A DNA stretch of 64,000 nt from Lingula anatina (taxonomy: Eukaryota; Animalia; Brachiopoda), in assembly GCA_051362555.1 (NCBI GenBank), contig CM120643.1, forward strand, positions 29,020,848 to 29,084,847, read 5' to 3'. Below are positions 1 to 64,000 of the stretch, piece by piece. The position numbers and the translations under genes are program-made. Every line of letters begins with the position of its first letter. The stretch's first letter is position 1. Below the pieces are notes generated by a model that was given only the letters and a program-made list of their open reading frames with translations, did no database searches and was not told the origin of the DNA.

Positions 1-416
1 AAGTGGAAAGATTGGAAAGTACCAATTGTTATTTTAGATGACGTTCACCCTTAAGCGCGGTTTCAACAAACAATTTAGTATGAAATGAACATTCGCCTGC
101 TTCTAACCAAGATGAAAATCTAATAGTCCACGGAAAGTATGATCTTCTTCCCCAGTTACACAGAGCGAAAAGGGCCTATTAATGGATATTTATTTTGCCG
201 AATGGATTGAAATAATATAAAGTAAACCCCTTTCTTTTCGAAGATTATTATGCCATAGTTATTTCGGTAACCTTTGAGAGGACGAGCGTGCTAAACTTGC
301 ACAGTTAGTCGACAACAGCGCTTTATGAAACTCCGAATCAAAAAGAAAAATGTAAAGGTTATTAATTCAAATAATTTACTGACTTTAACGTGAATCATTT
401 TAATCAATTGCTATAG

Positions 417-573
417 GTAGACGGATTGGAAAAGAAGTTCTACGAAACAGGCGTGGAAATGCAGAGCAAGGAAGAGCTGCAACAAGAACAGGTAGCCGAT
501 GCGTTGGTGTCAAATCTCGCTGACACATTGGGAATCGCCACAGCAAAAGTCAAGAGAATGGTTGCACCAAAAG
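417..573 (+). CDS. VWA-SRCR gene 1: propeptide exon (VDGLEKKFYETG...AKVKRMVAPK); signal exon lies upstream of the window
   Basis: tag|GTA...AAAG|gtcagt; 157 nt, phase 0-1; paralogous to 26304-26466; basic KVKR motif. Confidence 0.8.
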
Positions 574-860
574 GTCAGTGATACATAAAGTAGTAACAAA
601 TAAAGGTTACATTTAAATTTTGTCTTATAATATTTATGGCCATGACCCTAGAGACCGCGACCAAGTTTATGTTATGTTCATACAAAATCATAACTGTGAG
701 TTTGACACCTTGAAATAAGTACCCACTCTGGAGAAGGGTGGCTAGCACAAATAAAATATATATAGGAAAGAACCGCGTGCTTATCTACGTCTTTTAATTT
801 GAACAATTCCCCCATTTCGCAGATTACATTGTCGTTGTTAGTAATTTTTTTAGTTTGTAG

Positions 861-881
861 GGGCTACTGCCACATCTGCAG
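861..881 (+). CDS. Gene 1: 21-nt micro-exon (GATATSA)
   Basis: ttgtag|...|gtaaga, phase 1-1; conserved paralog at 26770-26790. Confidence 0.7.
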
Positions 882-919
882 GTAAGAACAGCAGGAATTG
901 TATAACGTCTGTATTTCCC

Positions 920-1036
<117 letters not shown>

Positions 1037-1038
1037 CA

Positions 1039-2508
<1,470 letters not shown>

Positions 2509-5500
2509 GAATATTAATCCATAAATGTCTATCTCCAAATACAATTATCTTGTTAGAAATGAATCAACGATTGCGTTATCAATATTTATTTACCGAACAG
2601 ATAAGTTTTCAAAATGATCAGATAACGGGCAATTCACCTTTACTTGACATGGTGCATTCACTAGAGCTGTTGTCGTTTTTTCATTAGAATCACTTTGCAG
2701 AAATCAAGAAGTACCGATTTCATGTTCAACAGAACACAAAATGTATTTGTGTGAATTGTTTTTTTTTTTACATCGTAAAGCAAATCAGTAAAGTGGCACT
2801 TAGTACAATTTAACGTACAAGTTCAATATACCTTTTTATATTTTACGAGTATCGAACTGAATATGTTTAAAACGAAGCTTACCAAAGGCGGGGGCAATTT
2901 TCCCAGTTTGAAGACGTTTGGTGACCTGAACACTAAGTTAAAGACAATTTTGTCTCATAATCACAAATTTTGAAAACAAAGCACATCGAAAACTTAAAAT
3001 ACTTCACTGTCTGAGATAATATATATGTCAGAACAGCTTGAGCGTAAGCGAATCATAAACCAAAGCAACGTGAACAACATCATGGACCACATAGTTTTCC
3101 CGACTTTACCTAAGTACTTAAAGTTACTGGTAGTTGCATTCCTGTGCTGTTGGATATTTATAGCACAAAAAGAAACCAGAAATATCCGTTCAAGTATAAT
3201 AATTTGGGGAACTTTGGTATTTCGTGCAGTTATACAATACTACTTGTAACTATTGGTCGGGTTTGGCGGACAAAGATTGACATCTTTGAACAAGAAAAGC
3301 ACTCCGAGAGCGCAGACCTCCGCCAAGGCAGCAAAGTCTTCACCCAATGCCGTTTCGCCCCTAAAGGATGAGTGCTGATAACCATTGGCAAAGTGCCCAT
3401 TGTCAAAATTTTAAAATAATTTGTTATTATAAAGTTTATGCATATATTTGTTGCATGGAAAAATATGATTTGGTTTGAGGCATCGTAACTTAATATTTTA
3501 ATGAGTTTTATGTGTGTTTGTGTGTGTGTGGGGGGGGGGGGGTAGCCAGATTTACCTGTTGTATGCAGTCTAATGAATCAGAGCAACTTGTTTCAGCATA
3601 TATATATACCTTTTCAGCATATATATATATATATATATACCTTTTTTATATTACATAAATGTTTTTTTCTAATGAAACTTGGTACAAGCAAATGGGAAAG
3701 TAATTGTTTTTTTTTAATCCTAGAGAAGAGAGGGAGGGGTGGTGTATTACAGTATTTTCTCACAGAAGCCATCACTGATTTCACTTTACTGTATAAAAGT
3801 CTTGTAACTAGGAACACTTGTTTCAGTGTATTTACTAATTTTATATAACTTTTCTCACAGACCAGCATTTGTTGGTTAAATAATTGTATTGTTAACCAAT
3901 ACACTCCAAACAGCCTTCTCCACAACATAATTTTCAATTGTATCCCTGCCTCATGGCAAACCCCATACACCACAGGACTGAAGGGATATGTGCACAACTT
4001 CCAACTGTCTTCGAACCTGCTTTACACTGGCAGTACCAGCCACTAATGGGTCTAGTTTTGCTATGGGAGGTCTGTATCCATAATGTGTACTGGTGGCTAA
4101 AGGTGTGTCTTAATTAATTATTTTGGCTCTGATTAAATCAGGTACATCCTTGCATACACTGATTTCAAACTGGCCATCTAGCAGATGCTCATCAGTATAT
4201 TGGCTAGCTTGCTTTATCTGGTAAACCTCTGGTAATCTATTATGGGCTGTTGGTGTCTTGTTTGGACTATTTACCAAGTCAATAGGTTTTCACTGATCTC
4301 CTTGACAAATGAAGCCATTCACAGCATTTTGTTGATAAATAAAAGAAAAAAATCTACAAAGCTATTATGAATAGTGCTGGTGTAGAAGATGAGGTCATAA
4401 GTAACAAAACTAGGGTGTGTGTGACGGAGCCTTTTATTTTACTTTTTATGCAAAATAGACGTAAAAGGGGATATTTACACAACAATTCTGGTTGTACAAA
4501 ATGTACTTTCATGCCCATTAGAAGGGTTGGGTCAAGCCACCCTTATGTGAAGAGGTCTATTACAGCTTGGGTCTCTATGTAAAGTAGGAGCCACCACAAT
4601 GCACATCTGCTATTATGATAATGAATATAACTTTGAATATCTGAAGCACATTTTCCATTTAATCTTTCTTAATCCTAAGGAATAAGAATGGAAATAAGAT
4701 ATACTTACTGTATTTGGACTCTGTTTCCTCTCCATTATTATTATTATTATTTTGATAGCGTGCATTACATGAAAGTTACTTTTCTTATTTTGGTTACAAT
4801 TGAAACTATTTTACTGACTCTAACCCCTATTTTCCTTTCAAAGGCCTACATTTTTTTTTTTTTGGGGGGGGGGGGGTGATCTTTTTGTACAAAATATTCA
4901 CTGTATCTGCCTAGCCATCCTATGTAAGCATGTAGCTGCTACCTCGTGGCAGGAATAAACATGGCCGACTGCTAGCACATGGACTGAAAATGTCCCTATT
5001 TAGTTTGAGTACATATCAAGCCCAACCCTCAGACAAGCTGATTTTCACATATACACTATAGCTAATAAGTCCCCGGTCACTTTAATAGCACACGCTGTCT
5101 ACATCAGACGCGCTAATGCGCACGTCCCCGACAGTGTTAATGATAGGGGGATTACGATGGACAGCGCATGTTGCTCACAGCAGTAGGCACTGCCGCCGAA
5201 GTTAAACCGGTAATTAAGTCTTTAACTTGACTAAACATGTTTTGCTTTGTAACTTGCGTCCTTCAGTCTTGCTGTTGCGGAAGCGCCGGCGGGACATATC
5301 TCCACCTTGCCGATATTTATCCCGACTCTCGACTTTAAAAGTATTATTGGTTTTGATTTTATCAAAGTCTTATTATATCAGAAAACCTGCATATTTTCAT
5401 ACGTTAAGAGAATTATAGAAACTGTAGAAAAAGCTACTCGTACATCAGGGATAAAAAACAACACCTTGCAGCACTATTACCTATTATTCATCACCAGAAG

Positions 5501-7750
5501 TTACTGTTTCACTTTTTTCTCCCAAATTACAAAGTCTGATGACAACTGAAAGCCTTTAGCCATACCTCAGGGCAGTGGGAGTCTGGATTTGATTAAATGT
5601 AATAAAAGTATATTTTGAAGAATTTTCCTAGCCTTCGGCAATTTCCGCAAAGCTTCGGCATGCGCGGCAATACAGAGCTATCGATATCTATGTGCGTGAG
5701 CAATAGAATTGGTGGAACAACGGTTAATCGTTGAGTCGTCTGCAACCTACCCGACGGGAGTTCGTGTCCCTGTCGGTACCTTTGAAGATTTTGAAAATGT
5801 CATTATTATAAATATCTATTAATATATAAAACAGTCGTGGCTAATTGTTTTTGCAACGGAAAGCACAGTAGGAAGGTTTATTGTTATTGTTAAAGTTATT
5901 ATTACTGGGGACATAAATTAGTATGCTAATCTCTTATCATGGTATAATGATTGATACGATGGGTATCAAATAGTTTTCCTTTGATATAAACAACAAAAGA
6001 GCGGCCTTCCAAATATCTTTGCTGAATGTTTATAACGTAGGTACTATTATGCGCAAAAATATTGATACATGACGCAAACGACATTCACTAATTTTGGTAA
6101 TATCAATTTTAATTAAAATTAAATTTATTTGAAATTAAAATTAAAATTTGTCTAAACGTGCATATTACCATTCACCTTGTTTAAAGGGTTCGCAACACTA
6201 CATTCTAATACATTTTGCCAATTTTCATGTTTGCTAGTTTATTTTGATTTGAGAGAAAGCGAGAGAAGACCCTCTACTAGGGCCGCAAATTAATTATGAG
6301 TATTTTTCTTCAGTGCAAGAGACTGTGTAATGAAAAATCAATCTGTAACTCTGGTATAGGGTGGCCTTGTGTGTGTAATAATATACAAGTAGGGGCAGGG
6401 GTACAGTTTTGTAGTACAAATAGTCATTTTATACATCTTATTGATCTCATCGTCGGGTCATTGTTTACAATAGCGCTTTGTCGCTGTGCGTACCTTTTTG
6501 CATTTGAGTTAGTCAGTAACAGCTGGTGATTTTGTCTTTTTTGCGTTTCATTGACAATATTTTGGCCACCTAAGTAGGGAAATGTGGCTCTTTGTTTTGA
6601 AATGACATTTCCATTGTTCCTTTGAACATGCAAAAGTCAACACACTTACGTCAACATACTTACTTTGTAATACCAACCCAGGGGAAGAAACAAAAGCCTC
6701 ATAAGGTGTCGTCATTCACACTGTAAAAGGTGTTAATTTCATGCTTCTATTGTTTGCCCATGAATCATTATGACAAATTTGTAGGGTTGCCAGATCACTG
6801 GCGCTTCATTCAATTCTCTATATCTGCCCTGCAGCCTGGGATGAGTGATACTTGACTGACCTTTGTTTACATCTGGAGATTTTCTTTATAATTCGATCAG
6901 TGTGCATAAATTATGATATTTTCCATCAGGAAAAATACGTGATAATGTTACGATTCTTATTTTACGGATACATAATTACAAAAATTAATTCCTGATTTAA
7001 TACCCCCTATTTCAGCGCCTATTCCTGGCTGCGTTAATTATGGGGGGTTGGAAAGTAATCCGTTAGAACGCAGGAGTGATGATTGCTACTCTTACCAACG
7101 GTGCATCACCGATCAACTAATCTCAGCCACCTGAAGCAGAATCACCAACAAAAGACAAATTGGACTACATCTGCCTTCTTGTTGAGACATCTTGTGTAAA
7201 AAAGGCGATAACGGTCAAAACATACGTGCTTCGTGGTTTATTAAATGTTCATCGTATTTTTTCGTTCGTTATTCTTATGAGTTAAGCAGCTTCACCTCCG
7301 TGACACCCTTTTTATTTATTTAAACCATTGTTAGATAAACCATGGGTTTCACTCCAGATTTCACGATCGAGCAGCTGATCATGAGGAGAGTGTAGCATGC
7401 TATAGTAAACTACCCCAAATATATATACAACACCTCCAGGGTTTCACGATCGAGCAAGTGATCATGAGGAGAGAGTGTAGCAGAGAACTTCATTAATGGT
7501 CGTCATAATTGGTGGTTGCCTTGGGAAAATGAGTTACATGATTACATAATACAGATACATAATAACATAAGATTAATACTAAAATATGGACAAACACATC
7601 TGTGACATTACGTAGTAAGCTTACATTCTGGCGGCACCTAACTCAACCTCCAACCAGCTTACGTGACTCACCTTTTCGTAGTTCTTTTAATCTCTTTCAT
7701 TATTTGTTTTATGTTTTAATAAAAACAATAAACTTTATTCATATCTGCAG

Positions 7751-8311
7751 TTTGTAAGGGCCAGGCAGACATAATATTTATTTTGGACGGATCTGGTAGC
7801 GTCAGCACACCCGACTTTGCCAAACAACTACAATTCATCAAGTCTTTGGTGAGGAAATTCGACGTTGGACCAAACGCGGTAAAGGTTGGCGTTCTGCAGT
7901 ACTCAAACTACGCAGTGCAGGAGTTCAACCTCAACACTCACAGCACCGAGGCCGCCATCTTAGCCGCCGTCGACAAGATCAAGCAGAAGAGAGGTGGTAC
8001 TAACACAGCTTTAGCCCTCTCCACAGCCCGCACCAGCAGTTTCACGACTGCCAAAGGCGACCGGCCAAACGTCTCGAACATCGTTATCGTCATGACCGAC
8101 GGCAGGTCTAATAACATGGTGGCAACCGCCAGAGAAGCAAACATGCTGCGTAAGATTGCGTCTGTGTTCGCAATTGGAGTTGGGAGTAATGTTAATACTG
8201 CCGAGCTGAAGGCCATGGCTACCGACCCGGATAGTAAATATGTGTTTACTGTGACAGACTTCAGTGCGCTGTCAAATATAGAGACAAAGTTAGCCACGGA
8301 TGCTTGTGCAC
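7751..8311 (+). CDS. Gene 1: VWA domain exon 1 (matrilin/collagen VI-type)
   Basis: cag|...|gtgagt, 561 nt, phase 1-1; MIDAS DGSGS, GGTNT, TDG; flanking Cys. Confidence 0.93.
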
Positions 8312-8545
8312 GTGAGTACCCTTTTTTATAGATTAGCAAGAAAAGTGAAGCGTTGTCACCCCTGTTTAACGTTTATATACTATATTCCCAGAGAATGAAA
8401 AATATGGCAACTCATATCTGTAGTTTGACGGCCGCGATGCGGGAGTTTTCATATCTTACCTCTCACCTCAATATGTCGTACATACACTGCTGGAAAGACA
8501 GTCAGTCTTGTGCCGATAGCGCTCTGAATTAATTAAGCCTCATAT

Positions 8546-8756
8546 GGGCGTATTCCCAGAGCTTTTAGATCGACCTATCCCCGCGGGGAGTCTCACTAGA
8601 TTACTGTCAGATAATCCAGCTTAAATGTCCGTCCCGCCCACTAAAAGCTGTAAGGGGGTATCTTTCGCGCCCTCTCGGCTGAAAGCTATTTAGCGTGAAC
8701 CCCCAGGGAGTTATGTCGATCTAAAGTAGATCGATCTAATCTCTGGGAATGGGGTC
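8546..8756. mobile_element. MITE (~210 bp); second copy at 50468-50691
   Basis: TIRs attcccagag...ttagatcga / tcgatctaa...ctctgggaat; ATAT on both flanks. Confidence 0.75.
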
Positions 8757-9024
8757 ATATCCCTGACTGCCCGCTATGACGGCATGAAATAACACAACCT
8801 TTGAAGGGGGAGATGTGAAGCGGCCCTTAACTGTAAAATGGTCATTATTTGATCTACCTCCCACTTAAGGAGGTCGGTGCATGTGTGTCTGTTTGGGGAT
8901 TTGTTGTTTTAGAGCAGCTCTTTTAGGGGTGGCTGGCGCTAAAATTTAATGTAGAATTATAGGAATGAATTGTATTCTTATTTGTTTTTTTTTGTATTTG
9001 AACAATTTCTTCAAATTTATTTTC

Positions 9025-9620
9025 TTTTTATGTACAGACACAGATGTGTCTGTACGTATAGCCGTCACCTGCGTCTGTCGTCGCTGTCGCTGTCGCCGTC
9101 GTCGCCGTGCACTTTTACCGATACCACGATAAGTGGAAAACCGTTTTTTTTTCTTTTGGCTTGAAAATAACTGAACTAATGAATATTCATAATATGAAGG
9201 TCAAGTTCGAAAATCAGCATGATTGGGCCATTTTTATGGAGTTTATGCTGTTTTTTTAAAACTTTTTTCATCATATATGCAACACCGATAACACGATAAG
9301 TGAAAAACAGTTTTTCCTTTTGGATTGAAACTTACAGAACTGATGAATATTCATAATACGCAGGTCAAGTTCAAAAATCGGAATGATCAGGCCTATTTCT
9401 TTATAAAAGGATTTATGCTATACCGATAACACGATAAGTGGAAATCCGTTTTTCCTTTTGGATTGAAACTTACGGAACTGATAAAAAATTCACTATACGC
9501 AGGTCAAGTTCGAAGATCAGCATGATCAGGCGGTTTTTATAAAAGTTATGCTGTTTTTTTCACTTTTTTCAGCATTTATGCAACACCGATAACACGATAA
9601 GTGGAAAACCGTTTTCCTTT
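9025..9620. mobile_element. Helentron/HINE-like element with ~140-165 bp internal tandem repeats
   Basis: T-run, perfect hairpin gtacagacac-agat-gtgtctgtac, (GTC)-rich tract, repeated accgataacacgataagtggaaa units near 9117/9285/9422/9585; 3' end not defined. Confidence 0.6.
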
Positions 9621-12054
9621 GGACTGTTAACAGTCTCATTTTTGAACTAATTAGATATTTAAAGGTGTTCTTTTGACATTTTCTGCATCTTAAGGATATT
9701 GGTAGTTGATTATATAAAAATGATAGTAAACCTGGTATTGTGTATTGTGTAATAAAGTGTCAAAATAAAATTAAACTCATATCTTTACAATTTGTCAGAT
9801 TCAATCATTATCATGTTCAGAATCTCAAAATGGAGCAAATTGAACATTTGAAATTGTTCCATTGATATTTGTCCTATGTCAACAATGTTCTTAGTTGATA
9901 ATTCAAAAATGACAGTAAATTGATTATTGTGTTTTATATAAAAAGGGTGTTGAATATGGAAAGAAAATTATTTCAGTACAGGTATCTCTTGTTTACATTT
10001 TGGCCTTTTGAAGATGTAACTCTGAACTTCCATGGCCTTGAAGACCTTTCCATGTCATATTTTCTGAATATTCATGATACTTTTATTATATTATTCAAAA
10101 TTGGTGGTCATTTGGCTGTTAAGCATTATATAATTTTTGCTTCGAAATTGAAAGACACTCCATAGTGACCATTAAGGGAAAACCATGTCACTTACTCTTC
10201 TCAGACTTACAGAAAAGTAGCATAGGACTAAATTATGGCTTCAGTTGGAAAACCTTTCTGATCGGTTAACTTTTCTGGAAATTATATAGTTTTTTGTTAG
10301 AATTAAAATTTTCACATATCGACACTGTGAAGGTGTTACTTTGAACTTCCATTGGCTTGAAGACCTTTGCTAGTCACATTTTCTGAATATCCATGATACT
10401 TTTACTTTATTATTAAACATTGATGGTCATTATGCTGTTAAGCATTATGTTATATTGCATAAGAGTTGAAGAAAATCCTATTTTGAACACTGCTGCCAGG
10501 ATGACCATCAATGGAAAACCATGTTATTTATGGCAGTTACTGAAAAGTTGCATAGGAGTGAAGTGCAACTTGTGTTGGAAAATCATTGTGATTGTTTTCT
10601 GTTTTGGAAGCAATGCAGTTTTAAAGAGTGATATATTGTGCTACTGTATATGTATGGGGGTCAGTATGCAATTGTCCCTTGGGTAATCACAAGCTAAATT
10701 CAGGGCTATTTAGTCTAATTAAATCATTTGCCTAATTAATTTTCAAGTGGCCATTACATGAGATTACATAAAACACACGTTGATATTTCATTGTAAAGTC
10801 CCATAGGTTAAGCTCTCTTAACTGTGTCACAAAATTAGGAATCGGTGATAATTTTGCAGGGAAATGTTGTTTAATATTGCAAATAAGTTTACAAAAGAAA
10901 AAAATGTGTTATGTTAACATTAATGATATAGATGAACAATGCCTTATTATTCTCAAACTCAATGGGGTTATTCACATTATGTTGATACAACTAGATTAAA
11001 AGTATGAATAGCAGCTTTATTGGTTTATTTAAAAAGAGTTTTTAAAATTATGTTTTAAACACTAGCATCTTCAAGATGTGACTTTTAACTCCCATCCAAC
11101 AGAAGCTCAGTGCATTTTCTGTATTTCCACATGAGCAATTGTATTGGTTTTTATGTCTTTAAACATTATGTAATATTATTTTATGCACTGTCATCATTTT
11201 GCACATATTGAGATTTTCATCATGTGAATTTGGGCTCTTACATATGCTCCTAAAACTGTAGTATTACCTGTTGTGCATGATTAAATTTAAAGGGATAATA
11301 ACTGTTTGTTTTGACCAAAAATGAATTTCCCTTGAGTAAACAACAATTTTCCCATACTTAACGATGGTTAATGAATCCATTTCTACATTCAAATTTAGTC
11401 ACTGTTTTTTTGTTTTTTGTTTGGTAATAATCTCTTAAGAGATTATAACAGAGTATAGCCATCTGTGGATGTCACGTGGTCCGATGACAAGCTCAGATAG
11501 TAGACTAATAGCTATAACTGCCGTATTTGTGATATATACATATTATTTCTATTAGTTGTTTACAATGTTGTGAAATATAGATCTTATACGAAGAGGTATT
11601 ATCCCTTTGAGTGTCGATTGACTGTGCTGTTATAAGCATTATTTATTATTGTATCAACATTGACAAAATTACCTATTTTCTGCATCTTTATTTTCTGCTT
11701 TTTGCCTGTACATTTGACAGCTTTGCTGCCTCGTTTAGATGCTACTGCTGCACAGACCTTTGAGAATAAAGGGCATGGATAACAATGAAATGCATTCTTG
11801 ATAGCGTGTATTTGCCCCACCTTACGAATAAATATTATATATATTTTAAAACCAAAAATGTCAATGTCCAAGACATACAACTATCTTTGAAACAATCGAC
11901 GTTTTCAATATTTACTAGTTTTTACCAAACAGATAAAAGCCTTTAAATTTATCATGATGAAAATTTATCTCTTCGTCGGTGGCATATATACATATATAGT
12001 ATATAATCTTTTTTGCTTTTTAATGTAAAATGAATAGCTCTGTAATATTTACAG

Positions 12055-12615
12055 CCTGCAAGGGTCAAGCAGACATAACACTCATCTTGGACGGATCTGG
12101 AAGCGTCAGCGCACCCGACTTTGCCAAACAACTGCAATTCATCAAGTCTTTGGTGAGGAAATTCAACGTTGGACCAAACGCGGTAAAGGTCGGCGTTCTG
12201 CAGTACTCAAACTACGCAGTGCAGGAGTTCAACCTCAACACTCACAGCACCGAGGCCGCCATCTTAGCCGCCGTCGACAAGATCAAGCAGAAGAGAGGTG
12301 GTACTAACACAGCTTTAGCCCTCTCCACCGCCCGCACCAGCAGTTTCACGACTGCCAAAGGCGACCGGCCAAACGTCTCGAACATCGTTATCGTCATGAC
12401 CGACGGCAGGTCTAATAACATGGCGGCAACCGTCAGAGAAGCGATCATGCTGCGTAAGATTGCGTTTGTGTACGCAATTGGAGTTGGGAGTAATGTTAAT
12501 ACTGCCGAGCTGAAGGCCATGGCTACCGACCCGGATAGTAAATATGTGTTTACTGTGACAGACTTCAGTGCGCTGTCAAATATAGAGACACAGTTAGCCA
12601 CGGATGCTTGTGCAC
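12055..12615 (+). CDS. Gene 1: VWA domain exon 2
   Basis: cag|...|gtgagt, 561 nt, phase 1-1; intact MIDAS. Confidence 0.93.
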
Positions 12616-13689
12616 GTGAGTACCCTTTTTTATAGATTAGCAAGAAAATTGAAGCCTTGTCACCCCTGTGTAACGTTTATATACTTTTTTCCAGAGAATG
12701 AAAAATATGGGAACTCATTTCTGTAGAGAAGGTCGGTGCATGTGGGTATGTTTAGGGATTTTTTGTTTTAGAGCAGTGGATATAGCGCTAAAATTTAAAG
12801 TAGAAATATAGGAATTAATCTTATTCTTATATGCTTCTTTCTATTTCAACGATTTCTTCAACTTTAATACTAATGTCGTCTTTGATTAAATTCATTTTCT
12901 TATTTAGAGGCCACTGCTGAACCGCAGATAAAAATAAAATGACATGAATAATATCAATTCAATTCAATACAATTTATTTCTGTACTGGCACATGTATTAT
13001 AATGACCTTGTACAATATAATATACTAATGACAAAACAATGGGTGTGTTACCATTTCTCTAGTTGGTAATTGTGTTGCGTGTTTGTGAATGAAAAATTAT
13101 ATAATAATATCTATCTTTATATAATGAACAAATGTACTAGTTAAATTACTCATAAAATCTTTTCTCTCAGCGGCGAGATAAACCTTAGTGTGATTATAGA
13201 TTTACCATGAACACAAATCGAGAGGCATATGGATACAATCATATGTACCGGTACAATCATATGTTACAAAAAAGGATCGGTACAAACTTACAAGGGAAGG
13301 AGAACTACAATTACATAAACAGTTACTCATATATCAATATAGAAATACATTCTTGATTATCTAAGTCGGTGGTATATTGTTAGTTGAAATCATGAAGGCA
13401 ATTGTAAAGTGCCAGTGACACATTTCACAAAGCATGTATAGCTTCTTTGTTGGGTTTCACACTTGTCATTTAATATGGAGTTTTGTTTTCCAAGTCATAA
13501 TTCATCATTTATTTTTATTTATTTATTTTATTATTATTTATTTATTTATTTTTTTTTTTGCAGATTGATAGACGAAAATAATGATTAAAAAAGTGTTTTA
13601 ATCATTTTAAATTGTTTCATTATGGCATCAGTTAATTTTAATTAGTTAAAACTGAATTCGCCTTGAAGCAAATAAAGTTACATTGCCTA

Positions 13690-14800
13690 TTCTAAGTCAT
13701 ACGACAACCATAGAAAGCGATATTTTGGATCTCCATATTTTTCAAATTATCCCTATTTAAAAGACTTACACGCCCCACAAAGGGCCCTCATGCCAGTGTC
13801 TAGTGGCAGCAAAGGTCGCTGTCACGCCTGACCTCATCCGGCTGCTACAAGGGCTCTTAAATGGCAAGGCAATCCTTGAGATTGGTTTTCAGAGTTACCT
13901 GGAATAGCATTACAGGCTACAACCAAAACTTGTCCAATTTGGTTCAGTTTTGTTGTAGGACATGTAGGCCGTTGATTCGGCGAGTAACCCAAATATTGTT
14001 TATTGTTTATGTGTCAAATATGGCAATTCTGATATTCAATGTAGCTGCACATTCCCTTGGTTCGTTAAGTTATCTGCGATTAAAACTGCCCTGTGTGAAG
14101 CGGCAATCTCATAGTGCAATCTAAAGGTGTAGGTGTTCCGAAGGTGCCCCCTATCAAATGATAGTCAAGTGGTTCCTAGATTATTCCTTTATTTGATCTG
14201 GTTCAGGTTTTCATGATGGCTATCAATGGTGTTTTGACACCATAGTGGTATCCATTCAAAACGCTGACGCTGTCAGTGACCGTCACTAAAGACGCGGCAC
14301 ACGCCTTATCGTAGCCTTTTTCAGGGTGTCTGTAAACTGTAGTTCGATTAGTTGGGTGGTACAGGTGAAATCTGACCTCAGTAAAGAGAGCCATGCGGTT
14401 TCAGTGTTCTACCCAGATACGGCCATGGTTCCCAATTCATTAGAGAAACAAACGACGCTGTTTTGCTGTTAACAGTGGCTTCCTCAGAGGTCGTCTGGTA
14501 TTCTAACTCGCTGAAACCATTCTGGTGTTTACTTAAACCCTTGAAAGTGCGCTTTAGTGGCAATTTGCCCCTCATTCTGATCGGACTGGTTGTTTTTTTT
14601 TAGTTGCAGCAGTATATCCGGAAGGACAATGAGTCCTGTATTCTGGCGGTAAGATTTCGATACATTAGGTTTGGCCTCTGTGTAGGAACATCAGTCTGGG
14701 TATAACTCTTTATATCTGTGCGGACTGTTCCGTGTGACACGTGATCTGTCTGTCTTTTTCTTGACATTCTGCCACAGATTTACGATTTTGTAAATCACAG
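13690..14800. mobile_element. Unclassified interspersed repeat (also ~16310-17370; inverted related copy ~38050-39760)
   Basis: Reverse-complement similarity, e.g. aatgtagctgcacattccctt vs aagggaatatgcagctacatt at ~38700. Confidence 0.55.
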
Positions 14801-15035
14801 CTATTAAGATTATTTTTGCCATGGACTCGAGTCTTATGCACTTGGTAACACTTTGAACATACTCGACAACGTTAAGTACACTATAATATAATATAATATA
14901 ATATAATATAATATAATATAATATAATATAATAAAGTCAATATATAAAAGCAATGTTTCCACATTTTGCTACTTTCATAGTCATGAACACCAAAACCACC
15001 CAGAATTGTAAGAAACAATATGTTTGGTCAAATAA

Positions 15036-15224
<189 letters not shown>

Positions 15225-15336
15225 TAAGCGCATTGTTTACTTTATGTTTCATTTGCTACTTTTTTTTATCTTAAAAGTATTATTCATTTTTTAAATCTGA
15301 TTATGTCAAATTATTAATGTGGCTTACAAATTCTAG

Positions 15337-15512
15337 TCCCACTGGCTCTGTTTCCGTTTCCCGCGCTCATTTTGGACGAGGTACTGGTTCCATTCTTATG
15401 GATAACGTCGCCTGCTCTGGGAACGAAGCTTCTATCCAAGATTGTGGTCACAGAGGTTGGGGGAAACACAACTGTCGTCACTTTGAGGATGCTGGTGTCA
15501 GGTGCCGCACTG
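15337..15512 (+). CDS. Gene 1: SRCR domain 1, C-half
   Basis: [21 protein letters not shown]...DC...HNC.H.EDAGVRC; phase 2-1; six Cys in total (group A SRCR). Confidence 0.92.
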
Positions 15513-17591
15513 GTGGGTGAACAGACTGTTTTCTTCCTTCACGTATTTTAGTCATGCTACATAATGGTATTAAGATTATTTTTGCCATCGACTCGAGTCT
15601 TATAAACTTGGCAACACATTTGAATATACTCAAAAAGGTTAAGAACAATATAATATACTAATGACAAAACAGTTGGTGTGTTACCATTTCTCTAGTTGGT
15701 AATTGTGTTGCGTGTTTGCGAATGAAAAATTATATAATAATATCTATCTTTATATAATGAACAAATGTACTAGTTAAATTACTCATAAAATCTTTTCTCT
15801 CAGCGGCGAGATAAACCTTAGTGTGATTATAGATTTACCATGAACACAAATTGAGAGGCATATGGATACAATCATATGTACCGGTACAATCATATGTTAC
15901 AAAAAAGGATCGGTACAAACTTACAAGGGAGGGAGAACTACAATTACATAAACAGTTACTCATATATCAATATAGAAATACATTCTTGATTATCTAAGTC
16001 GGTGGTATATTGTTAGTTGAAATCATGAAGGCAATTGTAAAGTGCCAGTGACACATTTCACAAAGCATGTATAGCTTCTTTGTTGGGTTTCACACTTGTC
16101 ATTTAATATGGAGTTTTGTTTTCTAAGTCATAATTCATCATTTATTTTTATTTATTTATTTTATTATTATTTATTTTTTTTGCAGATTGATAGACGAAAA
16201 TAATGATTAAAAGTGTTTTAATCATTTTAAATTGTTTCATTATGGCATCAGTTAATTTTAATTAGTTAAAACTGAATTCGCCATGAAGCAAATAAAGTTA
16301 CATTGCCTATTCTAAGTCTTACGACAACCATAGAAAGCGATATTTTGGATCTCTATATTTTTCAAATTATCCCTATTTAAAAGAGTTACACGCCCACAAA
16401 GGGCCCTCATGTGTCTAGTGGCAGCAAAGGTCGCTGTCACGCCTGTCCTCATCCGGCTGCTACAAGGGCTCTTAAATGGCAAGGCAATCCATGAGATGGG
16501 TTTTTAGAGTTTAATCTGGAATAGCATTACAGCTACAACCAAAACTTGTCCGATTTGGTTCGGCTTTGTTGTAGGACATGTAGGCCGTTGATTCGGCGAG
16601 TAACCCAAATATTGTTTATTGTTTATGTGTCAAATATGGCAATTCTGATGATCAATGTAGCTGCACATTCCCTTGGTTCTGTAAGTTATCTGCGATTGAA
16701 ACTGCTCTGTGTGAAGCGGCAATCTCATAGTGCAATCTAAAGGTGTTCCGAAGGTGCCCCCTATCAAATGATAGTCAAGTGGTTCCTAGATTATTCCTTT
16801 ATTTGATCTGGTTCAGGTTTTCATGATGGCTATCAATGGTGTTTTGACACCATAGTGGTATCCATTCCAAACGCTGACGCTGTCAGTGACCGTCATTAAA
16901 GACGCGGCACACGCCTTATCGTAGCCTTTTTCAGGGTGTCTGTAAACTGTAGTTTGATTAGTTGGGTGGTACAGGTGAAATCTGACCTCAGTAAAGAGAG
17001 CCATGTGGTTTCAGTGTTCTACCCAGATACGGCCATAGTTCCCAATTCATTAGAGAAACAAACGACGCTGTTTTACTGTTAACAGTGGCTCCCTCAGAGG
17101 TCGTCTTGTATTCTAACTCGCTGAAACCATTCTGGTTTGCCCCTCATTCTGATCGGACTGGTTGTTTTTTTTAGTTGCAGCAGTATATCCGGAAGGACAA
17201 TGAGTCCTGTATTCTGGCGGTAAGATTTCGATACATTAGGTGTGGGCTCTGTGTAGGAACATCAGTCTGGGTATAACTCTTTAAATCTGTGCGGACTGTT
17301 CCGTGTGACACGTGATCTGTCTGTCTTTTTCTTGCCATTCTGCCACAGATTTACGATTTTGTAAATCATAGCTATTAAGATTATTTTTTCCATGGACTCG
17401 AGTCTTATGCACTTGGTAACACTTTGAACATACTCGAAAACGTTAAGTACAATATAATATAATATAATATAATATAATATAATATAATAAAGTCAATATA
17501 TAAAAGCAATGTTTCCACATTTTGCTACTTTCATACTCATGAACACCAAAACCACCCAGAATTGTAAGAAACAATATGTTTGGTCAAATAA

Positions 17592-17780
<189 letters not shown>

Positions 17781-17892
17781 TAAGCGCATTGTTTACTTTA
17801 TGTTTCATTTGCTACTTATTTTAATCTTAAAAGTGTTATTCATTTGTTTAATCTGATTATGTCAAATTATTAATGTGGCTTACAAATTCTAG

Positions 17893-18068
17893 TCCCACTG
17901 GCTCTGTTTCCGTTTCCCGCGCTCATTTTGGACGAGGTACTGGTTCCATTCTTATGGATAACGTCGCCTGCTCTGGGAACGAAGCCTCTATCCAAGATTG
18001 TGGTCACAGAGGCTGGGGGAAACACAACTGTCGTCACTATGAGGATGCTGGTGTCAGGTGCCGCACTG
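17893..18068 (+). CDS. Gene 1: SRCR domain 2, C-half
   Basis: Duplicate of 15337-15512; donor gtggat is weaker. Confidence 0.88.
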
Positions 18069-19809
18069 GTGGATGAACAGACTGTTTTCTTCAATCACGT
18101 CTTTTAGTCATGCTACATAATGGTATTAAGATTAATTTTGCCATTAATGTTAATAAATTAACTTTTTAGTCCCTTATATGTCCAAAACTGGTAGAGATAT
18201 GCCCATAGTTACTGTTGAACTTGAATAGGAAGTAATAAACTAGCAATCTAACTGTGATCTTGAAATTGACATTTGACCTACTTTTCACCATGAACTGAAC
18301 TTTGCAACTCTTTCGTCCCAATGCTGTTTGAGGGTGACCTAACCCCTACTCCCCTTTTTTCTAACAAAGGAAGGGAAGAGGTTCATTTTCCCCATATGCT
18401 GAAAATAGCTGGAACAGTGAATTCTCTATAACTGCCCTACCATACTATCTTGCATCTTACTTGTAGATTAGTATAATAGTTAACAGTTGAACTTTGACCC
18501 AAATTTCAACATGAACTTAAATTTGCAAATTTTCTGTACCTTATATCTCTAAAACGGCCAGAGATACGCCCATAGTTACCACTGAAATAGAATAGTCATA
18601 TGCTGGCAATCTATGATCTTGTAATTGGGCTTTGACCTAATTTTCACCATGGAACGCACTTCATAAATTTGGAATTGAACTTTTACTTTTCCCCATGATT
18701 TTGTCCTAAATTGTAATTTTCAACAAAAATGTTGAGAATTCTTGTACGTTATCAATATACATTAACAGATGGAAGTCTCCAATTAATCAGTTGCTATATC
18801 ACCAAGTCCGTGTTATGTATAAGATTTTTTTTTCGGCAATTCTCAGTCAAATTACCTTTGCCTTTTAGCTGATATGGTGTATGTAACTGTTAATTTTTTG
18901 TTTCCTTTAACAGAAATTAATAGAAATTACCACCACGCCGGCATCTCTCATCACAAAAAATGGCCACCATCCCCACCTAATTGTATTATGGTGATTTCTT
19001 AATAACTTTCGAAAAAGATTTCACATATCTATAAATCTGCTCGTTTATTTGTGAGTTTTTAAGTTTGTGTGGTCGTCTTCTTATTTTTCTAATGCAACCG
19101 ACATCTTACATACCGGCACATTCTCGTCAGACATCATGGCCAGCTTCCTGCTATCTACGGTGCCCGTCTCCTTCTTTAACGTATCTACAGTTGATGCCCA
19201 TGGCAGGGTTCCCAAAAATACGAGCTTGTGCTTGCCCAAGGTTAAAGTTGCCTTTTGTGTTTGTGCGTTTCGGTAAATTTTTTTCCGGCTGTAGAGGTCA
19301 CAATTTTAGAGATTAACAGAAAACCTGTGAAATAATGGTGATTGTGCAGTTGTCTTATGACGATAAACTTGGAAACACTGTTCGCCCTATCTTGTTAGAT
19401 GTTGGAATCAAGTTCCTAAATGAAACGTTTTCTACAGTGAAGGGTGCTATCATTATAACTTCTCTGGTGTGGTTTCGTTCGGCATGCCTTACCCAACAAT
19501 TTTACCCATATGTCTATTTGTTTATGATTTTGTCTAAATCTCTGGATTGTTCTCATAGAACAACCCAATCCTCTGGTATTTGTCGGGTTAAAATGCCCTC
19601 CTATGTTAAACGCTTGGTAAAAACGTATCCCTCTCTCTTAGGGGCCGCATATAAACTATATCATTGGGGTTGGGATATTTCAATGCTTACGCTAGATAGG
19701 TCAATTTTCTATTACTCAGATCCCCAATGTACAAGGCGAAGGGTTGCCTAGTTGCCTATGTAATAGTAAAATGAAATTATTATAGCAATGTACAAAATGC
19801 GGTAGGGGT

Positions 19810-20918
19810 CAGTTGCGAATTTAGAGGGGGGGGGGATGGGGGTCCTGACACACCCCCCCCTTCGGTTCTTGAAAAATATATCACACCAATATTCCCCTTT
19901 TTAAATTAAAATTTTAACTAGTTAAATCATTGTTATAAACCGTATCAAAGGGCTCTGTTCGCTCGAACCCCACACCAAGAGGCCGATGGTCGGCTTTGCA
20001 TCCAAGGTTATCGTTCTGGACCCCCCTTCAAATAATCCTGGATCCACGCCTGTATTATGTTAAAAAGAGTTTTGAGAGTATCCTTTTTGACAATCTCAAT
20101 ACCCGGTAGGCCGATATATGAAGCTTCATTGTAGGCCATAAGTCGAGCATAGTTTATAAAATGTTGCTACTGTAAAAAGGGCATCACATATATATTTCAA
20201 TGTAATAAAAATGACCTCAGACTCTTATTATTTAGGCGATAAGCGTAAATACGCATGGGCTGTCAATTCGTCAAATAACATGAGATAAGTTTTCAGTGGC
20301 GGATTTAGAGGGGGGGTCAGGGGGTCCTAACCCCCCCCCCTTAGGTTTCTGAAAATAATCATACTAATGTTCCCCTCTTGAAATTAGAATTTTGACTAGC
20401 TGATTTATGTTTCTTAACCGTTCCAAATAACACCGTTTGGCTTCCAAAACACTAAAGTACATGTATTCTAGGGTCATTCAACGGGCCCCGAACCCCACCA
20501 TAAGGGGACCTGAGGTCTATAATTCGTTAAAAAACGGACCCTCTTAAAATCCTGGGTCTGCCCCTGTTATACCCCCTGTAAACCACGCTCAGCAAACAAA
20601 AATGGTATCTTCGCTGCAGAACATTCTTTGCCAAATATGCTTTCTGTCTTCTAATAGGGGCTTGCTTAAATCAAAACCAGTGGCGGATTTAGGGGGGGGG
20701 GGGGCAGGGGGGGTCCAGACCCCTACTTTGATTCCTGAAAAATATCATACCAATGGTTCCTTTAAAAATTAGAATTTCGCATAGCTAAATCATAGTTCTA
20801 AACCGTACTAAATAACAACGCTCGCCCTCTAAACTACCAACATTTGTGGCAGGCCCCCGAACCCCCCGCCAGGAGGGGCCTTAAGGGTTTCCTTCAAATA
20901 ATCCTAGATTCGCCCCTG
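19810..20918. mobile_element. Cluster of three ~240-270 bp CAGTGGCGGATT...CCCCTG-type MITEs (19810-20052, 20294-20566, 20678-20918)
   Basis: Mutually similar, short terminal IRs, poly-G/poly-C arms; reverse copy at 31962-32229. Confidence 0.7.
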
Positions 20919-20945
20919 GGGGTGACACCTTTTTGCTAGGAAAAG

Positions 20946-20976
<31 letters not shown>

Positions 20977-21203
20977 TGAAAGTCTTTGCTAAGTGGGGAA
21001 TTTTTTTTCGACATTTGGTCTTTTCAGTCTGTTTGTGGTTGTGTTATTTTACGCGGCTGTTATAGGGGCTGTGTGCAGGAAATTTCAGGTAAAAACGCGG
21101 GAATGAATTGTATTCTTATCTGCTCTCTATTTCAAAGATTCCTTCAGTTTGTAGATACTAATGACGTGTATTTAACTGCTATTTATTTGTTTCTTTTTAA
21201 CAG

Positions 21204-21265
21204 CAACAACGACGCCGCGTGTTCTGTCATGCTTTTATCGTGGTCGAAATAAAATATGTCCGTAA
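21204..21265 (+). CDS. Gene 1: terminal coding exon (ATTTPRVLSCFYRGRNKICP*)
   Basis: aacag| phase 1 fits the SRCR exon; AATAAA at 21442; 3' region paralogous to 29610-29830. Confidence 0.65.
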
Positions 21266-24200
21266 GACTCTCAAGTAATGCAAGTCGTACGTGGGGAAAT
21301 ACACGTCTTACAAGAGGCTGGATTTACTAGTACTAGATTTACTAGACACTTGGCTTTTGTTCTGTTTCATGAATACGACGTCTTGCAGTCACATTTTGCG
21401 ATGTTATGATTTTTCCGATGTGTTGTTTATATTCAGATTTCAATAAATGAAGAAAAACGAAAATCACAGTTGTGATAGTTTTTGGTCATTTATTCTTTTG
21501 TTTTATTTTACTCCACATAAATGTTTTGATTGCAGGCAAAAACACAGTCTTTCAGTGAGGGAAATGTCGCAGTTAGAAATACAATTAATCTTTACACAAA
21601 ACACGAGATATCTGCTGTGAGATTAATATTTAGTTTTGCTTCGGACTATTGAATTAAGCAGAGTCACAAACTCAAACTCTTTGGTAAAATATTTGTCAAC
21701 GGTTTGTCTGTAAGCGCTCCCAATTTTAATTCCAGTACGAAAATTGTCAAAACATTTCCCCCGCCGTTACATCTTTTTTTTTTCTTTTGTCAAACATTCT
21801 CACCCTTGCTACAAGTAAATGACCAGTCCGTTGTCTAATACCCAATAGATCGGTCAGAGACGTGTATCCCAAAATTGGTGATTTTGGCCCACTTTTTTCA
21901 AGTGGTCACTGGTTGGCACCCTTAATTTAAAGTCTCACTGTGTTCTAAAAACACAAAATGAACAATATGGATTCTATAAACCAATGGCAATTTAAAAAAA
22001 ATTAAGAGTGCAGGAGAACTTATATAAGATAAGTGTGATTGTCAGTGTATAGTGACTTCATGTGCGTTAGATTTACGGACTGCTCTGAGCGTTGTAATGA
22101 AGAAGCATTAGTGTAATGACATTCCGCGCAGATGAATTTTCTGTAAAGCTAATAGAGAACAAATAATAGTAATTATTGTCAAATGGGCGGACTAACACAA
22201 TGTACAAGTGTCTGCTTCTATTTCCATTTCCCCCTCTTACTGAACAGTTACAAGCTTTGAATAACCATTGTTTTTTCCACCCAAGCAGTATGAAGATCAC
22301 GTTAACATTTTTAGTATTCAATAAAATACTACCGATTAAACGCATCTTTCATTTTACTCCAAGTGATATCGAGATATCGAGCAATTCTACCCATGATAAA
22401 ACCAGAAAGAAGCCTTTGTTTAAATAAGCCTTTGTTTAAATATTTCGTGATTGTTCACAAACAAACAGTGGGCATCTTTAGTGTTTTGTCTTCTATCTTG
22501 CACATTCTTTTATGTATCCACTTTTAAGAGAAAATTGGTATGCAAAATATAGCTTTAAAATGATGGAAATAGCTTTTTAAGCACGATCAGCAAATTTTCA
22601 GTTCCCAACTCAATTGTATGAGTATTGTTTGAGAAAAAAATAAGAAAAAAAATCAGCTAAGGTAACAAAATCTGAAACCCTTCTTCCATATTTATACTGG
22701 GGTCAGCTTGATTTACTTCACAAGGTCACCTATTACAGATCACTTCATATCATCGTATAACAAAGTATTTCATGTAAAATTCGAGGCATTCGGTTTTGAT
22801 TGATAATATGCTATTTTAAAGTGTGCCAAGAAAGCAAGCTGTAACAAGAAGGTGAATTGCTGGTCATATACTTGCGCACCAAAATATATTAGTCAAGACA
22901 TAATCACTTGATTCTGTCGTTTTACTTCTTATCATTAAATCTGATTCATGTACATCATATTACCATTCTATTATTCCCAAAGACTTCTGATTTAAATAAG
23001 TAAATAATAGTAATAAATAAATAAATGAAATCAATGTATGTATGAATAAGATAAGTTGCAACCCATTTAAAAGAAACTAAAAAATAACATATATCAACAT
23101 TTATCCTTCACTCAGCTTTGAACATTTGGATAATTATGACATAGAGGATATTCCCCTCTACATTATGCCTGGATGCAACCACAGCACCAAGTAGACTGCA
23201 GTTCCATTATAGAAGACTTCCAATATTCCAATTAAATTGAAGGAGCCTGTATATTTTATATTTGGTTTATAGGGACCTACGCAGTTTCAACAGATTATAA
23301 AAAATAATAATGAACAGGAACAAAAATCAAGATGAGGCCTAAAAAGGGCGCAGAAATAAATATTGAATGGAATTGATAGGCCTAGGTTTAATAGTTGCTA
23401 ATCTAATGAGATGTCAGAAAAACCGAAAAGTCATTTACAGCAAATAAATTGCAAATACGCATAATCCTGGTGCAAACCTACTGGTATGTATGTTCCCATA
23501 AATATCATTAAAATTTAAAGTGTGGCAGTGCAATGGAAGGTACTGTATGTCTGTCTACACATAGAATTCCAGTTGTCAGTTATATATGAGCATTTGGAAA
23601 ATCACATGTACGAAAGACGTACAGGGTAGGTTCTCGTTCAGTGAAAATGAGTAAAAATGAGGTGAATATAATTAGGGACGTATTATGTCCTACAATTACA
23701 GGGTATGTAAGATGATCGAGAATCTTAAATTCCCTTTTCAATCGTAAGGAATGGTTGTGTATTCTCATTTCGGAATAAAATGATCCCACTGCCATCTTGC
23801 CTTGTTGTTAATGAATTAGATAATTCAATTCACCCTTCACATCCTGAGTTTTAAAAATTACTGGAAATTAGCAGTAGATCAGTGATATTTTAGCAGCCCA
23901 AGAAACTGAGGGTGCTGTCCATTTCCATTAAAATCGTCCATGGACAGGTAACTTAGGGTAAAAACGTGAATTTGTGTGTTTGTCCAAAGTCCTTCTTTAA
24001 ATCGTCGGATAGCGTGTGTTAGACGGCAACACTATTCACAACAAACGCAGAAATCTACCAACGTAAATTCACTTTGTTAAACCTCAATATATCACTAATT
24101 TATTTTCACAGTGCCAACCACCTGTTGCTCAAAAAGTGTGTCATCTAAGACACGGTAAAGATAATGGAGGTGACACCCACTTTAGATCACATGTTCAGCG

Positions 24201-24353
24201 CCACCCAATACAATTACAACTGCTTGAAATATGACATCAAACCCCTCCCATGACTGCTGTGTAAAACAATGCATGCGTAGACCTTCCACGTTTACACACG
24301 GATCTTCCCATCCTTGTAGAAAACCATCACTTGTTGCTGCATACAGTTTAAGA

Positions 24354-24500
24354 ATGGCAGTATTACATTTGCTATCTTGTACGTTGTTGGTTCTTGTTCA
24401 TCATTGTAAGGTTTGGGGACACGACATTGTCAATCTGCGAGGAGGGGTCCTAACTCATAATGCAGGAACCCGTACGATTGATATGACGACCAAAGAAAAG
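24354..24500 (+). CDS. VWA gene 2: first coding exon with signal peptide (MAVLHLLSCTLLVLVHHCKVWG...)
   Basis: agaATGG context, hydrophobic N-terminus, AAG|gtaagt phase 0 fits the next exon. Confidence 0.75.
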
Positions 24501-25732
24501 GTAAGTATGCCGTTGCAGTTTTAACTTTAAAGTATTTATGCAATATGCCCTAATCTTATTTTAGTTCTTGATTTTAGATGTTTTTCTTAATGGTACATAT
24601 GAACCGAGCATCGGTGGAGCGTGGATTCCCACGAACGTATGTACACTACTTCTACCAGTTTCTTATACGACTCGTATAAAGTCGACATACCACGGGATAA
24701 ACTGAATAATCACTCGATCAGCCATAAAAGAGCTTTAAACTGCTCCTTTCTTTAGTAGTAAATTTGCCTACTTATCTGACATGCAGTATAGAAAGCTAAG
24801 AGAAAAGTCGTTCAAATATCATTTAATATTAAACTATGCTTTTTACTATATTCTTAGTTATACGATTTGAAGCTATATGCTATGGCATTTGATCGGTTTT
24901 TGTGGGAAAAAATGGGTCACCTTGATTTATTTAACAAGGTCACCTTTTTCTGATCACCTGACACCTCCTTATAACCACGTAAGTTATATAAAATTCGATT
25001 CGTTCATTTTAGATTGATAATTTACTGCTTAAATCTTTGCTGTGTGAGGGCGAATTTGTAGCCAAAATGTTTGTTCACCAGCAAAGATAAGTCAAGGATG
25101 TTTTAACTTGATTCTGTCATTTCTCATTTCATCCTTAATTCTGATACCTGAGCATTGTATAAACATTCTCTTAGCTTCTTAGCTGATCAAGGACATCTGA
25201 CTTATATCAACAAATAATTACAAATAAACGGAGTCGGTGTAAATAAAATCAGGCGCTAGCCATTTTAAAGACACTGAAAAAAATACATCAAAATCTTGTC
25301 TTCACTCAACATCAAGCATTTGAATAAAATGACAGCAAGACTGGAAGCAAACACAGCACAAAGTATATATTGTTATCACAACTACCTTTCCCCTTTAGAT
25401 TTGCAACTTTCCAGTGAAATTTAAAGAGCCTACATATTTTTATATTTGGCTTACATAGGCCTTCAGGGCACCAGCATGTTGTAGACAACACCAATGAACA
25501 TGCATACAGGAAGTAAAAAAATCACGTTGGGGAATCGACAAGTTTAATAATTGCTTATCAGATGAAATATTAGGACAAAAGAAGATTCATGTTAATTGTT
25601 CATATAAATTGTATGGTATGGTACCAGTATATCCCTGGTGGAAATTCACATGTAAATGTGTCCTCATCATAAAGATTACGGCATCTGGCGTAAGTAGTAA
25701 AGTAAGTTATTTTGGACCCTTTTTTGGAGGCG

Positions 25733-25773
<41 letters not shown>

Positions 25774-26303
25774 ATATTTAATTACACACGCCATACAAAA
25801 AACTGGCAGCTCACCTGTAAATTCCTTGGCCAATTAATATTTTGACAATTGAAAGACCCAATTGGGATGCGGTCTGGGCCACTTGGGAAGTGGACTAGAT
25901 TGGTATCTGGTCTATGACACACACAAATATATATATACTTTTATAGTGACCAATGAGGTGTAAATTGAGGCACCATTAAGTGACAAAGATATTTAAGTGA
26001 AAATCGGATATGATAAAGCTAATGATGCCAAATTACGCATTATAACATAATCAGAGATGAAACCAGTTAAAAAAAGAACTAGTCTGTTCACATAGTCCCT
26101 AATGTTACTTGATGTGTACAATAACTTGTGTACAGCATCTTGGTCCAACATTTACGCCACTGCTCACTGTTAAATTACATTGAAAATATATATTGACCTT
26201 CAGAGAAAAGCAGGTTCTCTCGTCCACACTTTACTACTACTTAGGTTATTAACTCAAATGATTTACTGTCTTTAATGTGAATCATTTTACCTAATTGCTA
26301 TAG

Positions 26304-26466
26304 GTAGATGGATTGGAAAAGAAGTTCTACGAAACAGGCATGGAAATGCAGAACAAGAAAAAAGTGCAACAAGAACAGCTAGTGGAGACCGATGCGTCGG
26401 TGTCAAATCTCGCTGACACACTGGGAATCGCCTCGGTAAAAATCAAGAGAAAGAATGCACCGAAAG
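26304..26466 (+). CDS. Gene 2: propeptide exon (...VKIKRKNAPK)
   Basis: Paralog of 417-573; 163 nt, phase 0-1; in-frame 6-nt length difference. Confidence 0.82.
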
Positions 26467-26769
26467 GTCAGTAATACATAAAGTAGCAACAAACAACAGT
26501 TACGTTTAGTTTTGTCTTAGAATATTCATGGCTATAGCGCTAGTGCATGTGGCTAAGTTTATGTTATGTTTATATGAAATTATAACTGAGTTTGGAACTT
26601 GTGTTGAAATAAGTATCCACTCTGGGGAGGGAAACAGGGGTGTCTAGCATGAATATTCAGGTAGTAATAGAGGCAATGAATCACGTGCTTATATGCATCG
26701 TTTAATTTGAACGAGTCTTTCTTTCGCGGATTATAGTGCCGTTGTTAGTCATTTTATTTCAGTTTGTAG

Positions 26770-26790
26770 AGGCTACTGCAACACCAGCAG
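26770..26790 (+). CDS. Gene 2: 21-nt micro-exon (EATATPA)
   Basis: ttgtag|...|gtaaga. Confidence 0.7.
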
Positions 26791-27974
26791 GTAAGAACAG
26801 CAGGACATGTATAACATATGTATTTCCCTGTCCTATAGATAGATAGATAGATAGATAGGTATTAATCCATAAATGTCAATCTCCAAATACAATTTTTTTG
26901 TTAGAAATGAATAAACGATTGACATTATCAATATTTATTTACCGACCAGATAAGTCTTCAAAATTATCAGATAGTAAATCATTAGATACTAGATCGACTG
27001 GAAACATCAATCTGAATTTCATCAATTCACAGACTATTTGCTTGATATGTTGTATTCACCAGAGCTGATGTCGTTTTCTTTTTTTAATCACTTTGCAGAA
27101 ATCAAGAAGGCAATTTTCAAGCACATTTACATGTTAACGAAACACAAAATTTATTTGCCGTTTTTTTTTTTTTTTTTTTTTTTGACATCATACAATCGGG
27201 TAATTGAGGTCACTGGCGTTTTCGCACTTAGGTCTTGCGTAATCTCGATCACGGTTTCAGACCATGTGTTGTAACGTAAATTATTGAGTGAAACTAAATT
27301 TCTTTAAGAGTCAACAAGTGTAGAAATTGTTTTCGTGGTAGGAAAAGAAGGCTCATGTCAAAGTCACTTATAGTTTGATTTGATTGGTTTATTTCTCAAT
27401 TTGCAAGTTTCTGGCATGTGTAAACCACATGTGCAAACTAAGCATGAGTAATTCAATTTTTTTAATATCTTAAATTGAAAACAAGTCTCTTAGGCATTAT
27501 CTAACAAGGAAATGTTGAATGGTGGTTTGCACATGAGAAGGGAAAGTTCCTTGTAATCAAGACAATGGGAAGAAAACAAGTAAACGTATGATAAGTACAT
27601 ATACACACATACACGCCCACAGTCACTATTTGCATTTCACTAAAACACATCTAAAAGTCAATAGACGCTTGGACGAGCACTTAATTTCTCAACAAGTAAG
27701 AGAGGAGTTGGTTCTTTTTGCCAGCTGATAGTAAGGTAAGAGAATTCCCCAACGGCTAAGCTTTGGGTCTGTTAAAATAGACCAGGCACCACATGGACGG
27801 TAAGCTAATGGTAAGCTAACATTCTCCCGGCACCTAACTCAGCATTCAACCAGCTAACGTGACATATCTTTTCGTTGTCTTTTTTGTTCTTTCAATATTT
27901 ATTTTAATTTTTAAAAAATTATTTTATATCATTTATTTACTAAAATACAATAATAAACTAAGTTATGTTTGCAG

Positions 27975-28535
27975 TTTGCAAGGGCCAGGCAGACATAACG
28001 TTCATCATAGACGGATCTGGTAGCGTCAACGCACCCGACTTTGCCAAACAATTGCAATTCATTAAGTCTTTGGTGAAGACATTTGACGTTGGACCAAACG
28101 CGCTACAGGTCGGCGTTCTGCAGTTCTCTAGTAATGCGATACAGGAGTTCAACCTCAACACTCACAGCACCAAGGCCGCCATCTTAGCCGCCGTGGATAA
28201 GATCAAGCAGACGAGAGGTGGTACTAACACAGCCCTAGCACTTTTCACTGCCCGCACCAGCAGTTTCACGGCTGCCAATGGCGACAGGTCTAACATCTCG
28301 AACATCGTTATCGTCGTGGCCGACGGCGCGTCTGACAACAAAACGGCGACTGTCCGAGAAGCAGAAATGCTGCGTAAAATTGCGTCTGTGTTCGCAGTTG
28401 GGGTTGGAAGTCTTGTTAATACTGACGAGCTGATGGCCATAGCTAGCAAACCGGATAGCAAATATGTGTTTACTGTGACAGAATTTAGTGGGCTGTCCAA
28501 TATAGAGACAAAGTTAGCTACGGCTGCTTGTGAAG
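27975..28535 (+). CDS. Gene 2: VWA domain exon
   Basis: cag|...|gtgaat, 561 nt; DGSGS/GGTNT/ADG. Confidence 0.92.
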
Positions 28536-28795
28536 GTGAATAGCTTTAAATAGAGTAGCACGGAAATTGAAGCGTTTCCGTCTTTAAAGCGTTAACCTTA
28601 TATACTATATTACAAACGTAATGAAAAATATGGGTACTCATATATGTAGATTGACAGCCAACTTGTGCTTAATACTTAAATTTCATAAACAAATATAGGA
28701 ATGGACTCTATTCTTATCTACTTCTTTTCATCTTAACGATTTCTTCAACCTACAGATACTAATGTCGTATTTGATTAAATTTATTTTCATTTTAG

Positions 28796-28816
28796 AGGCT
28801 ACTGCTGTTCCTACAG
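28796..28816 (+). CDS. Gene 2: 21-nt micro-exon (EATAVPT)
   Basis: ttttag|...|gtaaga, phase 1-1. Confidence 0.68.
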
Positions 28817-29118
28817 GTAAGAATAAAAGGACAAGGGTAACACGTATTGCTCCCCATCTTACGAATTTATATATATGAATTCCAAGTATATGTCCAACAA
28901 ATACAATTAACTTAAAAAATACCGGTAGAAAATGAACAGTTGACGTTATCAATATTCATTTACCAAAAGGCAAAAGTCTTAAATTTATCAGATAATATAC
29001 ATATATCTTTAGATCCGCGTTATATATTAAATTTTATTTTGGCAATTCACATTCAATTTACCTTTACCTTCTAGCTGATATGGCGTATTTAACTGTTAAT
29101 TTTTGTTACCTTTCTCAG

Positions 29119-29147
29119 GAATAACCACCAAACCGGCACCAAGTACA
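29119..29147 (+). CDS. Gene 2: Thr/Pro micro-exon (GITTKPAPST); last exon begins at 29610
   Basis: ctcag|...|gtaagt; next acceptor at 29609 is followed by TGA (phase 0) or a short ORF (phase 1); AATAAA ~29824. Confidence 0.55.
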
Positions 29148-31187
29148 GTAAGTATGACCTCTCTCTCTCTCCTTATACAAAAAAGGCCACTATCCCCATT
29201 TATCATAAGTTATTTGTATCTTGGGCATAATAACGACCATGTTTGTATTATGGGGATTTTCTAATTTCTTGCAAAAGTCTTACAGTCTGCTTGTTTGATT
29301 ATGAGTTTTTGAGTTTGTGTACTAGTCTTCTTTTTCTAATGGCTGTCGCAGCCGACATCTCACATCCATCCTTGTTAGATATCACCATACCCTGGCCAGC
29401 ACCCTGCTATCTGTATATATATACAATTCAAAAGTCTTTGCTTAGTAGGCAATTTCATTCGACATTTGGTCTTTTCAGTCTGTTTCGGGATGTTTTTTTA
29501 ATGCTTGCTTCTTATCTGCTTTTTATTTCAAATATTCTTTCAGTTTGTATACGAATATGATATATTATAATGACGTGTATTTAACTGTAATTTTGTTCCC
29601 TTTTGACAGTGATAACTACCAAGATAGTGCGGGGGCCGCCCTTTTTGTCTTGGTGGATTTGAAGTATGTAGGACGAAGACTCTCAAGTAATGCAATTCCT
29701 ACGTTCTACTAGACCAGACGAGCCGAGATTTATAGACACTTGGCTTTTGGATTGTTTCATGAGTACGACGTCATATTTTGCGATATTATTACTTTTCTGA
29801 TATGTAGTTTATCTTCAGATTATAATAAATTAACAAAGACAAACATCACAGTTGTGTTAGATTTTGGTCATTATTTTTTTTATTTTTACTCTACATAAAT
29901 GTTTTGATTGCAGGGATTAACGCAGCCTTGCAATGAGGAAAACGTCGCAGTTTGACATACAATTAATAGCAAATAGTTAAGATTAATATTTTGTTTTACA
30001 TTAAGAAGAGTTACAAACTCAAACTCCTTGGAAAATAACAGCAGATCAGACGAAGTCTCCTTTTCGCTTTTTTCTTAGCATTAAATATTGTGCGAAATAT
30101 AAAAACCATAAAAACATACCTTTTAGAAAAGCTTCTATAAAAAAGAGAAAATATTATTTTCGGGCACTGGAAAATGTTTGATAAAAAATGGCGAGGCCAT
30201 CACCCTTCTACTACAAAGTTGAAGGTAAATAATGGCACAATTAAAGAACACTGAAGTCAACAACAGTTGTACTTCAGGAAGATCGTCACATTACGCTTAA
30301 GGTGCCCACTAATTTTTATCTTTTTCTTCCATATAGATTACTGCAGTGTGCCAGCATGTTGTAGAAAATAACGAAGAGGATAAAAATATCACTTAATGAC
30401 CTTCAAAGTATGTTTTTTATTAAACTAGATAAGTTAAAAATAAAACAAACCTATAGCGAAAATTATTTGGTAAATATTCTTAGGAGTGTAGCTTGCTACT
30501 TGCAAGGGTTCTGTATGCTCCTTTACAGACAAACACAGATCCATATATATATATATATATATATATATCTGTGTGTATATAAATATATTGACATTATAGG
30601 ACAGTTGCTCCTAAACATATAATCATCATAAAACAAATATGCACATACTTTTAATGTTTCATCGTTTTTATAATCGCTTTGGCACCGGAAATGTATATTG
30701 CATGTAAAATTCTACTTCGGTCTTTTGAGGCAGAAATGATTCCATTCATCACAGATATCATGACATTTACTTACATGTGAAACATACAGATTTTCATTTT
30801 GTTTTCATTACAACTTAAAACACCTTATCTACCTGAAATCATCATGGGATCAAAAGTTCTATTTGGGAACAAATAGAAATATTTTAACGTTTGTAAAATT
30901 AAATAAAATATCGTGGTTTTCACTCGAAGTGTATTTTTTAATCCATTAAAAAAATCATTCTGGTCACTATATTACGTACACTACGTACACTACAGTAAAG
31001 TCATTTATTTACAATTAAAATTATTTTTATTAAATTGAGCCCAATAAGCACAGTAAACCATTCTTTCATTTCACTCCCTTGTACACATACCCATGTACTT
31101 TTTCGACTAGTCTCCAGAAAAAAATATGATCACAAATTATGCTCCACTGTGGGTACGATTGTCACCTCAAAATATTGCAAAGTTTGC

Positions 31188-31340
31188 TCAATAGTGGTCA
31201 AAATCCTTCCTCTTAAAGCGCCTGAATTTCTTGGCAATCTTTGCAAAAAAAGAATTTTGACCTCTTTGGTTTTGGACAGCAAGCGTTTGGGTGGTTGGCA
31301 ATAGTGGATTCTCTTGCTTTGCTGGGTCTCTGTCTGCAGG
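31188..31340 (-). CDS. Kinase-PTB gene A: terminal exon (PADRDPAKQ...SFFAKIAKKFRRFKRKDFDHY*)
   Basis: ttcattgcag| phase 0, 50 codons to TGA; AATAAA ~31026-31031 on -; alternative small exons at 31.7-31.95 kb possible. Confidence 0.6.
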   Translation of the reverse strand, partial: PADRDPAKQENPLLPTTQTLAVQNQRGQNSFFAKIAKKFRRFKRKDFDHY

Positions 31341-31535
31341 CTGCAATGAAGCAATATTTTCAGTTTGCTATTATAACAGAGGTCAAACCATTCGAACCTA
31401 ACAACAGTGCACCAAATTAACTTCATCCTTGGTTTTGCAGCAAAATAAAAGCTGTAAACTTTTACTCTAATATATCTATTAAGCGTTGAGACGTATGTTG
31501 AATCTAGACTCCAAAGTTTGCAAAAATACATACAC

Positions 31536-31588
<53 letters not shown>

Positions 31589-31961
31589 AGTAAAATTAAC
31601 CAAACAAAAGAGTAACATTTCTTATTAAGATTTTGCTGGTTTACAAAAGAGACCTGCCTTTGTACCAGTCCAAAACACACTTGACACAACATATCTAAAA
31701 TAAAACAAAAAAAAAAATGTTTTTTCGCTTACTGGTTTGTTACCAAAACATGCAAAAATCTAATAAAATGTGTACAAATATCCATAGCAATGATGGCGAA
31801 TTTTGAAAGGATCCTAGGTGTTAACTAAACAAGTAAGAGACTCGGCAAACTTAAAGATTTGCCACACAATTTTACATAGTAAATTAAAAAACAATACAAA
31901 TACGGTTTGGTAGAGATAGTGTTCAGAACATGCGCAAACACCTGTAAAACTGCACATATTA

Positions 31962-32229
31962 CAGCGGCGGATCAAGGATTATTTGAAGGGGGGGGGGGGG
32001 CGGAACAACAGACCTCGGATGCAAAGCCCACCATCGCCCTCTTGACGTGGGGTTCGGGGCCTACTATATAGCCAATAAATATTTTTGGTGTTTTTGAGAG
32101 CAAACGGACCTTTTTTTGGTTTAGAACTATGATTCCGCCAGTCAAAATTCTAATTTCAATAGGGGAATATTGATATGGTATATTTTTCAGAAACTGAATC
32201 TCCCTGAACCCCCTCTAAATCCGCCACTG
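31962..32229. mobile_element. MITE of the CAGTGGCGGATT family in a kinase gene intron
   Basis: cagcggcggat...atccgccactg, TA on both sides. Confidence 0.7.
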
Positions 32230-32260
32230 TAGTAAAATTGACATCATTTCTATAGCTTAC

Positions 32261-32372
32261 CCTATTACTTGCTGAACATGCAATACTACAAGCGGCATCA
32301 TTCACCCTGGCATAGATTTCTTCACTCAAATTTGTTCTAATCACAAATATACCCTCTCCCGTCTTGCAGTAT
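32261..32372 (-). CDS. Gene A: Dok-type IRS-PTB domain, exon 2 (YCKTGEGIFVIRTNLSEEIYARVNDAACSIA...)
   Basis: tttag|...|gtaagc, phase 2-0; resembles the DOK4/5/6 PTB C-terminus (CxTGEGxFxFxT...IYxxV..AA..IA). Confidence 0.88.
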
Positions 32373-32531
32373 CTAAAAAATCAAATCTTAAATTACATTA
32401 TCTTATTCCATGTCATAATTCTCTGAAATATATCAGTCATTCTGCCCTTACCTATATAATTATGACAAAATACATTTAACCAATCTTTGTATTCAATTAG
32501 CTTTTCTTATAGCAACAAAAATGAAACCTAC

Positions 32532-32721
32532 CGCCCTGCTTCAAAGACAAACTCATAGGTGTTGCTGCCGTATCTCTGCAGAGCAGTGATAGGCCATTCT
32601 TCAAGAATTTTCCTCGGATTCTCCACATCCCATAATATTATCTTCTCCCACGTGACCTGCAACAGACACTCCCCAAAGGTGGCACAGTTGGTTGCAGGCA
32701 GCAGGTATACATGGAATCTCT
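32532..32721 (-). CDS. Gene A: Dok-type IRS-PTB domain, exon 1 (ERFHVYLLP...GECLLQVTWEKIILWDVENPR...WPITALQRYG...FVFEAGR)
   Basis: tttag|...|gtaggt, 190 nt, phase 1-2; strong DOK4/5/6-like PTB motifs; not in the ORF track. Confidence 0.9.
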
Positions 32722-34495
32722 CTAAAATAATGTGAAAAAAAGTAATTCAATCTAACAACATTATGCTAACCTACTCAATAAATCGCCAAAATTATGATAT
32801 TAATGAACATTGTGTATCAAACGTTAAATGATCGCTATCTCGGCTCCTTTTTCTTTGACAGCAACATAAAAAGTGTTTAGGGAGAAAGTCACACAAAGAC
32901 CCGACGTTGCTTTGTCTTCAGCATTTCCTCTTCCTTGTTCACTGCAATTACTATCGTCAACTAATGAAATCGAAAAAGCAATTAAGTGACGGCACATTGA
33001 ATATAGTCACTAGGTGCATTTCGCTGAGTGTTTACAAGATCTAGCAATACATTTTTATTGCCACGCGTTCTAGTCTGATTGTTTAGGGAGGGGGGGGGGG
33101 GGCAGTTAGTGGTATTAATATGTGTAGTTGGATAAAATAAAATAGTCCAGAATGGTGTACGTACAGGTTTGAGAAGTTAAACATGAAAAAAATATTAGGA
33201 AAAAAACATTAGGAAAAAAACGAAATAGAATGTTTGGAAATTTAAACAGTTACTCTGGTGGCTTTGCGTCATGGCAATGAATCTGACATCGAATTAAGGC
33301 CAAAATATTAGTAAATTCAGAATTATTAGCTAAAATGTAAATTGCCCTTATTTGTCAGATAACCAATAATGCAAGTGATCCAAGCGGAGGGTACGATTTC
33401 CTGAAGGTAGCGGCGACGAACAGCGACGATATTTTTATGAACAGTGAACCCTTATTAGTTACGAAAAGCCCCCTTTTCAACAGGCGTGTTTTATTAATTA
33501 CTTCATGTCACAAAGTAAATTTATACAGGCAAAACTTTATTCAAGGAAATAGTTTCACGAAATGAACGAGAGTAAAATATAAGTCGGCACAAATATAAGT
33601 CATACAACAATGTATTTAAAGTATAATCCCTCCTGTTATGGGCCATGTCGGATTATAATGGCATACCTTGATGCAAAACATGTACAGTCTATCGTTTCTT
33701 CCACCGCGAGTCCCTTTATTTAATGTATTGTATTACTCATTACCCATTTCATTTGACACTCTCTCTTTTTCTCTCCCTTCCTCTTTCTCTTGTTAGAAGG
33801 AGGGTAAATAATTAAGCACTCAAAATCTGCATCACCAATCTTCAAAAAAAAAAAATAAATAAATAAATAATAAGTCAACGAACCAGTGGGCTGATCCACA
33901 ACATCCGACCCAGCAGACTGAATCAAATAACAGCTAGCACAAATTTATATGCAGATAGCTATAGTGTCACTACATACATAATCAGCTGCACGCGCGAAGC
34001 TGTTGAACAAAAGGATAGTTCCGTTTGTTTACATAAGTACTCTTAGGGGGCATGGCTACCCAGGCGACCAGGGGATTAGGCTAGTTACTATATGCCGTCA
34101 ACAATCGTTTAGCGACCCTATCATTATACACTCCCTCTATTGTATTTACCACCGCATTAATCGCAGTGTAATCTTCAAATGGTCCACGGGGTAAATATAC
34201 ACATTCTTAATACTAGTACGGTATATGATAAAATGATGGAATTTTTTCAATGGGAAAAGTGAGAATTCTATAGATTCTGTATTCTAAGTCGTGAAAATAA
34301 ATTTAAAATAGAACATTCCTGTTGAGAGCTCGGGGTAGCAACACTATTGAATACAGGCTATCTGCAGCTGATTTTTATGCAGTAAAGGCACCACATATGA
34401 TTTACTATTATTTTTTAGATTTTTAAAATTATGATAGTTTCCGTCATCTAGACATGGTTGTTCCTCTTCAGTACGAACAAAATACATTTACTTAC

Positions 34496-34553
34496 CAGTA
34501 ACACCTGGTTCATCAATTCTTCTGCTGGGATTGGGCATGTCACCTTGACACCT
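34496..34553 (-). CDS. Gene A: linker exon b2 (RCQGDMPNPSRRIDEPGVT)
   Basis: cag|...|gtaagt, phase 0-1; paralog of 36884-36935. Confidence 0.75.
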
Positions 34554-34867
34554 CTGTACAAAGGCAGAGAATTATAATATAACAATACAGAAATAATATA
34601 GTGACCTGAAACAATTAAATTCTGTGTTTCATTTCTAACACATTGCGATCTATTATATGCCACAGTTTATTAAGTTAAAGAAATATGGATTGCTTAGGCC
34701 AGAGATGATACTGGTCAGCTGGATTGAAAAATACGATTAATGAGCAATAACTTTATCTTATATATGAAGTTTGGTACATAGAGAAAGCCATTATTTTTAC
34801 CTGTTTTGCTTAGTTACAACATATGAATTATCATCTGGGCCACTGATCACAAAAATTATCAACTCAC

Positions 34868-34956
34868 ACTGTCAGGATCTTTTGGCAGCCGACTTTTAGC
34901 AGCTGGAATCGGACCTTTTTTGGCGTGCTGGATAGGATCCACTCTCTCTTTTACCT
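34868..34956 (-). CDS. Gene A: linker exon a2 (EVKERVDPIQHAKKGPIPAAKSRLPKDPDS)
   Basis: cag|...|gtgagt, 89 nt, phase 1-0. Confidence 0.78.
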
Positions 34957-35167
34957 CTGAAAAAAGTTGTTATACATACAATTTAGTATTAAGATATGTA
35001 CCTACAACAGAGACAGTGTTACAAATGAGCTTTAAATTTCTCTATGAACAAGCTAAAGGAAATAACTGTACACCTTTGCAAACTTTGATTTATGAGGCCT
35101 GAAAGATCATACATTGTCTATATGCAACCCTACCGAAGAAACTGAGGATGAATTACACATTTATAGT

Positions 35168-36791
35168 AGGGAAGGGTAAATCTCAAAAAAATTCCATAAC
35201 AGGTGTTTTCTGAGGCGAAATTTGATGCAGAACACAAATCTGACAATCATTTTTTGTAAAACAATTATTAAGGCTTTCAAAATGACAATTTTCAAAATGG
35301 CAGCCAAAACGGCCTACCCAAAGCTTCATTAACAACAATTAAAGGTATTATAGTGTGTCATATGTCTTTTCTTATGTTTTTGGGGTTGTAGAATCTATTT
35401 CTGATGTTAATACTGAGATTGATACATTTTACAGTGAGTTCAGTTACCATGTCAGCTGACAGTTAACTGTCAATCTAGAGTGAAGAGCCAGAATCTTCAA
35501 TAATGGGGAAAATGAACAACCTCCGTCATCTTGATCAATCAAAATGAGTGATATGATTTCCCAACATCTGTTGGATGGGAATTATAATGAAGAATCAATT
35601 ACTAGTAACCTTACCATAAAGTAAATATTTTTCTAAATTATTACAATAGGATGGATGATACACTTTTACATTTTTACATGTTTTACATGTATGAAGCCGG
35701 AAGACATCCCTATCATAAGCCGAGGCTAGCAAAGCAGTTGCCAGAGAAATCTCCAATGCCTGTATCTCCAAAAAAAGTATTCCAATCTTTGAGAAGTACA
35801 TTCCCAACAGAAGTATGTTGGATTATGATATATTTGGGGAACATTTAAAACATTAACTGTCTGTGAAGTGCAAGGATGATACACAAAAGTGAAAGGTTTC
35901 AATCAAAACATGACAAATAGTATTTAAGATTCATCATACATAAACACAATGCCTTTTATATGTAGTCTCAATATACAGTTATTCTGTTGTAAATGTTCTC
36001 AAAGAGAGAAAAGATACTCTTGGACATCCAGACATTGGATATATCTCAGGCATCTTCTTTGCTGGTCTCAGTACATGATAGTGATTGTTTCCCCGCCTTC
36101 TTATGTGCCGAATAAAAAAATTCCATCCATTTCTTTTTAATAATTTAAAGACTTTCCCCCATCGGTTGCTTGGGGTCAGGATAACTCTGATTCTTCTTCA
36201 TAATTCACATCCAGCAGAACTTGAGATATCTTATCACTCCTCGTTCTGACTGATTGAGATCTGGCTCTTCTTTCAAGCTTGACAGTAAACTATCAACCAA
36301 CAAGGTAACCAAACTCCATTTAAAATGTAACAATGGCAGTGTTAACATAAGAAAAAATATTTTACAACCTTAAAAACATAAGAAAAAGCATAATAAAAAC
36401 ATAGGTTCCTTTAATTGTCAATGTTGAAACCCTTGTTAGGGCATTTTGTCCGCCATTTTGAAAATTGTCATTTTACCATCCTTAATGGCTGTTGTGAGAA
36501 AAAAATAGTTGCACATGTGTGTTTAGCATCATTTTGTGCCATATAAAACACTCACTTATCAAAAATTTGTGCTTCACTCAACACTTCAATACAATTATAT
36601 ATGTATACATATAATTACTACAGTTACTGTATAAGCAGTGCATATGCTTTGTATGCGTTTTCAAAAATAGTAAAATTACCGACCTAAAGAATGCTCCTAG
36701 CTCAAATTTCTAATCTTTTTGGCCCATTTTGCCTCTAAAATCACCTGTTCCCTGAGAGATTTCCAAAAAAAGTTATTATTTACCGTACCCT
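35168..36791. mobile_element. Non-autonomous Mutator-like element (MULE)
   Basis: 9-bp TSD ATTTATAGT (35159-35167 / 36792-36800); termini agggaagggtaaat / atttaccgtaccct; long imperfect IRs (35240-35345 vs ~36408-36520). Confidence 0.8.
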
Positions 36792-36883
36792 ATTTATAGT
36801 GCATGGTCAATAAAGGCAAAACTTAAGACAGGTTTGGCGTTTTTGATTATCTGCCATGTCAGCAGCAACACTGAAATAGTTAC

Positions 36884-36935
36884 CGGTCATGTCTGGATCC
36901 ACAATGCTTGTACAGGACATGTCACCTTGACAGCT
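36884..36935 (-). CDS. Gene A: linker exon b1 (SCQGDMSCTSIVDPDMT)
   Basis: cag|...|gtaact, phase 0-1. Confidence 0.75.
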
Positions 36936-37553
36936 CTGTAACAGGACATAGAATAATAATATATAAATGTGAACGAAATATATTATATATCCTCCTTTCT
37001 ATATATTTTAGAAAAAATATTGACATCAGATGCTTTACTTCAATTCGAGAAGTTTATCATTTTCAAAGTCTGAATTGGGGAAGGTTTGAAGGAAATGTAA
37101 AAATATGATATGGCTATGGGAAATTTCAAACATTGATGATTTACCATGAAACCCAACAAATATAGGGTAACATTAATTTTCCCATTAGCTTCGGAATGAC
37201 TGCTTTTCAGAGGCACTTATATGAAAATAAGGTACATCTACAACATTAGAAAAGCTTATAAACCGTGAGCTAAAACAAAACTCTGTGATTTAATTATTAA
37301 CATATTGCTTAGCCTTTATGGAGCTCAGTTTATTGAGTTATAGAAATGTTGGAGGGCTAATATCACAAATTGATTGTATAAGATTTAGATATCATTGGAT
37401 GGTTGGATCGAAAATTACGACTTTTAAGTTGAAATTTAAACATAAAATGTGCGATAAATTTTGCAAAAGTAAACCAACCATGTTTTTTATTTTGATAAAT
37501 GTTTACGTGAATTATAAGATGAGCCAATGATAACAATTTTTTCATCAACTCAC

Positions 37554-37642
37554 ACTGGTAAACGCCTGTGACAGCTGTCTTTTAGCAGCTGGAATCTGAC
37601 ATTTTTTGGCCTGTTGGATAGGATCCACTCTCTTCTTTAGTT
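37554..37642 (-). CDS. Gene A: post-kinase exon a1 (ELKKRVDPIQQAKKCQIPAAKRQLSQAFTS)
   Basis: tttag|...|gtgagt, phase 1-0; conserved in copy B (54960-55048). Confidence 0.82.
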
Positions 37643-38799
37643 CTAAAAGAGAATTGCTACACATACTCAGTATATATTGATATTAAATTACTTTGTTTTC
37701 TTTCTTAAATGAATAAAATATCACAAAGCTTACATGAAATAGTTTTGCACCTTTGTATTATATTGCAAACTTTGATTCATAGTTACATAGCCTAGGTAAA
37801 ATGCTTTCTTTTTTCCAAAAACGGATTTCATATACCGGGTAAGTTATGTGAATGGAGAAGTTTGTAGTCAGGTGTGTGGCTGCCAATAAACTGACTACCA
37901 TAATTGTAATAATATGCAGCTGTTTTATTGGGAAGTGCTCTTTTGGGTTGGTCTGGTCAAGCATTGTTCTGTCCAAAAGGTAAGCATATGTCGACAACTA
38001 CTGAATACCTTTCAATTTTGGATGCAAGCGGACGGTTTTGCAATGCGTACAATTAGCTAAGAAATGTTTTACAAGACTGTTCATCTGGGTCATAATGGCA
38101 TGAAAAAGCAGGGATTGCCAGACAGTTTATTGTGCTACACGGAACAAACAGCACAGAGTTATACCCAGATTGATGTACCTATACAGAGGCCACACCCAAT
38201 GTATCGAAATCTTATCCCCAGGGCACAGGACTCGCTGTTATCAAGGATATACTGCTGCAACTAAACAAAGACGTCCAATCCATTAAAAATGAGGAGCAAA
38301 CAACGCGTTTTTCAGGGCCCTTAGAAAACATCAGACTTTGGCAGGTAAGTATACCAGACGACCTCTGTGAATGCCAGTGTACACAGCAAAACACCGTCGT
38401 CTGTTTCTCTTATGCATTTGACACCATAAACATTTCCATAAACCTTTCACTGAAACCATGTGGCGCTCTCATCTGTACCTGGTCAAAGTAGAGCACTACG
38501 ACGTGTCTCGTCAACAGTAACTAGATTCATTAGCAGCACCATTATTAAGAGTAATCGATAACAACCTGAAACCGGCAAATACAGGAATAATTTGGCACCA
38601 CCTGACTACCATTTGATGGGGGCAGCTTAATTAGGCACAATGTTAGGTTACACAATGAAAATGCCGGTAAAGAGAGCACTTTTAATTTAGTTGCAGTCCC
38701 AAGGGAATATGCAGCTACATTGGCCTTCAAGATCGCCAGATTTGAACCACATAGACAATATATTAAAAAAAATTTATTGCACATCTCAAAAAAGTACAG

Positions 38800-39460
38800 A
38801 TCTCAACAAAAAAAATACAAAATTGATAAATAACTATCTATAAATAACTAACTATAAATTACTATCGAATATCGGCAGGGGACCATACGCAGATAGAAGA
38901 TATCAGTCCAGGAAGAGAGGCTGCAGCTTTTTCCATTTTTCATTGAATTTATCTGCTGTCATGTTTCTCAGACTCATATTTCTCTCTGCGATGTAGGCCT
39001 GTTTCCATTCTATTTTAATATTTTCTCTGTTCGGGGTAATGTTTTTCATTTTAAATATACATATGTAATAAATTTTGTTATGATCAGCAAACTGTTGAGC
39101 GCATTGCACTCCAAATTTGGAATTCCTAGAATTATATCAGAAGGTGTTAATTGTAGTATTTGTCCAGTCTTTAAGTGGATCCAGTCTTGTATTTTTGCCC
39201 AAAGGGGAGCAATTACTTTGCACTCAATAAATAAGTGTTGAAGAGTTTCAGGGTGTACGTTACAGAAAGAGCAGGTCTCTGTGTCTTTTATCCCAATTTT
39301 TCGTAAAAATATATTTGTAGCTAAAATTATTTTTGATACTCTATATTGAAACCAGCGCAGTTTAGTATCTAAAGTACATTGGAAAGGAATATTTTTCAAG
39401 ATTTTCCACTCTTCAGCTATGAGAGGTTCTTTAGAAAATACAAAATGTGGGTAGGTCACT
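38800..39460 (-). mobile_element. 5'-truncated L1/Tx1-type LINE fragment (ORF2 C-terminal zf-RVT), frameshifted
   Basis: KLRWFQYR...CSFC...ETLQHLFIEC...LW motif. Confidence 0.85.
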
Positions 39461-39970
39461 ACTCCTAATCAACCGTCTACTTGTTTTACAACAAAACTGA
39501 ATAAAATTGGGCATGTTCTGACCAATGTCTGGAATGTTACTGCAGATTAAACTCTAAAAACCTATCACAAGGAATGCCTTGCCACTTGAGAGCCCTGGTA
39601 GCAGCCAGATGAGGCCAGGCGTTAGATGGACTGTTGCTGTGACTACACACTGACTAGACACTGACTAGACACTGAGGGTCCTTTTACAGATAATAATTTC
39701 GGAAGATCCAAAATATCGCTTTTAGTGATTGTGGTATGACTTAGATTCAGCAATGATTTTTTTTACCTCATTGATAAATTCAATTAAAGACTTGGTGCTA
39801 CACTGACAGCAAAGAGAGTATTAAATTTAAAATACAATTTTGATCCTCATCTTCATTTATCAGTCAGTAAAATATGAAAACAAAATGATTTTGAAAAAAT
39901 GTTTAATATTAAATGTAAAACCTGTGTGTGTGTGTGTGCGTGTGTGTGTGTGTGTGTGTACACTCTTCAA

Positions 39971-40035
<65 letters not shown>

Positions 40036-40342
40036 CAAACTTAAAATTATAGTGATAAGGTATATAATAAACACATTAATACATAAAACCATTAAAGGCT
40101 ACCTGTCATTTACGGTAAAAACTCAATAATTTTGTCATTAAAAATGAAATAATGTTTTTAAATGTGTGAATCCTACCTGAATATAATTATTAGGTGACAA
40201 ACTTTTTAAAATTTTTGAGCAGCCCATTTTCAAGTTTGCCAATATTTCAAAGTGAAAACATTACATCGATGTAGAATCATATTCAAACAAAATTATCAAA
40301 AGCGACTAAATTTTCAAGTTTCTACCATATGTAATTGGCTAC

Positions 40343-40477
40343 CTGAAAATGTTGGCCGCTTCTTTGGATCTTGACTCCAAGAATCAGTTATGATCTTCCT
40401 TAGCCAGTCTTCTGTGTCAGGGATTTTATTCATATCAGGTCTCTTTCCTTCAGTCACACATGCTATTGTCATCTCAT
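40343..40477 (-). CDS. RIPK-like kinase A: subdomains X-XI
   Basis: EGKRPDM...WSQDPKKRPTF; cag|...|gtagcc, phase 1-1. Confidence 0.88.
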
Positions 40478-40887
40478 CTGTGGAAATTAAGCATGCATGG
40501 GAAAATTAAAGTGTATTCCATGGATTGTTTTAAAGAGGGTTAGGGTTATTTAATGAGGTTCAAGTCCATCTAATGAATAAAAATTTCACCATTTTTGTTT
40601 GTTTCCCGAGAGATACATAATACCAATATCGGTATGATATAACATAAAAAATTAAATATCATTTTGCAGCTTAATTTAGCAATATACCTTTCTTTTGCTG
40701 TCTTTGGTTTGCAGCTATGTTTAAACAAAGCCCCAAGAATTTTGTGAATTAAACAGCAACAAACAAAAATATATTTTACACACGCCATTCAATTTCATAC
40801 CAGTACATGGAAGGCCCTTTGATCTTCTCTCACTCTTTTCACAAAAAGTTAAAATAATATCAAAATATTAGTAAAATATATATTTAC

Positions 40888-41086
40888 TTGTGTAAGGCAT
40901 TTCCTTGGCCAGGATTTCCCAGACAACAATACCAAAGGCATAAACATCAAACTTAACATTTGGCTCACAGTTGATATTTTCCCATTGTTCTGGGGGCACA
41001 TGAGTGATTGTTCCTGCATGTTCCTCTCTCTTACTCATGCCTAGCCTTGAACATGAGCGCCACTGAGCCAATCCAAAGTCACACAG
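40888..41086 (-). CDS. RIPK-like kinase A: subdomains VII-IX
   Basis: LCDFGLA...GTITHVPPE...DVYAFGIVVWEIL; phase 0-1. Confidence 0.92.
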
Positions 41087-41358
41087 CTGATCAAAGGAAA
41101 AATGAAAAACTAAAAGGGCAATATACCAGGGGTATGTACCTAGACAGCAAACAGTGGTTGCCCTGCTATTATGCCATGGACCTAATACATTGGGATGAAT
41201 CATAAAAAAGTCTATCAGTGGTATGTCATTGTGTTATCCATCAAAGTAACACCCTTTTGCCAAGATTTAGCCAATTGCTACATTATTGTCAGCTGTATAT
41301 ATACCCGGTAGGGTCTATATAGGCTCCCCCCCCCTCCCCCAGTCAACATACTCCGTAC

Positions 41359-41656
41359 CTTTACATTAAAATCCTCATCTACCAGGACATTCTGTGCTTT
41401 AAGATCCAGATGTAGCATGGCTGGGTTGCAGGTGTGGATGTAATTCATTGCAAGGATTATCTGGTAGATCATCTGGACTTGGAGAGGGAAAGGCACTTCA
41501 AGGTCATGCACAAAGTCAGATAGGGATCCGTGGCACAAATACTCCATTACCAATGCATATTCTTTAGTCTCCATGACAACACCAAATAGTTGGACTATAT
41601 TAGGATGCCTGACTCTCCATAACTTTTTAGCTTCACTCTTCAAGCCTATTATAACC
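41359..41656 (-). CDS. RIPK-like kinase A: subdomains III-VIb
   Basis: SEAKKL...HPNIVQLFG...LVMEY...HLDLKAQNVLVD; phase 2-0. Confidence 0.93.
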
Positions 41657-41882
41657 CTGTGAAAATATATTTATTAAGAGAAATAGGCCAATTTAGCCAA
41701 TGTACTATCATTATTATGATAAAGAGACGATAAAAAGAAATAAATCAACAAATCACATTCAATTCAATACATCAGTTAAGAAGAGATAGCTTATATAAAT
41801 TTGCCCTATAGGTACAATGTTGTTGCTTTTGTTTCCATTTCAACAGTTACAAGGGCATAGTTACAACGGCTGAAACCCTCAC

Positions 41883-42058
41883 TTTTCAGGAACCTCCACT
41901 TCCAGAACTTTCTTCACTGCAACATCCCCCCAGTGTTTGTGATAAGCGTGGTAGACCTTTCCAAAGCCTCCCGTACCCATCAGCTTGTGGTATGTCAAGT
42001 CAGTAAACTGGACTGGTACAAAAGCATCAGTTAATAACTCTTTCGACGCCTCCTGTTG
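41883..42058 (-). CDS. RIPK-like kinase A: subdomains I-II
   Basis: MGTGGFGKVYHAYHKHWGDVAVKK (RIPK2/3/4-like HxxW..VAVK); phase 0-2. Confidence 0.9.
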
Positions 42059-42170
42059 CTGTTAATAAAGTTCACCAATGGTTATACCATTGTATTTTTA
42101 TTGTTTAGAATGTCACAGCAATAAAATAAAAATACAATGTTGATTTTTCATTGAATTAATTTATATTGAC

Positions 42171-42224
42171 CTGATTATTTACATCTTCCTCGTATTGGAA
42201 AGCATGACTCAGACAATTCTGAAG
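42171..42224 (-). CDS. Kinase A: N-terminal 54-nt exon (LQNCLSHAFQYEEDVNNQ)
   Basis: cag|...|gtcaat, phase 0-0; open in both copies. Confidence 0.65.
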
Positions 42225-42712
42225 CTGAATATAAAACAAAACAATGTACAACCCACACACAAAGTATCAAACAATCTCCACATCGTTACGTTCCTACAGG
42301 CAGAGATCTTCACATGGTAGGCTAAACTATGCGTGGGTGTAGGGTTCGTTTTGGGGCGGGGGGGGGGGGGTAGTACCAAGGAGGGGACATGAGAAGGATA
42401 CGTACGGTGGCAATGAAAAAAGGCAAAACGGGCGAATCAAAATTAACCCTCCAACGCACGTTCCACTGTCACCTTGATTCGTTAATAACCGGGAAAAATA
42501 AGGGAAAGAACATAAATAACTTAGGACTACCGCATCATCCTAAATGTAGTCTAAATGTAGTCTACCAGAACACACGCACACACAAAATAAATAAATAAAT
42601 AAATAAAGGGCCCCCTCTTGCTCAGACAGATGCCAGTGTTCGTACCCGCTGCATGCGATATAAATACGACGTGCACTCTACGTGCAATTGTTTTTATGTT
42701 AACCTGAACGCC

Positions 42713-42759
<47 letters not shown>

Positions 42760-42761
<2 letters not shown>

Positions 42762-43030
42762 GCCCAATGGCATGGCTATTTCTTTCTTAACTCATTTTCA
42801 TGTTAACTCCGAGCCTTCAATACATGGCTTGTGGCAAATTTTGTTAACAATGACGTTAAAGCCTCATTCGATCTACGTCGGATTTACAAAGGCACAAGTG
42901 AGGGTTGTAGCACGGAAGCTATAAATTTACTAGTACATGTACTGAGTAGGCGTACCAAGTTTGAATGTTTGCATTGAATGTGATCCTAGTTCTCTTCGTC
43001 AATTATTTTATTGTTTATTTTCTGCGATTC
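42760..43030. mobile_element. Short interspersed repeat following (AAT)n/(ATT)n; other copies ~54230-54455, 57860-58085, 62030-62150
   Basis: Shared sequence with a terminal tagcc...ggcta hairpin; Helentron-like by inference. Confidence 0.55.
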
Positions 43031-43161
43031 TGTTTCACAGGCTTACCTTTTTTATTGTCTCTGTGGTACTGAGTACATGGCAAATTTACTAATTCGTTTA
43101 AAACTACTTAACCAAGTTTGATCGGACTTTTTTATTTTCTCTGTCGCTGAGCCACCATTTA

Positions 43162-43839
43162 AGGCCCTATTTCACACAGACCACGAATCCCACGAATCGC
43201 CAGGAATTGACAAATTTTAGGATTCGTGAGGATTCGTGAGATTTTGCCAATTTTCTGGTCTTATTCGACACGCTCACGATTCACTTACGATACAGGTACG
43301 ATAGTGTTACGAATATTCGTGGGATTCGGCTGGAATCGTGAGATTTTGCCAATTTTCTGGTCTAATTCGACACGCTCTACGATTCAGTTACGATACAGGT
43401 GCGATAGTGTTACGAATATTCGTGGGATTCGGCTGGAATCGCACGAATATTGTCCAGAAATTCACTACGAATTTTTGGAATCGGGAGTTCGTGGCCAAAA
43501 CTATGAACAGCTCAAAATTTTTGCCACGAATTCCCGATTGATCAAGAATTGCAAGAACTTACTACGATTATATACGAATCTGTTAAGAACTTCACGAACT
43601 GATTACGATTCAACCAAATTTTCAATTCCTGGCGATTCGTGGGATTCGTGGTCTGTGTGAAATAGGGGCATCAAAGTTTTTGCCACCCATTCCTGTTGGT
43701 CAAGAAGTGCAAGAACTGACTACGAATAGATACGAATCTGTTAAGAACTTCACGAACTGATGACGATTCAACCACGAATGGTGAAATTTGTCAATTCATG
43801 GCCATTCGTGGGATTCGTGGTCTGTGTGAAATAGGGCCT
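43162..43839. mobile_element. PIF/Harbinger-like MITE with a duplicated right end
   Basis: TIR aggccctatttcacacagaccacgaatcccacgaat; TTA TSD; absent at the paralogous site ~58217. Confidence 0.85.
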
Positions 43840-44050
43840 TTAAGGGGAGGGGACATGAAAGCAGACTAACTAATTGGGTGTATTCCCACAGGGGCCAATA
43901 CTTTAATTTTGTATACTATTTTACTTGTCCCTGATTTTAGAGGGTAGAGATTTACCAGGTTAATTAACCAGTCACGGTGAAAGCCAAGCATGGTAAGACC
44001 GTTCATCTTTAAAGTTCCTCTCAAGTTTTTCGTTTCCTACCTGTTGTATA

Positions 44051-45020
44051 AGCTACTCTTACAACCGGTCGCGCGTGTTTCTACGAGCGGTTTGCGTGCA
44101 AAAAATTGGCCAAGCAGTAAGATACACGCACGTGGAACTTCCTTTTTTGGTGGACGCAAACACGACGCAAAGCACGCAGCCCGAAAACTGGCCGGCCAGT
44201 TTTTCGCTTCGACCTGTCTGCGACAATTAGAACGCCTGGAGCACGCTCGTAGCACGCAAGACAAAAGTACTGAGAAGGTGCGCTAGGAAAGCCTGCCTTG
44301 CGAGTCGCTAGGGCTACATGAGTTGTCCTGTCAAGCAGAGACGCTAATTGCAAGGAGCGATGGCCGTGGAAATTGCACTCATTCCTTGAGTTTGTGTTGC
44401 TTCCTGCGTACGTGGCACACACTCACCACTTACGAAGGGCATGCAACGCACGGCGAAAGTAGTGCCCTTTTACGTCAGTTTTGCTTCACACTTGCCTCAC
44501 ACGTTTGTGATGACATATTGATGGCGTGCGTCAGTTTTGCTTCCCTTTTTCTGCCTTTTGGAGGCATATTATAAACTAAATTGAGCAAAAAATTTTAAAG
44601 TTTTAAAATTGTTGTACACGTTACACAGTTGACGCTCATTGTAAAGACACGAGCTTGCGGCGTGAGCACGCCTTTTATACACCAGGCATGGGGTTGACGC
44701 ACGTGCAACGCATTCAATGTGTGCTCTCGACTCTGTTCGTTAGTTGTGAGGGCGTGGGTCTTACTCAACACGCAAAAGGCACTTGCTCCTTCATTGCTTG
44801 CGACATGCGTTTTGCACAACGCACGTCTCACTTGCGCCCTTGCTGTTCGCAGGCTATTCGTAGAATCATTTGGACATGTCCAATATCCTCCGTACGTGCT
44901 CACGGGCTGTCTGCGAACTCGAAATTTCGTAAGAATGACCTGCACGGAACGTGAGATACTGCGTAAAATTTGGACGCAAACAGCTCGTGAGAGCCCGTAC
45001 GTCCGGTTGCGACCGAGGCT
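44051..45020. mobile_element. GC-richer non-autonomous DNA transposon (Harbinger-like)
   Basis: Imperfect TIRs (caaccgg / ccggttg), TAA flanks, GCACG-rich; absent from paralogous block B. Confidence 0.6.
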
Positions 45021-45049
45021 TAAGATGGCCTCGATAGATACCGCTATCA

Positions 45050-46558
45050 GGGCAGAAACCACTAAATCAACCAATCACCGACTGTTGTGTTGTTGACCAG
45101 ATTGACAATTTTTTCTGGTGAAACCAACTTGTATTCATCATCTGGGGGTTGGGGCTGGCTGCTGGACAAACTCTCTGACTGGGCCCTCCTAGGTCTGAGT
45201 ATGACGGGTGCATCAGGGTTGCTGCTGAGGGTTGTTGGTGGCCTGACAGGGGGTGGAGAGGAGGCTGCCTGGTACTCTTGGCTGGGTTTAATGTATCTTC
45301 TCACAATAGGCTCTGGAAGCTGGTCAGACTTGTTTCCTTTCACAAATACACTTTTTCTTCGTTTCTTCCAGTTACTTTTACCGTACGGCATGGTGGTAAG
45401 AAAGTTACTATACTGATTCTAGAGGCAGGGACAGGGCATTTTATAGGATCAGCTGTCCATTGTCTCTCCCAGGTGTGCAGGAAAGCAGGATACATGGCAA
45501 CAAAAGGTATGAACAGTGATTGGAAGTGGAGTTTCCTGTAAACAGCAAACTGCATGGCCCCAATGCAGGAGGGGGGTATCCAGCTTAGCAGTGAGTATTG
45601 TTCTGAAGGGAGGGGCAGGAAGCTGATTTCCTGTATCCTCACAACACACCCAAACAAACAAACATAAACAACAGTTGTGACAATTAACCTTGCACTTGAG
45701 TTTAAGTAATTTTTAGATATTTTAAAATATTTTTATTAGTAATTTTCCACTTCTCACACTTTATTTCTCAGCAAAGTGCACTTAAACCAGTGACAACCAG
45801 TTAAGATGCTTATCTCAGATTTTCACACATGTCCAGCAGCAGGTGTCCAAATTTCAAAACAATTGAAACAAATTCAGGCACAGAAATTTGCATTTAACTT
45901 TTTATCACTCATGAAATTGTGCTTTCTCACCAGGTGCAATGTTGGCTAAAGTGGCCCATACAGCAACCACATTTTCAACTTGACAGGGCTCAGTCAACAA
46001 GAGACCGTTCTCAGTCATATTGGTCGGAGCAGTTGGCAGTGTATTAAGGTTTTGATTTTTGGTGTCAGAAGGTAAGATCGGGGGGGGGGGGGTTCTGTGC
46101 AGGGCAGAAGCCACTAAATCAACCAATCACCGACTGTTATAGACGAATGTAGTTCAGTGAGAGAAAATGAGTGCTTTTTTCCATGTTTTTCTGGCATTTC
46201 TTGTGTGTTGCTAGGGTTAATTTTGGTATCAACTAGCAGGCTAGGGTGTAAACTACTGCCAGTTTTTTTTTCAGGACCAGGCACAGGTGCGATGCAGTCG
46301 TGAGACCTCTGGCGGAGGGGGCTACTGACTGTGAGTGGTGCAGTGGTTTGTTTACAAACAGAGGGGTGCACATGTTCAAGTGATGCCAGTAAGCAAGCAT
46401 AACTGATAACAGTACATTTTTTTGCCATTGGGAGTTATGTCAGTGTGTCTGCTGTTCATGGGGATGGGAAATGTTTCACAGAGTAATTTTGTTCATGCAG
46501 TTTTGCAGGCATTTCTTAGTATGGTGGTCAATGGGAAATTATTTGGTGGTTTCTGTCC
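45050..46558. mobile_element. Composite DNA transposon with 4-bp TSD (ATCA), possibly Sola-like
   Basis: TIRs gggcagaaaccactaaat / atttggtggtttctgtcc; empty site at ~58606-58612; second left terminus at 46102. Confidence 0.75.
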
Positions 46559-47234
46559 ATCAGCCAATACAGACTATCATTCAAAACGCTCATTGGAGAA
46601 CATAAAGTGTGCATTAACTGTGTGTTTTAATGTGAATAGGGACAAAAACATTGAATTCAATTTTTTGTCCTTAACAAGCCTACTACATGTATATGGGATA
46701 ACGGAAAACGGTACGAATAGAGTGCTGTTGATATTAGCGATGTAATGGGAATTTATTAAGATATGTAGTTTATGGACTATGACAACACGACTCATGTTCT
46801 GTGTCATCGCGACAGGAACATGATGATTGTAGCTATGGAGCTAGGTCAGTTTCCATTGACCTCTGACATTCAGAATATCAGTGCTGTATGTGTGACGAAT
46901 TTGTTGTCTTTATCTTTTGCTGTTACGCGAGGTAGTAAATTCGACTATTTAATATTCTTTCATGTTATTTATTTACTACCTTTCCAGTTGGTTCTCGCGC
47001 CGCTTTTTCCCATTTCTATTTCTATCTCTACCTAACACAACCTCTAACAGCCTGCTCCCGTTTACATTACACGCAGTGGTGTAAGTATTGTTTAAGAGCG
47101 TGTCAATCAACTCATTTCCTCTACAAAACTATCCTGGCTCCTTATTCAATAAAGTTATTTTGTCTTTAGAAATAAATAAAATGTTGACACGCATTAATAC
47201 GCACAATTATCGATGCACCCTGCAAAGACCTCCT

Positions 47235-47270
<36 letters not shown>

Positions 47271-48052
47271 CGGGGACAGAGGTGAGCTGTGACCTCTGAA
47301 ATTCAGAATCGCAAGCTGTGACACAAATGTGGGAGGACGAGGTCATCTTTTTCTGGTGTTTTGGAGGGCAAACGATGATCTTTGGTACAGTGTATTAATC
47401 AGCTAGTCAAATTGCTGATTTCAAGAGGGAAATATTGGTGTTATATATTTTTCAGAAACGGAAGGGGGGGGGTCAGGAAACCCCTGACCCCCCCCCCCCC
47501 CCCCCCCCCCCCCCATATCCGTCACTATGTGGTGATCATCGCTGTGGTGGGAACTGTAAAATCTTTGCTCATTCTACATTAATTGATATGTTTTTTAATT
47601 TATCGAAAGAGGCGTGCATGTAATGAAAATAATCTTTCACACAAAAAATCTTATAAATGATAATAACTATTGTTAAATGGGGAGGATTATACACAGTACT
47701 GGTATGTGATTCAATAACTGGTATTGTACCTGTAACTGAACCGTTACAATCTTGGAATTATTATAGTTTTTCTATCATGCACTATGAGGATCACGTTTCA
47801 AATTCCAATACTGAATAAAATACCACCGATTAAACACCTGTAATAATAAAAGCGTCATTTTACTCCGACAATTAAGAAGGCTCTGACAAATCATATAATT
47901 GTTGAAAAGTTGCGAAGTGCAGATTATGGTGAAAAGTAAGTCAAATGTCAACTTCAAGGTCTCAGTAAGATTGCCAGAATATGATTTACTATACAAGCCC
48001 AGTAGTAACTATGGCCAGTTTTCGAGATATAAGTTCAGTTCAAAAATACACG

Positions 48053-48287
48053 CACTGGACAATAGAAGTGTCACCCCTACTGAACCAGTTCTTTGAGGGA
48101 GATAAATGACTGTGGAATGATATGCTCCTGGTATCATTTTATTAACATCAAATTTCACAAAAAGACCAACAATACAATTCCATTGTACAGCGGTTATATA
48201 CTCATTAGTCACTTTATAAGTATACTAGGCCAGGCATTATAACTTTTATTACTTTGATTCAGGGGGTGACACTTCTATTGTCCAGTG
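48053..48287 (-). mobile_element. 235-bp MITE, an internal-deletion derivative of the Tc1 element
   Basis: Both Tc1 ends joined; inserted at TA; empty paralogous sites at ~60124 and ~62550. Confidence 0.92.
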
Positions 48288-50467
48288 TGTATATTTCCAT
48301 GTAGCATTTGTGCCTTTATTATAAAGTATGAAACTGCAAGGCACTCTTAGTTTTGTTGTACCACTCAATGAGAAAATTATTATTAAAAATATAACTTAAA
48401 AATGCAATAAGTGTAAAATTCACAATTTTCTGTGATCTTTCATTGAAAAATCCAAGTACCTAGTCCATTTGATTTAAATAAAATGTCTTTCGTTTTTAAA
48501 GCAATTTCAACTTGCCCCATTAAGAACATATAATTTTGTTGTTAAAGGAATATCTTTGTAAAAGTGTGCAACCCAAAGCAACAAAGTCTGTAACCCAAAA
48601 TAATTCTGTGGAAACACCTAATGAAATAGTTTTTTTTTTTTTATTGGGGAGTCATTGGGTGTTAGGATACAAATCCTTAATTTTTCTTATTTTTCATGTG
48701 ATTTTTTTCACCCAATTTTTTACCATCAAACTTTCAAATACTTTCAATATATTCTTCATAAAGTATCCTCAAAGAAAAGATGTCAGAATGATAATTAAAT
48801 ATCAAATAAATAGCTTTTTCATAGGGGAGTCCTTGGGTGGTAAAATACAAATCTTTTCTTTTTCATGAACATTTTCACCTGCAAAATAACAAAAAGTGCC
48901 AATGTGTCCTCCATTATGCTACAAGATCATAGTCATTTACTCAAATTAAATGAGATTTTTGGAAGTTTTTTTTTTTTTTTTTTTTGGGGGGGGGGGGAGG
49001 AGTCAAAATTTCATAGGGGGAGTCAGATTTTCATGATGAAAATCTGACTGGGGAGTCACATTTTCATAATGAAAATCTGACTGGGGAGTCACATTTTAGG
49101 GGAGTCAGATTTCATGGTACACCGGTATTGCGCGCAGCACATACCGGTAAAAAGTTTGTGAATTATTTCCAAGGGATGCAATTACTCGGTAATTATTTGG
49201 CACTTCAGAGTAAAATAGTTACAAATCCTTCATTGTCAATCCATCTAGGCAAAAAGGCAAGAAAGTAGTAGTAAGTAGAGTCGTCCACTATACACAGCAT
49301 ACTTGAGTAATTATCTGCATTATGAATTGAAATAGAAGCCTTCGCACAGTTCTTGTAAGCCCCATTAAAATTATCCTATTTTTTAAAGTCCCTTAGCAAA
49401 GTTTTAAGCTTCCCGCACACTGTTTCAGCGGATGCGCAGCAGATTCACAGTAAGGGTTTCTGCGGATGCGCAGCACGCCTCATTTGCATGGTAAAATACG
49501 CACACATCCTGCACATCCCCTACACCACAACCAGCACACTTCTTGCATACCTCTTGCATACGTCTTGCAAACCTTCTGTGTACTTCTTGCATACTTCCTG
49601 CGCATATCTTGCACACCTCCTGCGTACGTCTTGCACACCTCTTGTGCACTTCTTGCACACCTCCTGCGCACTTTCTGCATACTTTCTTGCACACTAATTT
49701 AAATATTTTATAACACAATTTAAATTTCATTAACTCATTTTTCAATCAGTTAATATTAATTCTACAAAGACAGGTTCTGAGTTACATTTAAAGACGTGCC
49801 AACAGAAATATTGTTAAATCTGTTTATCAACAACAAACAAAAAATTACAGTCATATATTGTGCTTTATTAATCAAATTAAAAAGTCGAACAAAATCAGCA
49901 AAATCCAAGCCATGTCCATATTTCTCTTCTTTACGTCTTTCTGCCACATTCCTCTTCTTTACTGACCCTGTCCTGCTCCGTCCATCTAAAAAAGAGTATA
50001 CCATAAAGTCCTACAAATTTTCCACACTGTGCACAATGCTTAACATCCAAATCTTAAACATCCATGTGGAGGACAAAAAAAAACATCAATATACACATTA
50101 CTGTTTGAGAAGTCCTAATATCAAGTGTTTATTGTTCATATAAAGAATAGGTAGAAAGGTAGGCAGAAAAAATGTCTTGGATATTAAAAAAAAAAAACAA
50201 AGTGCTAAAACAACTTTGAGGAATACTTTATATACATTCCTCACACATCTATGTTATGTTGAAATCTTAGGGTTTATGGTTGCATTCACTTTTCACTTAT
50301 TTTCAACATATACTTGTTGAATGATGTAATCAACTTGCGGTTAGTGTTGCTCTCTTTTAAAACTTACTCTGCACAGCTCTTTCAACTAGAGAATCCTTCA
50401 CAAAAGAAACTGTTGCTGGCAGTTCTTGTGGGCTGAAAAAACTCTCTAGTAACTTCTTTATCACAAA

Positions 50468-50691
50468 GACCCCATTTCCATAGATTTTAGATCGATCTTT
50501 CCCCGTGGGGAGTCTCACTAGATTACTGTCAGCTTAGCCGGCTTAAGCGTCTGTCCCGCCTACTGAAAGCTGTAAGGGGGTAATTAACTATGGTGCGCGC
50601 TCGGCTGACTGCAATTTGCGTGAACCCTCAGGGAGTAAGGTCGATCTAAATTTTTATCCCTGGATCGATCTAAATCTCTGGGAATACACCC
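50468..50691. mobile_element. MITE, same family as 8546-8756
   Basis: Colinear internal similarity; AAA flanks. Confidence 0.75.
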
Positions 50692-52008
50692 AAAGGTACT
50701 TGACTTTGGTTTACTTTGTGAGAGTTTCAATGAGCCACCAACTATAGGTATTCACAGCAAAGTGTCCCTTCCAGCCTTGTCATGCCAGCTTCTGCATGTT
50801 GTCTACTCTCTAGGATCACCAGAAATAAACAATTATTCAACAAATATCCATTTGTTCAAGTAACATAGTAAGAGACAGATTTTTTTTAAGATTCAACTGC
50901 ATTTGAAGGAACATTTTGGTGAGCAACTGAACATAGTTTTATAAGAAATGAAGAGACTAAACAGTGATTGCATTCTATATCCTCGTTTCTTTGTTTGCTA
51001 AAAGGGAAGTATACATTATAAATTATAACTTAATTAATGTAATATAGATATAATGTTTATAATGCACACTACAAATTAGATCAATTTTTTCATTTTCAAT
51101 TTGATTAGATGCCAAAATGATCCAATGCATTACTGTAATACATACCTTCCTCAATCCAATTTTTCTACACTCTGTACTCTTCCACTATGATCCCGAATTA
51201 AAACTGGCTTTATAGTAAACAGCCGGCGCCTTCACTCATTTGCTGTTTGTCTCATAAACAAAGACTTAGACAGGATACCACACATCTGATAACACCAAAT
51301 AGGTGGTTGATGTAATTGGTCTAACAATAGCTGCAGGAATAGAGACCTAATAATAGGTGCCAGGCTAACAAAAGACAGTTGTTGAATCTGTGGTTGGTGA
51401 AGTAGGGTATTCTCTAACATCAGCTAACTGTTAAACCTTAGGCTTAAAGTGTGATTGAGCATGATTTATAATAAAATGTATCTTTAAAAATATCAATTTG
51501 TCCTCGTTTCCCACCCTTTATGAGGGACACTACCATACCCTTTATGTTCACTTACTTTTACATTACATTACATTACACATATGAGGCTGGATTGAAATTT
51601 CACTTTTTAAAACAGCCAAGGTCAATTAAAATCTGACTATAAGCAAGATAAAATTTGACTAGATAAGGTTGACTTTCAATAAAATAGAAGAAATATGAAG
51701 TTAGTAAATATCATCATAAAAATACTAAAAATACATTTACTGTGTTTTTATCTTTTTGTGAAAATTAACTAGCAAAGTCAAGAATATACCAGTAGGAGCC
51801 ATGTTTAATTTACCACAACCCTAGATTTCATGACTGATTTGATAAATCCTGATAATATTCTTTTTTAATGGCGGGCATAGCATTGCAAAAGTTGTGATTT
51901 AGTGAATGAGTTTAAAGGGTTGATTAGGCATTTTTCTATTAGATGTTGTTAAACTTATATTGCCCTTGACTTATTCTCATACTTTGAGTAAGGTACACAC
52001 CATACACA

Positions 52009-53351
52009 CACTGGACAATAGAAGTGTCACCCCCTAAATCAGAGTAATAAAAGTAGGCAGATCTCGGGTAGTTATAATGCCTGGTCTACTTATAATGTGA
52101 CTAATGAGTATAAAACCGCTATACCATGGAATTGTATTGTTGGTCTATTACATGTACAGCAAATGTTATTCCTGTCTTCCTCAAATATGGCAAGATACAG
52201 GCAATTATCTAACGGTTATAGGTGCAAGTTATTAACCTGAAGAGGCGGAATATAAGCAATGTCAGAATATCGATACAATTGAATTGTTCAGTCAGAACCA
52301 TGCAAAGGGTCTGGTCTCGGTATAGAAACACTGGATCAAGAGACAAATTGCTTCTGATGGGTCGTCCAAGAAAAACTACTGGCCGTGAAGATCGACGACT
52401 GATTTTGATGTCCAGGTTGTTAAAGTTCTACATTGCTTGTCAGTTGACAACACAGTGGAACAATTTCACACATAAGCATCTGTCTGTGAAAATTACTAGG
52501 CGTTGGTTACATGCTCAGAGAGTGTACAGCAGGGTAGCAAGACTGAAATCTCTTATATCGTTACAAAACAGGCAACATAGAGTAAACTAGGGTCAACAGG
52601 ATCTGGAACTGGACAGTCCATGCCAATTGGTCCTATATATATTTTTTTCTGATGAGTGTCGCTTTTGTCTGACCTCTGATGGCAGACGGGTACGATGCTG
52701 GCAAACTGCTGCACATGCACTGAATTTTCGAACCCGGAGCAGCATATTTATTATGGTGTGGGGCTGCATCAGCATCCATGGCGTAGGCAAATTGATAGTG
52801 GTTGATGGAAACATGAATCACTAGAAATATATCAATGTTTTGGAGTCAGGTTTGCTACCATTACTAACATGTTTGGTGACAGGAATTATCCATTTGTTCA
52901 CCAGGATGACAATGCTCCTTGTCACAGGCCCAGAGCAGTTGATGATTGGTTTGACCAACATGGCATTCGCAGGGTGATGTGGCCTGCCCAGAGTCCGGAT
53001 GCAAACATAATAGAAAATGTGTGGAATGGTATGTCAAAACTTTTTACAAATGCCCGTCTAACCAGCAGAGAAACTCTGTTATATTCAGTGTTTCATACTT
53101 GGGCCATCATAAGCCCTGAACGCATCAGATATTTATATGAATCCTTGCCTCATAGACTGGCACCTATTATTAGGTCACGTGGCTATGCCACTAAGTACTA
53201 ATTTTGGACTTGAAATTGCATATTTTGGTAGAATGTATATTTTGTTCTCATTTTGTAATTTTTGTGAAATTTGATGTCAATAAAATGATACCAGGAGCAT
53301 ATCATTGCACAGTCATTTATCTCCCCCATAGTATTCTTCTATTGTCCAGTG
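52009..53351 (+). mobile_element. Tc1/mariner copy 2 with defective transposase
   Basis: Same TIRs and ORF fragments as 1039-2411; right TIR partly deleted. Confidence 0.95.
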
Positions 53352-54195
53352 TGTGTAGTTTGTTAGAACAATACAATTCATAACTAGCTTTACATAATGT
53401 TATTGATTTGTTTGTTGGACTAATTTGGCAGGATTTCTTTCTGGCCTGCGACATAAATACCCACTATAGCTCACAATAATGTATTATTAATCATAGTGTA
53501 CTTGCCACTTATATATGATAATAATAAAAATTTTATATAAGCATTGAATATTTCTAATTGATGGATATAAATTAAAATGTGTATTGAAGTATTTTGTTTG
53601 TGTAATGTCAGTGGCATTGCATATACCTGTATCTTGTATTGGTACATATTAAATAATCAAATGATAATTTTTTTACTCTAAAATAGCATACCCCGATAAA
53701 ATTAAAAGCTTGTTGTATACTCAACTCACACAACTTAAAATTTCTAAGTTTCCTGTACACTTGTTGCACACTCCTGACAAAAAATTTGAGTTTTCTGCAC
53801 ACTTATGGCAAACTCCTGATGAAATTGTAAGTTTATTGCACGCTTTCTGCACACATCTGTTGAGAAACCAAGTGTCTTGCACATTTTCTACACACTTATG
53901 ACAGAAAAATTACATTTTCTGCACACTTGTTGCGCACTCTTGATCAAATTTCAAGATTATCGCACACTCTCCGCATGCTTCTATTGAAATATCAAGTCTC
54001 CTGCATACTTTATGCACACTATCTGTACTTAGGGAAGTGTGCAGCAAGAAAGAATTTTTATCGCACACTTCTGCACACTCCCCAAAGCTGTCTACTGCAC
54101 ACTCTAAAGTGTGCCGCACATATGCAGTGCATCTGCAGCACATGTGCTGCACACTTTTCAATTTGCTTAGGGGTGCCAGCCATGCAATAATAACA

Positions 54196-54231
<36 letters not shown>

Positions 54232-54959
54232 GCCAAGTGGCATGGCTACTTCTTTCTTAACTCAGTTTCATGTGAACTCCGAGCCTTCAATGTACGCCTC
54301 ATTCGATCTACGTCGGATTTATAAAGGCACAAGTGACGGTTGTAGCCTGGAAGCTATAAATTTACTGGAACATGTACTGTGTAGGTGTACCAAGTCTGAA
54401 TTTCATCCTACGTCTAGTTCTCCTCGTCAATCATTTTATTGTTTGTTTTCTGCGGTGATATACTTCAATTCGAGAAGTTAATCATTTTCAATGTCTGAAT
54501 TGGGGAAGGTTTGAAGGAAATGTAAAAATATGATATGGCTATGGGACATTTCAAACATTGATAATTTACCATGAAACCCAACAAATATAGGGCAACATTA
54601 ATTTTCCCATTAGCTTCGGAATGACTGCATACCAGAGGCACTTATATGAAAATAAGGTACATCTACAACATTAGAAAAGCTTATAAACCGTGAGCTATAA
54701 TTTAATTATTAACATGTTGCTAAGTCTTTATGGAGCTCAGTTTATTGAGTTATAGAAACGTTGGATGGCTATTATCACAAATTGATTGTACAATAGATAT
54801 CACTGGATGGCTGGATCGAAAATTACGACTTTTAAGTTAAAATTAAAACATTAAAATGTGCGATAAATTTTGCAAAAATAGACCAACCATGCTTTACATT
54901 TTGATAAATAGGTATATAAATTATAAAATGAACCAATAATAACATTTTTATCCACTTAC

Positions 54960-55048
54960 ACTGGCAAGCCCCTGTGACAGCTGTCTTTTAGCAGCGGGAA
55001 TCTGACATTTTTTGGCCTGTTGGATAGGGTCCACCCTCTCCTTTAGGT
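54960..55048 (-). CDS. Kinase B: post-kinase exon (DLKERVDPIQQAKK...GLAS), last recognisable exon of copy B
   Basis: tttag|...|gtaagt, phase 1-0. Confidence 0.8.
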
Positions 55049-55191
55049 CTAAAAATAATAATTGTTATACATAAATATTGATATAGATATATTGAGAGGC
55101 CCATTTTCAAGTTTCAAAGAAAAGTCATTACATTGTAGAATCGTTTTCCGGGAAAAGTATTTTCGAGTTTTTATCATATGTAATTGGCTAC

Positions 55192-55335
55192 CTGAAAATG
55201 TTGGCCGCTTCTTTGGATCTTGACTCCAAGAATCAGTTATGATCTTCCTTAGCCAGTCTTCTGTGTCAGGGATTTTATTCATATCAGGTCTCTGTCCTTC
55301 ACTCACACATGCTTTGACAACCTTTGTTTTCTTAT
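55192..55335 (-). CDS. RIPK-like kinase B: subdomains X-XI
   Basis: EGQRPDM...DPKKRPTF; 144 nt, phase 1-1. Confidence 0.88.
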
Positions 55336-55503
55336 CTGTGAAAAGCAATTAATAATGCATTGGGAAACTAAAGTGTATCCCATGGATTGTTTTAAAGAGG
55401 GTTAGGGTTATTTAATGAGGTTCAAGTCTAACTAATGAATAAAAATTTCACCATTTTTTGTTTGTTTCCCCGAGAGATACATACTAACAATATAGGTATG
55501 ATA

Positions 55504-55789
55504 TCCCGCACGTAAATGCAGTAGTATCGAAGTAGCAAAGAAGCATTAAAGCAGTAGTGGTGTGGAGCATATTTGCAGTAGAAATGCAGCATACCCTACT
55601 GCAATTCTACTTCAAAAATTACATAGGGTTGTACAGAGGAGGAGCATTAATGCAGTAGATTAGCAGCATGATAGAAGCATGTTTCAAAAATGCTAATTAG
55701 CTCCCAATGCGAAGCAGATTTGAGGCATATTTGAAGTATGATTGCAGTAGTCTACTGCGCTGGAGCATCTACTGCGTTTTCGTGCAGGG
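55504..55789. mobile_element. MITE (CMC/EnSpm-like ends) in a kinase B intron
   Basis: TIRs cccgcacgtaaatgcagtag / ctactgcgttttcgtgcaggg, TA flanks; absent from the copy A intron (~40640). Confidence 0.8.
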
Positions 55790-56037
55790 TAGCCTTAAAA
55801 AATTAAATATTATTTTACAGCTTGAATCAGCAATATACCCTTCTTTGCTGTCTTTGGTTTGCAGCTATGTTTAAACAAAGCCCCAAGAATTTTGTTAATG
55901 AAACAGCAACAAACAAACAAAAAATTACACACGCCATTCAATTAATTACCAGTACATGGTAGGCTCTTTGATCTTCTCTCACACTCTTTTCACAAAAGTT
56001 AAAATAATATCAAAATATTAGTAAAGTATCTATTTAC

Positions 56038-56239
56038 TTGCGTAAGGCATTTCCTTGGCCAGGATTTCCCAGACAACAATACCAAAGGCATAAACATCAA
56101 ACTTAACATTTGGCTCACAGTTCACATCTTTCCATTGTTCTGGGGGCACATGAGTGATTGTTCCTCCATGTTCTCCCTCTCTCCTACTCATGCCTAGCTG
56201 TGAACATGAGCGCCACTGAGCCAATCCAAAGTCACATAC
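56038..56239 (-). CDS. RIPK-like kinase B: subdomains VII-IX
   Basis: VCDFGLA...GTITHVPPE...DVYAFG; 202 nt. Confidence 0.92.
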
Positions 56240-56488
56240 CTGAACAAAGGAAAAAATGAAAAATTAAGAGGACAATATACTGGGGGTATGTACCTAGACA
56301 GCAAACAGTGGTTCCCCTGCTATTAGGTCGACATTATAATTACTCTATCAGTGGTCAGCCATTGTGTTATCCATCAAAGTAACACCCTTTTGCCAAGATT
56401 TAGCCAATTGCTACATTATTGTCAGCTGTATATATACCCGGTAGGGTCTATATAGGCTCCCCCCTCCCCCAGTCAACATACTCCGTAC

Positions 56489-56786
56489 CTTTACATTAAA
56501 ATCCTCATCTACCAGGACATTCTGTGCTTTAAGATCCAGATGCAGCATGGCTGGGTTGCAAGTGTGGATGTAGTTCATTGCAAGGATTATCTGGTAGATC
56601 ATCTGGACTTGGAGAGGGAAAGGCACTTCAAGGTCATGTACAAAGTCAGATAGGGATCCGTGGCACATGTACTCCATTACCAATGCATATTCTTTAGTCT
56701 CCATGACAACACCAAATAGTTGGACTATATTAGGATGCCTGACTCTCCATAACTTTTTAGCTTCACTTTTCAAGCCTATTATATCC
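56489..56786 (-). CDS. RIPK-like kinase B: subdomains III-VIb
   Basis: HLDLKAQN; 298 nt. Confidence 0.93.
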
Positions 56787-57012
56787 CTGTGAAAATATAT
56801 TTATTTAAAGAAAAAAGCCAATTTAGCCAATGTACTATCATTATTATAATAAAGAGATGATAAAAAGACATAAATCAACAAATCACATTCAATTCAATAC
56901 ATCAGTTAAGAAGAGATAGCTTATATAAATTTGCCCTATAGGTACAATGTTGTTGCTTTTGTTTCCATTTCAACAATTAGATTGGCATAATTACAACAGC
57001 TGAAACCCTCAC

Positions 57013-57188
57013 TTTTCAGGAACCTCCACTTCCAGAACTTTTTTCACTGCAACATCCCCCCAGTGTTTGTGATGGGCGTGGTAGACGTTTCCAAAGCCTC
57101 CCGTACCCATCAGTTTGTGGTATGTCAAGTCGGTAGACTGGACTGGTACAAAAGCATCAGCTAATAACTCTTTGGACGTCTCACGTTG
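57013..57188 (-). CDS. RIPK-like kinase B: subdomains I-II
   Basis: GTGGFGNVYHAHHKHWGDVAVKK; 176 nt. Confidence 0.9.
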
Positions 57189-57300
57189 CTGTTAATACAG
57201 TATACCAATGGTTATACCATAGTATTTTTATTGTTTAGAATGTCACAGCAATAAAGTAAAAATACAATGTTGATTTTTCATTGAATCAATTTATATTGAC

Positions 57301-57354
57301 CTGATTATTTACTTCTTCCTCGTATTGGAAAGCATAACTCAGAAAGTTCTGAAG
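57301..57354 (-). CDS. Kinase B: 54-nt exon (LQNFLSYAFQYEEEVNNQ)
   Basis: Phase 0-0, canonical splice sites. Confidence 0.65.
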
Positions 57355-57419
57355 CTGAATATAAAACAAAACAATGTACAACCCACACACAAAGTATCAA
57401 ACAATCTCCACATCGTTAC

Positions 57420-57437
57420 TTTCCTACAGGCAGACAT
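57420..57437 (-). CDS. Kinase B: putative start (MSACRK)
   Basis: aagATG...AAA|gtaacg, 65-nt intron, in frame with downstream exons. Confidence 0.5.
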
Positions 57438-60400
57438 CTTCACATGGTATTCTAAACGATGCGTGAGTGTGGGGTTCGTCTTGGGGCGGGGGGGGGGGTA
57501 TCGATTAGGGGACATGAGGAGGAAACGTACCGGTAACAATGAAGAAAAGCAAAACGGGCGAATCAAAATTAACCCTCCAACGCACGCTCCACTGTCACCT
57601 TGATTGGTTAATAAGCCGGGAAAAATAAGGGAAAGAACATATAAACTTAGGACTACCGGATCATCCTAAATGCAAGAACATACACATACACAAAATAAAT
57701 AAATAAATAAATCAATAGATTAATTAATTAATTAATTAATTAATAAAGATAGATGCCAGTGTTCGGACCCGCTGCATGCGATGTAAGTACGACGTACACT
57801 GTACGTGCAATTGTTTTTATATCAACCTGAACGCCAATAATAATAATAATAATAATAATAGCCCAATGGCATGGCCACTTCTTTCTTAACTCAGTTTCAT
57901 GTGAACTCCGAGCCTTCAGTGTACGGCTCATTCGATCTACGACGGATTTACAAAGGCACAAGTGACGGTTGTTGCCCGGAAGCTATAAATTTACTAGTAC
58001 ATGTTCTGAGTAGGTGATCAAGGTTGTATGTGATCCTATGTCTAGTTCTCTTCGTTAATCATTTTATCGTTTGTTTTCTGCGATTCTTTTTCACAAGTTC
58101 ATCTTTTTATTGTCTCTGTTGTACTGAGTATATGGCGAAATAATTAAATTCGTTTAAAATTACTTAAACAAATTTTTGATCGTACTTTTTTATCTTCTCT
58201 GTCGCTGAGCCACCAATTAAGGGGGGGGGGGCGGAGTAGGGACATGAAAGCAGACTAACTAATTGGGTGTATTCCCACAGGGGCCAATACTTTAATTTTG
58301 TATACTATTTTACTCGTCCCTGATTTCAGAGGGTAGAAATTTACCAGGTTAATTAGCCAGTCAAGGTGACAGTCAAGCGTGGTTAGACCGTTCATCTTTA
58401 AAGTTCCTCTCAAGATTTTCGTTTCCTACCTGTTGTATACTTTGACTCGAGGCTTCAGCCATCTCCCTTTCTTTATATTACATTGCTGTTCGGCAAATTA
58501 CTACTTTTTATGCGCTTTATTTCACCGCTTAATTGGACTTCCTGATGCTCTACAATTAATCCAAGGTTGTGAATCACCGTTAAGATGGCCTCGATAGATA
58601 CCGCTATCAGTCAACACAGAATATCATTCAAAATGCTCATCGGAGAACATAAATTGTGCATTAACTGTGTGTTTTAATGTGAACAGTGACAAAAACATTG
58701 GATCCAATATGGGATAACGAAAACGGTACGAATGGAGTGCTGTTGATATTCGCGATGTAATGGGAATTTATTAAGATATGTACTGTAGTATAGGGACTAT
58801 GATAAAGCGACTCATGTTCAGTGTCATCACGACAGGAACATGCTGATTGTAGCTATGGAGCGAGGTCAGTTTCTAGTGACCTCTGACATTCAGAATATCA
58901 GTGCTGTATGTGTGACGAAGTTGTTGTCTTTATCTTTTGCAGTTACGCGAGGTAGTAAATGCATCTCTTTTATATTCTTTCATGTTATTTATTAACTACT
59001 TTTCCAGTTGGTTCTCCATTTCTATCTCTACCTCACACAACATCTAGCGGCCTACTCCAGTTTACACTGTACACGCAGTCGTATAATTGTCGTTTAAGAG
59101 CATGTCAATCAACTCAGTTCCTCTACAAAACACTCCTAGCGTCTTATTCACTCGTGGCTGTCAAATAATGACATTACATGCATGTATGTGACTTGTTCCT
59201 ATTAGCCATTTATTGTGTTTGTTACAACTTTTTATAACTGCACAGGGGGCTAGCAATTAAACATCACAGTCGAGATTTAATCCGTTTAATGGCGCGTGTG
59301 GAGACCATCAGGGAATTAGCGGCATCCCTTTTTGAGTGGCGTCGGTCATATTTAGTCCGCGAATCATCTGTTCTGGATGGATGCTACATGTAGTTAATTG
59401 TAGTCAAGGACAGAGGTGAGCTTCTGGTGACCTCCGAAATTCAGAATCGCAAGCTGTGACACAGATATGGGTGGTCATCTTGATGTATAGCGTTCATCGC
59501 TGTGACGGGAAACGTAAAAAATCTTAATTTTCTCTTTTTCTTTTTTATGTCATTTTATTATTTTATTTATTTTTTATTATTATTATTATAATCTTTTTTT
59601 TTTTTTTTGAAATTATGAAAGACGCGTAAGTAAAATGACCTTTCATGCAAAAAACTCTAATGTTAATCTTATAAATGACAATAATTATTATTAAATAGGG
59701 AGGATTATACACTGTACTGGTACAGTGTATGTGATTCAATAACATATATTGTACCTGTAACTGAACCGTTGCAAGCTTGGAATAATTGTAGTTTTTTTTT
59801 ATCATGCAGTATATAGATCGTGTTACCAATTGTAACATTAAATAAAATACAACCGATTAAACACCTGTAATAATAAAATCTTCGTTTTACTCCGACAATT
59901 AAGAAGGTTCTATAGATAGTGTGTAACTCTACCCTTGACAAATCATAGCATCCGTTGAAAAATTGAGAAGTTCAGATCAAAAGCATGTCAAAGGTCAACT
60001 TCAGGGTCTCAGTGAGATTGCCAGAATATGACCTTCTATACAAGTTCAATAGTAACTATGGGCGTATCTCTGCCAGTTTTCGAGATATAAGGGATAGAAC
60101 ATTTGCAAAGTTCAGTTCAAAAATATATTTCCATGTAGCATTTGTGCCTTTATTGTAAGGCACTTTTAGTTTTGTTGTACCACTCAATGATAAAAATTTT
60201 ACAATAAGTGTAAAATTCACAATTTTTTGTGATTTTTCATTGAAAAAAAAACCAAGTACTTAGAGCATTTGATTTTGATAAAATGTTGCTCATTTTTTTT
60301 TAATTCGACTTTCCCCATTAAGAGCATATAATTTTGTTGCTGAAGACATATCTTTGTAAAAGTGTGCAACCCAAAGCAACACATTTTAAAACCCAAAATA

Positions 60401-60684
60401 ATTCTGTAGAAACACCTAATGAAATACGAATATAATAAAATCAAATCAAAGCCTATACGATCAAATATTGTCATCTAGATCATCTATTTTTGATATTTCA
60501 ATCTAAAAGTGTGCAACGCAAAGCATTCATATTCTCTATAACCCAAAATAATTATGTGGACACACCCACTAATATTTTAAGGAAATCAGCTTTGACATCA
60601 AGATTGGGTCATTTATTATTGACATATCAATCTAAAAGTGTGCAACCCAAAGCATTCAAATTTTGTAGCCTGAAAAAATTCCGT

Positions 60685-60965
60685 GGTAGCACCATCTGAT
60701 TGTATCATTTATTATTACCGTTCAGTTAATTAAATTTTGCAATGAAAATCCAAATACAGCAGTTATGTAAAAAGTCTGTGGTAGCACCATCTGATTGTAT
60801 CATTTATTATTAACGTTCTGTTAATTAAATTTTGTAATGAAAATCCAAATACAGCAGTTATGTAAAAAGTCTGTGGTAGCACGATCTGATTGTAACATTT
60901 ATTATTACTGTTCAGTTAATTGAATTTTGTAGTGAAAAATATCCAAATACAGCAGTTATGTAAAC
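60685..60965. repeat. ~96-bp tandem repeat x3 (x2 at ~63304-63480)
   Basis: Repeated ggtagcaccatctgattgtatc...cagttatgtaaaaagtctgt. Confidence 0.85.
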
Positions 60966-61528
60966 AGTTTCCTTATTATTGTTCCACATGATTTCTAGGA
61001 AACAAAACCTGTTCAGCAGATTTCTTAAACTATGCCAACATAAAAATGGGCAAAAAAGAAAAAAATTGAACTTGGTATAACTGTAGCTTTTCTACCATGT
61101 AGTATGAAGATCACGTTACCAATATTAATATTAAATAAAATACGACCAAAAGTTTCGTTTTACTCCAAGAATCAAAAAGGGTCTTTAGATAGTGGGAAAT
61201 TCTACCCTTGACAAATCACAACAATCTTTCAATTTTGAAGAAGAAGAAGAAGTCGGTCCTATATTTCTTAGTTGAAAAGATTTCGGTTTCTAAAAAATCA
61301 CACCAATAGTCCCCTCTAGAATTTAGAATTTCGACTAGCTGAATCATATAGCAGATGTCAACCGTACCCAATGGTACCGTTCGCCCTCCAAACACCAAAA
61401 ATTTTGGAGGCCCTTTGGCGGGCCCCCGAACCCCACGCTATGGGGGGGGGGGGAGGGGCGAGGGTAGGATTCCCATCCAAAGCCTGTCTTTCCTAATAAA
61501 AAAATAATAAAACAAAGAATAAAATGGA

Positions 61529-61736
61529 CTCCCGTACCCATCAGTTTGTGGTATGTCAAGTCCGTAGACTGGACTGGTACAAATGCATCAGCTAATAACT
61601 CTTTGGACGTCTCCTGTTGCTGTTAATACAGTACACCAATGGTTATACCATAGTATTGTTATTGTTTAGAATGTCACAGCAATAAAATAAAAATACAATG
61701 TTGATTTTTCATTGAATTAATTTATATTGACCTGAT
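61529..61736 (-). pseudogene. Kinase copy C relic (QQETSKELLADAFVPVQSTDLTYHKLMGTG, then truncated)
   Basis: Near-identical to the start of the subdomain-I exon; upstream exons deleted at ~61737. Confidence 0.85.
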
Positions 61737-64000
61737 CGCGGGGGGGGGGGGGAGGGGGGGGGGAGGGCGTACGTACCGGTAACAATGAAGAAAAGCAAAA
61801 CGGGCGAATCAAAATTAACCCTCCAACGCATGCTCCGCTGTCACCTTGATTCGTTAATAAGCCGGGAAAATAAGAGAAAAAAACATACAATGACTTTGGA
61901 TTACCGCATCATCCTAAATGCAGTCTACCAGAACATACACACACACAAAATAGATAAATAAATAGATTAATACAGTGTACGTGCAATTAATTTTATGTTA
62001 ACCTGAACGCCAATAATAATAATAATAATAGCCCAATGGCATGGCTACTTCTTTCTTAACTCAGTTTCATGTGAACTCCGAGCCTTCAATGTACGCCTCA
62101 TTCGATCTACGTCGGATTTATAAAGGCACAAATGACGGTTGTAGCCCGGAATTACTACTTTTTAGGTGCTTTATTTCACCGCTTAATTGGACTTCCTGAT
62201 GCTCTACATTTAATCCAAGGTTGTGAATCACTGTTAACATGGCCTCGATAGATACCGCTATCAGTGAAGACAGAATATCATTCAAAACGCTCAGCGGAGA
62301 ACATAAATTGTGCATTTACTGTGTGTTTTAATGTGAATATAGCGACAAAAAATGTTAAAAACCTTAACTTGCTCTTTTTTTCCTTTTTTTTATCATGGTG
62401 AAAAGTAGGTCAAAGGTCAACTTCAAGGCCTCATGCAGTGAGATTGCCAGAATATGACCTCCTATACAAGTTCAATAGTAACTATGGGCGTATCTCTGTC
62501 AGTTTTGGAGATATAAGGGAAAGAAAATTTGCAAAGTTCAGTTCAAAAATATATTTCCATGTAGCATTTGTGCCTTTATTATAAAGAATGAAACTGTGTG
62601 GCACTCTTAGTTTTGTTGTACCACCCAAAGATAAAAATTATAATTAAAAAAATATGACTTAAAAATACAATAAGTGTAAAATTCACAATTTTCTGTGATT
62701 TTTCATTGAGAAAACCAAGTACCTAGTCCATTTGATTTTGATAAAATATCATTAATTTTTTTTAGAAATTTCGGCTAGCCCCATTAAAAACATTTGATTT
62801 TGTTGTTAAAGACATATCTTTGTAAAAATGTGCAATCCAAAACAACAAATTCTATAACCCAAAATAGTTATGTGGAAACACCTAATGAAATACGAATATA
62901 ATCAAATCAAATCAAAGCCTATGATCAAAGACTTGCCATTTAGATTGAATCATCTATTATTTCAATTTATTAAACCCTACGGCTCATCAGAATATAAAAC
63001 AGTGACAATATAAAGTTAGATCTAATCAACTACCATGACTACAACAACTGCTACAGATACAAACAATAATAATAATACGAATAATTATAATAATAATAAT
63101 TATTATAGATATTTCAATCTAAAAGTGTGCAACCCAAAGCATTCATATTCTCTAACCCAATATACTGTAATTATGTGGACACATCCACTGAAATTTTAAG
63201 GAAATCAGCTTTGACATCAAGATTGGGTCATTTATTATTGACATATCAATCTAAAAGTGTGCAACCCAAAGCTTTCAAATTCTGTTGCCTGAAAAATGTC
63301 TGTGGTAGCACCGTCTGATTGTCTCATTTATTATTACCGTTCAGTTAATTAAATTTTGTAATGAAAATCCAAATATAGCAGTTATGTAAAAAGTCTGTGG
63401 TAGCACCATCTGATTGTATCATTTATTATTACTGTTCAGTCAATTAAATTTTGTAATGAAAATCCAAATATAGCAGTTTCCTTATTGTTGCTCATGATTT
63501 CTAGGAAACAAAGCCTGTCAAGCAGGTTTCTCCAACTATGCCAACCTAAAAATGGCCAAAAAAGAAAAAATTGAGCCCAGAACTTATAAATATTTTTTCA
63601 CCAATGGTCACATCATCACATTGTCACATCAAAAATAATAATAATAATAAATAAAATAAAATAAAATAAATATATAAATAAATAAATAAACTAGAGGGTC
63701 AGAGAGGTGATACCGCCTCCGGATATTGTACCACCAGCATTATTGTAAAATGGGGAGGATTATACACTGTACTGGTATGTGATTCAATAACTGGTATTGT
63801 CCCTGTAACTTTGAGGATTCACCGTATAGATCTTAAGGAAAATACAGGTTACAGTACAGTAGGTTACGGTACAGTTACAGGTACATATAAGTATTATCAC
63901 TGATCTTCAGAGATGCATCAGTAATAATACTTATATGTTCCTGTAACTGTACCGTTACAAGCTTGGAATAATTGTAGCTTTTCTACCATGCAGTGTGAAG

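Follow-up and report, generated by a model that had tools for sequence, protein, structure and literature searches.

A candidate chimeric gene of the Lingula lineage that joins RIPK1-type kinase exons to a Dok-type PTB domain

The stretch of Lingula anatina DNA considered here (the window; 64,000 nucleotides of contig CM120643.1) carries on its minus strand exons for a RIPK-like kinase followed by exons for a Dok-like PTB domain. Two key questions are: (i) whether these exons belong to a single chimeric gene; and (ii) how its protein might be made and what it could do. The initial annotation had described a twelve-exon gene with a product of 534 aa. The twelve minus-strand segments are indeed bounded by AG/GT, total 1605 nt and form one open frame of 534 codons; exons 2–12 hold up well (GT-AG boundaries, an open frame, Pfam matches and agreement with a RefSeq model), but exon 1 does not. 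We call this chain copy B; copies A and C are the other tandem units of the window. The segments of copy B are:

42171..42224, minus strand: exon 1 of the initial annotation (54 nt, phase 0-0), unsupported and at most an optional in-frame cassette
41883..42058, minus strand: exon 2 (176 nt), kinase N-lobe with Gly loop and VAVK lysine; phase-0 acceptor
41359..41656, minus strand: exon 3 (298 nt), from the alphaC Glu to the catalytic loop HLDLKAQN; Pfam PK_Tyr_Ser-Thr, E 8e-20
40888..41086, minus strand: exon 4 (199 nt), DFG and PPE
40343..40477, minus strand: exon 5 (135 nt), end of the kinase C-lobe
37554..37642, minus strand: exon 6 (89 nt), RIPK1-derived post-kinase helix, the last RIPK1-derived exon; phase-0 donor
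36884..36935, minus strand: exon 7 (52 nt), a linker exon paralogous to exon 9
34868..34956, minus strand: exon 8 (89 nt), a duplicated version of exon 6 (70/89 nt identical)
34496..34553, minus strand: exon 9 (58 nt), aligning with the PH-to-PTB linker of a Lingula Dok5-like protein
32532..32721, minus strand: exon 10 (190 nt), main exon of a Dok4/5/6-type PTB
32261..32372, minus strand: exon 11 (112 nt), the final strands of the PTB and the C-terminal helix
31188..31340, minus strand: exon 12 (153 nt up to the stop), a tail that includes a basic amphipathic stretch

When the spliced chain was searched with Pfam, both of the expected domains were recovered, the kinase in segments 2–5 and an IRS-type PTB in segments 10–11 (E 5e-9 and 0.11). 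When AG..GT chains with segments as long as exons 6–12 were drawn at random, the frame was open in 0 of 3000 trials. AATAAA/ATTAAA signals are found near exon 12 at 31031, 31009 and 30942, and Rfam gave no match in the window. An independent L. anatina RefSeq model (XP_013385571.1 / A0A1S3HJD8; also UniParc UPI00078A6AAD), predicted automatically on another assembly and present in a second form of 530 aa, has the same architecture, exon content and last exon. The two forms differ in their 3′ ends: the 486-aa form reads through the donor equivalent to that of exon 11, while the tail of the 530-aa form is 82% identical to that encoded by exon 12 of copy B. Exons 2–12 of copy B share 454 of 513 residues (88.5%) with the RefSeq protein, and copy A shares 295 of 314. 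The RefSeq model is a single copy that carries an ATG of its own and retains both PTB arginines, whereas the window has three tandem units, and its PTB-bearing copy is without a start.

Judged by its sequence, the kinase of the chimera is a member of the RIPK1-5 clade with intact catalytic motifs, as the initial annotation had proposed. The best PDB relatives are RIPK2/1/4/3, by both sequence and fold, and the chimera kinase is sister to Lingula RIPK1 with support of 100/100 in a tree of 56 rows that does not resolve the deeper forks towards RAF-like outgroups. Copies A and B and the RefSeq protein all contain the Gly loop, VAVK Lys, alphaC Glu, HxD..N, DFG and xPE motifs. An ANKK1/RIPK4 identity is rejected on two grounds: Pfam finds no ankyrin repeats and the kinase is placed outside the ANKK1/RIPK4 clade; on the first of these, the RefSeq name ‘ankyrin repeat and protein kinase domain-containing protein 1’ is wrong as well. 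Identity with Lingula RIPK1 is 63% and ends just past exon 6. A RIPK1 orthologue is defined by a kinase, a RHIM tetrad and a death domain (PMC12119088), as in Lingula XP_013410819.1. The kinase and post-kinase helix are common to both proteins; in the chimera, however, a Dok linker, a PTB and a new basic tail stand in place of the intermediate region, RHIM and death domain. The Pfam Death match of Lingula RIPK1 is missing from the chimera, there is no death-domain exon in the window, and the chimera sequences contain no V/I-Q-V/I-G tetrad.

The other half has a different parent. The PTB and a linker exon derive, to judge from residue identities, from a Lingula Dok5-like gene: 67–69 of 100 PTB residues are identical to that protein, as against 53–56 to another Dok, and the best PDB match is DOK5 (E 7e-20), with DOK1 reaching only 2e-4. 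Together with the Pfam match, these values confirm an IRS-type PTB of the Dok4/5/6 kind. In the ESM Atlas the first match for the PTB was DOK6 at 0.83, which we note as a lead only. Compared with Dok4/5/6 (Lingula XP_013385582.1; human DOK5 PTB, PDB 1J0W), the linker exon and PTB are shared, but in the chimera they are fused to an enzyme, and both the PH domain and the Tyr-motif tail are missing. Pfam detects no PH domain in the chimera, the 64 kb hold no PH exon or Dok C-terminus, and the chimera tail, with its single terminal Tyr, does not significantly match the Dok C-terminus of Lingula.

The separate parents of the two halves bear out an origin by exon shuffling, and exons 2–6 form a phase 0-0 module. 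In the scenario that we propose, a DNA-level copy of RIPK1 exons 1–6 would have been linked to a duplicated segment of Dok; exons 6+7, the junction unit, would then have been duplicated as 8+9; and a later tandem duplication of the 5′ half would have given copies C, A and B. The kinase and PTB halves differ from their respective parents by about the same amount, which fits one old event with the frame surviving since. It could be objected that the kinase and PTB exons are two adjacent genes, or remnants of them, that both the initial annotation and the RefSeq pipeline have merged. False fusions are a known problem of invertebrate annotations (passages of PMC4967905), a Dok gene is probably located on the same RefSeq scaffold, and no junction read was obtained from four RNA runs (see below). 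The PTB exons are nevertheless without another 5′ end, as the window holds no Dok PH exon or C-terminus; the unit of RIPK exon and Dok linker is itself duplicated (6+7, 8+9), so that the join in DNA predates that duplication; and the in-frame chain is kept across 11–12% protein divergence and in two assemblies. We regard a merger of neighbours as very improbable.

How a protein would be made from this locus is less straightforward. The proposed exon 1 (42224–42171) lacks a Met, is found in neither RefSeq form and shows an identity between tandem copies (92.6%) that is not above that of introns (92.9–94.2%). The RefSeq first coding exon corresponds instead to 58462–58430, in upstream copy A. 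Because the ATG exon has been lost from copy B and the proposed exon 1 has no Met, the 534-aa product as written is without a start codon. The features that bear on this point are:

44041..44050, minus strand: remnant of the true first coding exon of copy B (last 10 nt and GT donor; ATG gone)
44050..45020, minus strand: insertion of ~970 bp, flanked by TA, with terminal inverted repeats that are imperfect
45050..46558, no strand assigned: 1.5-kb insertion with terminal inverted repeats in the upstream region of copy B
43165..43849, no strand assigned: MITE-like insertion in intron 1 of copy B
58430..58462, minus strand: exon 1 of copy A with ATG, its protein identical to the RefSeq N-terminus
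54960..57188, minus strand: exons 2–6 of copy A (57188–57013, 56786–56489, 56239–56038, 55335–55192, 55048–54960), an intact kinase
61529..61736, minus strand: copy C, a dead fragment with part of exon 2 and no ATG exon

The insertion at 44050..45020 occupies the place of 141 bp of copy A in which the ATG and the 5′ leader lie; in copy B the true ATG exon has lost 141 bp at a transposon. There is an in-frame stop just upstream of the remnant (44050–44041), and the sole ATG within 300 nt upstream of its donor, although in frame, is followed by a stop. Copy A has no exons 7–12 of its own: its homology to copy B stops at 54461, and none of the 78 minus-strand frames of at least 36 aa between 42.6 and 55.0 kb passes the Pfam cut-off as a separate 3′ domain. 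A single sub-threshold match to DUF7070 was seen among these frames. The exon-6 donor of copy A is intact, however, and copy B offers phase-matched acceptors, such that the exons of the two copies join in frame in three ways (527, 531 or 830 aa), the longest of which, A1-6 + B2-12, is one open 830-codon frame for a kinase-kinase-PTB protein. Because copy B has no ATG, the protein in this genome would most likely be made from the copy A start by splicing into the B exons. Copy A can also be read through to a stop three codons beyond exon 6, and poly(A) hexamers lie at 54746 and 54706. A kinase-only copy A and a dead fragment C alter the possible readings of the locus.

One such reading is that the family is real, but that copy B is an allele silenced not long ago, that a 317-aa kinase is all that copy A produces, and that the PTB exons are unused here; we consider this unlikely. 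The route, to which we give the same limited credence, would be that a transposon took the start of copy B and that copy A ends by intronic polyadenylation. Consistent with silencing are the deleted ATG and leader of copy B, the early stop and hexamers of copy A, the change of a pocket Arg to Gln in the copy B PTB, the length of the copy B branch (0.047, the longest of three, versus 0.029 and 0.025), the prior death of copy C and the RNA data. Part of four of the nine listed RNA runs (6–30% of each, at 95% likeness) yielded no junction reads for any predicted exon pair, and the same four species-matched runs gave almost no exon depth, with reads on repeats only, a weak result as the stretch has no control gene. 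On the other hand, the exon-6 donor of copy A and its matching acceptors in copy B are preserved, and copy B retains 516 codons without a stop or frameshift, both kinase indels (a 3-nt deletion in exon 4 relative to copy A and RefSeq, and a 9-nt net deletion in exon 5 relative to copy A) being in frame; silencing would therefore need to be very recent. The copy B frame is under coding constraint: dN/dS between copies A and B is 0.41 (299 codons; Fisher p 0.004), and the 516-codon frame was kept in 0 of 5000 neutral simulations at intron-derived rates, and in 141 of 1500 with substitutions alone. Taken as a whole, we think it very probable that the chimeric family is real and functional.

Our preferred reading, which we judge slightly better than evenly balanced, is of a Lingula-lineage chimeric gene of RIPK1 kinase exons and a Dok linker and PTB, whose product is likely a receptor-targeted kinase. 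Granted a real and functional family, targeting directed by the PTB is a reasonably probable mechanism. Dok6 uses its PTB to bind TrkC's NPQY motif (as stated in part of PMC2901200), and the PTB of the chimera could similarly dock on NPxY-type receptor tails, with the basic tail helix holding the protein at the membrane. Once docked and clustered on an activated receptor, kinase domains would lie close to one another, which might switch on RIPK-type Ser/Thr phosphorylation of receptor-proximal proteins. Such signalling would do without the scaffolds through which RIPK1 is connected to FADD/caspase-8 or to RHIM partners. The tail has the highest hydrophobic moment in both the copy B and RefSeq proteins (0.93 and 0.76). 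AlphaFold, run on a 17-row alignment, is confident for the kinase and low for the PTB and tail helix, and its domain packing is uninformative.

The suggested coupling to NPxpY motifs is weakened for copy B by the missing pocket Arg. In the RefSeq PTB both pocket arginines are retained, at a spacing of 15 like that of Arg212/Arg227 in IRS-1 (excerpt of PMC3507883). Copy B has Gln at the first (exon 10, motif near 32570–32584), which aligns with Arg158 of DOK7, a mapping that rests on spacing and the Dok-7 alignment. DOK7 R158Q is a listed myasthenia allele, among those variably reducing MuSK phosphorylation (a section of PMC10117378). Phosphotyrosine binding by the copy B PTB would, on this comparison, be weaker than by the RefSeq version.

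The altered pocket also invites a different reading, namely that the PTB is an integrated decoy, baiting pathogen factors aimed at Dok/receptor phosphotyrosine signalling, with the RIPK1-derived kinase or kinases giving the signal once the bait is bound. The parent RIPK1 is an immune kinase; copy number differs from the RefSeq set, which gave one such protein; the 830-codon frame could specify a tandem kinase-kinase-PTB; identity between copy B and RefSeq is lower for the PTB (88%) than for the kinase (93%); and 9 of 12 PTB changes lie within one stretch of 32 residues around the pocket (p 0.02, interval chosen post hoc). An analogy is offered by tandem kinases and kinase-fusion receptors of plants that have integrated domains, as described in portions of the literature on them. 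Relaxed selection would nevertheless yield an equal PTB pattern, the long A-to-B splice is predicted and not seen in reads, and the pathogen ligand is hypothetical, so we hold an immune decoy to be improbable. Its fullest form, an animal counterpart of plant tandem-kinase receptors in which the copy A promoter would drive an 830-aa RIPK-RIPK-PTB with a fast-changing, pocket-altered PTB decoy and kinases pairing in-chain, seems if anything slightly more doubtful.

Returning to the receptor-targeted chimera, the architecture had been thought new. It is not widespread in the sets searched, but it is already present in RefSeq/UniProt as an automatic and misnamed entry. Apart from the Lingula protein, no kinase+PTB protein was among the best 120 of 1269 matches, nor was a further protein with a Dok-like PTB among the best 150 of 674,766 representatives (cut-off ~194 bits); a distant kinase fused to a distant PTB would fall under these cut-offs. 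A Dok-like PTB occurred in 4 of the 272 proteins examined, two being the chimera and two PH-PTB Doks. Word-based searches for kinase+PTB proteins gave 2 hits among 5 candidates and 3 among 39 and were weak, missing even vertebrate Doks. The ESM Atlas returned generic kinase clusters and no kinase+IRS cluster, and our literature search found no paper naming the chimera. It is a lineage-specific, exon-shuffled RIPK1 variant, in databases yet undescribed, with a function that is inferred only.

The only characterized kinase-PTB fusion that we found in the literature is choanoflagellate. HMTK1 of Monosiga brevicollis has kinase and PTB in one chain, and PTB-guided substrate targeting was shown biochemically (as reported in part of PMC3082566). 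The HMTKs, per the same part, are tyrosine kinases of unrelated origin with an HM catalytic-loop motif, whereas the chimera has a RIPK/TKL kinase with an HLD loop and one C-terminal IRS-type PTB. Amphioxus RIPK-like kinases have shuffled domains (LRR-kinase, DEATH-kinase, Zalpha, SH3, ZU5; PMC9573974); lineage-specific tandem expansion and new domain partners are common to both systems, but PTB is mentioned 0 times in the main text of that paper. Plant WTK4, RWT4 and Sr43, in the excerpts describing them, are a possible analogy (one or two kinases plus an integrated domain at a copy-variable locus), although the kinases are unrelated.

The reach of the finding is limited to the one lineage in which it was found, and novel invertebrate RIPK combinations were already known. 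Within that lineage, the RefSeq ‘ANKK1’ misannotation is corrected, and because Lingula retains both parent genes and the junction exons can be traced, the locus is a clean case of a new signalling architecture that was put together and subsequently reshaped by tandem duplication and transposons. If expressed, the chimera would connect a phosphotyrosine reader directly with a RIPK1-type kinase in an animal, so that death-domain scaffolds are bypassed.

The RIPK1-Dok chimera of Lingula anatina is real and lineage-restricted. The initial annotation proposed a chain of 12 minus-strand segments (42224-31188) encoding a kinase and a PTB domain, and the chain largely holds up: its segments carry AG/GT ends and make up a 1605-nt frame free of stops, with Pfam matches to a kinase in segments 2-5 and to an IRS-type PTB domain in segments 10-11. 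When random AG..GT chains were drawn with the lengths of exons 6-12, none was open in 3000 trials. The PTB exon as query retrieved a Lingula protein with kinase and IRS domains (XP_013385571.1, 486 aa; 87%), as well as a Dok5-like adaptor with PH and IRS domains (XP_013385582.1; 73%). The proposed exon 12 is the C-terminal end of a 530-aa member of the XP_013385571.1 cluster, and 454 of 513 residues of the chain are identical to this RefSeq chimera; the same exon chain is therefore given by an independent annotation of another assembly. The part that fails is exon 1, which has no Met, is absent from both RefSeq forms and is conserved only at the level of an intron.

The kinase is of RIPK type, as had been claimed, and all of its catalytic motifs are present. 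A kinase-domain tree with 56 rows (a hand-picked subset of database matches, midpoint-rooted, with deeper forks partly unsettled) groups the gene described here (copy B), its upstream kinase-only tandem copy (copy A) and the RefSeq chimera in one clade (100/100); Lingula RIPK1 is the sister of this clade (100/100), and ANKK1/RIPK4 fall elsewhere. The Lingula RIPK1, XP_013410819.1, has a kinase, a RHIM tetrad and a death domain; the chimera kinase is 63% identical to it, with convincing similarity stopping just past exon 6. Solved relatives are RIPK2, RIPK1, RIPK4 and RIPK3. Human RIPK1 shares with the chimera the Arg that precedes the alphaC-beta4 loop His, a residue that may correspond to R69 of RIPK3. 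RIPK3 is reported to dimerise via R69 behind alphaC (PMC12062462).

The assignment of the PTB domain to the Dok4/5/6 type is likewise upheld, the Lingula Dok5-like adaptor being closer than another Dok (67/100 residues identical for copy B and 69/100 for the RefSeq chimera, vs 53-56/100) and the best PDB match being DOK5. Exon 9 can be aligned with the linker that separates PH and PTB in Dok. Because exons 8 and 9 are a repeat of exons 6 and 7, the RIPK-Dok junction unit has undergone a duplication of its own, an argument for a join present in the genome and against an annotation merge. A longest contig of 156,709 is common to the RefSeq records of the chimera and the Dok, whose accessions are nearly consecutive, so the chimera is probably linked to its Dok parent; RIPK1 is on a different contig. 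The 64 kb window contains neither a PH exon nor a death-domain exon, and no Dok tail.

Copy B is one of three tandem units in the window, the other two being:
near 61.6 kb, copy C, a dead fragment
58462-54960, copy A, in which the kinase is intact and the start exon of RefSeq is present
Homology of copy A to copy B stops at 54461, and none of 78 frames between the two copies exceeds the Pfam cut-off for a further domain exon. Between copies A and B, an AG/GT-bounded stretch at 51330-51144 (minus strand) looks like a decayed exon; it lacks a long open frame and matches nothing in Pfam. Copy B is missing the 141 bp that hold the leader and ATG, their place being taken by a 970-bp element whose terminal inverted repeats are imperfect, and there is an in-frame stop upstream of its 10-nt first-exon remnant. 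Because exons 2-6 are flanked by phase-0 introns, the start of copy A can reach the PTB domain in frame in three ways, with predicted products of 527 aa (A1+B2-12), 531 aa (A1-6+B7-12) and 830 aa with two kinases (A1-6+B2-12). Loss of the ATG is either recent or bypassed via copy A. A reading of the locus as a tandem-kinase integrated-decoy receptor is improbable.

Between copies A and B, dN is 0.041 and dS 0.100 (ratio 0.41, Fisher p 0.004, 299 codons); their introns show 6.7% divergence and, over 1871 aligned bases, 25 gaps, of which 21 have lengths not divisible by three. In simulations that assume exons 7-12 to be of the same age as the duplication, the 516-codon frame of copy B was kept in 0 of 5000 runs at half the intron-derived rates, and in 141 of 1500 with substitutions alone. 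From these frame simulations and the dN/dS ratio, it follows that coding constraint has acted on copy B through most of the time since duplication. RNA reads (from 6-30% of each of four runs out of nine, at 95% likeness) fell on repeats and crossed no exon junction; since the stretch has no control gene and most reads are just 95-99% alike, this is weak evidence against expression. Separately, reads in three of four runs skip 343 nt bounded by GT..AG at 45590-45934, inside a 1.5-kb inverted-repeat insertion; this insertion, or copies of it elsewhere, is transcribed and spliced on the plus strand.

Other features of the window are:
7732-8331, 12024-12635 and 27962-28543, plus strand, three VWA domains, each in a single exon (the last with a Pfam E of 2e-42)
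1032-2377 (plus strand) and 52002-53335, a degenerate Tc1/mariner transposon present twice (92.7%), with HTH_Tnp_Tc3_2 and DDE_3 pieces
13012-15588 and 15645-18144, a 2.5-kb tandem duplication (94.6%)
39046-39468, minus strand, a LINE-type retroelement fragment in copy B intron 5 (zf-RVT, E 1e-9)
At the DNA level the VWA domains are 78-95% alike; they probably belong, as exons, to a single multi-VWA gene or else form a tandem set, in convergent orientation to the kinase gene. Inverted pieces about 70% similar to the 2.5-kb duplication lie at 38064-39771, also in intron 5.

Identity between copy B and the RefSeq chimera is highest in the kinase (93%), followed by the PTB domain (88%), the tail (82%) and the linker (80%). 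Of the 12 PTB changes, nine lie in a single stretch of 32 residues surrounding the pocket (p 0.02, the stretch being chosen post hoc), a clustering that fits altered ligand specificity, a decoy role and relaxed selection equally well. IRS-1 binds phosphotyrosine through Arg212 and Arg227 (PMC3507883), and the Dok6 PTB is reported to bind an NPQY motif of TrkC (PMC2901200). The RefSeq chimera has two Arg spaced like the IRS-1 pair, and copy B has Gln in place of the first. By alignment with Dok-7 and the spacing of DOK7 alleles, this Gln is assigned to the position of DOK7 Arg158; reported alleles are R158Q, G161R, G166R and G171D (PMC10117378). The accessible text of PMC4985636, PMC4479986 and PMC5855712 gives no residue mapping. 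In both proteins the hydrophobic moment peaks in a basic segment that the last exon encodes. Modelled with low confidence as a helix, this segment could stand in place of the lost PH domain; the 486-aa RefSeq form is without it.

The claim of novelty survives in part: the architecture is undescribed in the papers searched, but was already in databases under a wrong name. No other kinase-PTB protein occurs among 272 proteins (including the best 120 of 1269 matches and the best 150 of 674,766 representatives), and the open literature yielded no publication on the XP accessions or on a kinase-PTB, RIPK-PTB or Dok-kinase fusion; supplementary gene lists could include the protein. RIPK1-like proteins are reported in Lingula (PMC12119088) and unusual RIPK domain combinations in amphioxus (PMC9573974); 'PTB' is absent from the main text of both papers. 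The Lingula genome paper describes domain shuffling for collagens, not kinases (PMC4595640), and the accessible text of PMC11463336 does not treat RIPKs. Identity as a RIPK1 orthologue, ANKK1 or Dok was rejected, the chimera being without their defining features. Unnamed or little-described relatives in the RIPK clade are fused to LRRs, Mind-bomb SH3 repeats or a caspase domain (P0128, P0243, P0247, P0258, P0270, P0218, P0077), and from such fusions the RIPK kinase is one that has been shuffled often.

The nearest functional precedent is HMTK1 of choanoflagellates (PMC3082566). In the favoured receptor-targeting model, which we infer beyond the anatomy, a kinase of RIPK type would be targeted to the membrane and by its PTB domain, would be activated by clustering on receptor tails and would be uncoupled from death-domain and RHIM scaffolds.
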